NCBI GenBank assembly: GCA_030429765.1
Contig: JAUIER010000009.1
Coordinates: 49,941-113,940, forward strand
Length of the DNA: 64,000 nt
Source of the DNA: a bacterium
Lineage (GTDB): Bacteria > Omnitrophota > Gorgyraeia > Zapsychrales > Zapsychraceae
Direction: 5' to 3'
The notes under the pieces were generated by a model. That model searched no databases. It was not told the DNA's origin and saw only the letters and a list, made by a program, of their open reading frames with translations. This document shows, one piece after another, positions 1 through 64,000 of the stretch (the stretch's first letter is position 1; every line of letters begins with the position of its first letter). The position numbers and the translations under genes were made by a program.

Positions 1-1590
1 GCGCTGGTCGACGAGGAAATGCAGGAAGTCGAAACGACATTATCAGAATCCGCGAAAAAAGAAGAAGAATTTAACTTCGAGCTTGATTCAATTAACAAGG
101 AAATTGAATGGTGTCAGAAGGACATCAAGGAGAAACAGCACGCGATTAATGAAAAAGGAACGCAGCGTGAAGAATTAGCGGTTTCGATCGCGCAGATGGA
201 AACGGAAATTCAGCTTGAAGAGCAAAAGATTCATGATCAGCAGCAGAACCTGCACATGTTCAGCGAGGCGCTCGATAGCTGGCTGGAAGAGATGCAGCGG
301 ATTGATGAAGAATTGTCCACGCAGGACGACCGGACGGGTGAATATTCGCGTGAGATTGAGGAGCTAACGCAGAAAGTCGCAGCCGACCGGGAAGAAAAAG
401 AATCGATTCAAGCTGTTTCGGTGGATATCAAAAATCAAAAGGAAGAGCTGGCGCAGAAAATCGGCAGCATGCGAACCAATCTAACCGGTATCGAGGACGA
501 GGTCGATACCATTAAGCGGCAGATCCATGAACAGGAAATGGCCGGTCAGGAGCTGCAGTTCAGCACCAAGGGAATCAAGGATCGTCTGGAGCAATCCTAC
601 AAGATTGATTACGATCAATTGATGGAGCGGCTCGAGCAAGTCCGGCAGGAACAAAAGGCCCTGGCCGAATCTGACAATCCGATCGAACAGTTGATTGATT
701 CCATGATGGCGACTGATAGGCCGGTTGTTGAACCGGCAACGCCAGCTGAGGCAACACCGTCGGCTGAGGCATCGTCGTCGGAAGAGACAAACGAAGAATC
801 GGAAGAAGATCAAGAGTCGACGCAGGCGACCAAGCCGCGTGTCGATATCATTGCCGAGACCGTGAATTATTTGATGGAGGCCGACGAAGAGCCGTTTGAC
901 CCGCAGGAGGCGGAGACGGAATTGTTGCGCTTGAGAAAGCGATGCGATTCATTCGGTAATGTCAATCTTGACGCGATGGATGAGTATGAAGAGCTTAAAG
1001 ATCGATTTGAATTTCTCACACAGCAGCAGTCCGACTTGCTTGAGGCCAAATCACAATTGTTAAGCACGATCAGTAAGATTAATCGTTCGACCCGCCAGAT
1101 GTTTATGGACACGTTCGCCAAGGTGAGCGAGGAATTCCGGATTCACTTTAGAATGCTGTTCGGCGGTGGGGAAGCTCAGCTGATCCTGCTCGACCAGGAA
1201 AATGTCCTTGAGTCCGGAATTGATATCATTGCCCGGCCGCCGGGAAAGAAATTGCAGAATATCAGTTTGCTGTCCGGGGGGGAAAAGACCTTAACCGCGA
1301 TCGCATTGATCTTCGGGGTGTTTAAGGTTAATCCATCGCCATTCTGTGTTCTCGACGAGATCGATGCCGCCCTGGACGAATCCAATGTGGGACGTTTCGC
1401 TTATCTGCTGCAGGAGTTCACCAAGATCGCGCAATTTATCGTCATCACTCACAACAAGAAAACGATCTCCAGCGCCGATGTCATGTATGGGATTACCATG
1501 CCGGAAACGGGTGTGTCGCGGATTGTGTCGGTGAAGTTTGCGGATGACGAGAAAAATAAAAAGGCGGATGAAGTACCCGCCGCTGTCTAG
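1..1590 (+). CDS. smc: Chromosome segregation protein SMC, C-terminal part (5' truncated by window edge)
   Basis: The frame is open from nt 1. It has a long coiled coil, the ABC signature LSGGEKTLTAIALIF, and the Walker B/D-loop VLDEIDAALDE. Confidence 0.9.
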   Translation, partial: ALVDEEMQEVETTLSESAKKEEEFNFELDSINKEIEWCQKDIKEKQHAINEKGTQREELAVSIAQMETEIQLEEQKIHDQQQNLHMFSEALDSWLEEMQRIDEELSTQDDRTGEYSREIEELTQKVAADREEKESIQAVSVDIKNQKEELAQKIGSMRTNLTGIEDEVDTIKRQIHEQEMAGQELQFSTKGIKDRLEQSYKIDYDQLMERLEQVRQEQKALAESDNPIEQLIDSMMATDRPVVEPATPAEATPSAEASSSEETNEESEEDQESTQATKPRVDIIAETVNYLMEADEEPFDPQEAETELLRLRKRCDSFGNVNLDAMDEYEELKDRFEFLTQQQSDLLEAKSQLLSTISKINRSTRQMFMDTFAKVSEEFRIHFRMLFGGGEAQLILLDQENVLESGIDIIARPPGKKLQNISLLSGGEKTLTAIALIFGVFKVNPSPFCVLDEIDAALDESNVGRFAYLLQEFTKIAQFIVITHNKKTISSADVMYGITMPETGVSRIVSVKFADDEKNKKADEVPAAV

Positions 1591-2771
1591 CGAGAATCAG
1601 AATGCAGGCAGGTCCGGTTTTTACCGGAAAATTTAGCCACATACATTGCGCGGTCGGCGGATTCAATCAGTTCAGATTTACTCTGTGCGTCCTCGGGAAA
1701 ACCGGCAATCCCGATACTTACTGTCACGGAATGATTGTCCGGCAGATCTTTCACCCGGCATGATGCGACATTTTCGCGGATCCGCTCCGCGATCGTAAAC
1801 GCGTCATCCTTGTCGGTGTTGGTCAGTATCACCACAAACTCCTCACCTCCGTACCGGCAGATGTAATCCATCTCACGCGCCGAATGCTTCAGAATGTCGG
1901 CGATCTTGATCAGTGTCTGATCTCCGGTCTGGTGACCAAACTCATCATTTAATTTCTTAAAGTTGTCCAAATCCAGCATCAGCAGACAAAGCGGCTGATC
2001 ATTTTCTGTAGCCTTTTCGATTTCCGTGGACAATTGATCCTGAAAAAAACCATGATTGTAGACATCCGTCAGTGAGTCCGTATAGCTTTTGTGTTTGATC
2101 TTTTCGTAGAGCTGTGAGTTCTCAATGGCCAGGCCGGCCTGGTTGGCCAGCATGGTGAACATCCGCAATGATTCGTCGGTGATGGGATCTTTGGTGAAGC
2201 GGTTGTCGGCGACGATAATGCCTTTGACGCGGTCGCGGGCCTTAAGCGGCATCACCACCAGCTCATCGGTCTTGAATTTCTCGAGCAGCGGGTCTTTGAG
2301 GTAGGCCTTGATCACGGACTCGTCCAGATGTTTGGGTTCGCCGCTGTGGTAGACATCCGCTAACAGATTCCGCTTGTCGGTGACCAGAGGGATTTTCAGA
2401 TCGCTGATCTGTTTGAACAGGGTGGAGGGTTGGCGGTTTTGTGTACTGATATTTTCTTCAATGAGATCGTCCAGCAGGTGATTTTGGTTTTCAATGTACT
2501 GCCAGATTTCCTGGGCATGTTTGAGAGAGTCCGGTCCAATCGCCATCTCCGGGATCAGGTTACGCTTGTGCGGATCCACCAGAAAGAGGATGGCGCGGTT
2601 AAATCCTAGTCCATAGTGAGCGGTTACACTCGTGAGGATGATATAGAGGATCGATTGCAGTTCCAGCGTGGAGCGCATCGCAATGCTGATATCATACAGC
2701 ATCTGCAGATCGCGCTGGGCCCGATCTAGTTGGTTTTTGAGGGACTTGTCGTCCGGTTTGGTGTTCGACAT
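1587..2771 (-). CDS. GAF-domain diguanylate cyclase (GGDEF)
   Basis: The C-terminal RYGGEEF motif follows a FGHQTGD I-site-like stretch, and the N-terminus is GAF-like. It is convergent with smc and overlaps its stop by 4 nt. Confidence 0.85.
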   Translation of the reverse strand: MSNTKPDDKSLKNQLDRAQRDLQMLYDISIAMRSTLELQSILYIILTSVTAHYGLGFNRAILFLVDPHKRNLIPEMAIGPDSLKHAQEIWQYIENQNHLLDDLIEENISTQNRQPSTLFKQISDLKIPLVTDKRNLLADVYHSGEPKHLDESVIKAYLKDPLLEKFKTDELVVMPLKARDRVKGIIVADNRFTKDPITDESLRMFTMLANQAGLAIENSQLYEKIKHKSYTDSLTDVYNHGFFQDQLSTEIEKATENDQPLCLLMLDLDNFKKLNDEFGHQTGDQTLIKIADILKHSAREMDYICRYGGEEFVVILTNTDKDDAFTIAERIRENVASCRVKDLPDNHSVTVSIGIAGFPEDAQSKSELIESADRAMYVAKFSGKNRTCLHSDSR

Positions 2772-2954
2772 GATCGTAAATATTTTATAGTCCTGGGCAA
2801 TAAATTCCCATGACTTTTTGTCCGTTGTTTCGTTGCCAAAGATACCATTGTATCGGGATTATGTCAACATTACGTGTATATCATTCTAATCGACTAGATT
2901 TCTAAGTTATTGCATATCAATGAATTACAAGTTAATATTCAAGAAAGCGCTTCC

Positions 2955-2983
2955 TTGACACCCCCAGACCGGTGTGGTATACT
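2955..2983 (+). promoter_or_regulatory. Near-consensus sigma70 promoter (TTGACA-17nt-TATACT) upstream of the cvpA-like gene
   Basis: TTGACA at 2955-2960, a 17-nt spacer, then TATACT at 2978-2983. It lies about 40 nt upstream of the 3023 start in a divergent intergenic region. Confidence 0.5.
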
Positions 2984-3022
2984 TTAGCACTTGTGCGGTA
3001 AATACCTATATATTAATATTAT

Positions 3023-3610
3023 ATGACTTTTAATTGGGTAGACATAGTCATGATCGCCATCCTCCTGACCGGAATTTACACAGGCCGGCGAAACGATTTT
3101 GTCTCGGAAGTCTATCATCTTATAGCTATCTTATTCGCCACATTCATAACATTGCATTATTTCATAGGTTTTGGTTTCTATGTTGCCAAGACTTTTTTTG
3201 TACCGCATGGTGTGCAGGAAGCTGTCGCTTTCTATATGCTGGCGGGATTGATACTGGGATTCTTCTTGGTCGCGCATGGCGGCTGGAAGAGGCTGCTGAA
3301 AATCAAAAGTCCGGACTTTTTAGATCAGTACGGGTCATTAGTGCTGTCTATTTTCCGGAGTTTTTTATATTGCGGGCTGCTGTTTCTGGCATTATGCATC
3401 CTCCGGGATCCGACAATATCCAGAGACACACGCAATTCGTGGTCCAGTCCGGTATTCAAGCAGGTTTCGATTGCGACGTACGGTTTTATTTATCAAGGCA
3501 TTGTGCATCCGGTCTTTCGGGCGGAAAAGTTTAATGACCGCGTTTATCATATTCTTGTTCAGCCCAAGAAGAAGCAGGACACAGATGAGGATGAATCGGA
3601 GGCCAAATAA
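3023..3610 (+). CDS. CvpA family membrane protein (colicin V production protein-like)
   Basis: It has four hydrophobic helices and a CvpA-like N-terminus (MTFNWVDIVMIAILL...). Confidence 0.55.
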   Translation: MTFNWVDIVMIAILLTGIYTGRRNDFVSEVYHLIAILFATFITLHYFIGFGFYVAKTFFVPHGVQEAVAFYMLAGLILGFFLVAHGGWKRLLKIKSPDFLDQYGSLVLSIFRSFLYCGLLFLALCILRDPTISRDTRNSWSSPVFKQVSIATYGFIYQGIVHPVFRAEKFNDRVYHILVQPKKKQDTDEDESEAK

Positions 3611-3646
3611 AACAGCAACCCTGTATGTTACATAAACGAGGTCCAA

Positions 3647-4600
3647 TTGAAACTCAAAGATATTTACGCGTTATTTGTGAAGGAAGGGATACGGCTTGAT
3701 CCGCGGTCGACAGCCCAGGTTGAGCAGTACCTGAAGGATCAGAAAAAGTCGTATCGCGCCTTAAGCGCGAAAGACAAGAAGTTCTTTGATAGTGAAACAA
3801 TGACCAATCCATACTCGGACACACGTATTTTACATGGTGATCCGAATCGGGAGATCCGGCGCATTCTCGTCGGGATTGATATCGAGCCTGGAGAAATTGC
3901 CATCGCCGATCAGTTGTCGTTGCGGGGTGATGAGATCGATCTGCTGCTCGCGCATCATCCGGAGGGCGTGGCGCTGGCCGGACTGCATGAAGTGATGCAT
4001 ATGCAGACAGATTTTCTTAAGAATGCGGGGATCAAGGATTCAATCGCTGAAAAGCTGATGAAATCCAGGATCGATCAGGTGTCGCGGCGCTTGCACAGCG
4101 CGAACCACACTCGCAGTGTGGATGCCGCCCGATTGCTAGATATCCCGATGATGTGCTGTCATACGCCCGCGGATAATCACGTGAGTACTTATCTGCAGAA
4201 GTTGATGAACGCGAAGAAGCCGCGCACGCTTAAGCATATTGTGGATTTGCTGATGAAAGAACCCGAGTACCGGGACGCTGTTCTGAACAAAGCCGGTCCG
4301 GAGATTCTGGTCGGAAAAGCGAAGGATTTGGCCGGCAAAGTTTACGTGGATATGACCGGCGGGACAGAAGGATCGGATAAGATTTTCGCACGGATGTCAC
4401 AATTGGGAATCGATACACTTTTGGGAATGCATTACTCAGAGGCTCATTACAAAAATATCAAGGCCGAAGGCATTAACGTGGTCAATGCCGGACACATGGC
4501 CAGTGATAATCTCGGAATGAACCTGCTGTTGGATAAATTGACGCGAAAAGCGGATGTTGAAATCGTCGAATGCTCAGGCTTCAAGAGGTTTGAACGTTAA
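3647..4600 (+). CDS. NIF3/YqfO family metal-binding protein (GTP cyclohydrolase 1 type 2 homolog)
   Basis: It carries the DLLLAHHPEG motif and a C-terminal GMHYSEAHY motif. Its position directly upstream of dnaG-rpoD matches Bacillus yqfO synteny. Confidence 0.55.
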   Translation: MKLKDIYALFVKEGIRLDPRSTAQVEQYLKDQKKSYRALSAKDKKFFDSETMTNPYSDTRILHGDPNREIRRILVGIDIEPGEIAIADQLSLRGDEIDLLLAHHPEGVALAGLHEVMHMQTDFLKNAGIKDSIAEKLMKSRIDQVSRRLHSANHTRSVDAARLLDIPMMCCHTPADNHVSTYLQKLMNAKKPRTLKHIVDLLMKEPEYRDAVLNKAGPEILVGKAKDLAGKVYVDMTGGTEGSDKIFARMSQLGIDTLLGMHYSEAHYKNIKAEGINVVNAGHMASDNLGMNLLLDKLTRKADVEIVECSGFKRFER

Positions 4601-6369
4601 TGCCGTTAATCCCTGAAGAAATTATCTCTCAGATCATTGATCAGACGGATATTGTCGACACCATTTCAGGTTACGTTACGCTCAAGAAGGCCGGACGTAA
4701 CTTTAAGGGGTTGTCTCCGTTTAATCATGAGAAGACACCGTCATTTGTTGTCAGTCCGGATAAGCAGATATTTCACTGCTACAGCAGCGGTATCGGCGGC
4801 AATGTAATTTCGTTTATCATGAAGGTCGAACGTCTGACCTTTCCGGAAGCCGCGCGGTTCCTGGCCAAACGGATTAACATCGAAATCCCGGAGAACACCG
4901 GCGGCTCGCCGTATCAACGGGGACAGCGTGAAGAAATTTTCGATGTGAACGCGCTGGCCATGAAATATTTTACCGACATATTGGTGTCGGGTGCTGACCG
5001 AGAATGCGCAGTCAGTCGGGATTATCTCAAATCGCGGGGGATTACGCTGGAGACGGTCAAAACGTTTCAGCTAGGGCTTTCCCGCAATGAATGGGACGGT
5101 CTCATCCGATTTTTGAAATCGAAAAATGTCCCGTTGCGTACGATGGAAAAGGCCGGATTAATCGTCGCTCGTGACAACAAGGAAGGTTATTACGACCGCT
5201 TTCGTAACCGGATTATGTTTCCGATTCAGGACACCCAAGGCCGGGTTCGGGCGTTCGGAGCGCGCAGTCTCGACGACGGCGGAGCTAAGTATATCAATTC
5301 TCCCGAGACAGCGGTTTATACCAAGGGAGAACACCTGTACGGATTGCACTTGGCCAAGCAGGCGGTGATCCAGAAAGATTTTGTCGTTATCGTTGAGGGG
5401 TACATGGATTGCATTATGCCTCAGCAGGCGGGTTTCATGAACATTGTCGCGTCACTTGGAACCGCGCTGACGACGCAGCAAATAAGAAATATCCGACGAT
5501 TTACTCCGAATGTCGTTATGCTTTACGATAACGATAAGGCTGGAGAGGCCGCCATGATGCGCAGTTTTGATGTGCTGATTGAAGAAGGTATCAGCGTCAA
5601 GGTGGCGAGCCTGGAAGCTGGTGAGGACCCGGATTCATACATCAGGAAGCACGGGATCGCCCGCTTTGAAGGACAAATAGAACGGTCCAGAGATTTGTTT
5701 GAGTACAAGCTTGATCGATTGTGTGAGCGTTATGATCCGCGATCGGTAAGCGGTCAAGCCAAGATCTGTGATGATATTTTGCCGACGATTAATCGTTTTC
5801 CGCATGCGGTGATGCAGGCGGGCTATGTTAATCGATTGGCGGCCAAGCTCGGCGTGTCCGAGCGGGCATTGAACGTTGAACTTCAAAAGGTACGTGAAGG
5901 CATGCGCCAACCGGCACGAGAGGCGGTCGTCGAGACCAAGCCGAAGATAAGCATTTCACGTCCTGTTGAAAGCAGCTTATTGAAATTATTGCTTGAAGAG
6001 AAAGATTATATCCAGCCGACGAAGCAGGAAATCGCGCTGGATGATTTTCAGGATAAAACCATCCGTTGTGTCGTGTCCAAGCTTTTTGAGCTTGTCGACC
6101 AAGGGGTGGAATTTGGTACCACAGATTTACTCAGCAGTTTTGACGATCAGGATGCCGTGCAGCTCATATCCCGGTTGTCGACGGACGATCAACTTATCGC
6201 CGGAGATAAACAAAAAATCCATCAGGATTGTCTGAGCCGGATCAAAAAGGATCGACTGAAGAATCAACGTAAGGAATTGCTGGAACAGATTAAATCGGCC
6301 GAGCAAGCCGGTGATCAAACTCGACTGGAAGAATTGCGGCAGCAGTTTTTACAGTCCACCAAAAATTGA
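4600..6369 (+). CDS. dnaG: DNA primase DnaG
   Basis: The N-terminus is zinc-finger-like (EKTPSF) but has lost Cys ligands. The TOPRIM motifs VIVEGYMD and MLYDNDKAGE are intact. Confidence 0.9.
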   Translation: MPLIPEEIISQIIDQTDIVDTISGYVTLKKAGRNFKGLSPFNHEKTPSFVVSPDKQIFHCYSSGIGGNVISFIMKVERLTFPEAARFLAKRINIEIPENTGGSPYQRGQREEIFDVNALAMKYFTDILVSGADRECAVSRDYLKSRGITLETVKTFQLGLSRNEWDGLIRFLKSKNVPLRTMEKAGLIVARDNKEGYYDRFRNRIMFPIQDTQGRVRAFGARSLDDGGAKYINSPETAVYTKGEHLYGLHLAKQAVIQKDFVVIVEGYMDCIMPQQAGFMNIVASLGTALTTQQIRNIRRFTPNVVMLYDNDKAGEAAMMRSFDVLIEEGISVKVASLEAGEDPDSYIRKHGIARFEGQIERSRDLFEYKLDRLCERYDPRSVSGQAKICDDILPTINRFPHAVMQAGYVNRLAAKLGVSERALNVELQKVREGMRQPAREAVVETKPKISISRPVESSLLKLLLEEKDYIQPTKQEIALDDFQDKTIRCVVSKLFELVDQGVEFGTTDLLSSFDDQDAVQLISRLSTDDQLIAGDKQKIHQDCLSRIKKDRLKNQRKELLEQIKSAEQAGDQTRLEELRQQFLQSTKN

Positions 6370-6390
6370 GTTCGGGGAGAAGAGAAGAAC

Positions 6391-7986
6391 ATGAAAAAGC
6401 AGAAAGCGAAAGACGATATCCAAGCCGATATCGAAAAATTGGTGGCTTTAGGCAAGAAAAAAGGATTCTTGACCTACGACGAAGTCAACAATGCTTTATC
6501 TGAAACAGTGGAATCATCGGAAGAAATTGATAAAGTTTTCGATATCTTGGACGGAAAAGATATAAAGATCATTGAGTCCGACGAAGGGGAAGAGGAGTCC
6601 AAAAAGGAAGATTTGGATAAAGAATCCCGTGAGCAGGAAGTGCGTCGCGTCCGTGAAGAAAGCAAGGAAGACGAAGTCTATTCAGACAAGTTTATTCCTC
6701 TGGATGATCCGGTGAAGATGTATCTCAAACAGATGGGCTCTATCCCTCTGTTATCTCGCGAAAACGAGATTAATTTGGCCAAGCGGATCGAAGAGGCGGA
6801 ACATAAATTTGCCGAAGCGCTGTATAAGACGGCATACGCCCGGAAGCGCGCGCTGGAAACGATCAAGAATGTGCTTAATGAAGAGATCAACGTGGAAGAC
6901 GTTATCAAGGATGAACTTGATCGTCGACCTAAATTGATCCGCGACCTCAAGCGGATTCGCGCGAGTGTTACACGAACGCGGGTTGGATCGGATAAATCTG
7001 CCGCGTTATTGGCTGAGTTTAAGTTGACCGCCGCGTACAATGAAAAGGTTATGGCTGAGATCATTGATCTGGTTTCAAAGATTGAAAGGATAGAGCGGAA
7101 GCTGAACAGTAAACGCAAGATACCCGGTGTGACGCAAATGCGGAAAGATAAGTCAGCCCTCCTCAAAGAGCTGGCCCAGCCGGTCAAAAAGGTCAAGGAG
7201 CAGCTTCGGGTTATCAAGATCCGAGAATCCAAGTTCAACAAGGCCAAAAAGCTTCTTGTTGAGGCCAATCTCCGTTTGGTGGTTAGTATCGCCAAAAAAT
7301 ACATCAACCGTGGATTGTCGTTTCTGGATCTGATCCAGGAAGGCAATATGGGATTGATCCGGGCCGTAGAGAAGTTCGAATACAAACGTGGGTATAAATT
7401 TTCGACCTACGCCACATGGTGGATCCGACAGGCTATCACCCGGTCTATTGCTGACCAGGCCCGTACAATCCGCATCCCGGTTCACATGACCGAGACGATC
7501 AATAAAATTATCCGTGTGTCACGTCTGTTCGTGCAGGAATACGGGCGCGAACCAACGGCGCAGGAAATTGCCAAGCAGATGCGAATTCCGATCGGCAAAG
7601 TGAAGGAAATCCTCAAGATTTCTCAGGTGCCGATCTCACTGCAAACGCCGATTGGAGACGAAGGGGATACACACTTTGGTGATTTCATCGAGGACAAAAA
7701 GGCGGTATCGCCGGCCAACGCCACACTGCAGTCGATGCTGAAGGATGAGATCACATCTGTCCTTAACACACTGGATGAGCGTGAGCGTAAGATCCTGGAA
7801 TTGCGTTTCGGGATTCATGATGGAACAACGCGAACCCTCGAGGAAGTGGGGAGCGAGTTTAACGTCACCCGTGAGCGGGTTCGGCAGATCGAATCCAAGG
7901 CGTTGCGTAAACTTCGTCATCCAACCCGTTCCAGACGGGTCAAACAGTTCCTGGATATGGCGTCCAAAGAAGACGCGATTATCTAA
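6391..7986 (+). CDS. rpoD: RNA polymerase primary sigma factor RpoD (sigma-70)
   Basis: Region 2 reads [19 protein letters not shown] and [13 protein letters not shown]. Regions 3 and 4 are present, as is an acidic region 1. Confidence 0.95.
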
Positions 7987-8066
7987 ATTTGCTCCGATAG
8001 GTCTGCTTATGGTATCCTTTAAGCAGGCCTATCGATTTGATAAACATCATCATAAAGGAGACTCCG

Positions 8067-8897
8067 ATGGCTTTCAAATGTCTCAAGCGAACAAGCATGC
8101 TGGTCATGGTCTTGATGTGTGCGGCCTTTTCACCGGCGACGGCAGAAGAGCAGGTGTTCAGTGAGCAAACCGTCCTGATATGCAACAAGATCATCGAGAA
8201 TGTCCATAGCGAGATACAGAACCAGAAGGACGAGTTTGAAGACCTCAAGCTGTATACGGATCTTGCCTTGAAAACCAATCAATGGGGTTTCCGCTACATC
8301 AAATATCAATTCATTGATACCTTCCGGAGTCGAGAGAAAGACAAACTTGATTTTTTGATTGAGTTTGTTCCGATCGATGCCGATAAAGAGTACACCTTCG
8401 AGGGAGATCACTTTGAGTACGATTTTCCATTGTTGAAGATCAAGCTCATTGCCTACCAAAACCGCAGCAACAAGAGTAAGCAGGTCAAGGTATTGCCTTT
8501 CGTCAAAGAGCATGCCCGTCCGATTCATGACTACCAATCGCAATTTTTACCGGTCAAGTTTTCGCTCAGTACCGAAAAAGAATCGTACCAGGTGGGGCAG
8601 ACGATCACATTGATTGTCGAGATGGAAAATCTTACCAGTACAAATCTCAAACTCCGTGATTTATCCAGTAAGTCAGTGGCGTTTACCTTTGACCGAGGCG
8701 TTTGGGAAAATGATTTGGGATTGGCTGATCCCAAAACAGGCAATGAAATTTTACGGCCGCATCGAACGCTCAAGCGTAAATTTCGATTGAGAGGCGTGGA
8801 CAAGCCGCAAACCCTTGCGGTGCATGCCGTGTATCTGATGCCCTTCAAAAATGCCAGACCAACACACACGCGCTACATCAAGATTACCGAAGAATAG
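8067..8897 (+). CDS. Secreted hypothetical protein
   Basis: The signal peptide is MAFKCLKRTSMLVMVLMCAAFSPATA. An AAAGGAG RBS sits 6 nt upstream of ATG 8067. The track ORF starts at 8037. Confidence 0.5.
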   Translation: MAFKCLKRTSMLVMVLMCAAFSPATAEEQVFSEQTVLICNKIIENVHSEIQNQKDEFEDLKLYTDLALKTNQWGFRYIKYQFIDTFRSREKDKLDFLIEFVPIDADKEYTFEGDHFEYDFPLLKIKLIAYQNRSNKSKQVKVLPFVKEHARPIHDYQSQFLPVKFSLSTEKESYQVGQTITLIVEMENLTSTNLKLRDLSSKSVAFTFDRGVWENDLGLADPKTGNEILRPHRTLKRKFRLRGVDKPQTLAVHAVYLMPFKNARPTHTRYIKITEE

Positions 8898-9111
8898 GGC
8901 TCCGACTTGGACTCATTTGTCCTGAACGTGGTTTTTTCAAATGATCAGCCGCGGTGAAATTCTGTAAACTATTCCATATCAAATATTTACCAAATGTAAA
9001 TTTTGGGTGACATACCCAAAAAAGATGGAGATTCGTGCTTCATTCAGATATAATTATAGGGTAAGTACAATTCCCCAATTGCCTTTCTTTAGTTTTGATT
9101 CCAATTAAATT

Positions 9112-11508
9112 ATGAGATTTTGTTTTGCGACAAATAAGTGTATATTCGCCGTGGCCGCGCTGTTGATTGTCTTTGCTTTTTGTGATCGGACATCAGTGTA
9201 TGCACAGCGGTCCACGCCCGGGCAACCAGACTTAATTGAGCTTACCGATGATTATCGGCCTGCCCTGATTAAAGGGGTTCGGGTTGATCCCGATAATGCC
9301 CTTGCGTTTCAATTTATTATTGATCCAGGGGGCACCTCGTTTCAGGATGAAGCCTTCCAACGTCAAGCGACAAAGTTAATTAAATACTTTCTCACCGCGT
9401 TAACTATTCCCGAAGATGAACTATGGGTCAATCTGTCACCGTATGAATCGCATCGGATTATTCCCGATCGTTTTGGTCAAACGGAGATGGGGCGTGATTT
9501 GCTGGAGTTGGATTATCAGCTCAAGCAGCTGACCTCCTCAATGATGTATCCCGAAACCCCGATCGGTCAGTCATTTTGGCAGCGTGTGTATCAACGCGCG
9601 CAATCGCTTCACGGTTCCACGGAGATTCCGATGAATACTTATAACAAGATCTGGATAATTCCGGAGTCCGCGCAGGTCTACGAAGATGAGCTCGGAGCGT
9701 TTGTAGTTGACAGCCATTTGCAGGTAATGCTCGAAGAGGATTATTTGGCATTACAGCATCACACGGCTGAGTCGGCGAAGGCCGCGGATGATGTCATCAG
9801 TGGAGTCTCGTCCAAAATTGTGCGTGAGGTATTGATCCCGGAGATTGAACATGAGGTCAACAACGGCAAGATCTTTGCTGAATTACGGCAGATGTACAGC
9901 GCGCTGGTGCTGGCGGCTTGGTACAAGCAGTCCGTAACATCGGGGCTTCTGGATAAATCCTATGTCGACCAGGGTAAAGTTCAGGGAGTGCACATACAAA
10001 AAGAGGGAGTACGGGAGGAAATCTATCAGCGTTATGTTATGGCCTTCAGGAAAGGGGTTTATGATTATATCCGTGAGGATGTTGATCTTCAGACCGGACA
10101 GTTAATCCCGCGCAGATATTTCTCCGGCGGCGTTGAGCTCAGCGCTGAGCGCCAACGAGTGGACCTGTCTACGCTAGCGAAGGAGTTAGGCGGCACAGAG
10201 GCAAGTCTGATTCGGGTGTCGGCGGATCTGGAGGCGATTACGAATAGCGCCTCTAAAATCGACCGGGCGCAGTTAGGTCAGCATACGGCAGACCTGTTGT
10301 TATATCGGGAGTTAATGCTGTTGCGAGATCAAAATCTGCCGTTCCGTCCCGAAGATTTCCGAGGGACGGGCACTGAACTTGAACGTCTTCCCGCCCGGTT
10401 ACTGGAAAAGGCCATTGATATCATGAAAAACCATCACATCGGTCAGTTTCGCGCGGATGGGACCACCGAGTACATTACGCATCCATTGGGGGTTGCCGCG
10501 ATTTACCTGAACGAACTGGGTATTAATGATCCCGAAGTCTTCATGGCCCTCTTGTTTCACGATGTCATCGAAAACAGTATCACCTATTATACAGACTTGC
10601 CAATCAACAAGATTACCGAGGAGGAGGCGATTGAGCTCAGGAAACGTCGTCCCAAGATTTCGCGCAGCGCCCGGGATCTGCATCGGGTGACCAAGCTTGT
10701 CATGGACGAGTTGGTGGCGGCTGGTGTCGACCGTCAAGGGCTGGATCTTGATCGTGTCTTTAGTCTTGTTAACGCGCTCAGTAAGCACAATGAACGGGAT
10801 ATCCACAAGCACTATCTGCCTGGTCTGGTCGATCAGGGTAGTGATGGGGTGCTGGCGAAGTTGATGGACCAAATCCATAATATCCGTACCAATATTTTTG
10901 CCACCGATGCGTCATTTGTGGAGAAGTACGTGTTTGGCGATGGACATAAACGAACGGGCAGTATTTACATTTATCTGGAGGCCCCGGTGGGAACAACAGG
11001 TAAGCCGTTTGTTGATCATCTTAATGAAGACCATCGGCATGTGAAAACGCTCTACCAAATCGCCTTGTTCAAGACCATTGAAGGGAATCTTGAACGTTTA
11101 ACACGGATCCATACAATCCGCGATGTGCTCGCGGTGATTCATCGGATTGCGCCGGATCTGACAATGGACCTGCATTATCATTCCAGGGAGCATGCGCTCG
11201 AGGAGGCCATTGCCCAGATGCAGCAACGGTTTGATCAGCAGGTCGCCGCCATTGACGCGGCGATGATCAGCGACTTTACCAAGGGTGGAATTGATCTGAA
11301 TCAGGCGCATTTAAAGCTGGAGGTCGCCGGCGAGCGGCGGATTCAAATCCAGTCACCGGAGTCCTGGACGGAGGAATCCGTAGAGATAGAAGGGTTTGTT
11401 CCGGTTATCCAGGAAGTCGTTCCGATGATCGATCCGCTTGAAACGCTGGGTTTGGGAGATAGTGCCCTAAAGGCGGACAGTCTGGCGTATGAAATGTCAG
11501 ATGATTAG
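9112..11508 (+). CDS. Large protein with N-terminal signal/anchor and a RelA/SpoT-type HD (ppGpp hydrolase-like) domain
   Basis: The N-terminal hydrophobic segment is MRFCFATNKCIFAVAALLIVFAF. The HD motif is HHIGQFRADGTTEYITHPLGVAAIYL...ALLFHDVIENS. Confidence 0.6.
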   Translation: MRFCFATNKCIFAVAALLIVFAFCDRTSVYAQRSTPGQPDLIELTDDYRPALIKGVRVDPDNALAFQFIIDPGGTSFQDEAFQRQATKLIKYFLTALTIPEDELWVNLSPYESHRIIPDRFGQTEMGRDLLELDYQLKQLTSSMMYPETPIGQSFWQRVYQRAQSLHGSTEIPMNTYNKIWIIPESAQVYEDELGAFVVDSHLQVMLEEDYLALQHHTAESAKAADDVISGVSSKIVREVLIPEIEHEVNNGKIFAELRQMYSALVLAAWYKQSVTSGLLDKSYVDQGKVQGVHIQKEGVREEIYQRYVMAFRKGVYDYIREDVDLQTGQLIPRRYFSGGVELSAERQRVDLSTLAKELGGTEASLIRVSADLEAITNSASKIDRAQLGQHTADLLLYRELMLLRDQNLPFRPEDFRGTGTELERLPARLLEKAIDIMKNHHIGQFRADGTTEYITHPLGVAAIYLNELGINDPEVFMALLFHDVIENSITYYTDLPINKITEEEAIELRKRRPKISRSARDLHRVTKLVMDELVAAGVDRQGLDLDRVFSLVNALSKHNERDIHKHYLPGLVDQGSDGVLAKLMDQIHNIRTNIFATDASFVEKYVFGDGHKRTGSIYIYLEAPVGTTGKPFVDHLNEDHRHVKTLYQIALFKTIEGNLERLTRIHTIRDVLAVIHRIAPDLTMDLHYHSREHALEEAIAQMQQRFDQQVAAIDAAMISDFTKGGIDLNQAHLKLEVAGERRIQIQSPESWTEESVEIEGFVPVIQEVVPMIDPLETLGLGDSALKADSLAYEMSDD

Positions 11509-11606
11509 ATTTGGGTGTGAATCAAAAGGCATATGAAGGCCCATAAATAACTTAAATATATGGTATAAAACAACTTATATGGTGATTATGCTGATCTCAA
11601 ATTGTG

Positions 11607-11635
11607 TTGAAAATCATTTTTGCATATGATATGCT
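11607..11635 (+). promoter_or_regulatory. Putative sigma70 promoter for the tRNA (TTGAAA-17-TATGCT)
   Basis: TTGAAA at 11607-11612, a 17-nt spacer, then TATGCT at 11630-11635. It lies about 100 nt upstream of the tRNA. Confidence 0.3.
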
Positions 11636-11738
11636 GAATGACAAAATTGAGCTAAGTATATACGAATACTTTGAGTTACGTCTAATTCTTGACCAACTAA
11701 GGTGTTCGGGGAGATGAATCATACATTCAAGGATTTCC

Positions 11739-11812
11739 GGGCCTTTAGCTCAGTCGGTTAGAGCAGTTCACTCATAATGAATTGGTCCCAGGTTCGAGTC
11801 CTGGAAGGCCCA
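11739..11812 (+). tRNA. tRNA-Met (anticodon CAT), elongator-type, possibly tRNA-Ile2 (lysidine)
   Basis: The 74-nt sequence folds as a cloverleaf: acceptor GGGCCTT/AAGGCCC, D-arm GCTC..GAGC, anticodon loop CTCATAA, T-arm CCAGG-TTCGAGT-CCTGG, discriminator A. It has no initiator hallmarks. Confidence 0.85.
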
Positions 11813-11855
11813 GTTTACCAAGACCTAATAATTATCCCTAGATAAAGGACAGAGC

Positions 11856-12578
11856 GTGGAGACTTCGGTAAAGGATCAAATAAAAAAACTAGTCGAAATA
11901 CAAAAGTTGGATGGTGAAATCTATGATCTCAACAAAGAGATCAAGGAAAAACCGCTGCTGATTGATGAGCTCAAGGAACAGTTCGAAACCACCAAGGCTC
12001 ATCTTAATCAATTGGAAGCTGAAGCCAAAGCGGTCCTGGTTGCCCGTAAAGATTTTGAACTGGAGCTTCAATCCAAAGAGGATGCCATCGCCAAGTCCAA
12101 TGCAGATTTGTCGCAGATCAAGACCAACAAGGAGTATACGGCCAAGGTCAACGAGATCGAAAGTATAAAAGCCGATAAGTCTCAAACCGAAGAAAAAATT
12201 CTCAAGTCATACGATCAGGTCGATAAAATCAATGTCGATATAGATAAAGAAAAAGTCGTTGTCGGTGAGCGTGAAAAGGAATACTTAAGTAAGAAAAAGG
12301 AAATTGAAGACGAGATTAAGGTTCTACAGGATCGTGTTCAAGTTCTCGACGGACAGCGAAAGCAAATTGCCCCGGATATCGATCCGCCGTTACTAGCTCA
12401 ATATGAAAAGCTGCTGCAGCACAAAGAGGGGCGCGCGATTGTGGCGGTACACGGAACGTCATGCGGTGGATGCTACATGAATGTCATGCAGCAAAGTCTT
12501 AATCTGATCAAGATGCACACGGAAGTGGTCCGTTGCGATTATTGTTCGCGGATGCTCTACATCGAGGATGATCTTTGA
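11856..12578 (+). CDS. Coiled-coil protein with C-terminal C4 zinc ribbon (COG1579 family)
   Basis: The start codon is GTG with an AAGGA RBS. A long coiled coil precedes CGGCYMNV....CDYCSRMLY. Confidence 0.75.
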   Translation: METSVKDQIKKLVEIQKLDGEIYDLNKEIKEKPLLIDELKEQFETTKAHLNQLEAEAKAVLVARKDFELELQSKEDAIAKSNADLSQIKTNKEYTAKVNEIESIKADKSQTEEKILKSYDQVDKINVDIDKEKVVVGEREKEYLSKKKEIEDEIKVLQDRVQVLDGQRKQIAPDIDPPLLAQYEKLLQHKEGRAIVAVHGTSCGGCYMNVMQQSLNLIKMHTEVVRCDYCSRMLYIEDDL

Positions 12579-13042
12579 GTTTAAAGTCGTTGGTGATCAA
12601 TGTCGACGGTGCGTGCAGTGGCAATCCGGGAGAGGCCGGGATTGGCGTTGTGGTCCGTCAGGACGATAAGATCATTAAAGAGATATCGCAGCCAATTGGC
12701 GTGGCGACGAATAATATCGCTGAATATACCGCGCTGATTTACGGATTGCAGGAAGGGTTGATCCAGCGGGCAGATGAAGTTTATGTGATCACCGATAGCG
12801 AATTGGTATTCAATCAAATAGCGGGCAATTATAAGGTCAAGAATGAAAAAATCAAACCGCTATTTGATCAGGTAAAGCATTTAGTTCAAGGGTTTAAGTC
12901 GTTTAAAATAGAGCATGTTCTGCGTGGAAAGAACCAGGACGCGGATCGGCTTGCAACACAATCCATAGCTAAAAAACAGACCAAGATGGTTGCCTCGTTG
13001 TTTGATAACAACGAGGAGGAAAGTCCGAGCTCCACAGGATAG
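12575..13042 (+). CDS. rnhA: Ribonuclease HI
   Basis: The N-terminus LVINVDGACSGNPGEAGIGVV is RNase H-like. The start is TTG overlapping the upstream stop. The last ~23 codons overlap rnpB. Confidence 0.8.
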   Translation: MSLKSLVINVDGACSGNPGEAGIGVVVRQDDKIIKEISQPIGVATNNIAEYTALIYGLQEGLIQRADEVYVITDSELVFNQIAGNYKVKNEKIKPLFDQVKHLVQGFKSFKIEHVLRGKNQDADRLATQSIAKKQTKMVASLFDNNEEESPSSTG

Positions 13043-13352
13043 TATACCCTGGTAACGCAGGGCCTTACCGGTTTGCTTCGCATGCCGGTATGAGGATTAG
13101 AGCCACAGTGACGAATAAGGCGAATTTGTCTCTGACAAATCCGCTATAGTGAAACGAGCAATCTCTATACGGAGCAATGCCAAATAGGTGAAGATTTAAC
13201 TTCGGTTAAGACGAATTGATCCGGTTCGTTGATTCACGGGTAGGCTGCAAGAGTTTAAGAAGTGATTCTTAAAGTGAGTTGAATAACCATCGAGCCAGAT
13301 TGATTGTTATGATCGGGCTGGCTTCACAGAACTCGGCTTATACAGTCTGTTT
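12973..13352 (+). ncRNA. rnpB: RNase P RNA (bacterial type A)
   Basis: The P4 5' strand GAGGAAAGTCCGAGCTCC is present. The 3' strand ACAGAACTCGGCTTA shows a compensatory CCGAG/CTCGG pairing. GGTAACGC and GGGTAGGCTGC are conserved. A P3 hairpin CCTCGTTGT..ACAACGAGG is present. P1 pairs AACAGAC with GTCTGTT. Confidence 0.88.
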
Positions 13353-13447
13353 AATTATAGAATTGAACGGTGGATTATTGCGAAACAGTCAGTAAATCCG
13401 TCGGCAAGACTTCAACAAATAAGCATTTCAAAAATGGAGGAGATGTA

Positions 13448-14206
13448 ATGTCAGGACATAGTAAATGGGCGAGTATTAAACATAAAAAGGGAGCGGCTGA
13501 CGCCAAGCGTGGAGCAGCCTTCTCGAAAATGGCGAAAGAAATTACTGCTGTGGCCAAGACCGGCGGCGGAGATCCTGATGCAAACGCGTCTCTACGAACA
13601 GTGATTGAACGGGCCAAAGGCATTAACATGCCCAAGGACAAGATCGAGAATGCGATCAAGAAAGGGACGGGTGAAATTCCTGGTGTTACATATGATGAGG
13701 TCTCATTTGATGCGTATGGTCCCGGAGGTGTAGCGATGATGATTACCGGTTTGACTGATAACAACAACCGGACATCAGCCGAGATCAAGGCCATTTTGAA
13801 ACGTAAGAATGGTAGCTCGGCCGGAGCCGGCGCGACATCGTTCCTGTTTTCGAAAAAGGGTTTTATTTCAATCGAGAAAGACAAAGTCAGTGAAGAGGAT
13901 TTGATGGATGTGGCTTTGGAAGCAGGCGCGGAAGATATTAAATCAGACGGCAACTATCATGAAATCACGACAGACATCAATGATCTGAATGCCGTCCGTG
14001 AGGCGATCGAGGCCAAGGGAATTCCTATGGTTACAGCTGAAATGACGATGATCCCAAGTAACTATGTGAAGGTCGAGGGGAACGAAGCCAAGCAGTTGCT
14101 TTCATTGATGGAAGCCCTTGAAGAGCATGAGGACGTCCAAAATGTATACGCCAACTTCGACATTTCGGACGAAGAAATGGATCGGATTGCAGCCGAAGAA
14201 GGCTAA
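13448..14206 (+). CDS. yebC: YebC/PmpR family DNA-binding transcriptional regulator
   Basis: The N-terminus reads MSGHSKWASIKHKKG. A GGAGG RBS sits 7 nt upstream. The track ORF starts at an upstream GTG at 13370. Confidence 0.9.
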   Translation: MSGHSKWASIKHKKGAADAKRGAAFSKMAKEITAVAKTGGGDPDANASLRTVIERAKGINMPKDKIENAIKKGTGEIPGVTYDEVSFDAYGPGGVAMMITGLTDNNNRTSAEIKAILKRKNGSSAGAGATSFLFSKKGFISIEKDKVSEEDLMDVALEAGAEDIKSDGNYHEITTDINDLNAVREAIEAKGIPMVTAEMTMIPSNYVKVEGNEAKQLLSLMEALEEHEDVQNVYANFDISDEEMDRIAAEEG

Positions 14207-14688
14207 TGCGCGTAATAGGGGTTGATCCCGGATCAAACGCGACCGGTTACGGAATCATCGAAGCGCAAAGCGGCAAGATCAAGATCCTGGAAATCGGCAC
14301 GATCGAGCCCAAAAAGTCGGACCCGCTACGATTTCGGATTCTCAAGATACATTCAATCCTTAAAAAATTGATCCAGCAGTATCATCCGGATGTCATGGTC
14401 CTGGAAAAACTTTACGCGCACCACAAGTATCCGGCCACAGCTGCGGTTATCGGTCATGCCCGGGGCGTGATTTGCCTGGCCAGCGCTGAGAGCAATATTG
14501 AGCTGGTTGAACACAGTGTTAAACGTATCCGGAAGGCCATAACCGGCAACGGAAACGCGACCAAACACCAGACACGCAGTGTGGTGGCGCACATTTTATC
14601 GATAGATGAATCCAAACTCACCCTTGATGCCAGCGACGCGCTGGCATTAAGTTTGGGGTACGCCTACATGGAAAACCTTCACAGATGA
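14206..14688 (+). CDS. ruvC: Crossover junction endodeoxyribonuclease RuvC
   Basis: The N-terminus is MRVIGVDPGSNATGYGIIE. Confidence 0.9.
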   Translation: MRVIGVDPGSNATGYGIIEAQSGKIKILEIGTIEPKKSDPLRFRILKIHSILKKLIQQYHPDVMVLEKLYAHHKYPATAAVIGHARGVICLASAESNIELVEHSVKRIRKAITGNGNATKHQTRSVVAHILSIDESKLTLDASDALALSLGYAYMENLHR

Positions 14689-15311
14689 TCGTAAAAATAG
14701 CCGGACAATTAGTCGAAAAAAATGAACAATCGGTTGTTTTGCGTCTCAATGGGCTTTATTATGAAGTGATGGTTCCGCAATCGGTGCTGCAGCGCATTGC
14801 CGACGACTATCCGGCCGAACAGGAACTGGAATTGATCACGTATCACTATTATCAGATGAATCAGTCCAGTGCCGTACCGTTATTGATCGGATTCTTGAAT
14901 AAGATCGAATGTGATTTTTTTCAGCAGTTTATCAAGGTTTCCGGTATCGGACCGCGCGCGGCCGTCAAGGCGATCAACAAGCCGATCAGTGAAATTACCC
15001 AGGCCATCGACGCTGGCGATGTCAAGATGCTCAAGACATTGCCCGGGATTGGTCTGCAACGCGCCAAGGAAATTGTGGCCAAGCTTCAGGGTAAGGTCAG
15101 CAAATATGGTTTAATCCAAGACCGGGTGGCTACACCTGTAGCGGCCGAGGCGCCTGATTGGCAGGAAGAGGCGTTAAACGTATTGCTTCAGCTTCAGTAC
15201 AAGAAGCCGGAAGCCCAGGATATGATCGAAAAGGCTTTAAAACGTTCTGACAGCATTGATACATCCGAGAAGCTTTTGAATGAAATTTACAAACAAAAGG
15301 TGAATGCTTAA
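14685..15311 (+). CDS. ruvA: Holliday junction branch migration protein RuvA
   Basis: It has the RuvA domain architecture, a helix-hairpin-helix motif (LKTLPGIG), and overlaps ruvC. Confidence 0.9.
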   Translation: MIVKIAGQLVEKNEQSVVLRLNGLYYEVMVPQSVLQRIADDYPAEQELELITYHYYQMNQSSAVPLLIGFLNKIECDFFQQFIKVSGIGPRAAVKAINKPISEITQAIDAGDVKMLKTLPGIGLQRAKEIVAKLQGKVSKYGLIQDRVATPVAAEAPDWQEEALNVLLQLQYKKPEAQDMIEKALKRSDSIDTSEKLLNEIYKQKVNA

Positions 15312-16153
15312 TGGAAAACGAAACGAACGAGCCGCTTAACTACATCAAAGGTGTGGTTGAGTCTTTGCTTTTCGTGAACGAACGTCCGGTGACTCTCGAA
15401 CAGATCAAGCGGGTATTGGAAACCGTCACTCCCAAGGAAATCAAACAGGCCATTGCTTCTCTTAAAGAAGAATTTGAATCGAGGGGGGCTGGAATTACGA
15501 TTGAGGAGATTGCCGGCGGATATCAGATGTTAAGCAATCCCAAGTATGTCAGCTATGTTCGGAAGTTTTATAAAACCAAGCATAAAGAAAAACTTTCAAA
15601 ACCGGCGCTTGAGACGCTGGCGATCATTGCCTATAAGCAGCCGGTCACGCGCGGTGATATTGAGTTAATTCGCGGCGTAAATTCGGATGGTGTCGTCGCG
15701 CATTTGCTGAATAAAGAACTGATCAAGATGGCGGGCCGAAAAGATATTCCGGGCCGGCCGTTTTTATATGGAACCACGAAACAATTTTTGGAATATTTTG
15801 GACTGAAGTCGCTGGACATTCTGCCGAACCTTGAAGAATTAAGTATTTTATCGTCGAGAGATGAAGAGGAATCTGAAGACGAAGGTGTTGGCGTGCCGGA
15901 AAGCGCGTTGGCGGTCAATTCGTTGGAGAAGCAGAAACAGCGGGCCATCGCAGAGGCGGAGCGGAACGCTATGCCAGAGGAATCCGACTCAATCGATTCT
16001 GCCCCGGCGACAGAAGCCGTCGCGGACATATCGGAGGAGACAGAATCATCGCTCGAGCCAGACGCCGAAGGTGAACCGCAGGTGGCGACAGCAACCTTAA
16101 CAGCACAGGATGAACAACCGGACGAACGTAAGGAAGAAAATGAGTCTCAATAG
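15311..16153 (+). CDS. scpB: Segregation and condensation protein B (ScpB) with acidic C-terminal tail
   Basis: SLLFVNERPVTLEQI and ETLAIIAYKQPVTRGDIELIRGV match the ScpB winged helices. Confidence 0.85.
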   Translation: MENETNEPLNYIKGVVESLLFVNERPVTLEQIKRVLETVTPKEIKQAIASLKEEFESRGAGITIEEIAGGYQMLSNPKYVSYVRKFYKTKHKEKLSKPALETLAIIAYKQPVTRGDIELIRGVNSDGVVAHLLNKELIKMAGRKDIPGRPFLYGTTKQFLEYFGLKSLDILPNLEELSILSSRDEEESEDEGVGVPESALAVNSLEKQKQRAIAEAERNAMPEESDSIDSAPATEAVADISEETESSLEPDAEGEPQVATATLTAQDEQPDERKEENESQ

Positions 16154-17201
16154 TTACCGCAAAAAGATTGACGAGATTGATGCGAAGGTCATAAAGTTAC
16201 TAAACGAACGCGCCGAAATGAGTCAGGCGATCGGGGCGCGGAAGTTAAAAACGAATACCGGAATATACGCGCCAGCGCGTGAGAAGCAGGTTTTTGACAA
16301 TATCAAAAAACTTAACCAAGGGCCGATGAGTCAGGAGGCCTTTGAAGCGATTTACCGTGAGATCATGTCGAGCTCATTGGCTCTTGAGAAGTCATTGAAG
16401 ATCGCCTATCTCGGTCCGGAAGATTCGTATACCCATCTGGCATCGATCAAGAAGTTTGGTTCTCAAATTGATTACCAGCCATGTGACAGCATTTTGGATG
16501 TTTTCAAATGTGTTGAAAACGACGAATGTGAGTATGGCGTCGTTCCTATTGAAAATTCCACGGAAGGCGTTGTCACGCACACCATTGATATGCTGGTGGA
16601 CTCCGAACTAAAGATCTGCGCGCAGATCCTGATGAAGATTTCACATAATTTGATCTCCAAGACTACGCTGCGCCAGATCAAAAAAATCTACTCTAATTCA
16701 CAGGTTTTTGGTCAGTGCCGGCATTGGTTGCATAAGAATATGCCGGGGGTGGATTTGGTTCCGATTGAATCGACCAGCAAGGCGGCTCAAAAGGCCTCGA
16801 AGGAAAAAAATACAGCCGCGATATCGTCGTCGATGGCGGCCAAGACCTATGGCCTAAAGGTGCTCAAATCAAATATTCAGGATATCGCGCATAATGCGAC
16901 AAGATTTCTGGTGATCGCCAAGCAGGACGTGCCCGCGACGGGAAGCGATCGCACCACTATATTGTTTTCAATCAAAGATAAAGTCGGCGCATTGCATGGC
17001 ATGTTGACGCCGTTCTACAAAAATAAAATAAATTTAACCAAAATTGAGTCACGACCATCGAAAAAACGTGCATGGGATTATTATTTCTTTGTTGATTTTA
17101 ACGGACATCGTTCAGATAAGAATGTTAAATTAGCCTTAAGTCAGTTGGAAAACATGTGCAAGTATCTGAAGGTGGTCGGCTCGTATCCAAGTTTGGATTG
17201 A
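16140..17201 (+). CDS. pheA: Bifunctional chorismate mutase / prephenate dehydratase
   Basis: A chorismate mutase helix (IDEIDAKVIKLLNERAEMS), a PDT domain (IAYLGPEDSYTHLA), and a C-terminal ACT domain are present. The start is taken at the internal ATG 16140. The track ORF starts at 16110. Confidence 0.85.
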   Translation: MSLNSYRKKIDEIDAKVIKLLNERAEMSQAIGARKLKTNTGIYAPAREKQVFDNIKKLNQGPMSQEAFEAIYREIMSSSLALEKSLKIAYLGPEDSYTHLASIKKFGSQIDYQPCDSILDVFKCVENDECEYGVVPIENSTEGVVTHTIDMLVDSELKICAQILMKISHNLISKTTLRQIKKIYSNSQVFGQCRHWLHKNMPGVDLVPIESTSKAAQKASKEKNTAAISSSMAAKTYGLKVLKSNIQDIAHNATRFLVIAKQDVPATGSDRTTILFSIKDKVGALHGMLTPFYKNKINLTKIESRPSKKRAWDYYFFVDFNGHRSDKNVKLALSQLENMCKYLKVVGSYPSLD

Positions 17202-17202
17202 T

Positions 17203-18297
17203 ATGCGAGATTTAAGAAGTGTTGCCAAGCAGACGGTGCTTCAAGTTAAGCCGTATGTTCCGGGCAAGCCTATCGAAGAGGTCAAACGTGAGCTGAAACT
17301 TACGGATGTCATCAAGCTGGCTTCGAACGAAAACCCATACAAGCCCTCACCCCGAGTCCTTCAGGCGATTAAGTCGGCGTCTTTGCAGATTAACCGCTAT
17401 CCCGACGGAGGATGTCACTATCTGCGTGAAAAATTAGCTAAATTTTTAAAAGTCAGGCCGGAGCAGCTGGTTTTCGGAAACGGTTCGGATGAACTAATCG
17501 TCTTGGCGGTGCGGCTTTTTGTCGGTGACAAAGACGAGGTCGTGATGGCTCAGCCGTCATTTTTGGTATATTCCATCGCATCCAGTATTGCCGGCGCGCA
17601 GATCAAGAATGTTCCGCTTAAAGATTTTCATTATGATTTACCGGCGATGAAAAAGGCAATCACGAGCAGGACCCGTATCGTATTTTTGGGTAACCCGGAT
17701 AATCCCGCCGGAACTTATCTCAAGCAAAAAGACGTAGAGAGCTTTCTCGAGGGAATCCCGCAGGATGTTCTCGTCTTTATTGACGAAGCCTATTTTGAGT
17801 ATGTGCACGCCAGAGACTATGTCAATTCCATCCAGCTGTTAAAGAAATACAAGAATATTATAATTTCGCGGACATTCTCCAAGATGTACGGACTGGCCGG
17901 GCTGCGTGTCGGTTATGGGGTGTGCCATAAGGATCTCAGCGATTTGTTCAACCGGATTCGAGAGCCGTTCAATGTGAACTCTGTCGCCCAGGCGGCCGCG
18001 ATCGCTTGCCTTGAAGATCAGGATTACTATCGAGATATAGCTGAGAAGGTTGAGCGAGAACGGGCCTATCTCTATAAGAATTTTGAACGGCTGGGGTTGA
18101 ACTATCAGCCAAGCTGTACCAACTTTATTCTCCTTGATGTCGGACAGAATGGATCGGATGTGGTCAAGCGGCTGCTCAAGCGGGGCGTGATCGTCCGTGA
18201 CATGGGCTTTTGGGGAATGAATCAGCATATCCGCATTTCGATTGGGAAGAGGTCGGAAAATCGGCAGCTGATCAGCACATTGGAGCAGGTATTATGA
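17203..18297 (+). CDS. hisC: Histidinol-phosphate/aromatic aminotransferase (class II PLP aminotransferase)
   Basis: KLASNENPYKPSP is the HisC-family N-terminal motif, and the lysine region TFSKMYGLAGLRVGY is present. In an aromatic amino-acid operon it probably acts on phenylpyruvate/prephenate. Confidence 0.75.
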   Translation: MRDLRSVAKQTVLQVKPYVPGKPIEEVKRELKLTDVIKLASNENPYKPSPRVLQAIKSASLQINRYPDGGCHYLREKLAKFLKVRPEQLVFGNGSDELIVLAVRLFVGDKDEVVMAQPSFLVYSIASSIAGAQIKNVPLKDFHYDLPAMKKAITSRTRIVFLGNPDNPAGTYLKQKDVESFLEGIPQDVLVFIDEAYFEYVHARDYVNSIQLLKKYKNIIISRTFSKMYGLAGLRVGYGVCHKDLSDLFNRIREPFNVNSVAQAAAIACLEDQDYYRDIAEKVERERAYLYKNFERLGLNYQPSCTNFILLDVGQNGSDVVKRLLKRGVIVRDMGFWGMNQHIRISIGKRSENRQLISTLEQVL

Positions 18298-19310
18298 TCG
18301 TTGTTTTTAAGCCGGATGCAACACCGGATCAGATCAATCAAATCTTAACCAAAGCCGAACAACTTGGTCTCAAGACGAATGTGTCGGAGGGGGTCGAGCG
18401 GACCATTGTCGGATTAATTGGTCCCGAGGAAGTTTTACAGGTCACACCGCTGGAGGTTTTTGAAGGGGTTGAGCGGGTGATACCTGTTTTGGCGCCGTAC
18501 CGCTTGGTATCCCGCGAGTATCAGGCAGATAATTCGATCGTGAGCCTGTCGGATGACGTCAAGATCGGCGGTGAACAACTGCATGTGATGGCTGGGCCGT
18601 GTTCCATTGAGAGTCTTGACGGGATGGATCGAATCGCCAGACAGGCGCGCGAAGGCGGAGCAACGATTCTGCGCGGGGGCGCATTCAAGCCGCGTACGTC
18701 TCCGTATGATTTTCAGGGCATGGGCGAAGAGGGCTTGAAGATTCTCAAGGATGTCGGTGAGAAATATGGTATGGCGACCGTGACGGAGGTGATGGACGCA
18801 CGGGACATTGATTTGATTTGCCGGTACGCGGACATGCTGCAGATCGGCGCGAGAAATATGCAGAATTTCACATTGCTTAAGGAAGTCGGTAAGGCCAAGA
18901 AGCCCGTTTTGCTCAAGCGCGGGATCAGCGCGACGATCAAGGAATGGTTGATGTGCGCCGAGTATATTTTGGCCAATGGAAATTTTAATGTGGTCTTCTG
19001 CGAACGCGGTATTCGAACGTATGAAACAGCTACGCGCAACACGCTGGATATCAACGCGGTAGGCGTGGTCAAACAGCTGTCGCATTTGCCGATCATTGTC
19101 GATCCCAGTCATGCCACGGGACGGTGGGGCTTAGTGGCGCCGGCGGCGCGGGCGGCGGTAGCGGCCGGTTGTGACGGATTGATGATTGAGGTCCATGATA
19201 ATCCCAAAGAGGCATTTTCCGATGGGGGACAATCACTGGTGCCTGAGAAATTCAGTGCTTTAATGCAGGAATTAAGACCGATTGCACAGGCGGTCAACAG
19301 AAAATTATAA
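18294..19310 (+). CDS. aroF: 3-deoxy-7-phosphoheptulonate (DAHP) synthase, type I-beta with N-terminal regulatory (ACT/FL-like) domain
   Basis: The N-terminal regulatory domain reads MIVVFKPDATPDQINQIL. The catalytic domain reads AGPCSIES...FKPRTSPYDFQG (DAHPS/KDO8PS family). The ATG overlaps the hisC stop. Confidence 0.85.
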   Translation: MIVVFKPDATPDQINQILTKAEQLGLKTNVSEGVERTIVGLIGPEEVLQVTPLEVFEGVERVIPVLAPYRLVSREYQADNSIVSLSDDVKIGGEQLHVMAGPCSIESLDGMDRIARQAREGGATILRGGAFKPRTSPYDFQGMGEEGLKILKDVGEKYGMATVTEVMDARDIDLICRYADMLQIGARNMQNFTLLKEVGKAKKPVLLKRGISATIKEWLMCAEYILANGNFNVVFCERGIRTYETATRNTLDINAVGVVKQLSHLPIIVDPSHATGRWGLVAPAARAAVAAGCDGLMIEVHDNPKEAFSDGGQSLVPEKFSALMQELRPIAQAVNRKL

Positions 19311-19331
19311 CTTACAAACAAGCAGGTTGAT

Positions 19332-20219
19332 ATGATAGGGAAATCGAAATTTATCTTTAAGCGGGTCACGATTGTTGGTGTGGGGCTGATGGGCGGATCA
19401 TTGGGATTGGCGCTCAAAAAGAACAATGTAGCCAAGGAAGTAACAGGGTTATCTCACCGGAAGGCCTCATTAGAAAAGGCCAAAGAAATTGGAGCGATCG
19501 ATGTCGGACAGGCGGACGTGAAGAAGGCCGTTGAGAAGGCCGATTTGATCGTGTTGTCGACACCGGTCGATGATATTATCAAGCTTTTAAAAACCATCAG
19601 CCCGTACGTCAAGCGCGGGATGATCGTCACGGACGTTGGAAGTACCAAACAGGAAATTGTCGAGGCAGCCGAAGAAATTTTGCCGTACCCCGGAAACTTT
19701 GTCGGCAGTCATCCGTTGGTCGGTTCAGAGAAAAAAGGCGTTGCCAATGCCAAGGAAGACTTGTTTATCGATTCGCTGTGTGTCATGACACCGACGAATA
19801 AAACCAGTCAGATGAGCAAGGCCAAGGTTCAGCAGATGTGGAAACGTGTGGGAGCGGAGGTCAAGAATCTGAACCCCGCGGACCACGACGACAGTTTGGC
19901 CTATATCAGTCATCTGCCGCACCTGGTGGCTTACGGAGTGATGGAGGCCTTACCTGATAAATATTTGGAGCTGGCGACGCAGGGTTTACGTGACACCACA
20001 CGTATTGCCGCGTCTTCGCCGAAGATGTGGAATGATATTTGCATGTCTAATGTCAAGAATGTGGTCAAATCGTTGGATGAGCTTATTGCATGCATGTCCG
20101 AGTTGAGACTGGCCATTATTAACCGTGACGACAAGGTCCTAACCAAGCACTTTACCGTGGCCAAAGAGAAGCGGGACAAGATCGCCAAGGTTTCACATAA
20201 GGCCGAAGTCACAGAATGA
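19332..20219 (+). CDS. tyrA: Prephenate dehydrogenase
   Basis: A Rossmann motif VTIVGVGLMGGSLGLAL is followed by a PDH C-terminal domain. Confidence 0.8.
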   Translation: MIGKSKFIFKRVTIVGVGLMGGSLGLALKKNNVAKEVTGLSHRKASLEKAKEIGAIDVGQADVKKAVEKADLIVLSTPVDDIIKLLKTISPYVKRGMIVTDVGSTKQEIVEAAEEILPYPGNFVGSHPLVGSEKKGVANAKEDLFIDSLCVMTPTNKTSQMSKAKVQQMWKRVGAEVKNLNPADHDDSLAYISHLPHLVAYGVMEALPDKYLELATQGLRDTTRIAASSPKMWNDICMSNVKNVVKSLDELIACMSELRLAIINRDDKVLTKHFTVAKEKRDKIAKVSHKAEVTE

Positions 20220-20905
20220 CGGTCACCGAAGACCTGTCTCCAGGTAAGACGGTGATTACGATCGATGGCCCGGCGGGGGCAGGTAAAAGCACTGTCGCCA
20301 AACAATTGGCCAATCGATTGGGTTATACATATCTCGACACTGGCGCGATGTATCGCGCGATCACACTCAAAGCCTTATCCGAGTCTGCGGATCTCAATGA
20401 CGAAGAGCAGTTGCAGCGAATTGCGGCTGATTCCACGGTTGATCTTACGTACCAGGACGGCAAGGTCACGGTTAATCTTGATGGGCAGGATGTCAGCGAG
20501 GCCATCCGGGCTCCGGAGGTGACCGGTAACATCCGGACCATTGCGAATGCTGAGGGAGTCCGGAAAATTCTGGTGAACCTGCAGCGACAGTATGCCGCAC
20601 AAAAAGATCTGGTTGTCGAAGGGCGCGATGTGGGCACGGTGGTGTTTCCCTCAGCCCATTACAAATTTTATCTGGATGCCGATGTGCAGGAACGGGCTCG
20701 CCGCCGGCGGGAGGATTTTAAATCCCGCGGTGATCAGGTGAGCGATGATCAATTGAAGCAGGAAATTGAATTACGGGATCAGAATGATATGAATCGAAAA
20801 GTCGGGGCTCTTAAAAAAGCGGACGACGCGATTGTGATCAATTCCACCGGCCTCAGCATTGACGAGGTGGTTGATCGGATGATCGGAATTATCAAGCATG
20901 GATAA
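20216..20905 (+). CDS. cmk: Cytidylate kinase
   Basis: P-loop ITIDGPAGAGKST and LDTGAMYRA. Confidence 0.9.
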   Translation: MTVTEDLSPGKTVITIDGPAGAGKSTVAKQLANRLGYTYLDTGAMYRAITLKALSESADLNDEEQLQRIAADSTVDLTYQDGKVTVNLDGQDVSEAIRAPEVTGNIRTIANAEGVRKILVNLQRQYAAQKDLVVEGRDVGTVVFPSAHYKFYLDADVQERARRRREDFKSRGDQVSDDQLKQEIELRDQNDMNRKVGALKKADDAIVINSTGLSIDEVVDRMIGIIKHG

Positions 20906-22688
20906 ATCACGCATACGAAATTTTTCAATCATTGCGCACATCGACCATGGAAAGTCGACATTGGCCGACCGGTTGCTGTTGACCACGGGAGCGATTGATG
21001 AACGCAAGTTCAAGAATCAGTTGCTCGATGACATGGATCTGGAACGTGAGCGAGGGATTACAATTAAAGCCTCAGCGGTACGGATTAAATACAAGGCGCA
21101 GGACGGAGAGGACTATGTGTTCAATCTGATCGACACCCCCGGACACGTGGATTTTTCGTATGAAGTCGAGAAGTCATTACGCGCCTGCGAAGGTGCGTTG
21201 CTGGTGAGCGACGCGTCGCAAGGGGTCGAATCTCAGACCGTCGCGAACTTTTATTTAGCCATCGAAAACAATCTGGAGATTCTGCCGGTCATTAACAAGA
21301 TCGATATTGCCAATATCGATCTGGATTATGCCAAGCTGCAGTTGATGGAGGTCTTTAATTTTGATGACAAGGATATCGTGTGTGTCTCTGCGAAAGAAGG
21401 TACGGGGATTATTGAGCTGTTCGAAAAAATCATCAAGTTTATTCCGCCACCCGACGGCAAGGACGACGATCCGCTCGAGGCCCTGATCTTCGACATGAAG
21501 TATGACATCTACAAGGGGATCATCATCTATGTGCGTTTGTATAATGGCGTGCTGAAACCGGGTATGAAGATCCGGATGATGAATATGGACAAGCAGCTCA
21601 CGGTTGAGGAATTAGGCGTGTTTGTGCCCGAGATCACCAAGACCAACGATTTGTTGGCCGGTGAGGTAGGATACATCACCTGTAACATCCATGATCCTAG
21701 CGAAGTTCGGGTGGGCGATACAATTACGGATCCCAAAAATCCGGTGGCCCAGCCGCTGGAGGGATATCGAACGTTGAATCCGCTGGTGTTCTGTGGAGTG
21801 TATCCCGTTAACTCCAAGGACTTTATGGGTCTCAGAGAGGCCATCAGCAAATTGCGTTTGAATGATCCGAGTTTTGTGTATGAGCCGGAGTCGTCGCAGT
21901 CCTTCGGTCATGGTTTTCGATGCGGTTTTCTGGGCCTGCTGCATATGGAGATTGTCCAGGAACGGCTGCAGCGGGAGTACGGTCTAAACTTGATTTTGAC
22001 GACGCCTAACGTGAAGTATCAAATTCGACATAAGGACGGCAAGCTGACCTATCTGGAAAGTCCCAACGAACTACCCGACGCGGGATCCTATGAATCGATT
22101 GAAGAGCCGACATTGACGGTGACGATCATGACGCCGGTGAGCCATATGGACGGGGTCATGGAATTATCCAAGCAGAAGCGGGGAACGTTTGTCAGCAGCG
22201 AATATGTGTCCGACCGCATGCGGATTGTCTTTGATATTCCGTTGTCGGAGGTCATTGTGGATTTCAATGATAAGATCAAATCCATCACCCGGGGCTATGG
22301 ATCGATCGATTATAAATTTAAAGGATATGTGCCGACAAAGGTTTCAAAACTTGATATATTAATTAACGATAAGATTTGCGATGCGTTTTCATTTTTGGTT
22401 CACAAAGAGCGGGCCTATGAAAAGGGGCTCGGGCTGGTGACCAAGCTCAAGGAGCTGATCCCGCAGCAGCTTTTTGAAGTGCGGGTGCAGGCGACATGCG
22501 ACGGACGAATTATTTCGAGTGCCCGGGTCAAGTCGGCCGGCAAGAACGTCACGGCCAAGTGTTACGGCGGGGATATTACCCGTAAGCGCAAGTTGTGGGA
22601 GAAGCAGAAAGAGGGTAAGAAAAAGCTCAAGCAAATCGGAAATGTCGAGCTGCCGCAGGAGGCGTTTACCGCGGCGCTCAAACTCTAG
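20898..22688 (+). CDS. lepA: Elongation factor 4 (LepA)
   Basis: The G-domain reads IAHIDHGKSTLADRLL and DTPGHVDF, with the LepA C-terminal domain. Confidence 0.95.
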   Translation: MDKSRIRNFSIIAHIDHGKSTLADRLLLTTGAIDERKFKNQLLDDMDLERERGITIKASAVRIKYKAQDGEDYVFNLIDTPGHVDFSYEVEKSLRACEGALLVSDASQGVESQTVANFYLAIENNLEILPVINKIDIANIDLDYAKLQLMEVFNFDDKDIVCVSAKEGTGIIELFEKIIKFIPPPDGKDDDPLEALIFDMKYDIYKGIIIYVRLYNGVLKPGMKIRMMNMDKQLTVEELGVFVPEITKTNDLLAGEVGYITCNIHDPSEVRVGDTITDPKNPVAQPLEGYRTLNPLVFCGVYPVNSKDFMGLREAISKLRLNDPSFVYEPESSQSFGHGFRCGFLGLLHMEIVQERLQREYGLNLILTTPNVKYQIRHKDGKLTYLESPNELPDAGSYESIEEPTLTVTIMTPVSHMDGVMELSKQKRGTFVSSEYVSDRMRIVFDIPLSEVIVDFNDKIKSITRGYGSIDYKFKGYVPTKVSKLDILINDKICDAFSFLVHKERAYEKGLGLVTKLKELIPQQLFEVRVQATCDGRIISSARVKSAGKNVTAKCYGGDITRKRKLWEKQKEGKKKLKQIGNVELPQEAFTAALKL

Positions 22689-22697
22689 CAGGCCAAC

Positions 22698-23279
22698 ATG
22701 TCAAATATCTGGGCTAAAAATTCAACCGTCCGAGAATGGGTCGAGTCGATCGTCATTGCCTTTATCCTGGCGATGCTGATCCGCACGTTTTTTATTCAAG
22801 CCTTCAAAATTCCCAGTGGTTCCATGCGGTTGACGTTGATCGAGGGTGACCGGTTGATGGTCAATAAATTACGCTACGGTCCGAAGGTCCCGTTCTCAAC
22901 CAAGCGCATGCCCGGCATTTCAGAACCGCAACGCGGTGACATTATCGTCTTTGAATATCCCAAAGATCCGGATCGTGATTTTATTAAGCGGCTGGTGGCC
23001 CTCGGAGGCGAGACTATTGAAATCAAGAACGGTGATATCTATATCGACGAAGAGTTGGTCACCGAACCGCGGATCAAGAATGTCTATCACTATAACAAAG
23101 GGCCTTATGGGCAGGAAGGCCAGCCGTATGTGGTGCCCGAGGGGTACGTATTTGTGCTGGGCGACAACAGTTCTTCCAGTCATGACAGCCGATTCTGGGG
23201 CGTTGTCCCGGTCGAAAATATTATTGGACGGGCGGAAGTGATTTATTGGCCGTTTAACCGGATCAGGATTTTGGACTAA
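22698..23279 (+). CDS. lepB: Signal peptidase I
   Basis: GSMRLTL (Ser box), KRLVALGGE, and GDNSSSSHDSRFWG are present. Confidence 0.85.
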   Translation: MSNIWAKNSTVREWVESIVIAFILAMLIRTFFIQAFKIPSGSMRLTLIEGDRLMVNKLRYGPKVPFSTKRMPGISEPQRGDIIVFEYPKDPDRDFIKRLVALGGETIEIKNGDIYIDEELVTEPRIKNVYHYNKGPYGQEGQPYVVPEGYVFVLGDNSSSSHDSRFWGVVPVENIIGRAEVIYWPFNRIRILD

Positions 23280-23629
23280 TGAAAACGCTCAGATTTATTA
23301 TTTGTGTATGTACGGTTGTCAGTCTATCGGCTTGTGGAACGATCCAGAAGAAAAAGAATCAGATTGAGTATCTCAAGGAAAGTCAGGAGGCCCTTGGAAC
23401 GATTGCCGAGGCGGTCACCGGAATGCCGCTGACGGAAGAAGAGAAGAAGGCCCTGGAAAAACAGTTGCGTAGTGATCCTGAGGCCCAAGCCGCGGTCGAG
23501 TCGATTGCCAATTCACTCTCCGAACCGGTTCGGATGAAGTATTCTCCGGTGACAGGAAAGCGCTACGCACCGCATTTAGATTATGATCCAGAGACCGGAG
23601 CCCAACTGCTCTGGCTGGATGACGAATAA
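23279..23629 (+). CDS. Small lipoprotein, hypothetical
   Basis: A signal peptide with lipobox LSAC. Confidence 0.5.
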   Translation: MKTLRFIICVCTVVSLSACGTIQKKKNQIEYLKESQEALGTIAEAVTGMPLTEEEKKALEKQLRSDPEAQAAVESIANSLSEPVRMKYSPVTGKRYAPHLDYDPETGAQLLWLDDE

Positions 23630-23641
23630 TCCCCGTCTATT

Positions 23642-24268
23642 ATGATTATTTTGGCTGTCGGAATCATCATCAGTTATCTCGTCGGATCCATCCCTACCGC
23701 TTATATTTTCGGAAAATTACTCAAAGGCATTGACATTCGACGGCATGGCTCCGGAAATGTTGGAGCAACCAATGTGTTCAGGGTCCTCGGGAAAGTCCCC
23801 GGGATCATCGTGTTAGCCCTGGATATCTACAAGGGTTTTTGGGTTGTCGGTATCGTCTCGGAAGTGTTGGGACTGATCCTCCCGTGGGAGCGCGTGGTGC
23901 TGTGTGTGGCCGTGGTTCTCGGCCATAATTACACTTTATTTCTTGGATTCAAGGGGGGTAAGGGGGTGGCCACGAGTCTGGGGGCGCTGATCGGGCTGAC
24001 CTTGCGGATACCCTCGATTCTACCCGTATTACTGTTGACGTTAGGGGCCTTCCTGGTGGTCTTTGTGACGTCACGTATTGTATCGTTATCTTCAATAGTG
24101 GCGGCGATTTGTCTGCCGATTCTGATGTGGCTGACACCGCAACCGCTTGAAATCCGTCTACTAGGACTGGTATTCGGCCTTTTCGTGGTGTATCGTCATC
24201 GTCCCAATATCCAGCGGTTACGGGCCGGGGAAGAGCCCCGGGTGCCGCTGTTCGGGAAGAAAAAATAA
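23642..24268 (+). CDS. plsY: Glycerol-3-phosphate acyltransferase PlsY
   Basis: HGSGNVGATNVFRVLG and FKGGKGVAT. Confidence 0.9.
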   Translation: MIILAVGIIISYLVGSIPTAYIFGKLLKGIDIRRHGSGNVGATNVFRVLGKVPGIIVLALDIYKGFWVVGIVSEVLGLILPWERVVLCVAVVLGHNYTLFLGFKGGKGVATSLGALIGLTLRIPSILPVLLLTLGAFLVVFVTSRIVSLSSIVAAICLPILMWLTPQPLEIRLLGLVFGLFVVYRHRPNIQRLRAGEEPRVPLFGKKK

Positions 24269-24497
24269 CGTAAGTATATGGAAATAATATATTTACAGAA
24301 TATTATCTGCTAAATTCCCTCCAATTAAGATATCGCCACCATCCATATGAATTAAAAGTTTTTTCAGGTATCACCTCAAAGCTGTATCCAATCCTCGTCG
24401 AGAGTGGAAGCAGAAAACGTTTTCCCGTATTTGGGGCTGTCGTCTTGTGAAGCCCCCCGTGGGTGTTATACTTTCATTGTCCCGGGTTAATTAGGAT

Positions 24498-24878
24498 TTG
24501 GGTCAAGAGAAGGATACCTCGATGAAAACAATGGTCTTCAGACGCAACAAGGATGTCAATCGCGGGACAAAGTTTTTACAGATTTGCTCCCGATACCAAG
24601 ATAAAGAATGCAGCACGATCGTCCGTAAAGGATTTCTGTACAAAGTCAAACGGGCGCCGAATTTGGAGCCCAAGATCGAATCTCCCCAGGTGTATATCCG
24701 AAAATATATCGACACGCGGGCTGGCATTGAGAAATTCAGCTTCAGGGTCAAAGGCACCTTCTATATGACTCACGAGCGGGTGCTGATGCAGGTGGATTTT
24801 CATCATTCGCTGCATATCAAAATCATCTGGAAGAACAAAAAGAACTTCTCCCCCAAAAAGTCAGAGAGTCTGACTTAA
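24498..24878 (+). CDS. Hypothetical protein
   Basis: A stand-alone ORF preceded by a 230-nt AT-rich intergenic region and followed by a strong terminator. Confidence 0.35.
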   Translation: MGQEKDTSMKTMVFRRNKDVNRGTKFLQICSRYQDKECSTIVRKGFLYKVKRAPNLEPKIESPQVYIRKYIDTRAGIEKFSFRVKGTFYMTHERVLMQVDFHHSLHIKIIWKNKKNFSPKKSESLT

Positions 24879-24900
24879 TCGCCTGTATAAGGCATTAATA

Positions 24901-24931
24901 GCGGAAGGATTTTTCCTTCCGCTATTTTTTT
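24901..24931 (+). terminator. Rho-independent terminator
   Basis: Hairpin GCGGAAGG-ATTTTT-CCTTCCGC followed by TATTTTTTT. Confidence 0.65.
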
Positions 24932-24991
24932 GTTCCTGGTCGGAAAATCGTAAAAGCAGTCATGAAAGTTCTTGCTTATCGGGGGTAATTT

Positions 24992-25780
24992 TTGATAAAC
25001 TACCCTCAGTCAATTATTACTCTTTTACTTTTCCGTTTGATGCAAAAATTCCTTTCAATTATCTTTATCCTATTCCTGACAACAGGATGTGCCACCTTGA
25101 GATCCGAAACTCCCGCTCCGATGGTATCTGATGAAATTATCATTGATGAGACGGTCGCGGTGCAGGAAGCGCTGGAGAATATTCCAGCACCTGAAACCGC
25201 TATCGAGATGGATCCTGTCGAGGCGCCCGTGGAGATTGAGATGCCTCAGGAAGTCGTCGAGCCCACTGGTGAACCTGATATCGAACCGCCGGAGTTGATG
25301 GGATTTGTTTTTGCCAAGACAATTTTTGAAGGGGTTCTAAAAACCAATTATGTCCGACTGAAATTTGTCAATGCCGACCATCCGGAACGGACATATGAAC
25401 TGCATATCGGTGAGAAGGAACCGCAGCTGCCATTTGCGTTCAACGTGAAGACGGTGAACCCGGGATACTTCTATATTGAATTGCCGGCGGGCAAATACCA
25501 GATTACGTCAGTGTCGATTCCGGTCGGTTCCGCGACCGCCACGGAGGATATTAATATTTCGTTTGAAGTTTTACCGGAGCAGATCAACTATTTGGGGACG
25601 CTTTCGCTGGTCGGGACCAAGGAGCGTATCAAATTGGGCGGTGTCCCAGTCATCCGTCCGGGTTTTGAGTATGAGGCGGCCGTTCTCAATGAGTTCGACG
25701 AAGGGGTCGCATCTTTCCAACAGCGTTTTCCCAACCTGCAAGGTACGGTTTCCAATCAACTGATGTCTCTCAATCAGTAG
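24992..25780 (+). CDS. Lipoprotein, hypothetical (acidic/Pro-rich linker then beta-rich domain)
   Basis: A signal peptide with lipobox LTTGC. Confidence 0.5.
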   Translation: MINYPQSIITLLLFRLMQKFLSIIFILFLTTGCATLRSETPAPMVSDEIIIDETVAVQEALENIPAPETAIEMDPVEAPVEIEMPQEVVEPTGEPDIEPPELMGFVFAKTIFEGVLKTNYVRLKFVNADHPERTYELHIGEKEPQLPFAFNVKTVNPGYFYIELPAGKYQITSVSIPVGSATATEDINISFEVLPEQINYLGTLSLVGTKERIKLGGVPVIRPGFEYEAAVLNEFDEGVASFQQRFPNLQGTVSNQLMSLNQ

Positions 25781-25791
25781 TCGAAGATTCC

Positions 25792-27906
25792 ATGAAAAAT
25801 TATTCATCTCGCAGTCTCATGATTGGCTTGGCTCTGGTCTTTGGATTGTTTACGCAAGCTGTCCAGGCCCAAACCACCCCGGTGACCAAGGCTCACACCC
25901 AGGTCGAACTGGTCAGCCAATATTTGACGATCGTTGAAGGACGATCGTTCTACATAGGTCTGCGTCTGACCATGGAACCTGAATGGCATGTGTACTGGCG
26001 CAACCCCGGTGACTCGGGATTGCCACCCAAGATCAAGTGGGATCTGCCGCCGGGATACCGGGCCGACCCGATTACGTGGCCCCGGCCGGAGCGTATTGAC
26101 GCGCCGCCATTGGTTTCGTACGGCTATGAGGGGGATGTTTTTTTTCCAGTCAAGATCAGCGCGCCCGGTGACATCAAGAATCGGGCCAGCATCGACGTAC
26201 AGGCCAAGGTGAGTTGGTTGGCCTGCAAGGTCGAGTGTATTCCAGGTGTGGCGAACTTCAGTTTTTCCATTCCTGTTGTCAAAGAAAATGACAAACTCAA
26301 TCCAAAGTTCCGGGAACTCTACAAGGCGATTCGATTCAAACTTCCCGCCAAGGACATTCATGGCAAATATTCGGTATGGCAGACCGAAGACTCATTCATT
26401 ATTCGATATTTGCCGACGGATCTAATTGAAGGGATTCAGCAGGGCTACTTCTTTCCATATGATTCCAATGTGATTCAGGATGTTGAGCCGCAGAAATTCC
26501 GGGCCATTCCAGGTGGGTACGAGTTCGAAGTTCGTCAGTCGGAATTTTACCAGGAGCAGGATACCTATCGTCTCAAGGGAATTTTGACTTTTGACAAAAA
26601 AGGGTACGAAGAGATTCAGCCTATTGAAATTGATGTGCCGATTCAGGCCCGGCCGGCAGCCGTGAGCGGCAGCGTCGAGGAGATTCAGGGCTTTCAGAGC
26701 TTCTTCCTGGCCTTGGTGTTCGCGTTTTTGGGCGGGTTGATCCTCAATCTGATGCCATGTGTTTTGCCGGTGTTATCCATCAAGATTTTAAGTCTGGTAG
26801 AAAAATCACAGAAAGACAGTCGGGGATTGTTCGGGAGCGGGCTGCAGTTCACGGCGGGAATAATTGTCAGTTTTTGGGTATTGGCCGGAGCTATGCTGAT
26901 TCTCCGTCACGCGGGCAACCAGATCGGTTGGGGATTTCAGTTTCAGAGTCCGGCCTTTGTGGTCTCGATGGCGATTCTCTTTTTCATGTTGGCCCTGAAC
27001 CTGTTCGGTATGTTTGAGATCGGCGTCGGATTGACCCGGGTGAAATCCAGCGAGCATTCTTTTATGAATGGTGTGTTGGCGACTATTGTAGCGACGCCTT
27101 GTACCGCGCCGTTTATGGGATCCGCCTTGGGCTATACGTTGACGCAGCCGGCCTGGAATACATTTATGGTCTACACCGCGTTGGGCTTTGGGATGGCGTT
27201 TCCGTACTTACTGCTGACACGATATCCCGGTTTTCTTAAATTTGTCCCTAAACCCGGGGCCTGGATGAACACGATGAAGCAGTTTTTCGGATTCGTTCTC
27301 GCGGGGGTCGTGATCTGGCTGATGTGGGTCCTGTCGCTGCAGAAGAGTGAAGGGGCGGTTATCACCTTGGGCATTGGACTATTTTTCGTCGGATTCGGAT
27401 TTTGGGTCAATCGGATCCGAAAGCGCCGGGATATCGTACTTGCGGTCGCGGTCTTATGTTGGATTATCGGCGGAATTTTTGCCTACCAGGCCGTTCAGTT
27501 TCCCGCCCCGACGATCAGTGTCGCGTCTGATTCAGACAACAAATCTGCGGGTATTTCATGGGAGGCTTACACCCCGGAGCTGCTCGAGGGTTATATGTCC
27601 TCCGAGCGTCCGATTTTTCTTGACTTCACGGCAGCCTGGTGTTTATCATGTCAGGTGAACGACCGCGTTGTCTTCGGGCATCCCAAGGTCATTCAGAAGT
27701 TCAGGCAGCTGGACGTGGTCCCGATCAAGGCCGATTGGACCAATCATGATCCTCAAATCACCAAGGCCATCAATCAGTACGGCAAAAACAGCATCCCTTT
27801 ATACGTGCTTTATCCGCGTGACAAACGAAAGGATCCGGTCATTCTTCCGGAGCTGATCACGCCCGGGCTCGTGACCGATACGCTGACAGAATATGCCGGC
27901 GAGTAA
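25792..27906 (+). CDS. dsbD: Thiol:disulfide interchange protein DsbD (periplasmic N-domain, CcdA-like TM core, C-terminal thioredoxin)
   Basis: It has a signal peptide, a TM-core Cys (MPCVLPVLSI) and the thioredoxin motif AAWCLSCQ. Confidence 0.85.
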   Translation: MKNYSSRSLMIGLALVFGLFTQAVQAQTTPVTKAHTQVELVSQYLTIVEGRSFYIGLRLTMEPEWHVYWRNPGDSGLPPKIKWDLPPGYRADPITWPRPERIDAPPLVSYGYEGDVFFPVKISAPGDIKNRASIDVQAKVSWLACKVECIPGVANFSFSIPVVKENDKLNPKFRELYKAIRFKLPAKDIHGKYSVWQTEDSFIIRYLPTDLIEGIQQGYFFPYDSNVIQDVEPQKFRAIPGGYEFEVRQSEFYQEQDTYRLKGILTFDKKGYEEIQPIEIDVPIQARPAAVSGSVEEIQGFQSFFLALVFAFLGGLILNLMPCVLPVLSIKILSLVEKSQKDSRGLFGSGLQFTAGIIVSFWVLAGAMLILRHAGNQIGWGFQFQSPAFVVSMAILFFMLALNLFGMFEIGVGLTRVKSSEHSFMNGVLATIVATPCTAPFMGSALGYTLTQPAWNTFMVYTALGFGMAFPYLLLTRYPGFLKFVPKPGAWMNTMKQFFGFVLAGVVIWLMWVLSLQKSEGAVITLGIGLFFVGFGFWVNRIRKRRDIVLAVAVLCWIIGGIFAYQAVQFPAPTISVASDSDNKSAGISWEAYTPELLEGYMSSERPIFLDFTAAWCLSCQVNDRVVFGHPKVIQKFRQLDVVPIKADWTNHDPQITKAINQYGKNSIPLYVLYPRDKRKDPVILPELITPGLVTDTLTEYAGE

Positions 27907-27966
27907 TTTTGTTATCAATACAGTCAGCCAAATTTATACAATCGAACAAATTAGAGGAGGTCTCAC

Positions 27967-28578
27967 GTGAAAAAGTTTAAGACGGTTTTAAGCATGGCCG
28001 CAGCCATTATGATCGCCATGAGCGGGGCGGCGTACGCGGCGGTGACGAACAACAGTCCGGCGCCGGACTTTACGCTCACAGACTCAAACGGCAATTCACA
28101 TTCGCTGTCTGACTTTGCGGGAAAATATGTGGTGCTCGAATGGGTCAACTATGACTGTCCGTTTGTCAAAAAGTTCTACCGTTTTGGAGATATGCAGGGA
28201 TTGCAGGAAGACTTAACCGGACAGGATGTGATCTGGCTGTCGATCAATTCGTCAGCGACCGGTAAGCAAGGAGCGTACGGGCCGGATGAAGTCAATCAAA
28301 TTATGGCCAACAGCGAGGCCCAACCCACGGCGTATCTTTTCGATACCGACGGGACGGTGGGCCGTCTGTACGGCGCCAAAACGACACCTCACATGTATGT
28401 CATCAACCCGGACGGTGATTTGATCTATCAGGGTGCCATCGACAGCATTGCGAGTGTGGATTCGTCGGACATCGCTGAGGCGGACAACTACGTCCTTCAG
28501 GCTTTAAGCCAGGCATCAGCCGGTGATGCTATTACAGATCCCGTCACCAAACCCTACGGCTGTTCTGTAAAATACTAA
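27967..28578 (+). CDS. Secreted thioredoxin-fold (redoxin/peroxiredoxin-like) protein
   Basis: It has a signal peptide and FAGKYVVLEWVNYDCPFVKKFY with a single active-site Cys. Confidence 0.55.
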   Translation: MKKFKTVLSMAAAIMIAMSGAAYAAVTNNSPAPDFTLTDSNGNSHSLSDFAGKYVVLEWVNYDCPFVKKFYRFGDMQGLQEDLTGQDVIWLSINSSATGKQGAYGPDEVNQIMANSEAQPTAYLFDTDGTVGRLYGAKTTPHMYVINPDGDLIYQGAIDSIASVDSSDIAEADNYVLQALSQASAGDAITDPVTKPYGCSVKY

Positions 28579-28602
28579 TCCTAAATACTGAAATTTCATC
28601 CA

Positions 28603-28629
28603 TTGACGCCGACCTTCCTGTGCTAGAAT
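28603..28629 (+). promoter_or_regulatory. Putative sigma70 promoter (TTGACG-15/16-TAGAAT) upstream of the GH15 gene
   Basis: TTGACG at 28603-28608 and TAGAAT at 28624-28629. Confidence 0.35.
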
Positions 28630-28709
28630 GGCCCGTGACAGCGGGTTCACGTCGGGCATAGCATGGATCGGCGTCAGTTTCAAATCTCGACTATCGACAG
28701 GAATAATCC

Positions 28710-30527
28710 ATGGATAATTATGACTACGGCATGATCGGAAATTGTTCCAGTGCCGCTTTAATCAGCAAAGATTGCAGTGTGGACTGGCTGTGCCTTCCGA
28801 ATTTTGATTCATCGTCCCTATTTGCCAAGATCCTCGACGATGAGAAGGGCGGATATTTCAAAATCAGCGGGGTGGATGTCATCAAGACAAAGCAAGAGTA
28901 TATCCGTTTTACCGCTATTCTGAAAACAACGTTTGAGACACGGGATGGAATTTTTGAGGTCAACGATTACATGCCGCGATTCGGAAACTCGAGGGGAAGC
29001 TACTATTGCCCTGCCGAGATTCATCGAAAACTGCGGGTCATTGCCGGGAAACCTAAGATCCGCATCGAACTCTTTCCCAAACCCAATTACGCGCTCGGTG
29101 AGCCGGATTGCAAGATCAAGCACGATTACATCAAAATCACCTCTACGCAGGGCCATTACAACAGTTTCTACTTCTACAGTAACATGGATTATGAGAAGAT
29201 CCTCAGCGGTCAGACCATTGAGCTGGATACCTACGCGTACTGTCTGTTGTCCTATCATGAGAAGCTGGATGAGGTGTCCAACGACAAGATGTTTATGGAT
29301 TACGAACGCACCAAGTCCTACTGGCTGGAATGGATACAACGCACGAAATTTAACGGCAACTACAAGGAAGAATTTCAACGTTCGGCCATCACGTTGAAGA
29401 TGCTGATGTATCAGCGCACCGGTGCGGTATTGGCGGCGCCGACAACATCGTTGCCGGAGATCATCGGGCGAGACCGCAACTGGGACTATCGCTATTGCTG
29501 GATCCGTGACGGGGCCATGATCGTGGATACGTATGTACGGATTGGTCACATTCAGTCGGCCGACGGTTTTATCGATTTTATCCTCAATCGGATGCAGCTG
29601 AAGCACGAGGATATCGGCGTCATGTACGGTATCAACGGGGAAGAAAAGCTGGATGAATTTACGCTGGACCACCTCTCCGGGTACAAGGATTCAAAACCCG
29701 TAAGAATCGGCAACGCGGCGTACACACAGAAGCAGAACGATCTCTACGGGGAATTGATTGAGACAATTTACACCTATTTCTATATCAACCGGCGCGGCAG
29801 TTTTCAACTCAACGAGGAGATCTGGACCATGGTCCGGTCGCTGGTCAACCGGGTGCGGGACTGCTGGCGGGAGAAGGACAGCGGAATTTGGGAACGGCGG
29901 GAGGCCATGCAGCATTACACGCATTCCAAGCTGATGGCGTGGGTGGCGATGGACCGGGCCTGCAAAATTGCCAAATTCGTCAATAAACCCCAATATATTG
30001 AGATCTGGAAGGGGATGGCGGATGAAATCAAGGAAGATATTTTAAAGAATGCGTGGAATGAAAAGTTAAAATGCTTTACAATGTATTACGGTTCAGAATA
30101 CTACGACGCTTCCCTTTTGCTGATGCTCCATTACGGATTTCTGCCTCCGGATGATCCGCGTATGCAATCTACGGTTGAGGTATATTACCAGCATCTGGTA
30201 CAGAACGGTTTCTGTTTCCGCTATGTCGCCGAGGATGAGTTCGGCGCGCCGGAAAATGCCTTTGTCGTATGTACGTTCTGGATGATCAATGCCTTGTATT
30301 TGATCGGTGAAGAGAAGAAGGCCCGGGAGATGTTTGAGGGTATTCTGGCGTGTTCCAATCATTTGGGGCTGCTCGCGGAAGATGTCGAGATCAAAAGCCG
30401 GCGCCAAACCGGAAATTTCCCGCAGGGATATTCGCATTTGGCATTGATTCAAACCGTGCTCTTGCTGGAAACGGCCTACAATTGGAGCGATACGTTTTCA
30501 GCAAAAACAAATAACTATACCGTTTAA
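28710..30527 (+). CDS. Glycoside hydrolase family 15 protein (glucoamylase/trehalase-like)
   Basis: The N-terminus YGMIGNCSSAALISKDCSVDWLCLPNFDSSSLFA matches the conserved GH15-related N-domain, with a C-terminal (alpha/alpha)6 barrel. Confidence 0.85.
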   Translation: MDNYDYGMIGNCSSAALISKDCSVDWLCLPNFDSSSLFAKILDDEKGGYFKISGVDVIKTKQEYIRFTAILKTTFETRDGIFEVNDYMPRFGNSRGSYYCPAEIHRKLRVIAGKPKIRIELFPKPNYALGEPDCKIKHDYIKITSTQGHYNSFYFYSNMDYEKILSGQTIELDTYAYCLLSYHEKLDEVSNDKMFMDYERTKSYWLEWIQRTKFNGNYKEEFQRSAITLKMLMYQRTGAVLAAPTTSLPEIIGRDRNWDYRYCWIRDGAMIVDTYVRIGHIQSADGFIDFILNRMQLKHEDIGVMYGINGEEKLDEFTLDHLSGYKDSKPVRIGNAAYTQKQNDLYGELIETIYTYFYINRRGSFQLNEEIWTMVRSLVNRVRDCWREKDSGIWERREAMQHYTHSKLMAWVAMDRACKIAKFVNKPQYIEIWKGMADEIKEDILKNAWNEKLKCFTMYYGSEYYDASLLLMLHYGFLPPDDPRMQSTVEVYYQHLVQNGFCFRYVAEDEFGAPENAFVVCTFWMINALYLIGEEKKAREMFEGILACSNHLGLLAEDVEIKSRRQTGNFPQGYSHLALIQTVLLLETAYNWSDTFSAKTNNYTV

Positions 30528-30543
30528 CCGTAAGGAGGAGTCA

Positions 30544-31107
30544 GTGAGATTACAGTCAACGCTATTTATTCTTTTGGTTTCATTTCTCATGATTGGCTGC
30601 GCGCACACGCAAAGCCCGACGGCCGTTAACAGTCTTCAAATCAAGGTGGCTCAGCTCGAGCGAAAGGTGCTGGACAGAGATCGTCAAATCACCGATTTGC
30701 AGGCACAGGTTCAGTCACTGGATAGTCAGTTAAGTGAAATTGATACAATTGAATACGAGCTTCCTGCGGAAGATTATACCTATCGACAACCTGAACGACG
30801 AACTTATCAAGCCCAAACACGACGTCCTTACATCGAAGACACATATACTGAGGTCGAAACGTACGTTGAACCGGTGGTGCGCAAAGAACCGGCCAAGAAA
30901 GACACACGTATTATTCGCGTATCCGCATCGGCCAGAGATATCCAGCAGGCGTTGAAGAATGCCGGATACTATACAGGCAAAATAGACGGAAAATTCGGCC
31001 GTCAATCCAAGAAGGCCGTCACGGCTTTTCAGACCGATCACAATCTCAAGGCTGACGGCATCATCGGTCGTGCGACTTGGGGTGAACTCAAGACATACCT
31101 GGAATAG
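30544..31107 (+). CDS. Lipoprotein with coiled coil and C-terminal peptidoglycan-binding domain (PG_binding_1)
   Basis: The lipobox is MIGC. The C-terminus reads LKNAGYYTGKIDGKFGRQSKKAVTAFQTDHNLKADGIIGRATW. Confidence 0.6.
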   Translation: MRLQSTLFILLVSFLMIGCAHTQSPTAVNSLQIKVAQLERKVLDRDRQITDLQAQVQSLDSQLSEIDTIEYELPAEDYTYRQPERRTYQAQTRRPYIEDTYTEVETYVEPVVRKEPAKKDTRIIRVSASARDIQQALKNAGYYTGKIDGKFGRQSKKAVTAFQTDHNLKADGIIGRATWGELKTYLE

Positions 31108-31119
31108 GTCCTTGAACGC

Positions 31120-31935
31120 ATGCCGAACACAAGCGTCAGTATTCTGGGATGCGGCTGGCTAGGATTACCGTTGGCGCGGCGTCTCGCCGCAGAAAATTGG
31201 TCGGTTAAAGGATCCACGACTCACCCCGAGAAGCTGAAAGTGCTGGATCAGTATGAAATTGATCCGTACCATATCACGTGTGATCCCCGGATTCAGGGCG
31301 ATCGCCTTGATCATTTCTTTCATTCCGACGAATTGTTTTTAAATATTCCCTTCAAACGCGGCCTGCCTGATCCGGCCTTTTATCACACCCAAATTCATTC
31401 GGTTTTACAGCATGCCAAACAAGGGGCGGTTAAACGCGTTTTTTTTGCCGGTTCGACTTCGGTATACCCGTCGCAGATCGGTATCGCGCGGGAAGACATG
31501 GTGATTGATCCCGACACAGAACGCGCCAAGGTTCTTGGGCAGATTGAAGAGGATTTGATTTCCGATAAGGATGTATCGGCCGTCATCCTGAGATTTAGTG
31601 GTCTGTACGGCGGATCCCGTGAACTCGGAAAATTTATGCAGGCCGGACGCTCGGATCAGCGCAGAGGTCGCTCGCCGGTCAATCTTGTCCATCTCGATGA
31701 TTGTGTGGAAATCGTAAGCCGTTTGTTGGCTTCGGATATTGCCAACGAGATCTTTAATATCTGTGCGGATGAACATCCGTCCCGCGAAGAACTTTATCAG
31801 GCGAAGGCCCGGCAGCTGGGATTGCCGGTTCCACAATTTAACGATGCGGCCGAGCCCGACCAAAAAATTGTCTGTAATCAAAAGATCAAGGAGCGGCTTG
31901 ACTATACCTTTATACATCCTGATCCGCGTTTCTGA
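31120..31935 (+). CDS. NAD-dependent epimerase/dehydratase family (SDR) protein
   Basis: The N-terminus carries ILGCGWLGLPLARRL (Rossmann fold). Confidence 0.65.
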   Translation: MPNTSVSILGCGWLGLPLARRLAAENWSVKGSTTHPEKLKVLDQYEIDPYHITCDPRIQGDRLDHFFHSDELFLNIPFKRGLPDPAFYHTQIHSVLQHAKQGAVKRVFFAGSTSVYPSQIGIAREDMVIDPDTERAKVLGQIEEDLISDKDVSAVILRFSGLYGGSRELGKFMQAGRSDQRRGRSPVNLVHLDDCVEIVSRLLASDIANEIFNICADEHPSREELYQAKARQLGLPVPQFNDAAEPDQKIVCNQKIKERLDYTFIHPDPRF

Positions 31936-31941
31936 GTCGAT

Positions 31942-33786
31942 TTGCCTATGAACCTGTCGCTTAAAACCAGCGTCGTGATTGTCCTGCTTTTTCTGACGGG
32001 ATTTCTTCTCTACTCCAATACCTTCCACCATAGTTTTCATTTTGATGACTACGTCTTTATCGTTAATAATCCTGAGATAACGGATATCACCGATATTCGA
32101 CAAATCTGGAACGAAGGCAGCGCGCCGACCCGGTTTGTGACTTATCTGACCTTTGCTATTAATTATCATTTTCATCGGTTTGAGGAGTGGGGGTACCATC
32201 TCGGTAATATTGCCATTCACAGTATCAATAGCGGGCTGGTCTTCTGGCTGACATTACTGATTTTTCGCACGCCGACGGTGCAACGTCAGCATCTGCGGGA
32301 TCGTTCCTGGTCGGTGGCGATACTGACAGCCGCTTTGTTTCTGGTGCATCCCATGCAGACGCAGGCGGTCACTTATATCTGTCAGCGGTTTGCATCCTTG
32401 GCTACGTTGTTTTATTTGCTGACGGTCTGTTGGTATCTCAAGGCCCGTCTAGAGACGACGGGCGCGAAGCTCTACGTAACATTGGCCGTGATCTCGGCTG
32501 TATGCGGGATGTTTACCAAACAGATTGTGCTGACCTTGCCGATGATGATCGTGTTTCTGGAGATTTGTCTGTTTGAGCGATTTTCCCTCAAACAGATATG
32601 GAGCGGACGGAACGTGAAATGGTTGATCCTGTTGCTGGCTTTTTTGCTGTTGATCCCCGCCGTCTATCGATTTGATACAGCCTCCATTATCGGACGGGAG
32701 TTTGATTCATTGTCACACCGGGGAGATGTCCTGAACAGTCCACGTTATTTGCTAACGCAATTCCGCGTGATCTGGACATATATTCGCTTGATGGTGCTGC
32801 CCGTCGGACAAAACTTGCTGTATGATTTTCCCGCGTCCTACACCTTGTGGGAGGGGCGTACGCTGATGGGTTTAATCGGTCTAGGACTCTTGATAGGATT
32901 CGCCTATTGGTGCCGTCGGCGATTCGTCTTCGTGACACTTGGGATCGGCTGGTTTTTAATCGCTCTACTCGTGGAGTCGAGCATTATTCCGATCCGACAA
33001 GTCATCTTTGAGCATCGCTGCTATCTGCCGTCATATGGATGGATGCTGATGACCGCGGCCGTGCTGGTCCGGTTTTTGTCAACGCCCCAAAGGTTGTGGT
33101 CGGTCAGCGCGATGGTTCTGATAACGCTCGCCATACTAACATATCAGCGTAACCAGGTGTGGAGGGATGGGATTACACTTTGGACGGACGTCCTTGCTAA
33201 ATCCCCGAATATGATCCGGCCATACACGCATCTGGCGACGGCATATCTCAACGCCGGTCGATTGGATGAGGCGATTGACATCTACACACGCGGGATAGAG
33301 GTCGATCCTCAGCGTGCCGAGTCCTATAATAATCGCGGCAACGTGTATGTGATCCGACGGCAGTATGATATGGCTCTGAAGGATTACAAAAAGGCGCTGT
33401 CTCTGGATGATTCCCTCGTCAAGACCTATAACAATGTCGGGATTATTTATAACCGGCAGAAAAATTTTCCAGAGGCCTTGAAGTACTATAATAAGGCATT
33501 GGAGCTGGATGATCAAAATTCGGGAGCTTACTTTAATCGGGCCAATATCTATTTGCAGTTAAATCAGTTGGAGGCGGCGTTCAAGGATTATTCCCGGAGC
33601 CTCGAGCTGGATCCGTTTAAAAAGCGCGCGTTGTACTACCGCTCACAAATTTATGCGGTCAATCAGGATTACCGTCGAGCCCTGGAGGATATCCTCAAAG
33701 CCCAGGAACTGGGGCTGAAGGTTGATGCGGCGTATATCAATGATCTTAGGAAACAAATCCAACTTCAGAAAGGACAAGGGTTTTGA
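31942..33786 (+). CDS. Membrane TPR-repeat protein, TMTC/PMT-like (GT-C fold) putative protein O-glycosyltransferase, paralog 1
   Basis: About 10 TM helices with HHSFHFDDYVFIVNNP and HPMQTQAVTYICQRFASLATLFYL precede about 9 C-terminal TPR repeats. Confidence 0.7.
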   Translation: MPMNLSLKTSVVIVLLFLTGFLLYSNTFHHSFHFDDYVFIVNNPEITDITDIRQIWNEGSAPTRFVTYLTFAINYHFHRFEEWGYHLGNIAIHSINSGLVFWLTLLIFRTPTVQRQHLRDRSWSVAILTAALFLVHPMQTQAVTYICQRFASLATLFYLLTVCWYLKARLETTGAKLYVTLAVISAVCGMFTKQIVLTLPMMIVFLEICLFERFSLKQIWSGRNVKWLILLLAFLLLIPAVYRFDTASIIGREFDSLSHRGDVLNSPRYLLTQFRVIWTYIRLMVLPVGQNLLYDFPASYTLWEGRTLMGLIGLGLLIGFAYWCRRRFVFVTLGIGWFLIALLVESSIIPIRQVIFEHRCYLPSYGWMLMTAAVLVRFLSTPQRLWSVSAMVLITLAILTYQRNQVWRDGITLWTDVLAKSPNMIRPYTHLATAYLNAGRLDEAIDIYTRGIEVDPQRAESYNNRGNVYVIRRQYDMALKDYKKALSLDDSLVKTYNNVGIIYNRQKNFPEALKYYNKALELDDQNSGAYFNRANIYLQLNQLEAAFKDYSRSLELDPFKKRALYYRSQIYAVNQDYRRALEDILKAQELGLKVDAAYINDLRKQIQLQKGQGF

Positions 33787-36023
33787 AGCGTTGGGGGAGA
33801 TGGATTAGTCCGATCGCGATCATTGTGTTCGGATTGGCCATTTATTCAAATAATTATAATTGCGGATGGCATTTTGATGACTTGAGTTATATCGTCAACA
33901 ATCCGACCATCCGCTCATTATCTGATATCCGATCGATCTGGGAGCGGTTAACGGCGCCCGGCCGGACGCTCGTGCTGTATTCGTTTGCGCTGAATTATCA
34001 TTTCGGAAAGACGGATGTCTTTGGTTATCATGTTGTTAACAATCTGATTCACATCATCACATCGCTCGGTGTGTGGTGGCTGGCCCGTCTGATCTTTGCG
34101 ACACCAAATTTGGTTAAAAATAAGCTGTGTCGCCGTCGAGAGTGGGCCGCGTTATTCGTTGCCTTGATATTTGCCGCGCACCCGATTCAGACGCAGGCCA
34201 TAACCTATATTTGTCAGCGCTTTGCGTCGATGGCAACGATGTTTTATGTGTTGTGCGTGGCCAGTTACCTGCGGGGACGTTTGTATCCCTCGGGGCGATG
34301 GCTGTTTTTTTTATTATCCGGTTTGTTTGCGGTTTGCGGGATGTTCAGTAAACAGATAACGATTACAATTCCATTGGCGATTGCGATGATTGAATGGATC
34401 TTTCTACAGCCGGATGTCCGGTTAAGGGATTTATGCAGAAAGATCAAATGGCGTTATGTCCTTCCTGTTTTAGGATTCCTGCTGATTGTTCCAGCGCTGT
34501 ATGCCTTTGATATCCGCGGGATTTTGAGTATCTATCATGCATCGTCAGGATCCTACCGGGGGGAACCGGTGGACAGTTATCATTATTTTCTAACGCAATC
34601 GAGGGTGATTCTGACGTACCTGCGATTGTTGTTTGTGCCGATTGGACAGAATCTGCTGTATGACTTTCAGATGTCCAAGTCCTGGTTTGAGCCGAGGACA
34701 CTGGGTGCGTTTCTGCTGCTCGGATGTATGTTGGTGTCGGCCTTGAGGATCCGCGTCCGTCACCGCGTTATGACATTTGGTATCTTGTGGTTTTTTCTGA
34801 CGCTTCTCGTCGAGTCGAGTATTATTCCTATCCGTCATGTGATCTTCGAGCATCGGGTTTATCTGCCCAGTGTGGGGTTTTCTTTTTTCATCGTGGGCGT
34901 GATGTATGCGTTGATCAATGCCGATCGAAAAAGACAGATTACGTTGTTGATTATCATCTTCACCCTGGGATTTTTAACCTTTCAGCGGAACAAGGTTTGG
35001 AAAGATGAGCTAACCCTATGGGCCGACGTTAAGGCCAAGTCGCCTCATAAGATGCGTCCGTACCTGAATACCGGTATTGCTTATTCAGAGCGGGGTGAAT
35101 TTGATAAAGCGATTTACGAATTTAACCGGGCCCTGGAAAAGAATCCGCGCAGTATTATGGTGATGAACAACAAGGGCGTGTTGTATACCAAGACGCATCA
35201 GTTTGATTTTGCGATCGCGGAATTCAATCGGGCGTTGGAATTGTCTGAAGATTGGCCTGAGGTTTGGAATAATCGTGGGGATGCCTACCGTCACAAAAAA
35301 GATTATCAGCGGGCGCTGGATGACTACAACGTGGCCCTCGATAAGAAGCCGGAGCAGTATCGTACCTTAAGTAACCGTGGTGTGGTGTTGACGCATCTGG
35401 GACGTTATCAGGAAGCGCTTGAAGATTTTAATGCGGCTATTGCCGTCGATCCGGATTTTATAGAGGCGTATCAGAATCGCGGCAATCTGTTCGGGATGCT
35501 CAAGCGGTATGAAGAGGCGGCGGCCGACTTCACACGTGTCATTCAAGCCAATCCGGAAGTGCCGGAGATATACAACAACCGGGGGAATGCCTATCGAAAA
35601 CTCAAAGAGGATGATAAGGCGTTGGCGGACTATAATCGCGCGCTTGAGCTGCGTCCTGATTTTGCCGAAGCCCTCAACAATCGGGGGATTATGTACCGTA
35701 ATCAAAAAGACTATGATCGGGCATTGTTGGATTATAACCGGGCGATAGAATTGGATCCAAATTACTTGAGCGCACTCAACAATCGGGCCAATCTTTATAA
35801 ATTGATGAACCGGAACGATTTATCTATCAAGGACTTCAACCGGGCGATCGGGATCAGTCCTCAAACACCATACTTGTATTACAATCGGGCCAAGCTGTGG
35901 ATCGCGCAGAAAAATTTCAATCATGCCTTAAAAGATGCCGAGCGCGCCAAGGCGCTTGGTTATGGTCCGGCGGTTGATCTGGTCGAACGTCTCATTCAAT
36001 TCCGAAATGCGCAGAAAAAGTAA
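33783..36023 (+). CDS. Membrane TPR-repeat protein, TMTC/PMT-like, paralog 2
   Basis: The architecture is paralogous to the upstream gene (HPIQTQAITYICQRFASMATMFYVL) and the TPR array is longer. Confidence 0.7.
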   Translation: MKRWGRWISPIAIIVFGLAIYSNNYNCGWHFDDLSYIVNNPTIRSLSDIRSIWERLTAPGRTLVLYSFALNYHFGKTDVFGYHVVNNLIHIITSLGVWWLARLIFATPNLVKNKLCRRREWAALFVALIFAAHPIQTQAITYICQRFASMATMFYVLCVASYLRGRLYPSGRWLFFLLSGLFAVCGMFSKQITITIPLAIAMIEWIFLQPDVRLRDLCRKIKWRYVLPVLGFLLIVPALYAFDIRGILSIYHASSGSYRGEPVDSYHYFLTQSRVILTYLRLLFVPIGQNLLYDFQMSKSWFEPRTLGAFLLLGCMLVSALRIRVRHRVMTFGILWFFLTLLVESSIIPIRHVIFEHRVYLPSVGFSFFIVGVMYALINADRKRQITLLIIIFTLGFLTFQRNKVWKDELTLWADVKAKSPHKMRPYLNTGIAYSERGEFDKAIYEFNRALEKNPRSIMVMNNKGVLYTKTHQFDFAIAEFNRALELSEDWPEVWNNRGDAYRHKKDYQRALDDYNVALDKKPEQYRTLSNRGVVLTHLGRYQEALEDFNAAIAVDPDFIEAYQNRGNLFGMLKRYEEAAADFTRVIQANPEVPEIYNNRGNAYRKLKEDDKALADYNRALELRPDFAEALNNRGIMYRNQKDYDRALLDYNRAIELDPNYLSALNNRANLYKLMNRNDLSIKDFNRAIGISPQTPYLYYNRAKLWIAQKNFNHALKDAERAKALGYGPAVDLVERLIQFRNAQKK

Positions 36024-36963
36024 TTCACAGCCGCAAGTCTTAACCGTGACGATGAGTCCGTGCGTCGATTATCTCTATCAGTACCGGTCGCGCGGGCGTT
36101 TGTATGTGGTGAAACATGCTCAGGCTATGGCCGGCGGCAAAGGGATCAACGTATCGCGGAGCCTCAGGGCGATGGGGATTCCAAGCGTCGCGCTGGGATT
36201 GAACGGCGGACGCAACGGGGAGATGCTCAGATCACTACTACGTAAAGAACGGATTGAGAACGCTTTTACGGAGATTCAGGCTGAGACACGGGCCAGTCAG
36301 ACATTGGAGGGCGTAGGGCAGTCCGAGCCGTGGCGAATATTTCAGCGAACGCCGGCCGTTACAAGACAGGAATGCGAATTATTTCTGCGTCAGTATCGTA
36401 AATTGTTACCATCGGTGTCAGTGGTGGTGATCAGCGGCCGGATGGCTGATGGGTTATCTAAAACATTTTTATCGAAATTGATTAATCTAACACATCAGTA
36501 TGCTGTCAGGGTGATGCTCGATACCAGCGGGGAGTTAATGTTATCCGGAGTGAAGGCGCGTCCGTGGATGATCAAGCCCAATCGTCACGAGGCGCAGGCA
36601 TTGACAGGGGTTTCTATCAAGCGTTTTCCCGACGCTGTGCGTGCAATGAAGCGTCTCAAGCGACATCACATCGAGAATATTTTTATCACTCTAGATCGGG
36701 ACGGAGCAATCGGTTGCAATCAAAATCATTTGTGGTATGCTAAGGCACCTAAGGTTGACCACGTCAGTGCCGTGGGTTGCGGCGACGCGTTTGTGGCCGG
36801 ATTCTGCTGTTCGATATTGCGGGGGCATTCGTTTGAGGACGGCTTTCGATACGCCGTGGCCGCAGGCAGCGACAGTGTCAGGCGCTTAGTTCCAGGAGGT
36901 ATCTGTCCGGATACCGTTGACCGATTGTCTCAAAAAATAAAGATCAAAAAATACAAGCTATAG
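36007..36963 (+). CDS. PfkB-family carbohydrate kinase (1-phosphofructokinase/tagatose-6-phosphate kinase-like)
   Basis: It carries the N-terminal TVT..P..DY, a GGKGINVS motif, and the C-terminal signature GCGDAFVAGF. The start is uncertain (ATG 36007 or 36052). The track ORF starts at 35935 inside the upstream gene. Confidence 0.7.
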   Translation: MRRKSNSQPQVLTVTMSPCVDYLYQYRSRGRLYVVKHAQAMAGGKGINVSRSLRAMGIPSVALGLNGGRNGEMLRSLLRKERIENAFTEIQAETRASQTLEGVGQSEPWRIFQRTPAVTRQECELFLRQYRKLLPSVSVVVISGRMADGLSKTFLSKLINLTHQYAVRVMLDTSGELMLSGVKARPWMIKPNRHEAQALTGVSIKRFPDAVRAMKRLKRHHIENIFITLDRDGAIGCNQNHLWYAKAPKVDHVSAVGCGDAFVAGFCCSILRGHSFEDGFRYAVAAGSDSVRRLVPGGICPDTVDRLSQKIKIKKYKL

Positions 36964-36979
36964 TTGCGAAAGGGGTTCT

Positions 36980-37615
36980 ATGGAAACGTTGGAAGTTGCT
37001 CCGGTAAATTCACACTATATCGACGATACAATTCGAAATGAGATTCTGGAATTCTCCAAGGATTTCAAAAAGTCATGGGTCGGGCTGGGCCGGCATCTCT
37101 ATGCCGTCTGGGAAGATAAATTATTCCGGGCCTGGGGCTTTGATTCTTTCGAAGATTATATTGAAGGTGAGGTCGGCCTGCAGAAGTCATTGGGTCTGAA
37201 GCTGCTCAAATCATATTTCTTTCTGGAGCAGGACGAGCCGCAGTATCTGGACGCCCAGTTTATGGATGAGCGTACCGCCGACAAGATCCCCGGGTATGAG
37301 GAGATCAATTTTCTTCGGTTGGCCAAATCCAAGAAAGAGCTCAATAAAAATGACTATGCCAAACTTAAAAAAGATGTATTTGATAAAGGTAAGCTAGCCA
37401 CAACCCTTCGCAAAGATCTGTCGACGCTCATGAAGGAGCGGAAGTATGTGGACCCCGAGGAAGAACGTGACGCCCGCAATGAGGCGGCGATTCGCCGGCT
37501 GATTACGTCGATCAAGACCTTCCAGAAGGACATGACGGCTCTTAAACTGATCCCTGAAGACATTGTCGATAATGCCAAAGATCTGCTCAGACGTCTGGAA
37601 GAGCAGCTGGATTGA
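36980..37615 (+). CDS. Hypothetical protein (predicted alpha-helical)
   Basis: A 211-aa ORF with no recognisable motif. Confidence 0.45.
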   Translation: METLEVAPVNSHYIDDTIRNEILEFSKDFKKSWVGLGRHLYAVWEDKLFRAWGFDSFEDYIEGEVGLQKSLGLKLLKSYFFLEQDEPQYLDAQFMDERTADKIPGYEEINFLRLAKSKKELNKNDYAKLKKDVFDKGKLATTLRKDLSTLMKERKYVDPEEERDARNEAAIRRLITSIKTFQKDMTALKLIPEDIVDNAKDLLRRLEEQLD

Positions 37616-37720
37616 TCCAGCCGGGAGAAAATCCGCTTGGCGCCCCCTTAAAATAGTTGATTTCTTCCTGTCAATTGCCCCCAGAACGGATAAAATGTTA
37701 AAGTAAATATTGGTTAAGAT

Positions 37721-38083
37721 ATGTCGAAGCGAATTCTAATTATTGACGATGAAGCCACCAACATCCGGATCATGCAGTCCCGGCTTACGGGGGAAGGGTA
37801 TGAAGTTGTCATCGCCCGTGATGGTGATGTGGGGCTGGAACGTGTTCAGAAAGAAAGTCCGGATCTGATTATCCTGGATATCGAAATGCCGCGTATGAAC
37901 GGCTATTTCTTTATTTCAGAACTCAAGAAACTGGGCGATCAGAAAGATATTCCCGTCATTGTGATCACCTCTCATGATGACATGGAGGCCGCGTTTGCTT
38001 CAAAAGGAATCCAGCATTACATGGTTAAGCCGATTGACTTTGATCAGTTGTTTAACAAAATTCAATCCATTCTCACCGCGTAG
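37721..38083 (+). CDS. Single-domain response regulator (CheY-like receiver)
   Basis: ILIIDDE, DLIILDIEMPRMNG and a conserved Lys. Confidence 0.85.
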   Translation: MSKRILIIDDEATNIRIMQSRLTGEGYEVVIARDGDVGLERVQKESPDLIILDIEMPRMNGYFFISELKKLGDQKDIPVIVITSHDDMEAAFASKGIQHYMVKPIDFDQLFNKIQSILTA

Positions 38084-38265
38084 TTTTTATTCCCGCCCGT
38101 CGAAAAATTACATTTAAAATGTTGATTTTAATTTCAATTAACACATAATGAAAAGGTATTCCTAAACGAACAAATTGCCTTATGTCTGAACTGTTGCGCG
38201 TGTGATTCAGTCTTATTGAGCAGACAGAGTCCCTGATCAACGTTTTACACTTAAGGAGACCGGCA

Positions 38266-39462
38266 ATGACAGATCCAAAGCAGATTCCTTTTTTGGTTCA
38301 ACTTCTCGACGACGAATCGATCGATGTTCAGGAAAAAGTCAGTCTTGAGCTGGATGCCTTCGGTCCATTGCTCAGAGACGAGATCCAGAAGATATCATTT
38401 CCGCTGACGGCTCGCCAAAAAGAAAATCTCGAAAATATATTTGAACATCATCAGCGAACACGGTTGCTTCAGTTTTGGCCGACGTGGTATGACCAGCGCG
38501 GATCCATGGAGAAATTGGAGTCGGCGCTGACGCTGTTAAGTGAATATTTAACGGTCTACGATTATCGTGTGCGTCTCAAGGATTTGCTGGATGAGTTGGC
38601 CGATAAATTTCAGCGGAAATATCAGTCACTTGATCCTAAACTTCTCGCGTATTACTTGTTTGATGAGGTCGGGATGAAGGGGAATGACGAAGAATATTAC
38701 AATCCGCAGAATAGTAATCCGATCTACGTGATCAACGAAAAACGCGGTATTCCGATCAGCCTGGTCTGTATCTACATGCTTGTCGGATATCGGGTCGGCA
38801 TTCCGATCGAGGGATGTCCGTTTCCCGGTCATTTTCTGGCCCGTATCGATCTTGATGGACAGATGGCATTTGTGGACTGCTACAGCTCCGGACAGATCAT
38901 TCTTGAACATGAGTTTACGAAATTCCGTGATGAGATCACCGAAAATATTGTTGAAGCCCTGGCCGAGCGGGTGTGCGCCGAGGATATTGTGCGGCGATAC
39001 TTGGCTAATCTGATCCGTGCGTTTCAGTTTGAAGAAGACAAGGAAGGTGGCGAATTGATGAATCGCTTGTTCTGTGATCTCGAGCAGCGGATGGCGGAGC
39101 GGAGGATCGCCCATATCACGCCGGATGAGATCATCGACGGGCCCCGCCCCAAATACCGTCCGGGAAATATTGTCAAACACGCCAAATATGGTTATCGCGG
39201 AATCATCGTCGGGATGGATCAGGAGTGCAAGGCCACGGATGATTGGTACTACGGTAATCAGACCCAGCCCGCCCGGGATCAGCCCTGGTTTCATCTGTTG
39301 GTCCATGACACAGAGCAGGTCACCTATGTGGCCGAGAATAACCTGGAGATTGATGGATCCCGCAAAGAGATAGTTCATCCGCTGCTGACGTATTTTTTCA
39401 CCCGTCTGGGTAACGGGCGTTATGTCCGCAACGAAAATGCCTGGCCGCAGACCGATTTTTAG
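38266..39462 (+). CDS. Transglutaminase-like (SirB1/UPF0162-type) protein with C-terminal YccV/HspQ-like domain
   Basis: GIPISLVCIYMLVGYRVGIPIEGCPFPGHFLAR is a transglutaminase-like core. The C-terminus GNIVKHAKYGYRGIIVGMD...WFHLLVHDTEQ is a YccV-like hemimethylated-DNA-binding fold. Confidence 0.65.
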   Translation: MTDPKQIPFLVQLLDDESIDVQEKVSLELDAFGPLLRDEIQKISFPLTARQKENLENIFEHHQRTRLLQFWPTWYDQRGSMEKLESALTLLSEYLTVYDYRVRLKDLLDELADKFQRKYQSLDPKLLAYYLFDEVGMKGNDEEYYNPQNSNPIYVINEKRGIPISLVCIYMLVGYRVGIPIEGCPFPGHFLARIDLDGQMAFVDCYSSGQIILEHEFTKFRDEITENIVEALAERVCAEDIVRRYLANLIRAFQFEEDKEGGELMNRLFCDLEQRMAERRIAHITPDEIIDGPRPKYRPGNIVKHAKYGYRGIIVGMDQECKATDDWYYGNQTQPARDQPWFHLLVHDTEQVTYVAENNLEIDGSRKEIVHPLLTYFFTRLGNGRYVRNENAWPQTDF

Positions 39463-39476
39463 GGGTGATAAGACTC

Positions 39477-39505
39477 TTGACTTGCGCTAATTTGTGTGGT
39501 ATCAT
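39477..39505 (+). promoter_or_regulatory. Strong sigma70-like promoter (TTGACT-17-TATCAT) for lexA
   Basis: TTGACT at 39477-39482, a 17-nt spacer, then TATCAT at 39500-39505. The predicted transcription start coincides with the lexA ATG at 39512. Confidence 0.5.
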
Positions 39506-39511
39506 CCTCAC

Positions 39512-40111
39512 ATGACGCAAAAACCCAAACTTACCGACAAACAAAAAAACATACTCAAATTCATCTACCGCTCCATCCGGGAGAACAAGCTCCCGCCTAC
39601 CATCCGTGAAATCGCTACCGAATTTGGATTTTCCTCAACCGGCACGGTTCGCGATTATCTCAAAGCATTAGTCTCAAAAGGATATATCAAAATAACCGCC
39701 AACAAGTCGCGCGCAATTGAATTGGTGTCGGACGCATTGTTTTCGGTGCCGATTCTGGGGCGAGTGCAGGCCGGACTACCGGCGCTGGCCGTCGAGGAGA
39801 TCGAAGGATATCTGAACCTGGACAGTTTGATGTTTGGTGACGAGAGCACCTTCGCGCTCAGGGTTCGCGGCGACAGTATGATTGAGGCCGGCATCATGCC
39901 TGACGATTTGGTACTGGTCCGAAAGCAGAACGTCGCGCAAACCGGCGAGACGATTGTCGCCCTAATCGAGGAAGAGGCCACGGTGAAGAACCTGCAGAAA
40001 AAGCAGGGGCGTTACTTCCTGGAGCCGGCCAACCCGAATTATCAGCCGATCCTGGTGGACGAACATGTCTCGATCATCGGCAAGGTCATTTCCGTTGTCC
40101 GCAAGTATTAA
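39512..40111 (+). CDS. lexA: LexA repressor
   Basis: An N-terminal winged HTH and a C-terminal S24 peptidase domain (RVRGDSMIEAGI, catalytic Ser/Lys). The track ORF starts at 39494 inside the -10 box. Confidence 0.9.
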   Translation: MTQKPKLTDKQKNILKFIYRSIRENKLPPTIREIATEFGFSSTGTVRDYLKALVSKGYIKITANKSRAIELVSDALFSVPILGRVQAGLPALAVEEIEGYLNLDSLMFGDESTFALRVRGDSMIEAGIMPDDLVLVRKQNVAQTGETIVALIEEEATVKNLQKKQGRYFLEPANPNYQPILVDEHVSIIGKVISVVRKY

Positions 40112-40236
40112 TCACGGCTTCCGCATCACATCCCGCCTATTCTTTAGCTAACCAATGATTTTTCTAATTGTCATTCCGTCTGCTTCATAGCATAATACTA
40201 AACTCCAATAACAATCTGAACGCCTGGGTATAGAAG

Positions 40237-41481
40237 ATGAATATCGGCTATAAAATCCTGTCATTTTTCTCACACTACTTCGAAGAATTCGTTTACGCGA
40301 ATGTCGCAATTTTTAGTCTGGCTCTAGGTCTCACGATAATCAATCAGCTCAAGCGCCGGCCGATGGAGCAGAATATCCGGTCATTCACCGAGACGATTAT
40401 CGGCACCACAATGATCTGTTTGCTGCTGTTTGGATCGGCGCTGACCATTACGATCTGGTGGAACAATTACAACAGCCCGTTCATAAACTTTGATCTGCAT
40501 GATGAAATTTCGACGAACGTGGATTGGGTTGATGAAGATCTGACGGTTTACATCGTCAATGAAAATGAATTATTGGGCGTGAAAGCCAATGGAACCGGGC
40601 AGCATTCGGTCTTTACCAGCGACGAGAAAATCCGTGATTTTCAGTTTTCTCCGGATGGCCGGTATATGCTGATCGCCACGTATAAAAAATTATTTCTGTT
40701 TGACCGCGACTCAACCGAGCAGCAGCTGATAGATGCCGTTGATCTCGATAAACAAAACAAGAATCTCAAAGGCACGATCAGCGGGATTCGTTGGGCGCCG
40801 AATAGCCGTTACTTTGTTTATGAGCTAGCGCGCTGGTCCAAGTATGGATCCAAGGATGAAATCTTTGTTTATGATCTTGAAGACGGCAGCCGGCAGACCA
40901 TTAGCAGTCCCAAGCGCAAATTGTCCACGCTGTATTGGAGTATGGATAGTCAAAGCCTGTATTACCTTAAGAGTGATTCTCAGGAGCTGGATGAACGGGA
41001 GATCATTTATAAAATCAAGATCTACCGGATCGATATTGATGATTACAAGATCGACTTTGTGGCGGATATCCGCACCGATGATTCCAAATTCCCTCAGCAT
41101 CATTTTGACATGCTGGGAATTGATCTGTACCAGCCGGAAGATATCCTGACTTTCGGACGGGTGGGGGAGATCGGGATCCTCAAATCGCCCAAGGGGGCCG
41201 AGGTCGGCATCGACAGCCGGCATTTCTTCTATTACAAGGCCGGATGGTTCCGTAAGCGTCTGTTCAAGGTGTCCCGTGATGTGGACACGAGCAAAAAGCC
41301 TACAATGCTAAACACTTACGGTGAACACATTCTGCGGCAGATCCGCTGGACCCCGTCCGGTGATTACGTGATCATGGACCATCCGTACTGGGGGATTTTG
41401 GTGTTGGATCCCAAAAAACGGAAAATTGGTCAGCTGTATCCCTATGAAGTCAGTGCCTACGGCTGGTTTAGTAAAAAATAA
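40237..41481 (+). CDS. Membrane-anchored beta-propeller (TolB/PD40-like) protein, hypothetical
   Basis: Two N-terminal TM helices are followed by repeated FSPDGRY / WAPNSRY / WTPSGDY motifs. Confidence 0.5.
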   Translation: MNIGYKILSFFSHYFEEFVYANVAIFSLALGLTIINQLKRRPMEQNIRSFTETIIGTTMICLLLFGSALTITIWWNNYNSPFINFDLHDEISTNVDWVDEDLTVYIVNENELLGVKANGTGQHSVFTSDEKIRDFQFSPDGRYMLIATYKKLFLFDRDSTEQQLIDAVDLDKQNKNLKGTISGIRWAPNSRYFVYELARWSKYGSKDEIFVYDLEDGSRQTISSPKRKLSTLYWSMDSQSLYYLKSDSQELDEREIIYKIKIYRIDIDDYKIDFVADIRTDDSKFPQHHFDMLGIDLYQPEDILTFGRVGEIGILKSPKGAEVGIDSRHFFYYKAGWFRKRLFKVSRDVDTSKKPTMLNTYGEHILRQIRWTPSGDYVIMDHPYWGILVLDPKKRKIGQLYPYEVSAYGWFSKK

Positions 41482-41538
41482 AATCAAATTTCTTGTTTCA
41501 GCTTCCAAATCTCGCTAAAATTAAAAGGAAATCGAATA

Positions 41539-41718
41539 ATGACGGAATTTAGTGACACACCTCTCAATCGATCCAAAGAAGACTACCTGCGCATTATCAG
41601 CAAAATTGAATCCGATTCCAATGTCGGAATCGATGCTCAGTTCACGCATGCCGTGATTATTGAGCATCTGCAGCGCATCGAAAAACGCCTCGACCAGATT
41701 GAAAAAAAGCTGGGTTAG
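41539..41718 (+). CDS. Small hypothetical protein (59 aa), below the ORF-track length cutoff
   Basis: An AAAGGAA RBS precedes ATG 41539. The product MTEFSDTPLNRSKEDYLRIISKIESDSNVGIDAQFTHAVIIEHLQRIEKRLDQIEKKLG is helical. Confidence 0.3.
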   Translation: MTEFSDTPLNRSKEDYLRIISKIESDSNVGIDAQFTHAVIIEHLQRIEKRLDQIEKKLG

Positions 41719-41835
41719 AAATCTGACATATTTGGTGTCGATCCTGGAGAGTTAACCGCAAGCGAAATTCTCGTATTTTTCACGTACTAATATTCATTGA
41801 TCAACGCACGGAGTATGACCGGCAAGGAGGAAGAG

Positions 41836-42501
41836 ATGAAAAATTCATGGCTCGTTTGGGTATTTGTTGTCGGCGTGGTTATCACCATGTTGTTCGCGTT
41901 TAATTATCAGGGATCACAGGACACGGTTCCTTTAAGTGAAATTTTTCCGGAGACCGAAACGTATCCGGTTGATATCGAATTTGTGGACAGCGATGGGACC
42001 ATTGAAGATGTTCGGGACTCCGCGCCTACGGAAGAAGTGACCAAGGTTGACCGCTCTCTCGTCGAGAAAACACGTCGTTTCGAAGAAAAGATCAAACCGA
42101 TCGCCAAGCCGCCGATTGCTGTTATGGAGAACGAGCAGGTGGTGGTGAAAAAGCCTGAGCCGGCTCCCGTGCCTGCTCCGGTCGTTGAAAAAGTCGAAGC
42201 GCCTAAGCCTGTGCCTGTCGCGGCCGCGCCGGAGAAAAAATCGATCGACGTTGTTGAAATGAAAGGGACACCGTACACGATTCAAGTCGCTTCATTCAAG
42301 GACAAAGCCAAGGCGCAGAAGAAAGTCGAGGAAGTGCAGAAGAAAGACTACTCCGCGTTTCTCGCCGCCAAGGATATCAAAGGGAAGGGAACGTATTACC
42401 GGGTGTATATCGGCAAATTCGAAAACAAAGCTGACGCCGATCAGCATTTGACCAAGGTCAAAAAAGATTACGCCGGAAGTTTTATTATTACGCCCAAGTA
42501 A
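41836..42501 (+). CDS. SPOR domain-containing membrane protein (septal peptidoglycan binding)
   Basis: The start has a GGCAAGGAGG RBS, then a TM anchor, a Pro/Ala/Val-rich linker, and a C-terminal SPOR fold (YTIQVASFKDKAKAQ...YYRVYIGKFENKADAD). Confidence 0.75.
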   Translation: MKNSWLVWVFVVGVVITMLFAFNYQGSQDTVPLSEIFPETETYPVDIEFVDSDGTIEDVRDSAPTEEVTKVDRSLVEKTRRFEEKIKPIAKPPIAVMENEQVVVKKPEPAPVPAPVVEKVEAPKPVPVAAAPEKKSIDVVEMKGTPYTIQVASFKDKAKAQKKVEEVQKKDYSAFLAAKDIKGKGTYYRVYIGKFENKADADQHLTKVKKDYAGSFIITPK

Positions 42502-42585
42502 TGCGAAATTAATCTCATAGGTCCTCCGGAATGATCGGTTGCCGGTCCGTCGGTAATGCCGTCATTGTCATTCGGGAGGACTTTG

Positions 42586-44340
42586 TTGTGTATCGCGTCA
42601 ATGAAAATTCTTAACAATGATTTTGCCTTCGGGTTTTTTATCTTTGTCTCGGCCGTGCTGATTTTTGCCCACGGGATCAGCGTTCACGGATTTGAGTTCC
42701 GGGACGACGAAATTTTTTACTACAAAAGTACACATGAAATGGTCGAGACCGGCGAGATTATGTCGCCCACCTATTTCGGTGAGGACCGTTTTCAAAAGCC
42801 GATTTTATTCTACTGGCTGATTCTACTTTCCTACAAAATTTTCGGACTAAATTGGTTTGCGGCGAGAGCCGTTTCAGTGCTGTTTGCCGCCTTAACACTG
42901 GTCGTTACGTGGCTGATTGCCAAGCGTCTGTATGATCGGCGCGTGGCGGGCCTAAGCGCGCTGATGCTGGCGACAATTCCCTTATTTGTGCGCCATGCCC
43001 GTAATGCCGTACCTGATATGGCCTTGAATTTCTTTATTGTGCTGGCCGTGTACTGCTTCATTGAGTGGATCATGGGGAATAAATCCAACCGGTGGCGCAT
43101 TGGATTCTTTGTCGCGTGCGGATTAGGATTCATGATCAAGGGATTTGCCGCCCTGCTGGTGCCATTCATGACCGTCCTGGGATATGCCGCCTTTGTCCGT
43201 CGGGGAGATGTGCTGCGTCGGTTGCGATTCGGACAGGGGATGCTCATCATTCTGACGATTGTCCTGCCGTGGTTTTTGTACATGATCAAGATTCACGGGA
43301 GCGGTTATCTGGACTACATGTGGTCGCATGAAACCATGGGACGGCTGATGCATGTGAAGGAAGGTAACCCGATTCTGATCAAGATTCGGACCTTCGTTGA
43401 GCACTTGATCTTTTACGTCCAGGTATTCTTCCAGCAATTTATGCCGTGGAGCCTTTTTTGCGCTATTGGAGTACTATATTCGTTCAGGCATATCAAACCC
43501 AGCCGCCGGGACTTTGAGCCTTTCGTTATCCTGGTCGGATGGATGGCGGGCGTGTTTGGTTTCTTTTCTTTCATGTATTTTACGATCAGTCACTACTTGC
43601 TGACAATCACGACACCCGCCGCCATTCTAGCCGGTCATTTTTTTCTGCGGGCCATCGAACCAGCCGGATGGTTAGACAGGTTCTGTCTGTGGGGGCGGCG
43701 ATATATGCCGATTATCGCGGGGGTGTTCATAGCGGTTGTATATGTGTTTATTCTGACCTTTATCGCCGGCGTGTCACCGCTGTATTTTCTGTCGATGGCG
43801 TTATTTTTTGCGGTATGTCTGGTGGTGATGGTGAGGGGCCAAAACCGTATCCGCGGTCCGCTATTTCTGGGCTTTTTTCTGCTGATCATTGTGTTTCAAT
43901 CACCGATGCTCTCTCAGTTGGGGTTGACGTCACATTTGAGCCTGCGTCAGTTTGCCGCGGCCATCGATCAGGATTCACCCGAGCCGTATCACGTGGCGGT
44001 GGCCAGTCATGATATTCATGAGAAGGAGTTTCAGGTTTATGTACCGGATGTCAAGATCGACAAAATCGCCAAGGATATGGATCAATACAACCGCTATATG
44101 ATCCCGATCTATCTGGTTAAAAAGCAAAGAGTTTATTGTTTGCTGACAGAAAAAGACTATAATAAGTATTTAAATCCCATATATGAAGACTTCAATGTGA
44201 TCCATAAAGAGACGATGTTGCGCAAACGGCTCGATCTGGATGCCGGGTTCATCCGTGCTCTGATCAGATTTGACCGCCAACGGATTTACGAATATTTTAT
44301 GGAGCAGGTTGTTTTAATCATGAGAGAGAAGCGTGTCTGA
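42586..44340 (+). CDS. GT39/GT83-family glycosyltransferase (ArnT/PMT-like, polyprenol-phosphate-sugar dependent)
   Basis: FRDDEIFYYKSTHEMVETGEIMSPTYFGEDRFQKPILFYWL is a PMT/ArnT N-terminal loop with the DE motif. There are about 12 TM helices. The start is uncertain (TTG 42586 with a GGGAGGA RBS). The track ORF starts at 42556. Confidence 0.75.
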   Translation: MCIASMKILNNDFAFGFFIFVSAVLIFAHGISVHGFEFRDDEIFYYKSTHEMVETGEIMSPTYFGEDRFQKPILFYWLILLSYKIFGLNWFAARAVSVLFAALTLVVTWLIAKRLYDRRVAGLSALMLATIPLFVRHARNAVPDMALNFFIVLAVYCFIEWIMGNKSNRWRIGFFVACGLGFMIKGFAALLVPFMTVLGYAAFVRRGDVLRRLRFGQGMLIILTIVLPWFLYMIKIHGSGYLDYMWSHETMGRLMHVKEGNPILIKIRTFVEHLIFYVQVFFQQFMPWSLFCAIGVLYSFRHIKPSRRDFEPFVILVGWMAGVFGFFSFMYFTISHYLLTITTPAAILAGHFFLRAIEPAGWLDRFCLWGRRYMPIIAGVFIAVVYVFILTFIAGVSPLYFLSMALFFAVCLVVMVRGQNRIRGPLFLGFFLLIIVFQSPMLSQLGLTSHLSLRQFAAAIDQDSPEPYHVAVASHDIHEKEFQVYVPDVKIDKIAKDMDQYNRYMIPIYLVKKQRVYCLLTEKDYNKYLNPIYEDFNVIHKETMLRKRLDLDAGFIRALIRFDRQRIYEYFMEQVVLIMREKRV

Positions 44341-45061
44341 CAAACAAACTCAATCCAAAGAAGCCGAGATTTGCCAATATTCCATTGTGGTGCCGGTCTA
44401 CAACGAAGATGATTCCCTGGGGCCGCTGTTGGCTGAAATTCTCCAGGTGATGACCGGTTTAGATAAGTCATTTGAAGTGATCTTCGTAAATGACGGATCA
44501 ACGGATGATTCGTTGCCGACGATGAAGGTTTTTCAGCAGCGAAGTCCCGACATCATCAAGATCGTCGATTTGCCCGAACGCGGAGGGCAAACCAACGCCT
44601 TACGCAAGGGGTTGGACGCGACCCGCGGGGCCATCGCGATCACCCTGGACGCTGATTTGCAGAATGATCCGGCTGATATCCCCAAGCTGTTGAAGAAGAT
44701 GGAGGAAGGTGACTACGACTGCGTTTGCGGTTGGCGAAAAAACCGTCAGGATACGGCTCTAAAAGCGGGGTTGTCAAAGTTCGGCAACATTCTCCAGCGG
44801 ATGTTTAGCGATCTGAAGATTCACGACGTGTCCTGCACGCTTCGAGCGTATCGCCGGCGTTGTATCGCGGATGTCCCGCTACACTGGGAAGGTCAGCATC
44901 GCTTCATACCATTGGGGTTGTCGCTGCAGGGATACAAGATCGGTGAGGTGGTGTCAAATCACCGATACCGGCAGTACGGTCAGAGTAAGTACACTCATGG
45001 CCGGATTTTCCGGGTCATGACAGATTTCTTTAAGGTGTTGGAGACGAAAGGCAAGGCGTGA
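44333..45061 (+). CDS. GT2 polyprenol-phosphate glycosyltransferase (ArnC/Dpm1-like)
   Basis: YSIVVPVYNEDDSL, VNDGSTDDS and a DAD motif. Confidence 0.85.
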   Translation: MSDKQTQSKEAEICQYSIVVPVYNEDDSLGPLLAEILQVMTGLDKSFEVIFVNDGSTDDSLPTMKVFQQRSPDIIKIVDLPERGGQTNALRKGLDATRGAIAITLDADLQNDPADIPKLLKKMEEGDYDCVCGWRKNRQDTALKAGLSKFGNILQRMFSDLKIHDVSCTLRAYRRRCIADVPLHWEGQHRFIPLGLSLQGYKIGEVVSNHRYRQYGQSKYTHGRIFRVMTDFFKVLETKGKA

Positions 45062-45375
45062 GCGCGGGAGTTTTTCTGGGATTGTCAGCCAAGCAGTGGA
45101 TGATTGTCGGATTTATCGGTCAGTTTATTTTCGGCGGACGGTTTTTGATCCAATGGATTTGCTCAGAGGTCAAGAAAGAGAGCCACATCCCGATGGCGTT
45201 CTGGTACATGAGTGTCCTGGGAGGACTAATCCTGTTGTTATACGCGATCTCCATTAAGAACCCTGTATTTATTATGGGACAATCGATGGGGATGATTGTT
45301 TATACACGGAATCTTATGCTGATATCTAAGAAAAACAGGCTTGAGAAGCTATCTCAGGAAAAAGCTCAATCCTAG
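45058..45375 (+). CDS. Small membrane protein with lipid-A-biosynthesis N-terminal (LAB_N) domain
   Basis: WMIVGFIGQFIFGGRFLIQW plus a second helix. This domain is typically found next to ArnC-like GT2 enzymes. Confidence 0.6.
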   Translation: MSAGVFLGLSAKQWMIVGFIGQFIFGGRFLIQWICSEVKKESHIPMAFWYMSVLGGLILLLYAISIKNPVFIMGQSMGMIVYTRNLMLISKKNRLEKLSQEKAQS

Positions 45376-45398
45376 GGTATCAAATCCTTGGATTGGAG

Positions 45399-45427
45399 TT
45401 GAATTTTTCGGCAATTAAAGCTAGAAT
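45399..45427 (+). promoter_or_regulatory. Sigma70-like promoter (TTGAAT-17-TAGAAT) for the CheY-like/CheX-like pair
   Basis: TTGAAT at 45399-45404, a 17-nt spacer, then TAGAAT at 45422-45427. A GAAGGAG RBS and GTG start follow at 45466. Confidence 0.45.
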
Positions 45428-45465
45428 CAAAACGAATAGACGAAGACATCGTAGAAGGAGTTGTT

Positions 45466-45843
45466 GTGAAAATACTAGTCGTAGATGATTCATTGATGGA
45501 CCGGCGTTTGACAATGAATCTTCTGAAAAAAAATGACATCGAAAATGAAATTCTGCAGGCCGGAGATGGTGAAGAGGGGCTGCAGATTCTCAGTGAAAAT
45601 TATCAGGACATCGCCTTAATCTTGCTGGACTGGCAGATGCCAAAGATGGACGGTATTGAGTTTATGAAAGGGGTTGTAAAGGTCCCGGAAGTGGCCCAAA
45701 TCCCAATTATCATGATTACAGCATCAGGATCTGACGACAACAAGCGGGAAGCCCGCGAAGCCAATCCAAATTTGGCCGGTTATGTGGTCAAGCCATACAA
45801 GCCGGAAGAACTGCTTGAGCTTATCAAGTCTCACTTAACCTGA
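45466..45843 (+). CDS. Single-domain response regulator (CheY-like receiver)
   Basis: ILVVDDS, LILLDWQMPKMDG and VVKPYK. Confidence 0.85.
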   Translation: MKILVVDDSLMDRRLTMNLLKKNDIENEILQAGDGEEGLQILSENYQDIALILLDWQMPKMDGIEFMKGVVKVPEVAQIPIIMITASGSDDNKREAREANPNLAGYVVKPYKPEELLELIKSHLT

Positions 45844-45859
45844 TTGCCTCGTAAACTCT

Positions 45860-46456
45860 ATGGTCAAAATTCCCTTAGATGATAATGATCAACTGGATGA
45901 GCGTTATATTCAAGCGCTGATGCTGGCCAGGGTCGTTAAGAGAATCCTCAAAAAAAGGGCGAATATTGATCTGTCCTCCAATCCGAAGTTTATTGTCAAA
46001 CCGATTGCCGAGTTTATGAACCGCATTCGGGTTTCCAGTCTGAATAAGTTTGATGAAACCACTTACATATCTACCATAAATTTTTACAAGACCCGTGGAG
46101 ATATGGAGAAGCATGATGCGTTGGGCGCGCTGATAATCTATATCGGTCAGAGCTACCTCGTTGAGTTGATTCGAAAGCTGAATTATCCGGACGTCGATGA
46201 AGATGATCCGGAAGCTATGCTCGATTCCATCGGGACCTTTTGTAATTTGATCGCCGGAAATTTCAAGGCGGGGCTGACCCAGCTGGGATATATCGAGCTG
46301 ATCATGTCTCATTTTTCCGGCTATGAAAACAAGGTGTTGATGGGGATTGAGTTCTCGCCAAATGAAACTCAAATGTATGAAATTCAGTTTGAGATTGATG
46401 GTCAGCGACGTATCGTCGCGGAGATCTCAATGGGGTCAATCCCGCTGGACAATTAG
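45860..46456 (+). CDS. CheX/CheC-like phosphatase-fold protein (putative CheY-P phosphatase)
   Basis: DSIGTFCNLIAGNFKAGLTQLG matches the CheX/CheC D-x3-E/T-x2-N-x2-AG motif. It sits immediately downstream of a receiver. Confidence 0.45.
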   Translation: MVKIPLDDNDQLDERYIQALMLARVVKRILKKRANIDLSSNPKFIVKPIAEFMNRIRVSSLNKFDETTYISTINFYKTRGDMEKHDALGALIIYIGQSYLVELIRKLNYPDVDEDDPEAMLDSIGTFCNLIAGNFKAGLTQLGYIELIMSHFSGYENKVLMGIEFSPNETQMYEIQFEIDGQRRIVAEISMGSIPLDN

Positions 46457-46504
46457 CGCCTAGCTCCAGAAATTAGAATTCAAAATCACAAGCAAAGGAA
46501 TCAT

Positions 46505-48136
46505 ATGTCACATCCGGATATTGAGCGGCTGCATCTTGACAAAGACGGGATCACCGAGGCCGAAGATATATTGCACAATTTATCGTATGAAGATTTGTTT
46601 CAGCATGAAACCAGCGACACGCTTGTCGGTTTTGAGCGCGGCGTTGTCACGGAGTTCGGTGCGGTCAATGTCGATACCGGCAAATTTACCGGCCGTTCTC
46701 CCAAGGACAAATATATCGTCGAAGATGACGTGTCGCGGGATACGGTCTGGTGGGCGGACGGAACCGCGGCGGGGTCTGATAACAAAAAGATGTCGATCGA
46801 GACCTGGAATCATCTGAAGGATATCACCCTCAAGGAATTAAACGGCAAGCGTCTGTATGTGATGGACGGATACTGCGGGGCCAATCCAGACTCCCGGATG
46901 CAGGTGCGGCTAATTACCGAGGTGGCCTGGCAGGCGCATTTTTTTAAGAATATGTTTATCCGGCCGACTGACGAGGAATTGACTAATTTCGTGCCGGACT
47001 GGACCATTCTGAATGCCTGTGAAACCACCTGCGCAGACTACAAAGATTACAACATGAACTCGGAAGTGTTTTGCGCGTTTAATATCGGTGAGCGTGAAAC
47101 GGTTATCGGCGGCACGTGGTACGGCGGAGAGAATAAAAAAGGTATCTTTTCGATCATGAACTATTATCTGCCGCTTCAGAATATCGGGGCGTTTCATTGT
47201 TCGGCCAATCTGGGCCGGGACGGAGACACAGCGCTGTTCTTCGGTCTTTCGGGTACGGGCAAAACGACGTTGTCGACGGATCCCAAACGTGAGTTGATCG
47301 GTGATGACGAACATGGCTGGGATGATCAAGGGGTCTTTAACTTTGAGGGTGGATGCTACGCCAAGTGTATTAATCTCTGTCCGGAAAATGAACCGGAAAT
47401 ATATGCCGCGATCCGCCGCGATGCGCTGCTCGAAAACTGTGATGTGGATGATTTGGGCCGTGTTGATTTTTCATCGACGGTCAAGACCCAAAACACACGC
47501 GTCTCCTATCCGATCTATCATATCGATAATATTGTCAAGCCGATTTCCCGGGGCGGACATCCGGAAACAATTATTTTTCTGACATGTGACGCCTATGGTG
47601 TGTTACCGCCTGTCGCCAAGCTTAGCCGGGAGCAGGCCATGTATCATTATCTCAGCGGCTACACCGCCAAGGTGGCAGGGACGGAGCGCGGTGTCACCGA
47701 ACCGCAGGCAACATTTTCCGCCTGTTTCGGACAGGCCTTCTTGACGCTGCATCCAACCCGGTACTCACAAATTCTTGGAAATAAAATGGACATGCATAAT
47801 TCGCGGGCTTATCTGGTCAATACCGGATGGACGGGTGGGAAGTATGGTGTCGGCAAGCGCATGTCACTGCCGGATACTCGCAAGATTATTGATGCGGTCC
47901 TGAATCTGAGTATTGAGGAAGCCGATTTTGAAGCCATGCCGGTGTTTAATCTGCAGATCCCGCGCTCGGTGGTAAATGTCAATCCGGATATTCTCAACCC
48001 GCGTAACGCGTGGGTGGATAAGGATGATTACGACGAGACCTGTCGGCATTTGGCTGAAATGTTTGTCAGTAATTTTGTACATTACACGGATACGGAAGAA
48101 GGGCAGTCGCTGGTGGCGGCCGGTCCTCAAATCTAG
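46505..48136 (+). CDS. pckA: Phosphoenolpyruvate carboxykinase (ATP)
   Basis: [11 protein letters not shown], the kinase-1a motif and full-length PckA. Confidence 0.95.
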
Positions 48137-48195
48137 CACGGATTAACAAAACCGTCAGCCGATTGAGGCGATGGTCGAAAATTACGGAGAGAAAT

Positions 48196-48816
48196 ATGGC
48201 ACAGAAGAACAAGTCAGTGGTGGCGGTAATCATTGTCGCGGTATGTGTGGCCGTCGTTGTGGGAGTAAATTATTTACAGGGACAAAAGACGGTTCAGTCG
48301 GCCCAAGGGCGGGCCAAGGGAAATCCGGATTCCAATATTAAGGTTGTCGAATTCATTGACTTTCAATGTCCGGCCTGCGCCTCCGGTGCGAAATTTCTCA
48401 ATAAGTACATCAAAGACAACCCGGATCAGATCCATTTGGAGATGAAATATTTTCCGCTCAAAGGTCATGTGCACGGGATGCTCAGCGCACGATTTACCGA
48501 ATGCGCGGCGAGACAAGGCAAGTTTTGGGAGATGCATGATAAACTGATCGATAATCAAAGTGATTGGAAAAAGTTAATCAATGCCTATCCATCGTTTGAA
48601 GTGATGGCTCAGCAGATCAATCTGGATATGACCAAACTCAATACCTGTCTGGATGATACACGCGTGGATGAGGTGATTAACAAGCATAAAGAAGAGGGTA
48701 AGCAAAAGGGTGTGCGTAGTACGCCGACATATTTTGTGAATGGGCAAATCGTTGTCGGGCCGGGCAATCTCAAAAAAGAATTGGAAAAATTATCTAAGGG
48801 AGCTTCAGAAAACTAA
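48196..48816 (+). CDS. DsbA-like thioredoxin-domain protein, membrane-anchored
   Basis: A TM anchor, then FIDFQCPACAS (CxxC). The track ORF starts at 48163. Confidence 0.7.
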   Translation: MAQKNKSVVAVIIVAVCVAVVVGVNYLQGQKTVQSAQGRAKGNPDSNIKVVEFIDFQCPACASGAKFLNKYIKDNPDQIHLEMKYFPLKGHVHGMLSARFTECAARQGKFWEMHDKLIDNQSDWKKLINAYPSFEVMAQQINLDMTKLNTCLDDTRVDEVINKHKEEGKQKGVRSTPTYFVNGQIVVGPGNLKKELEKLSKGASEN

Positions 48817-49250
48817 TGTTGGCTGTCCTGAGAATCCTGTTTGGAATGATTTTTGTGGTATCGGGGTTTGAGAAATTGGTCTCTCCGTACCAGAACTTTC
48901 TGTATGTTATTCAAGGGTATCAGATCGTGCCCGCTGGTTTGGACGTCATCGTGGCGCAGGTGTTTCCATGGATAGAACTTCTCATCGGTTTGTTTATCGT
49001 CCTGGGTCTCTGGGTGCGCTGGTCGCTGATCGGCGGGATGGGAATGGTTCTGACATTTTTGACCATTGTCGGCCAGGCCCTTATTCGGAAATTGCCAATC
49101 GATGAATGCGGGTGTTTTGGTGAACTGATTTCATTTCCTCCGCAGGTTGTGTTTATGATTGATTCGGCGTTGCTCATCTGTGCGATAGTCCTGCTCAAAC
49201 GGCTCGACAAATCTTCAAGATTTTCATTGGACCGATACTTTAATGACTAA
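48816..49250 (+). CDS. DoxX/MauE-family membrane protein
   Basis: Four TM helices; the N-terminus is MLAVLRILFGMIFVVSGFEKL. Confidence 0.65.
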   Translation: MLAVLRILFGMIFVVSGFEKLVSPYQNFLYVIQGYQIVPAGLDVIVAQVFPWIELLIGLFIVLGLWVRWSLIGGMGMVLTFLTIVGQALIRKLPIDECGCFGELISFPPQVVFMIDSALLICAIVLLKRLDKSSRFSLDRYFND

Positions 49251-50727
49251 ATATTCGTCCGTAATTCTAAGTTTGATTATGGTGTTGAGTATGAGTATTC
49301 CTGCCTCCGGCGACAATTTTATCAAGAAGCCTAATGTCAGCGGACAATTTTATGACGCGGACGGTCAACGTCTGTCCAGAGGATTGGATGACATGTTCCG
49401 TGAGGCCTCTGTGGAGCCGCTGACCGAGCCGGTGGAGATTATTATCGCGCCGCACGCGGGATATGTGTATTCCGGGGCAACTGCAGCGCATAGTTTCAAA
49501 GCGGTCAAAAATCAGAAAATTTCGACGGTTGTGATTTTAGCTCCCAGTCATTTCTATGGCCTTTCCGGTATCTCTGTCTGGGAGCAAGGCGGATTCGAAA
49601 CGCCGCTGGGCGTGGCCGAGGTGGATGCGGAATTCACCCGGGCTCTGCTGGAGTCGGACGACGCAGTATCGTTTGATCGCAAGGCATTCGACAAAGAACA
49701 TTCGCTGGAAGTGGAGATCCCTTTTGTGCAGCGGACATTTCCCGACGCGAAAATTGTTCCCGTAGTCATGGGGCAGCCTCATCCGGACAAATTGGTGAAG
49801 TTCGCAAAGGCGCTCGACGGACTGATGGGTGAACGTGAAGATGTGCTTGTTGTCGTGAGTACGGACTTTTCACATTATCACGAGGACAAGATAGCTCGTA
49901 AGTTGGATCAGGCCACGATTGAGGCGGTGCGATCGTTGGACGCGCAAAAAGTGTATGAAGGTTGCCGCACGCGTGAGATGGAGATGTGCGGATGTATTCC
50001 CGTGGTCACATCAATGCTGTTGGCCCAGTTGCGCGGGGCCACGCAAGTAGATTTGCTGAAGTATGCGAATTCGGGAGATGTGAGTGGTGACCGGGACCGG
50101 GTGGTCGGATACGGTGCGTTGATCTTTCGTCAGAAAAGCGCTAGCGCTGCGGCATCGGATCAAGCGTTGTCGGATCCGCAAAAACGTCGTCTTTTGGCCA
50201 TCGCGCGACAAGCCATTGATTTGTATGTCAGCGAGGGGAAAACGGTTGACGTTCAAGAAAGCGACACACGGTTGTTGGAGGAAGAAGGGGCGTTTGTCTC
50301 GATTTATAGACATGGCCGGCTGCGTGGATGTATCGGTAATATTTTGGGAAATGGGCCTTTATGTTTAACCGTGCGTGATGTCGCTATATCGTCGGCGGTG
50401 CGAGATCACCGTTTTAAACCGCTGCAGAAGGATGAGCTCGACGACATAGATCTGGAGGTTTCTGTGTTGTCTAAGCCTCGCCGGATTAAGGACATCAACG
50501 AGATTGAGATGGGTAAGCACGGGGTGATTATTTCGCAGGGACGCAACAGTGGTGTATTTTTGCCGCAGGTGGCCACGTCGACGGGGTGGTCGCGTGATGA
50601 ATTTTTATCGGAATTATGTTCCCAGAAGGCCGGGTTGCCCAGGGATTGCTGGAAGGATCCCGACCGGGTGAACATTGAAATATTTTCGGCGGATGTCTTC
50701 GCCGATAAAGATTTTGCCAATCCCTAA
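49243..50727 (+). CDS. Signal-peptide-bearing fusion of MEMO1-family (AmmeMemoRadiSam protein B-like) and AMMECR1 (protein A-like) domains
   Basis: The signal peptide is MTKYSSVILSLIMVLSMSIPASG. The MEMO motifs are IIAPHAGYVYSG and VVVSTDFSHY. The AMMECR1 motif is RHGRLRGCIGN. Confidence 0.8.
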   Translation: MTKYSSVILSLIMVLSMSIPASGDNFIKKPNVSGQFYDADGQRLSRGLDDMFREASVEPLTEPVEIIIAPHAGYVYSGATAAHSFKAVKNQKISTVVILAPSHFYGLSGISVWEQGGFETPLGVAEVDAEFTRALLESDDAVSFDRKAFDKEHSLEVEIPFVQRTFPDAKIVPVVMGQPHPDKLVKFAKALDGLMGEREDVLVVVSTDFSHYHEDKIARKLDQATIEAVRSLDAQKVYEGCRTREMEMCGCIPVVTSMLLAQLRGATQVDLLKYANSGDVSGDRDRVVGYGALIFRQKSASAAASDQALSDPQKRRLLAIARQAIDLYVSEGKTVDVQESDTRLLEEEGAFVSIYRHGRLRGCIGNILGNGPLCLTVRDVAISSAVRDHRFKPLQKDELDDIDLEVSVLSKPRRIKDINEIEMGKHGVIISQGRNSGVFLPQVATSTGWSRDEFLSELCSQKAGLPRDCWKDPDRVNIEIFSADVFADKDFANP

Positions 50728-50754
50728 AACACGCGTCCGGCACGGCTACCGGCC

Positions 50755-51399
50755 GTGATATTGCCCGGATTGATTGAGCGGATAACGATGTCGACCAAGT
50801 TAATCCTTCCTATCAATGTTTTATGTCAATTAGCTGGTCTGTTTGTATTCATAACGTATCCTGATTTTCGTCTATTTGCCGTCTTTATCCCGCTATCTGT
50901 GGCTTTCAACTCCATACGTTCCACCCGTGTCCGCAATACGTACATATCCCTGTTTGTGATTGTCTGGATGTTGTTGTTTCAGTACGAATCGATTCGCACG
51001 TTTTATCTCAATCAAAACTTTAAAAAAGACTTTCCCAAAACCCGGTTTCTGTTTCCACCGGCTGGCTGGATCATGTTTTACAATGTCGGTAATTCGGCGG
51101 GATATATCGAGGTGTTCGGTTTCAAAGACGGCGTGCCGCAATTTATAGATCCGCATGACATCTTTGAAACGCGTACAATCGGCTACGATAATATTCATCG
51201 AGGCATTCTGGGCGCGGTCAGCGATCGTAATCCTCAAAAGGCGATGCAGTTCTGCCGATTCCTCAATTACAAGTTTCCGTACTTTGATAAATTTTACGTC
51301 GCGGCATCGTATCATCCGGATCTGGTCAAAGAACGGTTTGAACGCCGCCAGCGAATCTTGTATCAGTGTGATGAAAATCAGATCAAGTTCATGAAATGA
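50755..51399 (+). CDS. Hypothetical membrane protein
   Basis: It has three to four N-terminal TM helices and overlaps the downstream HTTM gene. Confidence 0.4.
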   Translation: MILPGLIERITMSTKLILPINVLCQLAGLFVFITYPDFRLFAVFIPLSVAFNSIRSTRVRNTYISLFVIVWMLLFQYESIRTFYLNQNFKKDFPKTRFLFPPAGWIMFYNVGNSAGYIEVFGFKDGVPQFIDPHDIFETRTIGYDNIHRGILGAVSDRNPQKAMQFCRFLNYKFPYFDKFYVAASYHPDLVKERFERRQRILYQCDENQIKFMK

Positions 51400-52661
51400 A
51401 ATTTATAAAATCCATATGGTCCCGCTTATTTCTGGAAGAACGCTCATCGATGAGTTTGAGTGTGTTTCGTATGGCGGTGGCATTCACCGTCTTTGCGCAT
51501 GTGTTCCCGTCGCTGATGCATCCGCATGACAATTATTTGCCGACGGCCTTTCGCGAGTTTAATGCTAGTATTTTTCCGGTTTATATTCTTGAATGGGTGA
51601 TCCAGAGTCCGGCATGGGTTATTTATTTGTTCACCGGGCTGTTTTGCCTATTTTCATTTTGCTTTTTTGTAGGCTTTTTGTCGCAGTTCAGCGCAATTGC
51701 GACAATGATCTGCTGTTACTATTTTTACGCGCTTAACAGTTTTCACGTCGGGACATTATCATGGGATATCCTACTGGTGACATTGTTCCTGATGTGTCTG
51801 GTGCCGTATCATGGCGATTATTTTTCAGTCGACAGTTTTCTTAAGGGGAGGGAGGGGTGGAGGCGCAAACGTCCGTATTTTCTGCAGCGGTTGCTTCAGG
51901 TACAGATCGCGTTTACGTTTTTCTATACAGCATTATGGAAGATTTATCCTAAAGGTAATTGGCTTCAGGATAATCCGATTCACTATTTGATGAACATGCC
52001 CCCGCCGGGTGTAACCAAATGGTTTTTGTTGCGGGATGTGTTGCGCGATAAGCCGGAGATTTGTTATTGGATTGGTGTCGGTGTGATCGTCGCTGAATTC
52101 CTGATGCTGTTTTTGCTGTTTATCCGGCGGACCAGATCGTCCGCGATTTATGCCGGTATATTTTTTCATATCGTGCTGATCCTCACGCTCGATGTGCCGG
52201 CGACATTTTTCTTTTTATTTCCCGCGCAACTACTTTTATTTATCAATCCGGACCATTGGTTGGATTGGATTGAACAAAAGCGTGCGTATCATCGGTCGGC
52301 CAGCCGGCCCGTATTGCTTTATGACGGTGATTGTCGATTCTGCCGTTTTTGTGTAAAGCGGATTCAGATCATGGATATGTATGCCCGCTACCGCTATACA
52401 CCCTATCAATCGATTCCGCAGTTAGCGTCGATCCATCCATCCCTGACCCTCGCAATGTGCAGGCGTGAAGTGATTCTGGTTGAACCGTCTGGGAAAATTC
52501 GCGGCGGAATTGACGCGCTTCGCCGGATGAGCCTGAACCTTCCGATGATGTACCTATGGATTCCTCTGCTATATCTGCCCGGGATGGGCATTCTAGGATC
52601 CGCGATTTATCGAGTGATTGCCCGAAATCGTGGACGCATTCGCTTGCCGCAAATGTCCTAG
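51396..52661 (+). CDS. HTTM-domain (vitamin K-dependent gamma-carboxylase-like) membrane protein fused to DCC-family thiol-disulfide oxidoreductase (DUF393)
   Basis: The N-terminal HTTM-like TM region is LSVFRMAVAFTVFAHVF. The C-terminus LLYDGDCRFCRFCVKRI is the DCC CxxC motif. Confidence 0.65.
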   Translation: MKFIKSIWSRLFLEERSSMSLSVFRMAVAFTVFAHVFPSLMHPHDNYLPTAFREFNASIFPVYILEWVIQSPAWVIYLFTGLFCLFSFCFFVGFLSQFSAIATMICCYYFYALNSFHVGTLSWDILLVTLFLMCLVPYHGDYFSVDSFLKGREGWRRKRPYFLQRLLQVQIAFTFFYTALWKIYPKGNWLQDNPIHYLMNMPPPGVTKWFLLRDVLRDKPEICYWIGVGVIVAEFLMLFLLFIRRTRSSAIYAGIFFHIVLILTLDVPATFFFLFPAQLLLFINPDHWLDWIEQKRAYHRSASRPVLLYDGDCRFCRFCVKRIQIMDMYARYRYTPYQSIPQLASIHPSLTLAMCRREVILVEPSGKIRGGIDALRRMSLNLPMMYLWIPLLYLPGMGILGSAIYRVIARNRGRIRLPQMS

Positions 52662-52880
52662 TCTGTCCAACTGAGTCCTATTTAAAAAATCTTTTTAAAC
52701 TATTTATTTTTCAGGGACTTATACGAAAAAATCCACTCACCTCAATTTGCGTATTACTGCCCGAATAAGGCCTCGAATCAGCCATTTCAGTCCCCTCCAA
52801 ATGCTCAAAAATTAATCAAAAAAAATATTGCTAGACATACCGCTTTTGCTAGTATATGTAAGGTGGCACTTTAATATATA

Positions 52881-52946
52881 TAAGTAGACGGTTTATAAAT
52901 AGTTATAAGTAGACGGTTTATTATACATATTAAGTAGACGGTTTAT
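52881..52946 (+). repeat. Three direct copies of 16-nt TAAGTAGACGGTTTAT at 25-nt spacing
   Basis: Copies at 52881-52896, 52906-52921 and 52931-52946. They are related to the REP-like unit TAAGTAcatGGTAC. Confidence 0.6.
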
Positions 52947-53254
52947 AAATGACCAAAGGGGGAGGGAAGAGATCCCCCGGTCGGACATTGTATTTAAAGA
53001 GGACGGGGGGTCCTTAATCGTCGTCGGCACGACGCCATCCTGAGATCGACATTCCGAACCATGAGGGTGAAGACATTAGTTTCCACGCGCTAATCAAAAA
53101 TGACATAAGTCACATCCAATTCAGTTGCTTACGTCAATCACTTGTCCAGAAGCTCATCACTTTTTCTGTGATGGATGGATACAGTGATGCTTGCCAAGCA
53201 GGGCGTTTCATCAGCAACACAATTCCAGTCGGAACAACAGAATCCAAACAAAAA

Positions 53255-53425
53255 AAGAACCAGGTACGTATTTATAAATTAGTACACGGTACTTTAAATA
53301 ATTTAAGTAGATGGTTGAATAATATAAAAAGGTACCATCTTAAAGATATTAATAAAGTAGCATGCACTATAAATAATTATAGTACATGGAACTATAAAAT
53401 AAAAAGGTGCCATCTTAGGTAGCTC
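53255..53425. repeat. REP-like degenerate palindrome array upstream of rayT
   Basis: It contains AGTACACGGTACTT, TAAGTAGATGGTTGAAT, AAAGGTACCATCTTAAAG, TAGCATGCACTA, TAGTACATGGAACTA and AAAGGTGCCATCTTAGG. Confidence 0.5.
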
Positions 53426-54091
53426 ATGCCAAGAGCCAGTCGCATAACACAGGCAGGGGTATTACATCACGTCATCTCGAGAGGGAATGCCAATCAGGAC
53501 CTCTTTCGGGATATCGATGATAATCGCAAATACCTCGCGTTATTAAGAGAAGCTGTGAGTCAGTTTCCTTTATATGTCTACAATTATGCGCTGACTAAAA
53601 ATACGGTGCACCTGTTGGTAGAGCCCAAGCAGGACGGGATGCTTTCCAAGGCCATGGAGAGTGTCACCAGGGAGTATGCCAAATATTTCAATCAGAAATA
53701 CAATAGTATCGGACATGTGTTTGCCGGCCGATTCAAAAGTTTCGCGGTCCAACCGGACCAATTTTTCCTCGCCTGTAGTCGATATATCGACTTAAATCCA
53801 GTCAATCACGAACTTGTCAAAGAGGCCAAAGATTATAACTTCAGCGGATACGGTGTATTGGCCTTTGGACATGAGGGAGAGTACGCCGTTGATCAGCATG
53901 ATTTGTATAAGGCCTTGGGCGGAACGGATCATGATCGTCAGTTGGTATACCGCAGTTTAGTGCATCAGTATCTGGGCGCGGAATTAGATTTGGAGAATCG
54001 AAAGAGCGGAATCCTTGGATCTAAAGAGTTTAAGACGCTGGTAAAAAGCGGAGCCAATGTCAAAGATGTCAAGTTTAAGAAAGGTTTATAA
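53426..54091 (+). CDS. REP-associated tyrosine transposase (RAYT; IS200/IS605-like Y1 HUH transposase)
   Basis: HHVISRGNANQDLF...YLALL is followed by the HUH motif (NTVHLLVEP) and a catalytic Tyr region RFKSFAVQPDQFFLACSRYIDLNPV. Confidence 0.8.
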   Translation: MPRASRITQAGVLHHVISRGNANQDLFRDIDDNRKYLALLREAVSQFPLYVYNYALTKNTVHLLVEPKQDGMLSKAMESVTREYAKYFNQKYNSIGHVFAGRFKSFAVQPDQFFLACSRYIDLNPVNHELVKEAKDYNFSGYGVLAFGHEGEYAVDQHDLYKALGGTDHDRQLVYRSLVHQYLGAELDLENRKSGILGSKEFKTLVKSGANVKDVKFKKGL

Positions 54092-54345
54092 GGTGGCACC
54101 TTTATTACAAAAAGAACGTGGTACAAATAATATATTAAGTGCATGGTACTTAAAAATGCATAAGTACATGGTACATAATATACAAATAGTGCATGGTACT
54201 TTAATATCAAAAAGTAGTAGGTACATTAAATGCATAAAAGTACATGCTACTAAAATATTTATAAGAACCTGGTTCTTAAAACACTGTAAGAACCTGGTAC
54301 TTATTATCAATATAGAACATGGTACTAAAATACAGAAAAGTAGCC
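54091..54345. repeat. REP-like degenerate palindrome array downstream of rayT (at least 12 units)
   Basis: It contains AAGGTGGCACCTTTATT, ACGTGGTAC, AGTGCATGGTACTTA, TAAGTACATGGTACATA, TAGTGCATGGTACTTTA, AAGTACATGCTACTA, TAAGAACCTGGTTCTTA, TAAGAACCTGGTACTTA and TAGAACATGGTACTA. Confidence 0.55.
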
Positions 54346-54442
54346 TCTTTGTTAAATCATCCTTTGAATCTGTTTCTAGGCGTTTTAGGACCATATGGGC
54401 CAATGAGTTTCAAGGTTGTATGTTCCAACAAAGGATCGGCAG

Positions 54443-57400
54443 TTGTTAAAGCGTAAGTCTAAAATTTGGTTGATAAGGTTGCTCGCCATTCTATGGATGG
54501 GTGTCGCTTCCTTATATATGTCGACGGCGGCATTTGCCCAGTTAGACATAGAGGCCATTTTTGACACGAACGATGGAACCAGCGGTTTCGATATGCAGGA
54601 TGTGGACAACACCACACAGGTCTTTATCGATTCAGACGGTAATATCGTGACACGTGGATGCGTGCGTCTGGACAGCGGCTTAACGGAATGTACTGATTCT
54701 GAGACATTGATTGTCGATGGAACGTTGGGAGTCGGAGTGGTTGCCCCGGCTACAGTATTCCACGTGGATTCCAATGCGGGAGCCGCCACGCCGATCATGA
54801 CGGTTGAAAACACGGTCGGCGACTTCCAGGTTCATATCTTTAGCGGAAGCCCGGAAAGCAATGTGATCGGTTCGCCGGGGGATCTGTGTGTCGATCCGGC
54901 TGGTGGTATGGTCTACATCAAATCTGCCGGGGCCGGAACCAATACGGGTTGGACCGAAGTTGCAACGGGTGGAGGTATGCCGCAATGGACACAGACCGGA
55001 ACGGTCGTTCATCCGAACACGATGTCGGATGATGTGGCTATCGGCGGGACCAGTGAGGCCACGGCCGAGGTGTTCTTCCGAAACGATGGTCAAACAGTAT
55101 TTAATGAACAAGGGCGCGCGGTGAGTTTCCGCATCGAAGGTGACAATGTTCCGAACCTATTTGTGGTCAATGGAACGCTTGACCGTATCGGTATCGGAAC
55201 CTCAACGCCGGATGCGGCGGCGATCCTGGATCTGTCCGCCACCAATGCGGCCTTACGCTTAACACGTTTGAGCGATCCATCCACCGACATCGCCGTACCG
55301 CGCAACGGTATGATCGTCTATGATTCGACGGATGCTGAACTCCAGGCGTATGTCGGCGGAAGTTGGATTATGTTGGCGGCCGGCGGTATGATCGATATTT
55401 CGTCGGATACCAATCTAACCGCCGGTTTTGGAATTACGCTTACGGGCGATACCGTCAGTGTCACCGACCTGTATGTTCAAACAGCTGGCGATTCAATGCA
55501 GGGATCGCTGCAGTTTGTCGGGGTTGGATCAGACATTACCACCGGTACCGGTGAAGATTTAGCCTTGATGCCGGATTCGGGTCGGGTTGGTATTGGTGTT
55601 ACAGCGCCGGATGCCGGAGCGATTCTTGATTTGAGCGCGACGGATAAAGCCCTTCGCCTGACACGATTGAGTGATCCAGCGACGGACATCGCCGTGCCTC
55701 GAAACGGTATGATCGTATACGACTCGACGGATGCCGAACTGCAAGCCTATGTCGGCGGCAGTTGGGTGATGTTGGCTGAGGGCGGCATGATTGACATTTC
55801 ATCCGATACCAACTTGACGGCTGGATTTGGAATCACCATCACCGGTGACACGATTAGTGTGACAGACCTGTATGTTCAAACCGCCGGTGATTCGATGCAG
55901 GGATCATTGCAGTTTGTCGGGGTGGGATCAGACATTACGACCGGTACCGGAGAAGATTTAGCGTTGATGCCGGATTCAGGGCGGGTCGGTATTGGTGTTA
56001 CAGCGCCGGATGCCGGGGCCATTCTTGATTTGAGCGCGACAGACAAAGCCCTTCGCTTAACACGCTTAAGTGATCCATCCACCGACATCGCTGTCCCACG
56101 CAACGGTATGATCGTCTATGACTCGACCGATGCCGAGCTGCAAGCCTATGTCGGCGGCAGTTGGGTGATGCTGGCTGAAGGCGGCATGATCGACATTTCA
56201 TCTGATACCAACCTGACGGCCGGATTTGGTATCACGATTACCGGTGATACGGTGAGCGTCACGGATCTGTACGTGCAAACGGCAGGCGATTCAATGCAGG
56301 GAACCTTGCAGTTTGTGGGTGTGGCAACCGATATCACAACAGCTGCAGGTGAAGATCTAACATTACAACCAGGAACGGGCGGTGACGTTGTTGTGTCACA
56401 ATCTCGACTGGGCGTTGGAACGAGCACGCCGGGTGTCAGTACTATTCTTGATTTAAGTGCGACCGATCGCGCGCTACGTGTCACACGCTTGAGTGATCCT
56501 TCCACCGATATCGTGACACCGCGCAACGGTATGATCGTCTATGACTCGACGGATGCTGAACTGCAAGCCTATGTGGGCGGCAGTTGGGTGATGCTGGCGG
56601 AAGGCGGTATGATTGATATTTCTTCCGATACCAACTTGACCGCCGGATTCGGTATCACGATTACCGGAGATACGGTGAGCGTGACTGACCTATATCTACA
56701 AACCGCCGGTGATTCAATGCAGGGATCGCTTGAATTTGCGGGTGTCGCAACGGATATCATAACCTCTGCCGGTGAAGACTTGACGTTGCAGCCTGGAACC
56801 GGGGGTGACGTCGTTGTATCACAATCACGTTTAGGTGTAGGAACGAGCACGCCGGGTGTCAGTACTATTCTTGATTTAAGTGCGACCGATCGCGCGCTAC
56901 GTGTCACACGCCTGAGTGATCCGACGACCGATGTCGCGACACCGCGTAATGGTATGATCGCCTACGACTCAACGGATAATGAACTCATGGCGTATATCAA
57001 CGGATCATGGCAGATGCTGGCAGAAGGCGGCATGATCGATATTTCATCTGATACCAACTTGACGGCCGGATTCGGTATCACGATTACGGGAGATACCGTC
57101 AGCGTCACGGATCTATATGTTCAGACCGCGGGTGATTCAATGCAGGGATCATTGCAATTCGTGGGCGTTGGTTCTGACATTACGACAGGCACCGGTGAGG
57201 ATCTGGCCTTGATGCCGGGTTCGGGTCGGGTCGGTATTGGCGTCACAGCGCCGGACGCCGGGGCCATTCTTGATTTGAGCGCGACAGACAAAGCCCTTCG
57301 CCTGACACGCCTGAGCGATCCATCCACCGACATCGCTGTCCCACGAAACGGTATGATCGTCTATGACTCAACCGATGCCGAGCTGCAAGCTTATGTGGGC

Positions 57401-60400
57401 GGCAGCTGGGTGATGCTGGCAGAAGGTGGCATGATCGACATTTCATCTGATACCAACTTGACGGCCGGATTCGGTATCACGATTACCGGTGATACCGTGA
57501 GCGTCACAGATCTATATGTGCAAACAGCGGGCGATTCGATGCAGGGATCATTACAGTTTGTCGGAGTGGCAACCGATATCACGACAGCCGCGGGTGAAGA
57601 TCTGACCTTACAACCGGGCGCCGGCGGTGACGTTGTTGTATCCCAATCTCGACTGGGCGTTGGAACGAGCACGCCGGGTGTCAGTACAATTTTAGATTTG
57701 AGCGCGAGTGATCGGGCGCTACGGGTTACGCGACTCACTGATCCAGCGGCGAACATTGCGACACCACGCAATGGTATGATCGCGTACGATTCATCTGATA
57801 ACGAACTGCAGGCGTATGTCAATGGATCATGGGTGATGTTGGCCGAAGGCGGCATGATCGATATTTCTTCCGATACCAATTTGACCGCTGGATTCGGTAT
57901 CACTATCACGGGCGACACAGTGAGCGTGACGGATCTGTATGTTCAAACGGCCGGGGATTCAATGCAGGGATCCTTGCAGTTTGTCGGAGTGGCAACCGAT
58001 ATCACGACGGCCGCGGGTGAAGATCTGACCTTGCAACCGGGTGCCGGGGGTGACGTCGTTGTGTCACAATCCCGTTTAGGTGTTGGAACCAGCACGCCGG
58101 ATGTGAGTACCATACTTGACTTGAGCGCGACTGATCGCGCGCTGCGTGTCACTCGATTAAGTGATCCATCGACGGATATCGCGACACCGCGTAACGGTAT
58201 GATCGTCTACGACTCGACCGATGCCGAACTGCAAGCGTATGTGGGTGGTAGTTGGGTGATGCTCGCTGAGGGCGGCATGATCGATATCTCCGATGACACC
58301 AACCTAACGGCTGGATTCGGCATCACCATCACGGGTGATACGATCAGCGTGACGGATCTCTACCTACAAACAGCCGGTGATTCCATGAGCGGGACATTGC
58401 AGATGGCGCAATTGTCAGATCCGACCATGACGTTCACACCATCCGGTGCGGATACAGATTTCTGGATCGGCGTACAGGACAATAACAATAATACCAATGA
58501 TGATTCCTTCCAAATCGGCGCGGGAAGTACGGCCGGTTCTAATTCTTATTTCGCGATTACATCCGACGGGACAATCGATATTAGCGGCGCGACGCTACTC
58601 AAACTACCGGCGTCGGCTTCTCCGGTATTGCCAACATCGGCAGGTGAGGTTGTGCTGGATCTTAACGCCCTAAGCGGAACAACCGGACAAGGATTGCTGA
58701 CGGTCTCCGATGGTCGACAGCAAACGTATGTTGTAGCGACAGATACACTCCCGCCGGCCGACGGACGAATACCAAAATACGACGCGGCCAGCGGTACGAT
58801 TCAGTGGTTGCCGGATAACGATACCGGCTTCCCGGCATGGGATTCTATCCAGGATGCCTCCGGACAGGGAACAATTGATTATCTGACATTCTCGCAACGC
58901 ATTGAAACCAGTATTACCGACGGTACGGGCGGTATCGGTCTTGAATTGCGATCGACGGATCTGGGTGTCGGTACGTCGGATGTGGTCTTGTTAGATCTGC
59001 AGGCGCAGCAGAATGATGATCCGAACTTTGTTCCATTACGTATTCGGGACGACATCGGCGGAACAGCGGATACGCTGGTTGAAGTGGATTATCAAGGTAG
59101 TATCTTGACGGAAGGTACGTTGCGGGTTGCGGCGGATGCGGACCCATCCATCACCTTTGAACCATCGGGTGGCGACACGAATTTCTGGTTAGGCGTTCAG
59201 GATGATGCAGGCGGAGATGACGATGATGTCTTCCAAATCGGTGAAGGTACCGTCGGTGGTAATATTTACTTGACCGTTGATTCCAACGGACGTATTGGGG
59301 TTGGAACATCAACGCCGGCGCTCAGTTCATTGCTAGACCTATCCGCCACAGATGCGGCACTGCGTATCACACGCGTTAGTGATCCATCCGTTAACATTGC
59401 GACACCGCGTAACGGTATGATCGTCTATGATTCGACCGACAATGAACTTCAAGCCTATATTAATGGAAGCTGGGTGATGCTGGCCGAAGGCGGCATGATT
59501 GATATCTCTGATGATACCAACTTGACGGCAGGTTTTGGTATTACGATCACAGGCGACACGGTGAGCGTGACAGATCTATATGTTCAATCCGCGGGTGATT
59601 CGATGAGCGGATCATTGCAATTCGTCGGAGTTGATTCAGATATCACCACGGGTACAGGTGAAGATCTGGCCTTGATGCCGGATTCAGGACGTGTCGGTGT
59701 TGGAACGACATCACCGGATGCCGGTGCGATTCTTGATCTAAGCGCGACGGACAAAGCGCTTCGGTTAACTCGTCTAAGTGATCCTTCAACAGATATCGCC
59801 GTTCCACGCAATGGTATGATTGTCTACGATTCGACGGATGCGGAACTGCAAGCGTATGTGGGTGGTAGTTGGGTAATGCTGGCTGAAGGGGGCATGATCG
59901 ATATCTCCGATGATACCAACTTGACGGCTGGATTCGGTATCACGATTACCGGCGACACGGTCAGTGTCACAGATTTATATGTTCAGACAGCCGGTGATTC
60001 GATGACAGGATCATTGCAATTCGTCGGGGTGGCCAGTGACATCATCACGGCCACGGGTGAAGATCTGACCTTGCGACCGGGAACCGGCGGTGATGTGGTT
60101 GTCGCCCAATCGCGTTTGGGTGTCGGAACCAGCACACCGGGTGTGAGTACGATTCTTGATTTGAGCGCGACGGACCGCGCGCTACGCGTCACACGCTTGA
60201 GTGATCCGACCACCGACGTGGTAACGCCGCGTAATGGTATGATCGCCTATGACTCAACGGATAATGAATTGATGGCGTACATCAACGGATCATGGCAGAT
60301 GCTGGCTGAAGGCGGCATGATCGATATCTCTGATGATACGAACTTGACGGCCGGCTTTGGTATTACGATCACAGGCGACACGGTGAGCGTGACCGATCTA

Positions 60401-63400
60401 TATGTTCAGACAGCCGGAGATTCGATGAGCGGATCATTACAGTTTGTCGGGGTTGATTCGGATATCACCACCGGAACCGGTGAAGATTTGGCGTTGATGC
60501 CGGATTCAGGACGTGTCGGTGTTGGAACGACATCGCCGGATGCCGGAGCGATTCTTGATCTAAGTGCGACGGACAAAGCGCTTCGGTTAACTCGTCTGAG
60601 TGATCCTTCAACAGACATCGCCGTTCCACGTAACGGTATGATCGTCTATGACTCGACGGACGCGGAACTGCAAGCGTATGTGGGTGGTAGTTGGGTAATG
60701 CTGGCTGAAGGGGGCATGATCGATATCTCTGACGATACCAACTTGACGGCAGGTTTTGGTATTACGATTACAGGTGATACGGTGAGTGTCACAGATTTAT
60801 ATGTTCAGACAGCCGGTGATTCGATGACAGGATCATTGCAATTCGTCGGGGTGGCCAGTGACATCATCACGGCCACGGGTGAAGATCTGACCTTGCGACC
60901 GGGAACGGGCGGTGATGTGGTTGTCGCCCAATCGCGCTTGGGTGTCGGAACCAGCACACCGGGTGTGAGTACGATCCTTGATTTGAGCGCCGCGGACCGC
61001 GCGTTACGCGTCACCCGGCTCACAGATCCGTCGGCCAATATTGCCACACCGCTGAACGGTATGATCGCCTACGATTCAACAGACGATGAATTACAAGCGT
61101 ATGTCAACGGATCATGGGTGATGCTGGCCGAAGGCGGCATGATCGATATCTCCGATGATACCAACTTGACGGCAGGTTTTGGTATTACGATCACTGGTGA
61201 CACCGTGAGCGTGACCGATCTTTATGTTCAAACCGCGGGTGATTCGATGACAGGATCATTGCAGTTCGTCGGGGTGGCCAGTGACATCATCACGGCCGCA
61301 GGTGAAGATCTGACCTTACGACCGGGAACCGGCGGTGATGTGGTTGTCGCGCAATCGCGCTTGGGTGTCGGAACCAGCACGCCGGGCGTGAGTACGATCC
61401 TTGATTTGAGCGCCGCGGACCGAGCGTTACGCGTCACACGGCTCACAGATCCATCGGCCAATATTGCCACACCGCTGAATGGTATGATCGCCTATGATTC
61501 AACAGACAATGAATTACAAGCATATGTCAACGGATCATGGGTGATGCTGGCTGAAGGTGGAATGATCGATATCTCAGATGATACGAATTTGACAGCTGGA
61601 TTTGGTATCACCATTACAGGTGATACGATCAGTGTCACGGATCTGTATGTTCAAACAGCCGGTGATTCGATGACCGGTACATTACAATTCGTCGGTGTCA
61701 CAAATGATATCACCACCGCGACGGGCGAGGATTTGACATTACGTCCGGGAACCGGCGGTGATGTGGTGATTAGTCAGGGGACATTGACCTTCGACGGTGT
61801 GACGACTGATATCGCGACATCAGCCGGTGAAGATCTCACCATTCAGCCGGGAACCGGCGGTGATGTGATTGTGTCGCAATCGCGATTGGGTGTTGGTACA
61901 ACCGCGCCGGATGTAAGTACCATTTTGGATCTAAGCGCGACGGACCGAGCGCTACGCGTCACGCGATTGACTGATCCGTCCGCCAACATTGCCACACCAC
62001 GCAACGGTATGATCGTCTATGACTCTACGGACAACGAATTACAGGCGTATGTCAACGGATCATGGGTGATGCTGGCTGAGGGTGGCATGATCGACATCTC
62101 CGATGATACCAACTTGACGGCAGGTTTTGGTATTACGATCACGGGTGACACGGTAAGCGTTACGGATCTGTATGTTCAAACCGCCGGTGATTCGATGAGC
62201 GGATCATTACAGTTTGTCGGCGTTGATTCCGATATCACAACCGGCACAGGTGAAGATTTGGCCTTAATGCCGGATTCAGGTCGAGTGGGTGTTGGAACGA
62301 CATCACCGGATGCGGGAGCTATTCTTGACTTAAGTGCAACAGACAAGGCGCTTCGGTTAACTCGTCTGAGTGATCCTTCAACAGACATCGCGGTTCCACG
62401 TAACGGTATGATCGTCTATGACTCGACGGATGCGGAACTGCAAGCGTATGTGGGCGGCAGTTGGGTGATGCTGGCCGAAGGCGGCATGATCGATATCTCC
62501 GACGACACCAACCTCACGGCTGGCTTTGGTATTACGATTACCGGTGACACGGTCAGCGTCACGGATCTGTATGTTCAAACCGCCGGTGATTCGATGAGCG
62601 GCACGTTGCAGATGGCGCAATTGACTGATCCGTCGATCACCTTTACGCCGGACGGGGCCGACAGTGACTTCTGGGTAGGTGTTCAAGACAATGATAACGC
62701 TGCGAATGACGATGTCTTCCAGATCGGCGCCGGCAGCACTCCGGGCACCAATGCCTACTTCGCGATAACCACGGACGGAACCATCGACCTAAGCGGTTCA
62801 ACACTCGTTAAATTACCAAGCGGACCAACACCGGTGCTTCCACTGTCAGCGGGTGAAATTGTGCTTGATACCAATTTCTACTCCGCCAATCAGGGGGCGC
62901 TTCGACTATTTGATGGAACACAAGAAGCTCATGTCGTCAGTGTGACAGGCGGTCTTCCGGGTGATCAATTTGTTCCAAAATATTCATCGGGTACCGGTCT
63001 CATCACATGGCAAGCTGATGCGGATAGCGGGGCGCCGGCTTGGAATGCGATACTGGATGCGTCGGCTGTGGGAACAATTGACTTCAGGACATTTGAACAA
63101 CGCTTGGAAACCAGTATTACCGACGGTGTCGGCGGAACGGGATTGACATTGCGCGCGACAGATTTGGGAGTCGGTACCAGTGACGTGATTATGCTTGATA
63201 TCGACGCGTCGGCCGATGATGATCCAAACTTCATTCCATTGCGGATCACCGACAACACGAGTGCAGAGACTCTAATGGAGGTAGACTATCAAGGTAGTAT
63301 TCTCACCGAAGGAACCATCCGTGTGGCCGCGGACGCGGATCCGACCGTAACGTTTGAGCCGTCAGCCGGAGATACCAACTTCTGGTTGGGTGTTCAGGAT

Positions 63401-64000
63401 GATGCCGGTGGTGACGATGACGATCTCTTCCAGATTGGAGAAGGTGCGGCCGGCGGAAATGTTTATCTGACCATCGATTCAAATGGTCGTATCGGGGTCG
63501 GGACGACCGCGCCAGGTGCGAGTACCTTGCTGGATCTGTCCGCAACCGACGCGGCGCTTCGTATTACCCGCGTGAGCGATCCATCGGTCAACATCGCTTC
63601 GCCGCAGAACGGTATGATCGTTTATGATTCAACCGATAATGAATTGCAGGCCTACATTGGCGGCAGTTGGGTGATGCTGGCCGAAGGCGGTATGATTGAT
63701 ATCTCTGACGATACAAACTTGACGGCCGGATTTGGTATTACCTTGACCGGTGACACGGTGAGCGTGACGGATCTGTATGTTCAAACCGCCGGTGATTCGA
63801 TGAGTGGTTCACTACAATTTGTGGGCGTTGACTCGGATATCACCACCGGAACGGGTGAAGATCTGGCCTTGATGCCGGATTCAGGTCGAGTGGGTGTTGG
63901 TACGACATCACCGGATGCCGGAGCGATTCTTGATCTAAGTGCAACGGACAAAGCGCTTCGCCTGACACGCTTAAGTGATCCTTCAATAGACATTGCCGTC
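54443..64000 (+). CDS. Giant secreted tandem-repeat protein (putative surface/adhesin-like), 5' complete and 3' truncated by window end (more than 3180 aa in window)
   Basis: The frame (position = 2 mod 3) is open from the stop at 54404-54406 to nt 64000 with no stop. The predicted start is TTG 54443 with AAAGGA upstream. The signal peptide is KRKSKIWLIRLLAILWMGVASLYMSTAAFA|Q. A unique N-domain follows, then repeats. The gene is absent from the ORF track because it has no stop. Confidence 0.85.
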   Translation, partial: MLKRKSKIWLIRLLAILWMGVASLYMSTAAFAQLDIEAIFDTNDGTSGFDMQDVDNTTQVFIDSDGNIVTRGCVRLDSGLTECTDSETLIVDGTLGVGVVAPATVFHVDSNAGAATPIMTVENTVGDFQVHIFSGSPESNVIGSPGDLCVDPAGGMVYIKSAGAGTNTGWTEVATGGGMPQWTQTGTVVHPNTMSDDVAIGGTSEATAEVFFRNDGQTVFNEQGRAVSFRIEGDNVPNLFVVNGTLDRIGIGTSTPDAAAILDLSATNAALRLTRLSDPSTDIAVPRNGMIVYDSTDAELQAYVGGSWIMLAAGGMIDISSDTNLTAGFGITLTGDTVSVTDLYVQTAGDSMQGSLQFVGVGSDITTGTGEDLALMPDSGRVGIGVTAPDAGAILDLSATDKALRLTRLSDPATDIAVPRNGMIVYDSTDAELQAYVGGSWVMLAEGGMIDISSDTNLTAGFGITITGDTISVTDLYVQTAGDSMQGSLQFVGVGSDITTGTGEDLALMPDSGRVGIGVTAPDAGAILDLSATDKALRLTRLSDPSTDIAVPRNGMIVYDSTDAELQAYVGGSWVMLAEGGMIDISSDTNLTAGFGITITGDTVSVTDLYVQTAGDSMQGTLQFVGVATDITTAAGEDLTLQPGTGGDVVVSQSRLGVGTSTPGVSTILDLSATDRALRVTRLSDPSTDIVTPRNGMIVYDSTDAELQAYVGGSWVMLAEGGMIDISSDTNLTAGFGITITGDTVSVTDLYLQTAGDSMQGSLEFAGVATDIITSAGEDLTLQPGTGGDVVVSQSRLGVGTSTPGVSTILDLSATDRALRVTRLSDPTTDVATPRNGMIAYDSTDNELMAYINGSWQMLAEGGMIDISSDTNLTAGFGITITGDTVSVTDLYVQTAGDSMQGSLQFVGVGSDITTGTGEDLALMPGSGRVGIGVTAPDAGAILDLSATDKALRLTRLSDPSTDIAVPRNGMIVYDSTDAELQAYVGGSWVMLAEGGMIDISSDTNLTAGFGITITGDTVSVTDLYVQTAGDSMQGSLQFVGVATDITTAAGEDLTLQPGAGGDVVVSQSRLGVGTSTPGVSTILDLSASDRALRVTRLTDPAANIATPRNGMIAYDSSDNELQAYVNGSWVMLAEGGMIDISSDTNLTAGFGITITGDTVSVTDLYVQTAGDSMQGSLQFVGVATDITTAAGEDLTLQPGAGGDVVVSQSRLGVGTSTPDVSTILDLSATDRALRVTRLSDPSTDIATPRNGMIVYDSTDAELQAYVGGSWVMLAEGGMIDISDDTNLTAGFGITITGDTISVTDLYLQTAGDSMSGTLQMAQLSDPTMTFTPSGADTDFWIGVQDNNNNTNDDSFQIGAGSTAGSNSYFAITSDGTIDISGATLLKLPASASPVLPTSAGEVVLDLNALSGTTGQGLLTVSDGRQQTYVVATDTLPPADGRIPKYDAASGTIQWLPDNDTGFPAWDSIQDASGQGTIDYLTFSQRIETSITDGTGGIGLELRSTDLGVGTSDVVLLDLQAQQNDDPNFVPLRIRDDIGGTADTLVEVDYQGSILTEGTLRVAADADPSITFEPSGGDTNFWLGVQDDAGGDDDDVFQIGEGTVGGNIYLTVDSNGRIGVGTSTPALSSLLDLSATDAALRITRVSDPSVNIATPRNGMIVYDSTDNELQAYINGSWVMLAEGGMIDISDDTNLTAGFGITITGDTVSVTDLYVQSAGDSMSGSLQFVGVDSDITTGTGEDLALMPDSGRVGVGTTSPDAGAILDLSATDKALRLTRLSDPSTDIAVPRNGMIVYDSTDAELQAYVGGSWVMLAEGGMIDISDDTNLTAGFGITITGDTVSVTDLYVQTAGDSMTGSLQFVGVASDIITATGEDLTLRPGTGGDVVVAQSRLGVGTSTPGVSTILDLSATDRALRVTRLSDPTTDVVTPRNGMIAYDSTDNELMAYINGSWQMLAEGGMIDISDDTNLTAGFGITITGDTVSVTDLYVQTAGDSMSGSLQFVGVDSDITTGTGEDLALMPDSGRVGVGTTSPDAGAILDLSATDKALRLTRLSDPSTDIAVPRNGMIVYDSTDAELQAYVGGSWVMLAEGGMIDISDDTNLTAGFGITITGDTVSVTDLYVQTAGDSMTGSLQFVGVASDIITATGEDLTLRPGTGGDVVVAQSRLGVGTSTPGVSTILDLSAADRALRVTRLTDPSANIATPLNGMIAYDSTDDELQAYVNGSWVMLAEGGMIDISDDTNLTAGFGITITGDTVSVTDLYVQTAGDSMTGSLQFVGVASDIITAAGEDLTLRPGTGGDVVVAQSRLGVGTSTPGVSTILDLSAADRALRVTRLTDPSANIATPLNGMIAYDSTDNELQAYVNGSWVMLAEGGMIDISDDTNLTAGFGITITGDTISVTDLYVQTAGDSMTGTLQFVGVTNDITTATGEDLTLRPGTGGDVVISQGTLTFDGVTTDIATSAGEDLTIQPGTGGDVIVSQSRLGVGTTAPDVSTILDLSATDRALRVTRLTDPSANIATPRNGMIVYDSTDNELQAYVNGSWVMLAEGGMIDISDDTNLTAGFGITITGDTVSVTDLYVQTAGDSMSGSLQFVGVDSDITTGTGEDLALMPDSGRVGVGTTSPDAGAILDLSATDKALRLTRLSDPSTDIAVPRNGMIVYDSTDAELQAYVGGSWVMLAEGGMIDISDDTNLTAGFGITITGDTVSVTDLYVQTAGDSMSGTLQMAQLTDPSITFTPDGADSDFWVGVQDNDNAANDDVFQIGAGSTPGTNAYFAITTDGTIDLSGSTLVKLPSGPTPVLPLSAGEIVLDTNFYSANQGALRLFDGTQEAHVVSVTGGLPGDQFVPKYSSGTGLITWQADADSGAPAWNAILDASAVGTIDFRTFEQRLETSITDGVGGTGLTLRATDLGVGTSDVIMLDIDASADDDPNFIPLRITDNTSAETLMEVDYQGSILTEGTIRVAADADPTVTFEPSAGDTNFWLGVQDDAGGDDDDLFQIGEGAAGGNVYLTIDSNGRIGVGTTAPGASTLLDLSATDAALRITRVSDPSVNIASPQNGMIVYDSTDNELQAYIGGSWVMLAEGGMIDISDDTNLTAGFGITLTGDTVSVTDLYVQTAGDSMSGSLQFVGVDSDITTGTGEDLALMPDSGRVGVGTTSPDAGAILDLSATDKALRLTRLSDPSIDIAV
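55180..64000 (+). repeat. In-frame tandem coding repeats: 399-nt (133-aa) and 423-nt (141-aa) units, 822-nt dimers, and a 4209-nt higher-order super-repeat
   Basis: DLYVQTAGDSMQGSLQFVG recurs at 55471, 55870 and 56269 (a 399-nt period), then at 56691 (a 423-nt period). The large module MSGTLQMAQLSDP... recurs at 58401 and 62610 (4209 nt = 1403 codons). Near-identical units lie 822 nt apart. Confidence 0.9.

Follow-up and report, generated by a model that had tools for sequence, protein, structure and literature searches.

The 798-aa protein encoded at positions 9112-11508 (plus strand, ATG start) of the window, the whole 64,000-nucleotide stretch of DNA analysed, is with high confidence a single-cargo member of a large protein family. 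In this family, a conserved N-terminal module (N-module) and a conserved ~60-aa motif close to the C-terminus (C-motif) bracket a variable cargo. The predicted order is a Sec signal peptide, the N-module, a flexible linker, the cargo, the C-motif and a short tail (Table 1). The cargo of the 798-aa protein is predicted, from sequence and models, to be a Mn2+-dependent RSH-superfamily (MESH1/SpoT-type) HD pyrophosphohydrolase domain. Judged from the sequence comparisons, this HD domain appears to be one interchangeable passenger, and the common carrier to matter more than the hydrolase. The complete explanation, namely a bracketed carrier that is exported and whose cargo acts outside the producer cell, is the one we prefer, but it is held tentatively.

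Table 1. Features of the 798-aa open reading frame and its immediate surroundings (nucleotide positions counted along the window)
Feature	Residues (aa)	Nucleotides	Strand	Basis or remarks
Candidate sigma-70-like promoter (TGGAGA-17-TATAAT)		9026..9054	+	Consensus scan, 10/12 matches; ~58 nt 5′ of the ATG
Predicted Sec-type signal peptide (MRFCFATNK / CIFAVAALLIVFAFC / DRTSVYA↓Q)	1-31	9112..9204	+	Heuristic analysis with homologues
N-module	36-343	9217..10140	+	Motifs WVNLSPYE, TEMGRDLLxxDYxLKQ, NKIWI, EEDY, EVNxGxxFAxLRQ, WYK, RKYFSGG
Flexible linker	344-424	10141..10383	+	pLDDT <50
Boundary motif IDRAQLG	383-389	10258-10278	+	Inside the linker
Predicted RSH/MESH1-type HD hydrolase core	425-608	10384..10935	+	Profiles, alignment, AF2, Foldseek
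Helical extension of the cargo	609-721	10936..11274	+	YxFG...GTIxEF...; conserved in the closest cargo homologues
Boundary motif IDAAMIS	714-720			End of the helical extension of the cargo
C-motif (TKGGIDLN...EGFVPVIQEVVPMIDPLETLGLGD)	722-783	11275..11460	+	pLDDT 70-95
Acidic, variable short tail and stop codon	784-798	11461..11508	+	
Weak terminator-like hairpin		11480-11502		9 pairs, 3 of them G-C; overlaps the C-terminal tail

The ~310-aa N-module was found, at ~50% identity, in more than 2,400 protein clusters. These clusters align with aa 1 to ~400 only, their C-terminal parts being unrelated; among the matches listed, 119 relatives showed 44-57% identity over the matched N-terminal part. 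An alignment of 100 sequences contained 37 invariant columns, and the pLDDT of the module in the AF2 model was mostly 80-97. NCBIfam gave no match to the module; Pfam searches with 26 N-modules returned noise only, as did the comparison of the N-module profile with PDB sequences (best E 1.4). Foldseek searches with the full-length model, disordered cargo included, gave no PDB match below E 0.2 and no BFVD match below 0.015, with low probabilities throughout. The N-module may belong to a chassis for the export, sorting or delivery of these proteins.

The C-motif has the consensus GGID(L/F)N...GFxPVIIN..P...L..LG and lies within ~80 aa of the C-terminus. It was detected, always as a single copy, in 97 of the 120 top homologues, at a median distance of 20 aa from the C-terminus. 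The tails beyond it measure 1-78 aa across the family; in the 798-aa protein the motif stops 15 aa short of the end. Of 63 ORFs that have the N-module and whose 3′-end is intact, 56 contain the C-motif; conversely, an N-module was present in 59 of the 61 ORFs with a C-motif, the exceptions being ORFs that were degenerate or broken by N-runs. The co-occurrence of the two elements is thus near-obligate. The matches returned by a search with the C-motif profile were all fragments of 52-114 aa, mostly from short contigs, and the one examined adjoins a contig end. Further, a class of short boundary motifs, [DN]x[AS][MIQ][LMIVT], was enriched at the borders of the cargo (91 observed versus 38 in shuffled sequences); the 798-aa protein has two such motifs.

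At least 583 loci of the bracket family were identified in GTDB species genomes. All 79 loci fetched came from MAGs labelled Omnitrophota or ‘Planctomycetales’, and the family is essentially confined to Omnitrophota. The genomes sampled contain from several to a dozen or more paralogues each, often in tandem, with members ranging from ~650 aa (the shortest complete one sampled) to at least 4,465 aa. The cargo of 44 members included 35 Pfam families, among them hexokinase, PGK, GAPDH, UGPase, methyltransferases, radical SAM, NUDIX, response regulators and HEAT repeats. A published description of the family was found nowhere in the literature searched: term searches of Seymour 2023, West-Roberts 2023 and the 2026 complete-genome preprint gave no mention of the combination of N-module and C-motif.

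These observations change how the regions flanking the HD domain should be read. The first-pass annotation had described ~400 aa before this domain and ~300 aa after it as unrecognised. The N-module and the C-motif that they contain are conserved family modules, and the HD cargo spans only about aa 425-720. The same annotation had proposed a special secreted hydrolase equipped with extra domains of its own. A dedicated secreted or tethered small-alarmone hydrolase, whose extensions serve its own regulation or targeting, would indeed unite a signal peptide and an RSH-type HD domain, with no synthetase, in one polypeptide. This is very improbable, since the extensions form a generic bracket common to thousands of proteins with unrelated cargo. 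Moreover, HD cargo of the same type recurs in longer bracket proteins of 1,404 and 4,465 aa, either adjoining methyltransferases or within ~4,000 aa of other cargo in a single bracket. An exhaustive phmmer search for cargo relatives placed the nearest ones inside the bracket family as well (P0122 and P0121/P0367).

Inspection of the cargo located the RSH hydrolase motif, previously placed at residues ~430-490, at aa 441-489. The residues H457, H483, D484 and D586, which correspond to the H..HD..D metal set, aligned with invariant or nearly invariant columns of the subfamily and of SAHs. Residues R447, E487, K583 and N590 are also retained (HHIGQFRADG..YITHP; KLMDQIHNIR). The HD domain is split by a ~55-aa insertion that follows the HDxxE(D/N) motif, and in the AF2 model residues 217-321 of the cargo form helices. 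The only HD match in Pfam was HD_4, scoring 21.6 bits with the single sequence against a gathering threshold of 27.2 and covering profile positions 1-64 of 156; NCBIfam SpoT/RelA models matched at ~30 bits, far under their full-length cut-offs. Neither Pfam nor NCBIfam (E up to 1) detected RelA_SpoT synthetase, TGS or ACT domains in the 798-aa protein, so the earlier statement that a synthetase is missing stands. A profile of the insert-bearing subfamily retrieved 20 matches from the PDB, all of them RSH hydrolases (including RelA, Rel, SpoT, SAHs and Aph1), the best being MESH1 (E 1.6e-18). The AF2 model of the HD cargo had a pLDDT of 89.3 and a pTM of 0.89, and the structures ranked 1-17 by Foldseek were again all RSH hydrolases (probability 0.75-1.0; target-normalised TM 0.30-0.65). 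Sequence profiles and modelled structure therefore support an assignment of the domain to the RSH type rather than to generic HD phosphohydrolases, as the first-pass annotation had suspected.

Whether the domain is catalytically active is uncertain, because the HD_4 score lies under the gathering cut-off and because, in the alignment, the catalytic ED diad has become E487-N488. The D66K substitution of MESH1, which is equivalent in position to the E487-N488 change and is visible in the 5vxa sequence, serves to render that enzyme catalytically deficient. Most of the subfamily still has ED, while its relative P0127 has EN, and P0128 has EA and has lost the DxxxN motif too. This erosion of the site would fit a cargo that has lost HD activity and persists as a nucleotide-binding or structural passenger, an alternative compatible with any localisation of the protein. 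We nevertheless consider such a pseudoenzyme rather unlikely: the four metal ligands and the four further residues mentioned above are all kept, a change from D to N is conservative, and intact diads prevail in the subfamily.

The 798-aa ORF does start with the hydrophobic signal noted in the first-pass annotation, and its n-, h- and c-regions are conserved in homologues. Across 109 homologues the n-region contains a mean of 3.6 K/R versus 0.3 D/E, and Kyte-Doolittle values average 2.3 over the 15 residues of the h-region. The predicted cleavage site, (A/V/S)-x-A↓Q, is kept in a set of 100 homologues: 91% have Ala and 6% have Gly at position -1 (A, G or S in 98 of the 100), position -3 is A, V, S, G or T in 77, and position +1 is Gln in 89. 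A Pro-Pro pair at the h/c boundary is conserved as well. The N-terminal segment is the sole hydrophobic one of the protein (19-residue Kyte-Doolittle maximum of 2.1, at aa 3-21), there being none at the C-terminus on the same scale. The assignment to Sec and signal peptidase I comes from a heuristic analysis of the n-, h- and c-regions and of the small residues at -3 and -1. It supports the prediction that the protein is exported by Sec with a cleavable signal peptide. A lipoprotein was discarded, given that there is no lipobox and that a Phe occupies position -1 relative to C24. In residues 720-798, no sorting-domain model was matched in Pfam or NCBIfam at E up to 1; with no C-terminal hydrophobic segment either, a T9SS CTD, PEP-CTERM or LPXTG-like sorting signal was likewise discarded.

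The three cysteines of the 798-aa protein (aa 4, 10 and 24) all lie inside the signal peptide. This is a property of the family: cysteine makes up 0.01% of the N-modules and 0.056% of the cargo, compared with 1.38% of neighbouring ORFs and 1.19% of the other ORFs in the window, and 70 of 97 mature bracket proteins are cysteine-free. The near-absence of cysteine suggests a destination outside the cytoplasm. An alternative would be that the N-terminal helix is an uncleaved anchor in the inner membrane; most of the polypeptide would then stay cytoplasmic, and the HD domain would degrade alarmones of the producer itself at the membrane. The dependence of the cargo repertoire on cytoplasmic cofactors would suit such a topology, and the 2026 preprint (10.64898/2026.06.07.730766) considers cytoplasm-facing anchoring for those giant proteins that have transmembrane helices only. 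Still, this arrangement is improbable. By the positive-inside rule the K/R-rich n-region would be cytoplasmic and the remainder outside, the signal-peptidase-type site A-x-A↓Q and the Pro-Pro breaker are conserved, and a cytoplasmic location does not explain the 20- to 100-fold depletion of cysteine in the mature parts.

Export could also end at the producer's own surface. The bracket might anchor or polymerise proteins on the envelope to form an enzyme-decorated surface layer, either with the C-motif of one subunit binding to the N-module of its neighbour or with both elements being a split domain that holds the cargo in a loop; the HD domain would then act on extracellular nucleotides or serve for binding. 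S-layer proteins are typically acidic and cysteine-free and are made with a signal peptide, features that the mature 798-aa protein (pI 5.1) and its precursor share. The almost obligate pairing of N-module and C-motif is consistent with a scaffold, as are the pLDDT of up to 95 reached by the C-motif in the full-length model and the resemblance between the end of the N-module (...RKYFSGG) and the start of the C-motif (GGIDLN), as if a single junction had taken up cargo. The preprint 10.64898/2026.06.07.730766 also places the multi-enzyme content of the giants on the periplasmic or extracellular face. On the other hand, cargo dependent on ATP, SAM or NAD would be without its cofactors outside the cell, there were no cargo-less members among the 59 complete ones, and the metagenome contigs scanned contained no direct KYFSGGID(L/F)N junction. 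A scaffold of this kind is judged unlikely.

The gene lies among housekeeping genes. Upstream are dnaG (4600-6369), rpoD (6391-7986) and a hypothetical gene whose product has a signal-peptide-like start (8067-8897), the last two as already given by the first-pass annotation; a tRNA-Met gene follows downstream, and then rnhA, rnpB, yebC and ruvC. The promoter candidate of Table 1 is a pattern match alone and says nothing on function. No paralogue of the protein was detected by tblastn within the 64-kb window. When 505 ORFs from 80 loci of the family were clustered, no conserved neighbour such as a secretion system, a chaperone or an immunity gene emerged; one cluster was recurrent, a generic PAS-sensor present in 8 of the 80 loci. 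An anti-phage HD defence system was discarded, as PADLOC defence models gave no family at E up to 0.1. Only three matches were found among 2.9 million viral contigs, and matches in PHROGs were limited to generic HD phosphohydrolase families.

According to the preferred explanation, signal peptide, N-module and C-motif would together constitute a common chassis for export, sorting or delivery, moving normally cytoplasmic enzymes beyond the cytoplasm of the producer. Passage of the cargo would probably take place in an unfolded form free of disulfides, which is proposed to account for the near-absence of cysteine. Omnitrophota include host-dependent nanobacteria and epibiotic predators (PMC10066038; PMC13153191), and the cargo would most likely act at or inside the host or prey cell. 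There, the HD domain would act on (p)ppGpp, (p)ppApp or a related nucleotide, for instance NADPH or PAPS, and strip off its 3′(2′)-pyrophosphate or phosphate, a loss that would blunt the stress signalling or the metabolism of the target. Some observations run against this explanation. No secretion-system genes flank the genes of the family, and the copy studied here has housekeeping genes around it. Many types of cargo depend on ATP, SAM, NAD or low-potential electrons, and no activity would be expected of them in the periplasm or in the medium; this dependence favours delivery into a cell, short of proof. The known prey of the one predator studied is an archaeon, which counts against an alarmone target: (p)ppGpp is generally absent from archaea.

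Omnitrophota are uncultivated bacteria of wide distribution, for the most part ultra-small and apparently dependent on a host. Given its thousands of members, the many copies per genome, the strongly conserved bracket with its freely exchanged enzyme cargo, the conserved signal-peptidase site and the near-total removal of cysteine, the bracket family is likely to be central to the biology of the phylum. For the recently reported multi-enzyme giant proteins it may offer an organising principle that is concrete and open to test, and it supplies two new domains from which models for annotating genomes could be built. Proteomics of Velamenicoccus enrichments could test the export of glycolytic and nucleotide-signalling enzymes and the use of an alarmone hydrolase outside the producer. 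RSH biology gains a divergent, insert-bearing subfamily of predicted hydrolases that is found solely as the cargo of large, predicted exported proteins. A bolder proposal is that a phylum-specific chassis, so far unrecognised, moves hundreds of different cysteine-purged enzymes of cytoplasmic type into host or prey, with N-module and C-motif perhaps forming one split domain, and that the same chassis is the building principle of the giants. The enzymes moved would include glycolytic kinases, nucleotide-modifying enzymes and, in the present case, a pyrophosphohydrolase of the alarmone or NADPH type. We regard it as speculative and, taken as a whole, unlikely. If true, the chassis would represent a novel type of system for effector translocation, and the HD protein the first secreted RSH hydrolase effector.

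Among known enzymes, MESH1/HDDC3 and the SAHs (RelH, PaSAH, TdActApo2 and the (p)ppApp hydrolase Aph1) have the same H..HD..D site in a helical HD fold, together with the motifs GQxRxxG..Y..HP and K-L-x-D-x-x-x-N-x-R. The predicted hydrolase studied here differs from them by the insertion, the helical extension of ~110 aa and the change of ED to EN. SAHs, moreover, are stand-alone proteins of 140-230 aa, whereas the present HD domain is internal in a predicted exported protein of 798 aa, which excludes a stand-alone SAH. In comparison with the long RSH enzymes (Rel, SpoT and RelA), the hydrolase and helical region aligns to residues ~27-233 of Rel. The protein has a signal peptide, is not ribosome-associated and lacks SYNTH, TGS, ZFD and ACT; a long RSH was discarded for want of RelA_SpoT, TGS and ACT domains.

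The overall arrangement also recalls several secreted proteins. In T1SS adhesins and toxins of the LapA and MARTX types, terminal modules serve export, retention or translocation around a variable array of effectors or ligands. The bracket proteins appear to follow a similar logic, with conserved termini, a swappable middle and short linker motifs that may be processing sites, but the analogy does not extend to sequence or structure: the 798-aa protein has neither RTX nonapeptide repeats nor a CPD protease. T1SS substrates have no Sec signal peptide. The predicted Sec-type signal peptide, the single GGIDLN in place of a repeat array and the lack of an RTX match in Pfam led us to discard RTX, MARTX and LapA proteins. 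Polymorphic toxins, including CDI and Rhs proteins, similarly join a conserved trafficking part to a variable enzymatic one. In the bracket family, in contrast, the variable part is internal and the cargo consists mostly of housekeeping-type enzymes. A toxin-immunity pair was discarded in view of the conserved C-terminus, the tRNA-Met gene standing where an immunity gene would be expected 3′ of the ORF, and the lack of a conserved small downstream ORF in the 80 loci. T9SS cargo resembles the protein in combining an N-terminal signal peptide with a sorting-like element near the C-terminus, apart from the T9SS CTD itself, for which there was no match.

A further parallel is with the giant proteins of Omnitrophota (10.1101/2023.11.21.568195; 10.64898/2026.06.07.730766). 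These two sources describe long and giant proteins of this phylum as arrays of several enzymes that have signal peptides and a Pfam repertoire of cytoplasmic type similar to that of the bracket family; common to both are methyltransferase, HATPase_c, response regulator, radical SAM, ROK, hexokinase, NUDIX and HEAT domains. The giants published there have at least 10,000 aa, compared with the 4,465 aa of the longest bracket member known here and the short, single-cargo form analysed in this work. On the best reading, the 798-aa protein would represent the short end of the multi-enzyme giant-protein phenomenon of Omnitrophota.

The ORF proposed at 9112-11508 (+) in the first-pass annotation was confirmed; it starts with ATG and codes for a protein of 798 aa (the query). 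The full-length protein as query retrieved more than 2,400 protein clusters, a lower bound, whose matches were confined to the N-terminal 37-55% of the query (43-57% identity), the remainders of the matched proteins being mutually unrelated. Reading eight relatives revealed a second common element near the C-terminus, GGID(L/F)NP..L.LQI...G.....GFxPVIINI.P..NLP.LLG. The two conserved parts are referred to here as the N-module (aa 36-343 of the query) and the C-motif (aa 722-783), and proteins in which they follow a signal peptide and bracket a variable cargo as the bracket family. Among the matches listed, local HMMs found the N-module in all 120 relatives and exactly one C-motif in 97, with a median of 20 aa between the end of the motif and the C-terminus; many of the others were short or lay on short contigs, and those without a C-motif were taken to be truncated. 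In this sample the two elements enclosed a cargo of 200-955 aa. In 80 genomic loci, 56 of the 63 N-module ORFs whose 3′-end was intact contained the C-motif, and 59 of the 61 C-motif ORFs contained the N-module, the exceptions showing runs of N or visibly degenerate motifs. Complete members in these loci ranged from ∼650 to 2,400 aa, and one database protein of 4,465 aa (P0367) carried the bracket at both ends. The flanks that had been regarded as unrecognised extras of an HD enzyme are a bracket widespread in Omnitrophota. The first-pass annotation had picked out a real and unusual protein, and its novelty lies in this phylum-wide bracket rather than in the HD domain.

Scanning a single genome for each GTDB species revealed at least 583 loci. 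The 79 fetched came from 49 assemblies, 34 of which are labelled Omnitrophota, Omnitrophica or Ca. Aceula (an Omnitrophota genus) and 15 'uncultured Planctomycetales' or 'Planctomycetales bacterium'. This large family is essentially confined to the phylum Omnitrophota, and 2.9 million viral contigs gave only three matches. Within the best 80 loci, individual MAGs contributed up to 11 copies, the highest number coming from JBFMEN01. Two or three family genes lay in tandem at 22 loci, with same-strand arrays at L011, L013, L016, L019, L022, L027, L029, L033, L041, L043, L047, L050, L056, L057, L073, L075, L077 and others. Apart from family members themselves, the genes next to them at the 80 loci showed no conserved neighbour.

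The query is the sole family copy in the 64-kb window and sits within a co-directional run of housekeeping genes (see table). The hypothetical gene preceding it gave a weak, sub-threshold Arrestin_C-like match (E 0.0056) and nothing else. Further downstream, the first 69 nt of the RNase P RNA overlap the end of the rnhA ORF; the overlap may be genuine, or the 3′-end of rnhA may be over-called. Nearly all ORFs of at least 250 aa in the window lie on the + strand and the cumulative GC skew climbs steadily, consistent with a single replichore with strong gene co-orientation.

Features in and around the query gene (window positions)
Feature	Position	Remarks
NIF3-like gene		Upstream of query
dnaG	4600-6369	Upstream of query
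rpoD	6391-7986	Upstream of query
Hypothetical gene, 276 aa	8067-8897	Between rpoD and query; signal-peptide-like start
Candidate sigma-70-like hexamer pair		58 nt upstream of query ATG; pattern match only
N-module end, ...RRYFSGG	10111-10131	In query
IDRAQLG, aa 383-389	10258-10278	First cargo border; [DN]x[AS][MIQ][LMIVT] type
IDAAMIS, aa 714-720	11251-11271	Second cargo border; [DN]x[AS][MIQ][LMIVT] type
C-motif start, (K)GGIDLN	11278-11301	In query
tRNA-Met (CAT)	11739-11812	Directly downstream of query, before Zn-ribbon/CT398-like gene
Zn-ribbon/CT398-like gene		Downstream of tRNA-Met
rnhA ORF	12575-13042	Mechanically called; downstream of query
RNase P RNA, class A	12974-13356	159 bits; downstream of query
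yebC, ruvC		Downstream of query

The cargo is highly diverse. In 44 scanned members, 35 distinct Pfam families were identified, in agreement with precomputed Pfam annotations. They included hexokinase, PGK, GAPDH, UDP-glucose pyrophosphorylase, ROK kinase, guanylate kinase, GHMP kinase, alanine dehydrogenase, aldo-keto reductase, methyltransferases, radical SAM, NUDIX, macro, DRAT and metallophosphatase domains, response-regulator receiver, HATPase_c and DnaJ domains, M3, M20 and S8 peptidases, and HEAT repeats; many members had no Pfam match at all. In the bracket-family member P0002, an internal stretch of the cargo (aa ∼440-470, SRRNFLKAAGGLLFLSFLESC) looks twin-arginine-like and lipobox-like, as though a complete lipoprotein precursor had been taken up as cargo.

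In the query, the HD cargo covers aa ∼425-720, and the HD stretch quoted in the first pass corresponds to aa 441-489. Single-sequence evidence for its nature was weak, although specific: the only Pfam HD match was HD_4 (21.6 bits against a gathering score of 27.2), reaching just the first 64 of the profile's 156 positions, NCBIfam SpoT/RelA models scored ∼30 bits, and the best solved relative, human MESH1/HDDC3 (E 3.5e-7), aligned over only ∼70 residues. As expected from the first pass, no synthetase domain was detectable with Pfam or NCBIfam, nor were TGS or ACT domains. An exhaustive phmmer search with aa 401-722 against 1.84 billion representatives yielded 525 relatives, including a database protein identical to the query (P0001, E 1.5e-209); a word-indexed search with aa 395-722 returned no match, missing even P0001, so its negatives do not indicate absence. 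The strong relatives (E 1e-30 to 1e-11) were segments of ∼280 aa within large multidomain proteins, and the weaker ones 140-230-aa proteins resembling small alarmone hydrolases (SAHs). Alignment showed that this subfamily has a ∼55-aa insertion right behind HDxxED and a ∼110-aa helical extension, which explain the low single-sequence scores. A profile made solely from the insert-bearing subfamily matched RSH hydrolases exclusively in the PDB (MESH1, E 1.6e-18; also RelA, Rel, SpoT, several SAHs and the (p)ppApp hydrolase Aph1), and the best 17 PDB matches in a Foldseek search with the AF2 model of aa 401-722 (pLDDT 89.3, pTM 0.89) were all RSH hydrolases. Generic HD proteins did not fit better, and the cargo is therefore an RSH-type hydrolase domain.

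In the alignment, the catalytic inventory is largely intact: R447, H457, H483-D484, E487, K583, D586 and N590 are kept, and KLMDQIHNIR matches the RSH motif K-L-A-D-R-x-x-N-x-R. The ED diad reads E487-N488, and it is eroded in two relatives as well (EN in P0127, EA in P0128). The query carries a divergent RSH hydrolase as a passenger, and this hydrolase may be catalytically weakened. The passenger is a recurrent one, and its nearest relatives belong to the bracket family itself: in P0122 (1,404 aa) the HD domain lies between two methyltransferases within the bracket, and in P0121 and P0367 it lies ∼700 aa ahead of the C-motif of a 4,465-aa protein. Related HD segments also occur in bracket-less large proteins, such as a 3,156-aa Endomicrobium protein. 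Two others with the same cargo type, P0125 (1,427 aa, with three near-identical ∼290-aa coiled-coil repeats) and P0129 (1,317 aa), both end in ...VLRSL and may represent a separate modular family marked by a terminal signature of its own.

The N-termini of 109 homologues averaged 3.6 K/R against 0.3 D/E in the n-region, followed by a 15-residue hydrophobic core (mean KD 2.3). In an alignment of 100 sequences, the c-region had Pro-Pro behind the h-region, A/V/S/G/T at -3 (77%), Ala (91%), Gly (6%) or Ser (1%) at -1, and Gln at +1 (89%); the query reads SVYA followed by Q. By its residues this is a textbook signal-peptidase I site, conserved across the family; neither a lipobox nor a second hydrophobic segment was found in the query. 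The mature parts contain almost no cysteine: N-modules have 0.01% and cargo 0.056%, compared with 1.38% for neighbouring non-family ORFs at these loci and 1.19% for the other ORFs of the window, and 70 of 97 mature proteins lack it altogether. All three cysteines of the query lie in its signal peptide, leaving aa 32-798 (9205-11505) without any, whereas the preceding hypothetical protein retains cysteines in its mature part. Some residual family cysteines occur where chemistry requires them, as in P0044, whose GAPDH cargo has the active site SCTTN. Depletion of this kind is characteristic of proteins that pass through an outer membrane in unfolded form or reside extracellularly, for example autotransporter passengers, RTX proteins and S-layer proteins, and does not fit easily with residence in the cytoplasm. 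The charge distribution, the cleavage site and the depletion of cysteine make a cytoplasm-facing anchor unlikely.

The N-module was modelled mostly at pLDDT 80-97 as a mixed alpha/beta fold with three beta-hairpins, and the C-motif at up to 95. No recognised match to the N-module was found in Pfam or NCBIfam, with a 26-sequence profile against all PDB sequences, or with Foldseek against PDB and BFVD. In the linkers of P0002-P0120, SSP[VLIMA] occurred 80 times against 3.4 in shuffles, and [DN]x[AS][MIQ][LMIVT] 91 times against 38; both sit at module borders across the family, and it is speculation that they are processing or modification sites. Since the N-module ends in ...RRYFSGG and the C-motif begins with (K)GGIDLN, the cargo resembles an insertion and may have entered a once-single domain at one GG junction; no cargo-less member was found among 59 complete ones, nor any direct N-module/C-motif junction in metagenome contigs. 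The same borders would fit the main alternative to delivery, a surface-resident scaffold or display in which the two elements would make up a single split domain or pair between subunits.

We infer that the bracket serves all these proteins as a shared device for export, sorting or delivery, and that the HD cargo acts outside the producer's cytoplasm. Delivery to or into a partner cell is favoured because most cargo types require ATP, SAM or NAD(P), because Omnitrophota include epibiotic predators and host-dependent nanobacteria (PMC10066038), and because predator RNA was detected, in one case, within dead prey cells (PMC13153191). There, the RSH hydrolase could degrade alarmones or, as MESH1 does, NADPH or nucleotides of the PAPS type; the Foldseek matches of the HD model included structures of MESH1-NADPH and MESH1-PAPS.

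No description of the bracket was found in the main Omnitrophota papers searched. According to two preprints on the long and giant proteins of this phylum (10.1101/2023.11.21.568195; 10.64898/2026.06.07.730766), those proteins combine signal peptides with many tiled cytoplasmic-type enzyme domains, and their Pfam list is shared with the bracket family. The family looks like the short end of this giant-protein phenomenon, and the bracket is possibly its organising principle.

Follow-up and report, generated by a model that had tools for sequence, protein, structure and literature searches.

The stretch of DNA analysed here (64 kb, referred to as the window) contains at positions 48196-52661 five open reading frames, all on the plus strand, which are tightly packed or overlapping, as had been proposed in a sequence-only reading of this locus. 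Genes 1 and 2 overlap in TAATG, genes 2 and 3 overlap by 8 nt, genes 3 and 4 are separated by a 60-nt gap, and genes 4 and 5 overlap in ATGA. When the locus was scanned for promoters and terminators, no excess was detected in comparison to shuffled sequence. The scores obtained with Pfam and NCBIfam profiles agreed with the identities assigned in that reading to a DsbA-like CxxC protein (gene 1), a DoxX/MauE membrane protein (gene 2), a MEMO-AMMECR1 fusion (gene 3) and an HTTM domain fused to a DCC domain (gene 5), whereas gene 4, designated Unk in this study, is an orphan. In addition, the dsbD gene (25792-27906) and the gene for a secreted AhpC/redoxin (27967-28578), both noted previously, were found upstream in the same window.

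Gene 1 (48196..48816), the ATG of which has GGAG 5 nt upstream, encodes a membrane-anchored DsbA-like protein of the thioredoxin fold (Pfam Thioredoxin_4, 83.4 bits; DSBA, 57.8 bits) with a transmembrane (TM) anchor at residues 7-25, the active site C58-P-A-C61 and a second conserved cysteine pair, C103/C151, all four cysteines being invariant in 30 homologues. According to the positive-inside rule, its DsbA-like domain would face the periplasm. Gene 2 (48816..49250) encodes a four-helix membrane protein of the MauE/DoxX family (Pfam MauE, 77.8 bits; DoxX, 35 bits), which carries the motif E-C98-G-C100-F-G in the TM3-TM4 loop. The CGC of this motif was invariant in 28 homologues, and the basic C-terminal tail of the protein puts the loop in the periplasm. 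It has been shown experimentally, using restored disulfide formation in an E. coli dsbB mutant as the criterion, that MauE substitutes for DsbB and has a CXC-F-G active site; the same study reported MauE as a generalist disulfide-forming protein of thousands of species and found that only about 10% of the MauE-bearing species also have MauA (Gonzalez et al. 2026, bioRxiv 10.64898/2026.03.05.709764). By analogy, the gene 2 MauE is predicted to be the DsbB-like quinone-linked re-oxidase of the gene 1 protein. Since MauE has been shown to replace DsbB, genes 1 and 2 are best read as a putative general oxidative-folding pair of the DsbA/DsbB type, and part of their linkage to the fusion may therefore be housekeeping.

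The two genes resemble the DsbA/MauE pathway, for which DsbA/DsbB and VKOR are the functional analogues, in that a four-helix MauE with CGC-F-G in the TM3-TM4 loop adjoins a DsbA-like CxxC protein and is translationally coupled to it. However, the predicted Omnitrophota pair is embedded in a conserved putative operon with an exported Memo-AMMECR1 enzyme. In the maturation of methylamine dehydrogenase (mauE/mauD) a MauE-family protein is likewise paired with a thioredoxin-fold CxxC protein, and the pair acts on a periplasmic enzyme, but the partner here is DsbA-like (Thioredoxin_4/DSBA), whereas MauD is TlpA/CcmG-like. The assignment of the locus to a mau cluster was rejected on account of this DsbA-like partner and of the neighbours (pckA, CheX-like, fusion, Unk, HTTM-DCC, RAYT), which include no mauA or mauB.

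The Memo-AMMECR1 fusion and its leader

Gene 3 (49243-50727) encodes a Memo-AMMECR1 fusion preceded by a Sec-type signal peptide (residues 1-23, 49243..49311; MTKYSSVILSLIMVLSMSIPASG, followed by D), in which a hydrophobic core is followed by a small-x-small site. The Memo domain of LigB fold (49330..50121; Pfam Memo, 232 bits) matched TIGR04336 (AmmeMemoRadiSam protein B) over residues 28-295 with 295.5 bits (cutoff 26) and also matched human MEMO1 structures (E 2e-19). The AMMECR1 domain (50197..50700; Pfam AMMECR1, 176 bits) matched TIGR04335 (AmmeMemoRadiSam protein A) over residues 316-486 with 177 bits (cutoff 99). Among 80 aligned fusions the metal-site residues of Memo (H71, H103, D208, H211 and C249) were invariant or nearly so, and the RGCIG motif (R361-G-C363-I-G365) of the AMMECR1 domain was invariant; this domain also contains C459 (and C469). 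No cysteine pair specific to the clade, by which the fusion could be recognised as a client of DsbA, emerged from this alignment: the conserved cysteines of the fusion are common to cytoplasmic homologues, and those of the AMMECR1 domain are also present in the archaeal structures 1VAJ, 1ZQ7 and 1WSC, which represent cytoplasmic proteins.

Gene 3 is similar to the AmmeMemoRadiSam system (TIGR04335 A, TIGR04336 B and the TIGR04337 radical SAM enzyme) in that it scores well above the A and B cutoffs and has both the metal ligands of Memo and the RGCIG cysteine. It differs from that system in that A and B form one polypeptide with a signal peptide, that TIGR04337 is missing from the window and from 34 related loci, and that DsbA/MauE and HTTM-DCC take the neighbouring positions. 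Conservation of Memo and of AMMECR1 extends from archaea to humans; MEMO1 has been linked to cell motility and to metal and redox biology, while a human developmental syndrome has been connected with AMMECR1. Memo-AMMECR1 systems were reportedly described by Burroughs and colleagues in 2019. We know of no biochemical function established for Memo, for AMMECR1 or for the canonical bacterial three-gene system, and of no established reaction or substrate for the latter. Our literature search found no description of exported AmmeMemoRadiSam systems.

The leader that had been recognised in the window was retained in 120 protein homologues and in 80/80 genome loci, with A, S or G at positions -3 and -1. 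It was conserved as a property (a basic N-region, 10-16 hydrophobic residues and a small-x-small site), while the sequence itself had diverged, and some of the 80 fusions, belonging to other phyla, bore a lipobox. It could be argued that the hydrophobic N-terminus does not direct export, owing to a wrongly chosen start codon or to an N-out anchor, and that the protein is a normal A/B fusion of a cytoplasmic AmmeMemoRadiSam system. The internal M13 and M17 could indeed serve as start codons, the short database entries (about one third of the fusion homologues) start at an internal Met inside the c-region, and the ATG at 49243 is not preceded by a strong Shine-Dalgarno sequence. We nevertheless consider this explanation highly improbable, because a leader that recurs across several phyla independently of sequence conservation, and in places as a clear lipobox, argues against a misplaced start, the start codon at 49243 and the stop codon of MauE overlap in the window as they do in relatives, and the radical SAM partners encoded in sister clades bear Tat motifs. 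Judged from these sequence comparisons, the predicted N-terminal signal peptide of the fusion is real. At the same time, a fused and exported Memo-AMMECR1 protein, which had been regarded as unusual, turned out not to be peculiar to this locus: the best 80 genome matches, including those from Acidobacteriota, Zixibacteria, KSB1 and Ignavibacteria, all carried a leader.

The orphan membrane protein and the HTTM-DCC protein

Gene 4 (50788..51399) had been listed as a small membrane protein. The membrane location was supported, but its description as merely small was not, as Unk comprises 203 aa and consists of three TM helices followed by a conserved alpha/beta domain, about 100 aa long, in the periplasm. 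Its invariant features are LFPPAGWIMF, DPH, R129, DN, R138 and the pair C156/C194, and the AF2 model had a pLDDT of 84. Unk matched no Pfam or NCBIfam family, and none of its 280 relatives, for which Omnitrophota was the sole source name shown, had a Pfam domain. An exhaustive search of 1.84 billion representatives with the Unk profile recovered only 48 clusters, all of the same family and nothing more distant. Neither the comparison of its fold with the PDB (Foldseek, best E 0.27) nor that of its profile with PDB sequences (E ≤ 10) yielded a match. The families of Unk and of HTTM-DCC are small, their members share contigs with the fusion, and all HTTM-DCC matches with a source name came from Omnitrophota.

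Gene 5 (51396-52661) encodes a truncated gamma-carboxylase-like HTTM domain (51447..52253; Pfam HTTM, 53.9 bits, cutoff 27.7) fused to a DCC1-like/DUF393 thiol-disulfide oxidoreductase domain (52314..52640, residues 307-415; Pfam DCC1-like, 55.4 bits). When the AF2 model of the protein (pLDDT 84.5, pTM 0.80) was compared with known structures by Foldseek, its HTTM part matched 15 human GGCX chains with E-values of 1.7e-7 to 1.7e-4 and TM-scores of 0.45-0.54 (about 0.53). In a profile alignment, which was weak (E 0.056), the invariant K182 and E234 aligned to K218 and D263 of human GGCX, respectively, and GGCX N290 aligned to an invariant Leu. The luminal carboxylase domain of GGCX (human residues ~374-418 and beyond) had no match in gene 5, where HTTM is followed by DCC. 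The identification of gene 5 as a gamma-carboxylase was rejected: because the luminal domain and N290 are missing, the protein is no carboxylase and would at most be epoxidase-like.

An orthologue of VKGC from Leptospira has epoxidase-only activity. The roles of K218 and D263 in human VKGC have been described, as has a giant-virus module in which VKOR, a DsbB-type quinone reductase, is paired with a truncated carboxylase-like epoxidase (bioRxiv 10.64898/2026.03.26.714578). Gene 5 is similar to GGCX/VKGC in that the membrane domains can be superposed and the catalytic Lys and an acidic residue are kept, and to the viral VKOR-VKE modules in that an HTTM protein and a DsbB-type quinone-linked protein are encoded together. 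In contrast to GGCX/VKGC, it has neither the luminal domain nor N290, is fused to DCC/DUF393 and follows the gene of an orphan protein that has a periplasmic domain, and Gla substrates are not known for it. The DCC domain contains the N-terminal DxxCxxC motif (D310-G-D-C313-R-F-C316), in which D310, G311, C313 and C316 show little or no variation. Because eight helices and the positive-inside rule point in this direction, the CxxC domain is probably located on the cytoplasmic side. The proposal of a periplasmic redox or protein-modification module thus stands as far as an extracytoplasmic module is concerned, but the DCC CxxC probably does not face the envelope, and genes 1 and 2 may be housekeeping.

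Gene order and the radical SAM partner in related loci

The relatives were read as ±10 kb around each fusion. On the tree of the fusion, all loci bearing the gene 1 homologue (Trx) and MauE fell inside one monophyletic Omnitrophota clade, designated clade A, and none of them had an adjacent radical SAM gene. The order DsbA-like/MauE/fusion/Unk/HTTM-DCC, for which a comparison with related genomes had been suggested as a check, is conserved within this clade with varying flanks. After de-duplication, Trx and MauE adjoined the fusion in 23/31 clade A loci, Unk and HTTM-DCC were present in 16/29, and all four neighbour genes were found in 14/26, while Unk/HTTM never occurred without Trx/MauE (0/26). 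In four evaluable clade A loci (L021, L024, L027 and L032) the fusion is present and all four neighbours are missing, and Trx-MauE-fusion occurs without Unk/HTTM-DCC in another four with both flanks evaluable (six if loci with only the downstream flank are included); because of these two groups, no partner can be regarded as obligatory in cis. The MauE stop codon overlaps the start of the fusion gene in most clade A loci, and the block persists at 47-60% fusion identity while its flanks change (pckA, a CheX-like gene or a response regulator gene upstream; RAYT or a TPR giant downstream). However, the apparent conservation is inflated, because the genomes share wider synteny, which in several loci extends past the block to Tricorn-like, SPOR, AsmA and PilZ genes.

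No ORF of at least 100 aa with CxxxCxxC was found in the 64-kb window. Detection by this motif only gave a count of 31/44 in the relatives, which was an overcount, and it was therefore replaced by a TIGR04337 profile built from 24 verified relatives. The CxxxCxxC candidates of locus L042 were rejected as the partner radical SAM enzyme, being MtaB and a SPASM maturase, and the candidate of L032 proved to be a divergent enzyme similar to PFL activase and no member of TIGR04337. The TIGR04337 profile had no match at E ≤ 10 in the six-frame translation of the window and was found in 0/34 clade A loci (513 kb), so that the earlier remark that no radical SAM gene lies nearby holds for the window and for the 34 related loci. 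In the sister lineages (group B), on the other hand, a genuine TIGR04337 radical SAM gene adjoins the exported fusion in 32/45 loci, and the remaining 13 also have no adjacent radical SAM gene. Over the 79 loci, adjacency of Trx/MauE and adjacency of the radical SAM gene were mutually exclusive (radical SAM 0/34 vs 32/45). Moreover, the partner radical SAM enzyme of the sister lineages carries its own Tat- or Sec-type leader. Because this partner is present in the sister lineages and itself has an export-type leader, the contrast, as read from the predicted leaders and gene neighbourhoods, is not one of cytoplasmic versus periplasmic systems; it is one between an exported system with a radical SAM enzyme and an exported system with DsbA/MauE, with or without HTTM-DCC.

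These distributions bear on the question of whether the neighbours of the fusion are functionally tied to it. Genes 1 and 2 could simply be general disulfide machinery and genes 4 and 5 an unrelated membrane module, held together by inherited synteny and by co-transcription of envelope genes, with the fusion still using a radical SAM enzyme encoded elsewhere. Such a housekeeping arrangement would fit the generalist nature reported for MauE (10.64898/2026.03.05.709764), the clade members with the fusion alone or without Unk/HTTM-DCC, the lack of a clade-specific disulfide pattern in the fusion, the broad synteny beyond the block and the 13 group B loci likewise devoid of an adjacent radical SAM gene. 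It is harder to reconcile with the overlap of MauE and the fusion gene, which is maintained at such fusion identities amid changing flanks, with the mutual exclusivity of the two kinds of adjacency and with the absence of TIGR04337 from both the clade A sequence and the window. We regard this explanation as possible, although rather doubtful.

Possible chemistry of the block

We give about even odds to the reading that in this single Omnitrophota clade the five genes form one operon for an extracytoplasmic machine around the Sec-exported Memo-AMMECR1 fusion enzyme, as the gene content and order suggest. The DsbA-like protein and MauE, to whose genes that of the fusion is translationally coupled, would oxidise periplasmic thiols and pass the electrons to the membrane quinone, as DsbA/DsbB do, and the exported clade A enzyme would act on a substrate of the envelope with no radical SAM activase encoded next to it. 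Exported proteins would be serviced by DsbA/MauE, the clearest candidate client being Unk with its invariant C156/C194 pair, and DsbA/MauE may also recycle catalytic thiols of the fusion. Unk and HTTM-DCC would constitute a second, separable quinone-dependent unit, and this unit may depend on DsbA/MauE, because it was never found without them.

A more specific possibility is that a quinone module resembling the vitamin K cycle has replaced an oxygen-sensitive exported radical SAM activase and carries out C-H activation for the periplasmic Memo-AMMECR1 enzyme. Electrons would then pass from DsbA through MauE to quinol, from which HTTM, acting as a quinol epoxidase, would produce a strong oxidant or base able to activate C-H bonds at the periplasmic face; Unk would supply the missing periplasmic substrate-binding domain, and the CxxC of DCC would recycle the quinone epoxide on the cytoplasmic side. 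On the tree, the radical SAM gene and the Trx/MauE(+Unk/HTTM-DCC) block swap beside orthologous exported fusions. The retention of K182 and E234 in an HTTM domain that superposes on the membrane domain of GGCX and lacks the luminal domain points in the same direction, as do the confinement of Unk/HTTM-DCC to loci with Trx/MauE, the translational coupling of Unk and HTTM-DCC through the ATGA overlap and the precedent of the giant-virus VKOR with its truncated epoxidase (10.64898/2026.03.26.714578). In addition, AMMECR1 is strongly associated with anaerobes, and therefore a variant free of radical SAM could be an adaptation to oxygen. Nevertheless, we consider this chemistry improbable: the clade A loci that keep Trx-MauE-fusion and have no Unk/HTTM-DCC (four, or six with the downstream-flank-only loci) argue against it, GGCX N290 has no conserved counterpart and the two sequences align weakly (E 0.056), epoxidase chemistry requires O2, which these Omnitrophota may or may not tolerate, any connection of HTTM-DCC with the fusion, physical or functional, is hypothetical, and the topology of DCC is only inferred.

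If the five genes act together as we tentatively propose, the range of possible chemistry becomes narrower, since the fused and exported pair has its radical SAM enzyme exchanged for quinone- and thiol-linked membrane proteins; the chemistry so indicated is of a redox kind, has its substrate in the envelope and could draw on either a radical SAM activase or quinone/thiol electron transfer. Clade A offers for study a version that is free of radical SAM and possibly more tractable. In the sister systems the twin-arginine signal of the radical SAM enzyme, if functional, would imply extracytoplasmic radical SAM chemistry. The locus also adds candidates to two emerging themes, namely MauE as a substitute for DsbB and the pairing of DsbB-type proteins with quinol epoxidases that resemble truncated carboxylases.

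The five-gene block and its fusion protein

Five ORFs, all on the plus strand, occupy positions 48196-52661. Gene 1 encodes a DsbA-like thioredoxin-fold protein (Trx; Thioredoxin_4, 83 bits; DSBA, 58 bits) with an N-terminal transmembrane (TM) anchor and a CPAC site, and gene 2 a MauE/DoxX membrane protein (MauE, 78 bits; DoxX, 35 bits). Gene 3 specifies a Memo-AMMECR1 fusion of 494 aa (Pfam Memo, 232 bits; AMMECR1, 176 bits), gene 4 a 203-aa protein without any family match (Unk), and gene 5 an HTTM domain (54 bits) fused to a DCC1-like domain (55 bits; HTTM-DCC). Thus, the cluster and the domain content proposed in the sequence-only reading were confirmed by the ORFs and by the Pfam and NCBIfam matches. 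Genes 1 and 2 meet in a TAATG junction, genes 2 and 3 overlap by 8 nt, genes 3 and 4 are 60 nt apart and genes 4 and 5 share an ATGA; pckA lies upstream of the block and an IS200/RAYT-type gene downstream. The five genes are a real, conserved predicted operon and a variant of the AmmeMemoRadiSam system. The fusion scored 295 bits against TIGR04336 (protein B; cutoff 26) and 177 bits against TIGR04335 (protein A; cutoff 99), but a co-encoded radical SAM (rSAM) gene was absent from the window, and the locus was therefore not filed as a canonical member of this system.

Both Pfam domains were present in all of the 120 best relatives of the fusion (52-64% identity), and those with a named source were all from Omnitrophota. 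In the homologues the Memo domain starts with a conserved IKxPNVSGQFY, and upstream of it nearly every full-length protein has a leader in which a basic N-terminal region precedes a stretch of 10-16 hydrophobic residues and a small-x-small site (e.g., AFS|D or AHA|D in homologues and ASG|D in the window). Such a leader was found on 80/80 fusions from genome loci of several phyla, with clear lipobox-containing lipoprotein signals in KSB1, Zixibacteria and Ignavibacteria. Since this property is conserved without conservation of sequence and occurs in independent Sec-type and lipoprotein-type versions, the only reasonable reading of the leaders is that the fusion is exported, and the signal peptide suspected earlier was upheld by this comparison. 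The apparently short database entries start at a Met within the signal-peptide c-region. About one third of the public gene calls (among entries P0004-P0116) begin at this internal Met, so that the export signal is invisible in such annotations. We found no description of exported Memo/AMMECR1 proteins in the searchable literature, although one may already have been published.

The Memo metal ligands H71, H103, D208, H211 and C249 and the AMMECR1 motif R-G-C363-I-G are all kept by the fusion, both in clade A (the clade of the fusion tree that holds the window) and in its sister clade. C363, C459 and mostly C469 are also found in cytoplasmic archaeal AMMECR1 structures, which argues for functional thiols; their interpretation as acquired disulfides was rejected on this ground. 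The dsbD gene and the secreted redoxin gene placed about 20 kb upstream of the block were indeed located there: a full-length DsbD (DsbD_N, DsbD_TM and Thioredoxin_7; 25792-27906) is followed by a secreted AhpC/TSA-redoxin (27967-28578). This implies that the organism has a reductive periplasmic thiol pathway besides the oxidative DsbA/MauE pair, and this pathway could keep the catalytic cysteines of the exported fusion reduced.

Conservation of the gene order

A scan of species-representative genomes yielded 80 loci, which were annotated with profiles from the window's proteins. In the fusion tree the window fell within clade A, one clade with 35 members at 47-60% identity to the window. This clade included all Trx/MauE-bearing loci and had an adjacent radical SAM gene at none of its loci. 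Neighbours were counted after de-duplication, with evaluable loci as denominators. Trx and MauE were present upstream of the fusion at 23 of 31 clade A loci (26 for Trx alone), and Unk and HTTM-DCC downstream at 16 of 29 (19 for HTTM-DCC). Unk/HTTM-DCC without Trx/MauE occurred at none of 26 loci. The conservation of gene order that had been put forward as a check held within clade A, where 14/26 loci had all four neighbours, but it was not universal, as 4/26 had none. The immediate flanks varied while the block persisted, with pckA, a CheX-like gene or a response regulator upstream and RAYT or a giant TPR protein downstream. Together, these counts and the differing flanks show that the linkage is conserved and nested (the fusion by itself, with Trx/MauE, or with Trx/MauE and Unk/HTTM-DCC), yet not obligatory.

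We give roughly an even chance to the reading that the block would be a co-transcribed extracytoplasmic module, which combines a Sec-exported Memo-AMMECR1 enzyme lacking a neighbouring rSAM activase with DsbA/MauE and a separable Unk/HTTM-DCC unit. The main rival explanation, which we consider rather unlikely, is that DsbA/MauE are merely housekeeping proteins, that their adjacency to the fusion has no specific meaning and that the radical SAM partner is located elsewhere.

Many loci inside the Omnitrophota clade (L009, L010, L012, L014, L017, L024, L028 and others) carry the record title "uncultured Planctomycetales bacterium", which probably reflects faulty taxonomic labelling in these MAG submissions.

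Radical SAM partners of related fusions

Across the 64-kb window we detected no ORF of at least 100 aa with a CxxxCxxC motif, and a profile of 24 verified TIGR04337 (rSAM) enzymes gave no match at E ≤ 10 to its six-frame translation. A TIGR04337-like gene was likewise found at 0/34 clade A loci (513 kb), so the earlier remark that no radical SAM gene lies near the fusion is valid for the window and for these loci. In contrast, among the 45 sister loci, which are at 37-45% identity and come from other Omnitrophota, from Acidobacteriota and from further groups, 32 carried a TIGR04337-like gene, in 24 cases directly adjoining the fusion on the same strand, and all eight enzymes tested scored 369-387 bits (cutoff 220). 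Unexpectedly, the sister-lineage enzymes had 30-100 additional N-terminal residues (e.g., L059:8781-9932, L079:3453-4619, L080:6409-7722, L049:8877-9983 and L039:8826-10004); in Acidobacteriota and some further lineages these include an RRxFLK twin-arginine motif, and in the remaining lineages a segment that is Sec-like or TM. Among six RR-type leaders tested, four had the NCBIfam Tat-signal model as their top match; one exceeded the cutoff and two came within about 1 bit of it. We found no description of Tat-signal radical SAM partners in the searchable literature, although one may exist. Because the rSAM carries its own leader, the whole AmmeMemoRadiSam system is predicted to be extracytoplasmic in the sister lineages, a surprising location for a radical SAM enzyme. 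Thus, judged from the leaders, both versions of the system would be extracytoplasmic, and the contrast would lie in their partners: an exported rSAM in one, and DsbA/MauE, usually with Unk/HTTM-DCC, in the other, which is that of the window.

Acidobacteriota loci repeatedly show, next to the exported fusion and its rSAM, a NapH/MauN-type membrane polyferredoxin (Fer4_5) and members of two DUF362 families (L072:3524-5233, L085:7621-8670 and L072:12083-13072, plus 12-16 other Acidobacteriota loci; L047:5426-6298), and they are plausible electron donors to a periplasmic rSAM. At L032, a clade A locus without Trx/MauE, a divergent radical SAM gene of PFL-activase-like type (10893-11948, minus strand), whose product has the leader SRKDFLK, lies 3.4 kb from the fusion and on the opposite strand; it was rejected as TIGR04337, having no NCBIfam match and only 35 bits to the TIGR04337-like profile. 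At L058, from an unrelated lineage, the exported fusion (9926-11410) lies between a separate Memo protein that lacks a leader (272 aa; 8535-9353) and a CcdA-type DsbD_TM thiol transporter (11563-12261), which is a second, independent pairing of an exported fusion with a membrane thiol-redox protein. The lipoprotein-type fusion of Zixibacteria and Ignavibacteria is followed by a Csd3-like M23 peptidase and no redox gene, with a stop-start overlap at two of four loci (L053:6271-7557, L066:7697-9046, L073:6581-7885 and L075:4166-5425).

The redox proteins and their possible roles

In E. coli, MauE proteins from two phyla can substitute for DsbB. They carry the active site as a CXC motif, mostly in the form CGC-F-G, in the periplasmic loop that joins TM3 to TM4, and MauE has been termed a generalist partner of DsbA-type proteins (10.64898/2026.03.05.709764). 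In the window's MauE the motif reads E-C-G-C-F-G and did not vary among 28 homologues; the gene 1 protein has its CPAC invariant and, in addition, a second pair of conserved cysteines. Genes 1 and 2 thus show all sequence hallmarks of the DsbA/MauE pathway, and the agreement with the published active site identifies them as a predicted oxidative-folding pair. In the module reading, the exported fusion would act on an envelope substrate with no rSAM activase encoded next to it; DsbA/MauE would oxidise periplasmic thiols, pass the electrons to quinone and fold co-expressed clients, with Unk as the clearest candidate; they may additionally cycle the thiols of the fusion. Unk/HTTM-DCC would represent a second, separable, quinone-dependent unit.

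The Unk family is very small (280 relatives; 48 clusters among 1.84 billion representatives). Its members combine three TM helices and the invariant segment LFPPAGWIMF with an alpha/beta domain (about 100 aa) in which D-P-H, R, D-N, R and two cysteines are invariant. The AF2 model had good confidence (pLDDT 84), but no relative by fold or by sequence was found in the PDB. Charge bias suggests that the domain is periplasmic, and C156/C194 would then likely form a DsbA-made disulfide.

The AF2 model of HTTM-DCC (pLDDT 84.5, pTM 0.80) superposed on human GGCX, with matches to 15 cryo-EM structures (E 1.7e-7 to 1.7e-4; TM ~0.53 over roughly 290 columns), and gene 5 belongs to the HTTM fold family. 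In a profile alignment that was weak (E 0.056), the invariant K182 fell on the catalytic K218 of GGCX and the invariant E234 on D263 (residue roles from 10.64898/2026.03.26.714578), whereas N290 and the entire luminal carboxylase domain were missing, and a carboxylase function was therefore rejected. Eight TM-like helices in the model and the positive-inside rule would put K182 at the periplasmic face and the DCC CxxC (C313/C316) at the cytoplasmic face. The retained catalytic lysine bears on another explanation, namely that a quinone module replaces the oxygen-sensitive rSAM enzyme in a vitamin-K-cycle-like arrangement. The mutually exclusive neighbourhoods and the lack of Unk/HTTM-DCC wherever Trx/MauE is missing also speak for it, as does the viral pairing of a DsbB-type VKOR with a truncated carboxylase-like epoxidase (10.64898/2026.03.26.714578). 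The strong association of AMMECR1 with anaerobes is in keeping with it as well. However, Trx-MauE-fusion occurs without Unk/HTTM-DCC at 4 clade A loci where both flanks could be evaluated (6 when loci assessed by their downstream flank only are added), and we regard such a replacement as improbable.

Beyond the block, an AT-rich spacer (52868-53417) contains three 20-nt direct repeats TAAGTAGACGGTTTATAAAT at 52881, 52906 and 52931, a diverged copy at 53304 and 52-nt repeats at 53291 and 53366, directly upstream of the IS200/RAYT-type tyrosine transposase gene (53426-54091); loci L001 and L002 have a Y1_Tnp gene at the equivalent position. The following ORF (54416-64000) runs off the window end, encodes more than 3194 aa with only scattered DUF2793 and Glyco_hydro_2_N-like fragments in Pfam, and is probably a giant surface protein.

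Follow-up and report, generated by a model that had tools for sequence, protein, structure and literature searches.

The locus considered here consists of a gene for a small transposase-like protein (Y1) set among arrays of short repeats directly upstream of a giant gene, and lies in a 64,000 nt stretch of Omnitrophota DNA (the window). RAYTs and their relatives are the textbook examples of domesticated bacterial transposases, and the benefit that the host draws from them is unknown. The first-pass annotation had taken the locus for a classical RAYT/REP arrangement, which raises the question of whether it is a working, repeat-spreading transposase system or whether the protein and its repeats now serve some other role beside the giant gene. 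The features on which the answer depends are collected in Table 1.

Table 1. Features of the Y1 locus in window coordinates
Feature	Position	Strand	Remarks
Sigma-70-type promoter, predicted	52806..52855	+	Predicted from conservation alone
Type-B palindromic unit TAAGGTGGCACTTTA	52859..52873	+	Over the predicted transcription start; operator-like position
Array 1	52881..52947	+	3 units TAAGTAGACGGTTTATA, exact 25-nt period
G-rich motif AAAGGGGGAGGG	52955..52966	+	Abuts the end of array 1; G-run at the equivalent site in 7/7 loci
Variable stretch	52967..53253	+	Unalignable even to the closest relative; one + frame stays open
Upstream ORF	53018..53422 (stop to stop)	+	Runs through array 2, terminates with TAG
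Array 2	53254..53420	+	7 units, 25-nt register, mixed orientation
Array 2, unit starts	53254, 53279, 53304, 53329, 53354, 53379, 53404		Final unit AAAGGTGCCATCTTA
Y1 (RAYT/TIRYT-like) transposase-derived gene	53426..54091	+	221 aa; degenerate HuH T60-V-H62, Y120, N124
Array 3	54088..54353	+	Type-B unit TAAGGTGGCACCTTT over the stop codon, then 10 units, all in + orientation
Array 3, starts of the ten units	54111, 54136, 54161, 54186, 54211, 54237, 54262, 54287, 54312, 54337		
Giant secreted repeat protein gene, start	54443..64000	+	Continues past the window end

The product of the ORF at 53426–54091 matched Pfam Y1_Tnp at 35.1 bits (cut-off 23). Its AlphaFold model (pLDDT 91.5) was closest in a Foldseek search to E. 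coli TnpA-REP with a REP hairpin (4er8_A, E 2e-7, TMt 0.76), followed by the TnpA proteins of IS608, ISDra2 and IS200 (TMt about 0.6), and the Y1 fold proposed for it therefore stands. The tyrosine region SRYIDLNPV was present as described, with Y120 in YIDLNP, the Y---NP signature by which class 2 was defined (PMC6006769). This signature, the TnpA-REP structure as best match, the N-terminal HHVISRGN and a C-terminal extension bear out the earlier placement of the protein as RAYT-like and not IS200 proper. With the IS200/IS605 TnpA proteins (class 1) it has in common the HUH-Y1 fold and a gene flanked left and right by subterminal repeat elements, but it differs from them in having Y---NP instead of Y---Q, 221 instead of about 150 aa, a degenerate HuH motif, no sign of multiple copies and no tnpB partner. 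The best NCBIfam match was REP_Tyr_transpos, at 48.9 bits under the 80-bit equivalog cut-off. An exact sequence look-up of the window protein found no record.

The catalytic motif had been read as HUH in TVHLLVEP; it reads T60-V-H62, with the first histidine missing. The catalytic signature is lost in the whole clade: the first His is gone throughout the 25-member Omnitrophota clade, and none of the 27 proteins of ≥58 % identity had an intact HuH. T, A, M, Q, Y or F stands at the first His position, and Q or N in place of the second His in five of the 27 proteins; the Asn of Y---NP is gone in 15 of 27, and the Tyr in three (P0013, P0022 and P0023) as well as in a fragment (P0054). Relatives of ≤54 % identity retain all these residues, and the HuH-degenerate proteins form one clade. 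The window protein itself, which keeps H62, Y120 and N124, may have some residual or altered catalysis.

Y1 was the most conserved protein of its neighbourhood, with 89 % identity compared with 62–77 % for the housekeeping neighbours. Over six orthologous loci its identity was 89, 81, 77, 73, 64 and 66 %, and that of PEPCK, DsbA, Memo/AMMECR1 and HTTM over the same loci was 39–77 %; judged from these values, the protein is under strong purifying selection. The gene order HTTM/DCC1, Y1, giant gene was kept in all seven loci of the clade, and the Y1 locus was always preceded by a conserved promoter and followed by a giant gene in the same orientation. A functionless, decaying insertion-element remnant that sits upstream of the giant gene by chance would explain the loss of HuH, which is expected of a dying transposase, but such a remnant is extremely improbable, and conservation already contradicts it: no relative has a disrupted ORF, Y1 is better conserved than PEPCK and every neighbour, and site cores, register and promoter are conserved, with synteny over the seven loci.

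The repeats were examined with the consensus AAGTRCATGGTACTT, which at up to three mismatches gave 13 matches where 1.6 were expected (13 was reached in none of 100 shuffles), 12 of them within 53255–54327. About 22 units were counted, four in 52859–52947, seven in 53254–53420 and 11 in 54088–54353, in agreement with the earlier figure of at least 20 copies flanking the transposase on both sides; the variants named at that time (GAACCTGGTTC, AAGGTGGCACCTT, GCATGC and GGTACCATC) were all found. The spacing of 17–25 nt given before was too loose, as the units keep a strict 25-nt register from start to start (range 23–26), and the three-unit 25-nt pattern had three matches compared with none in 100 shuffles. 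The description as a palindrome family holds for the consensus, which is palindromic, but not for the individual units, which pair no better than column composition predicts: over 69 units 68.3 % of cells paired, compared with 66.8 % in shuffles, and 70 of 500 shuffles equalled this value. The right half GGTAC is near-invariant and the left half GWAS varies without compensation. This absence of compensation speaks against a signal carried purely by hairpins, and recognition of a hairpin by structure only was rejected on the same ground, there being no covariation beyond column composition. A GTAC methylation switch was judged weak as well, as GTAC was not avoided elsewhere (O/E 0.93) and was scarce in the arrays of locus L001.

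Two of the units are tied to the ends of the Y1 gene. AAAGGTGCCATCTTA (53403–53417), the final unit of array 2, is kept in all loci and is complementary at 14 of 15 positions (93 %) to TAAGGTGGCACCTTT (54089–54103), inside which lies the TAA stop codon of Y1.

Over the seven syntenic loci, the unit cores were conserved and the spacers free to vary. Comparison with L211, whose housekeeping proteins are 62–77 % identical, revealed conserved cores and diverged spacers in array 1 and 11 versus 11 positionally orthologous units in array 3, and the type-B unit at +1 was in the equivalent position in 7/7 loci. The number of array-3 units differs by lineage (4–11), and array 3 is missing in L208, so that it is not indispensable. 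Because the arrays are orthologous, with conserved cores, in genomes of 45–77 % housekeeping identity, they are, as far as sequence comparison can tell, ancient and positionally orthologous and not recently copied REPs. The intergenic zones of Y1 held 73 units, compared with three hits, about the number expected by chance, in about 175 kb of Omnitrophota DNA elsewhere (the window's other 62 kb plus about 113 kb of orthologous flanks); no unit with a PWM score of ≥14 was present in the window's other 62 kb. In genome-collection contigs the exact three-unit pattern was found in at least 119 stretches from unrelated taxa (Rossellomorea, Streptomyces and others), with no Omnitrophota among the matches listed, and it had five matches in viral contigs.

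These data bear on a second reading, in which a non-canonical catalytic centre of a single His plus Tyr acts locally on single-stranded DNA of the arrays, for example by expanding and contracting the units or exchanging the variable stretch, and so produces phase or cassette variation ahead of the giant gene. The residues kept in the window protein, the differences in array-3 unit number between lineages and the lack of homology among relatives in the stretch between arrays 1 and 2 are all in its favour. It is nevertheless improbable, as the residues found at position 60 are chemically unrelated, members without both His or without the Tyr still have arrays, the unit numbers of the window and L211 are identical despite deep divergence, and neutral decay under frame constraint suffices to explain the unalignable stretch.

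The same data bear on how much of the classical RAYT/REP arrangement can be kept. What remains is a RAYT-like protein flanked by a cognate repeat family; an active transposase does not fit, with HuH degenerate, the NCBIfam RAYT cut-off missed, the units absent from the rest of the window, the arrays ancient and the nearest relatives in the TIRYT/TIRtron group (below). An active REPtron, in which a functional RAYT would nick the flanking palindromes and copy them and the local cluster would reflect REP multiplication before spread through the genome, would account for the RAYT-like fold, the Y---NP motif and the presence on both flanks of a repeat family with a palindromic consensus, partly with GTAG. 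It also has a precedent in the Marinomonas REPtrons Ma and Mb, where REPs are concentrated beside tnpA-REP (PMC8266576) and which the clustering of repeats near the window gene resembles. We regard it as very improbable given the loss of HuH in the whole clade, where Asn and Tyr are often gone too, the positional orthology of the units, 11 versus 11, in a relative of 62–77 % housekeeping identity, which leaves no room for recent copying, the absence of copies in the other 175 kb or so and the missed RAYT cut-off.

Like the RAYTs, which accompany REP/BIME or REPIN sequences in E. coli and Pseudomonas and include its best structural match, Y1 appears to be a domesticated, single-copy and vertically inherited gene, and it has short repeats of palindromic consensus at its flanks; each Y1 protein cluster was found on one to three contigs, and no second copy was detected in the window or in any locus examined. 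RAYTs, however, keep HuH and Tyr and cleave REPs, whereas the window motif is degenerate, and REPs are dispersed in hundreds, whereas the window units were not seen dispersed in about 175 kb. The units also differ from REPs in being shorter, A/T-rich, without maintained stems and phased in tandem, and where REPs have a 5' GT[AG]G tetranucleotide, GTAG occurs in only a subset of the window units and inside the left arm.

Among known systems, sequence and flank anatomy instead place Y1 nearest to the TIR-flanked TIRYT/TIRtron group (Di Nocera et al., 2013; PMC3733652), which is equivalent to TnpA-Y1 subclass 2.1 (Quentin et al., 2018; PMC6006769) and to Bertels Group 1 RAYTs and is described as not REP-associated; this placement was made from the published family description. 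According to that description, subclass 2.1 has NHVH and YI(E)LNP motifs, a length of about 238 aa and a C-terminal tail (PMC6006769). Among the matches listed in a metagenome scan with protein alignment, the window protein was 32–41 % identical over its full length to NHVH/YIELNP proteins of the subclass-2.1 type (E 1e-37 to 1e-46); these distant relatives, which made up nearly all of that list, served as an outgroup and added no orthologs. The outgroup genes among these matches are flanked by terminal inverted repeats (TIRs), with two to three direct copies upstream and inverted copies downstream, and in outgroup and window alike the first downstream copy contains the stop codon. AAAAGGTGTCA of L197 resembles AAAAGGTGCCA of the window. 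HUH-intact sister loci have just one to three units per side, with the type-B motif between −35 and −10 of the gene's promoter; the 25-nt arrays are confined to the HuH-degenerate clade and persist in L209 though both His are gone. The source of the units thus seems to be the terminal inverted repeats found in TIRYT-type relatives.

The window locus is like the TIRYTs in its Y1 fold, YI(D/E)LNP, length of about 220–240 aa with a C-terminal tail, apparently low copy number and terminal inverted repeats that bracket the gene (two to three copies per side in TIRYTs), the 3' repeat overlapping the stop codon. It departs from them in several respects. HuH and Tyr are reported to be conserved in all TIRYTs (PMC3733652), whereas the window clade is without HuH; the repeats have been amplified to 4+7+11 units in strict 25-nt register; the gene has a fixed, apparently vertically inherited position before the giant gene; the consensus is AAGWACNTGGTAC and AAGGTGSCA compared with GGGGWSAS; and no C-terminal HTH-like domain (Bac_DnaA_C, HTH_23 or HTH_28) was detected by Pfam in residues 130–221, a tail that had no Pfam match even at E up to 10. 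That the C-terminal 90 residues are without a match to a known DNA-binding domain counts against reading the protein as a nucleic-acid binder.

Upstream of the arrays, the predicted promoter combines an A-rich UP-like tract (52806–52826), a −35 element TTGCTA (52828–52833), a 16-nt spacer with TG at 52847–52848 and a −10 element TAGTAT (52850–52855). Window and L211 are nearly 100 % identical over this element, which is conserved in L001, L003 and L209 too, with TTG invariant, and presumably drives transcription of the Y1 locus; at a score of 8/12 it was omitted by a simple promoter scan. The upstream ORF, whose first start codons are GTG 53168 and ATG 53171, ends 3 nt before the Y1 ATG, and in L001 and L003 its stop codon overlaps that ATG (TAATG). 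The equivalent frame was open in 7/7 loci through array 2 and for 46–80 codons into non-homologous sequence (per-locus P 0.001–0.02; Fisher's combined P 2e-9), which points to an upstream ORF that is conserved in frame and not in sequence. It is not an in-frame N-terminal extension of Y1, as its frame relation to Y1 differs between loci, and a conserved small protein encoded in the variable stretch was rejected as there was no nucleotide similarity and the only tblastx similarity was array-encoded.

TTG 54443, a start conserved in L211 and preceded by AAAGGA, is the most likely first codon of the giant gene, whose product has a signal peptide and a QLDIEAIFD module; PTL_trimer/DUF2793 domains were found in the orthologs. 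Array 3, at 54088–54353, therefore lies in the upstream or leader region of the giant gene, as the first-pass annotation had it. On the + strand no terminator-like site was found between the Y1 stop codon and the giant gene, and in L208 and L210 the giant gene overlaps the Y1 stop codon. No tRNA was detected near the Y1 locus by tRNA scan, and a PADLOC defence-system search gave no matches for Y1, the N-terminus of the giant protein or the neighbours. A phage origin was rejected, the Y1 protein having no viral relatives.

In another explanation, the arrays act mainly on RNA or translation. They would belong to a long translated leader plus intercistronic region and, without involving the Y1 protein, affect mRNA structure, stability or processing or give ribosome-coupled protection from premature termination, and the conserved function of Y1 would lie elsewhere. 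The arrays are downstream of the conserved promoter, and the + frame through array 2 ends at the Y1 start in all seven loci. Array 3 is also open in the window, L211 and L209 (P 0.001, 0.0003 and 0.007), although the frame is closed in L003; the peptide it would encode had no relatives in the protein database. Across the orthologous loci 39 array-3 units are on the + strand and one on the − strand, and array 3 folded better than shuffles (z about −4). Its same-strand units and predicted position in a transcript would also fit recognition as RNA or as single strand. Against this explanation, which we consider unlikely, are the lack of compensatory covariation for hairpins, the probable descent of the units from the transposase's own terminal repeats and their co-occurrence with the transposase at every locus, and a strict 25-nt register with free spacers, more typical of the phasing of protein sites. 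An Rfam search of 52600–54500 gave one chance miRNA match and no family.

We favour, with moderate confidence, a TIRYT/RAYT protein that has been domesticated and is catalytically dead, whose cognate sites have been amplified and which acts in cis on its own operon, including the giant gene. Its ancestor would have been a TIR-flanked Y1 transposase (TIRYT, subclass 2.1) that lost DNA cleavage and was retained as a sequence-specific nucleic-acid binder, and the former terminal inverted repeats would have multiplied into three phased arrays of putative binding sites, each a 15–17-nt core plus an A/T spacer with a 25-nt period. The conserved promoter with a unit at +1, the absence of a + strand terminator-like site and the overlap in L208 and L210 argue for one transcription unit, which would run from the promoter and operator-like unit through array 1, the translated leader ORF with array 2, the Y1 gene and array 3 into the gene for the giant secreted protein. 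We infer that transcription starts at this promoter and reads through, that Y1 binds the units, be it as double-stranded DNA, single-stranded DNA or RNA, and that regulation of the giant gene is the outcome. The Y1 protein would most likely coat the arrays cooperatively and in this way set how strongly its own gene and the downstream giant gene are expressed; a protein other than Y1 may also bind the units.

Parallels exist for both halves of the favoured explanation. The TnpB-derived TldR is a mobile-element nuclease that has lost catalysis and been kept as a site-specific binder beside the gene it controls, and regularly spaced tandem sites whose cores are conserved and whose spacers vary freely, as in plasmid iterons and sopC/parS centromeres, are typical of cooperative protein coating. 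These are unrelated families, with no guide RNA evident and no partition or replication genes near the window locus, and the likeness is one of functional analogy only.

By analogy with RfaH/ops-type loading, the dead Y1 protein could also be a former transposase now serving processive transcription or anti-termination of giant genes in particular, a variant that we hold to be quite improbable. It would have kept the ancestral grip on single-stranded DNA and, when RNA polymerase unwinds the same-strand arrays, would be loaded onto their non-template strand, making transcription processive enough to complete a giant gene of tens of kilobases, with ribosome coupling on the frame-constrained leader ORF guarding against premature termination.

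Very large genes were found directly downstream of HUH-intact sister genes too, and HUH-intact relatives had a fixed position before gltB in 10/27 loci, which hints that promoter-proximal domestication may be general for the subclass. To our knowledge, all described RAYTs and relatives keep their catalytic residues. Here a whole clade is without HuH but is still slower to evolve than enzymes of central metabolism, has kept what appear to be its old terminal repeats in multiplied and phased form, and stays fixed at the 5' end of the giant genes characteristic of Omnitrophota. What the locus resembles is a mobile-element protein tamed for use as a local regulator, not an active repeat-spreading system. 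It is a concrete case, open to experiment, in which a Y1 transposase would have become a non-catalytic cis-acting factor and, two papers on Omnitrophota giant genes making no mention of such an element, would be the first candidate regulatory element for these genes.

The 221-aa ORF that the first-pass annotation had described as a RAYT transposase (here Y1) is real, and the source names of its closest homologs assign the window to a Candidatus Omnitrophota genome. Y1 passed the Pfam Y1_Tnp threshold (35.1 bits versus 23), and its top NCBIfam match was the RAYT equivalog, under the cut-off for that family (48.9 versus 80). The AlphaFold model was confident (pLDDT 91.5, 83 homologs used); the solved structure closest to it was that of E. 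coli TnpA-REP in complex with a REP hairpin (4er8; TMt 0.76, E 2e-7), followed by IS608, ISDra2 and IS200 TnpA with TMt of about 0.6. These family matches and the structural ranking bear out the proposed placement of Y1 as RAYT-like rather than IS200 proper.

The catalytic residues were compared in an alignment of 120 homologs of Y1, in which the supposed HUH motif of the window protein corresponds to T60-V-H62. None of the 27 proteins with 58 % identity or more to Y1 had an intact HuH: T, A, M, Q, Y or F stood in place of the first histidine, and in five proteins Q or N had taken the place of the second. The asparagine of Y---NP was missing in 15 of the 27 and the tyrosine in three (P0013, P0022 and P0023), as well as in the fragment P0054. 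NH[VIL]H, Y and N were retained by almost all relatives with 54 % identity or less. Neighbour joining grouped the degenerate proteins into a single clade of 25, nested within HUH-intact Omnitrophota-type proteins, with one more, independent loss in P0058. The residues found at position 60 are chemically diverse, which argues that this position is probably no longer a metal ligand.

P0058 (locus L008), which carries the motif C-V-Q, is flanked by repeats (9880-9960 and 10750-10860) that differ from those around Y1. Three ACCAGG-containing units with a period of about 25 nt are found upstream, and the downstream side has simple repeats of CACATTGT and of CATAC; the repeats precede a 218-aa gene that shares the N-terminal module of the giant gene.

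The repeat family around Y1 is also real, the consensus proposed earlier giving 13 matches (1.6 expected), of which 12 were local. The clustering around Y1 stood, with an organization more regular than had been stated, namely three arrays in a 25-nt start-to-start register. Three units in a row, spaced 25 nt apart, matched as a pattern three times, versus none in 100 shuffles.

Features of the Y1 region in the window
Feature	Position	Strand	Content
TAGTAT element of putative promoter	52850-52855
Array 1	52859-52947		4 units
Region of G-run and variable stretch	52955-53253
Open frame through array 2	53018-53422	+
Array 2	53254-53420		7 units
Y1 ORF	53426-54091	+	221 aa
Open frame through array 3	54057-54449	+	130 codons
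Array 3	54088-54353		11 units
Probable start of giant gene	54443		TTG

Two types of unit were distinguished. Type A had the logo wAAG-W-A-S-a-T-G-G-T-A-C-w-w (24 units from four genomes), in which the right half, GGTAC, was almost invariant and the left half variable. Type B units (AAGGTGGCACCTT / AAGGTGCCATCTT) occupied three fixed places, one where array 1 begins, one immediately ahead of the Y1 ATG and one across the Y1 stop codon, and the two that bracket the ORF were complementary at 14 of 15 positions. Across 69 units, pairing in the presumed stem was 68.3 % versus 66.8 % predicted by column composition, and 70 of 500 shuffles equalled it; the palindrome is therefore a property of the unit consensus and not a maintained hairpin. 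A G-run (AAAGGGGGAGGG) conserved in all loci follows array 1, and the stretch of about 290 nt past it was unalignable even with the relative whose Y1 is 89 % identical.

Seven loci of the clade with degenerate HuH were recovered (the window, L211, L001, L003, L209, L005 and L208), and gene order was identical in all of them: Memo/AMMECR1, a gene of roughly 170-215 aa (214 in the window) that matched nothing in Pfam, HTTM/DCC1, a gap of about 600-775 nt, Y1 and the giant gene. Between the window and L211, identity was 89 % for Y1, 77 % for PEPCK, 67 % for HTTM and 62 % for Memo. Of the six loci compared, five had Y1 as the best conserved protein in the neighbourhood; in L005, PEPCK (69 %) was slightly above Y1 (64 %). 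Despite its degenerate motif, Y1 is thus strongly selected and holds a fixed position. Phylogenetic footprinting of the window versus L211 showed that the putative promoter and first type B unit were nearly identical, that unit cores were kept and spacers randomized, and that both loci had 11 units in array 3; the region between arrays 1 and 2 was unalignable. In Marinomonas, REPs clustered beside tnpA-REP have been read as recent local multiplication (PMC8266576), whereas the arrays of the window are old and positionally orthologous.

A position weight matrix scan of 11 loci (threshold 14 bits) placed 73 units within the intergenic zones of Y1 and gave three hits in the remaining 175 kb or so, none of them in the other 62 kb of the window. 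Within the DNA scanned, this argues against a REP-like density of the units. A scan of a genome collection with the three-unit pattern returned only unrelated taxa among the matches listed. Among these, numerous loci with G-N5-GGTAC at a 25-nt period came from Rossellomorea and Bacillaceae related to it (L009-L127, e.g. L013, L014, L032, L070 and L080, from Rossellomorea, Bacillus and Lysinibacillus), often on both strands and several per genome, which points to phased palindromic repeats of an unrelated family in that group.

The more distant relatives of Y1 (32-41 % identity, 227-237 aa) have an intact HUH and YIELNP, and fit the description of TnpA-Y1 subclass 2.1 (TIRYT), which has been described as lacking an association with REPs and as flanked by terminal inverted repeats (TIRs) with the consensus GGGGWSAS (PMC6006769; PMC3733652). 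Their loci carry two or three direct motif copies upstream (GGGGTCAG, GGGACAGAG, AAAAGGTGTCA). On the downstream side the copies are inverted, and the first of them contains the stop codon, the same anatomy as that of the type B units in the window. HUH-intact sisters on Omnitrophota-type contigs (L006, L128 and L210) had merely one to three type A or B units per side, with a type B unit within the promoter spacer, and among 86 loci examined tandem 25-nt arrays were confined to the clade with degenerate HuH, including L209, where both histidines are gone. Given the anatomy shared with the outgroup, the few units in the sisters and this restriction of the arrays, the best reading is that the units arose by amplification of the terminal repeats of the element itself, which are the recognition sequences of a Y1 transposase.

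Among the distant HUH-intact metagenome loci, Y1 lay directly upstream of, and co-oriented with, gltB (1558-1593 aa) in 10 of the 27 with enough downstream sequence (L136, L145, L149, L150, L152, L167, L169, L171, L173 and L194); its identity as the glutamate synthase large subunit was Pfam-confirmed for three of the ten. The subclass paper (PMC6006769) does not mention this fixed position before a long gene.

In all seven clade loci one plus-strand frame had no stop codon across array 2 or over a further 46-80 codons of the non-homologous variable stretch (shuffle P 0.001-0.02 per locus; Fisher's combined P 2e-9, about 1e-6 allowing for frame choice). It terminates in the last type B unit (...KRCHLN*), its stop overlapping the Y1 ATG (TAATG) in L001 and L003 and lying 3 nt from it in the window and L211. 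An N-terminal extension of Y1 was ruled out because the frame relation to Y1 differs between loci, and the peptides could not be aligned beyond the array. The frame resembles a translated leader that would be under selection for openness alone and not for sequence, and Y1 translation is probably coupled to it. Array 3 of the window was also open (P 0.001, spacer-only shuffles), with a TAA stop overlapping codon 2 of the giant gene; L211 and L209 had equivalents and L003 did not, and the peptide had no relatives in the protein database.

Five of the seven loci share a conserved putative promoter made up of an A-rich tract, a TTG that is invariant, a TG-containing spacer of 16 nt, and TAGTAT; in L005 and L208 it was diverged yet recognizable, and only a few bases separate its end from the first type B unit. 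From the Y1 stop to the giant gene, no terminator-like site was found on the plus strand; the TTG start of the giant gene was conserved, with little conservation between array 3 and this codon. In L208 (6630) and L210 (2173) the very large downstream gene overlaps the stop codon of Y1 with no array 3 between, so a locus can do without the downstream array, and translational adjacency of the two genes is possible. The conserved promoter, the lack of an intervening terminator-like site and these overlaps make co-transcription of Y1 and the giant gene likely.

Where detectable, the downstream gene always opened with a signal peptide and a QLDIEAIFD-type module, and it was very large or cut by the contig end in nine of ten Omnitrophota-type loci. 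In L003 (10863-20141; GCA_020632495.1) a 1136-aa PTL_trimer gene is followed by several short PTL_trimer fragments with no single giant ORF, and the contigs of other assemblies (L001 and L005) stop within the giant gene; in either case the repeats seem to disrupt assembly as well as gene calling. Two published accounts of Omnitrophota giant genes do not mention the Y1 gene or the repeats, and literature searches for a Y1 or RAYT derivative without catalytic activity turned up nothing comparable.

The first-pass observation of a Y1 ORF amid repeats thus holds with corrections: the HuH is degenerate, the register is a strict 25 nt and the palindrome exists in the consensus only. Its reading as a classical, active RAYT/REP system is not supported, as the HuH has been lost clade-wide, the arrays are old and orthologous, and the units are local in the DNA scanned. 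The best-supported interpretation is that Y1 is a TIRYT/RAYT-type protein, domesticated and catalytically dead, whose putative cognate sites have multiplied. Protein and sites would together constitute a cis-acting module heading the giant-gene operon, in which the protein would bind the sites and have a regulatory effect.
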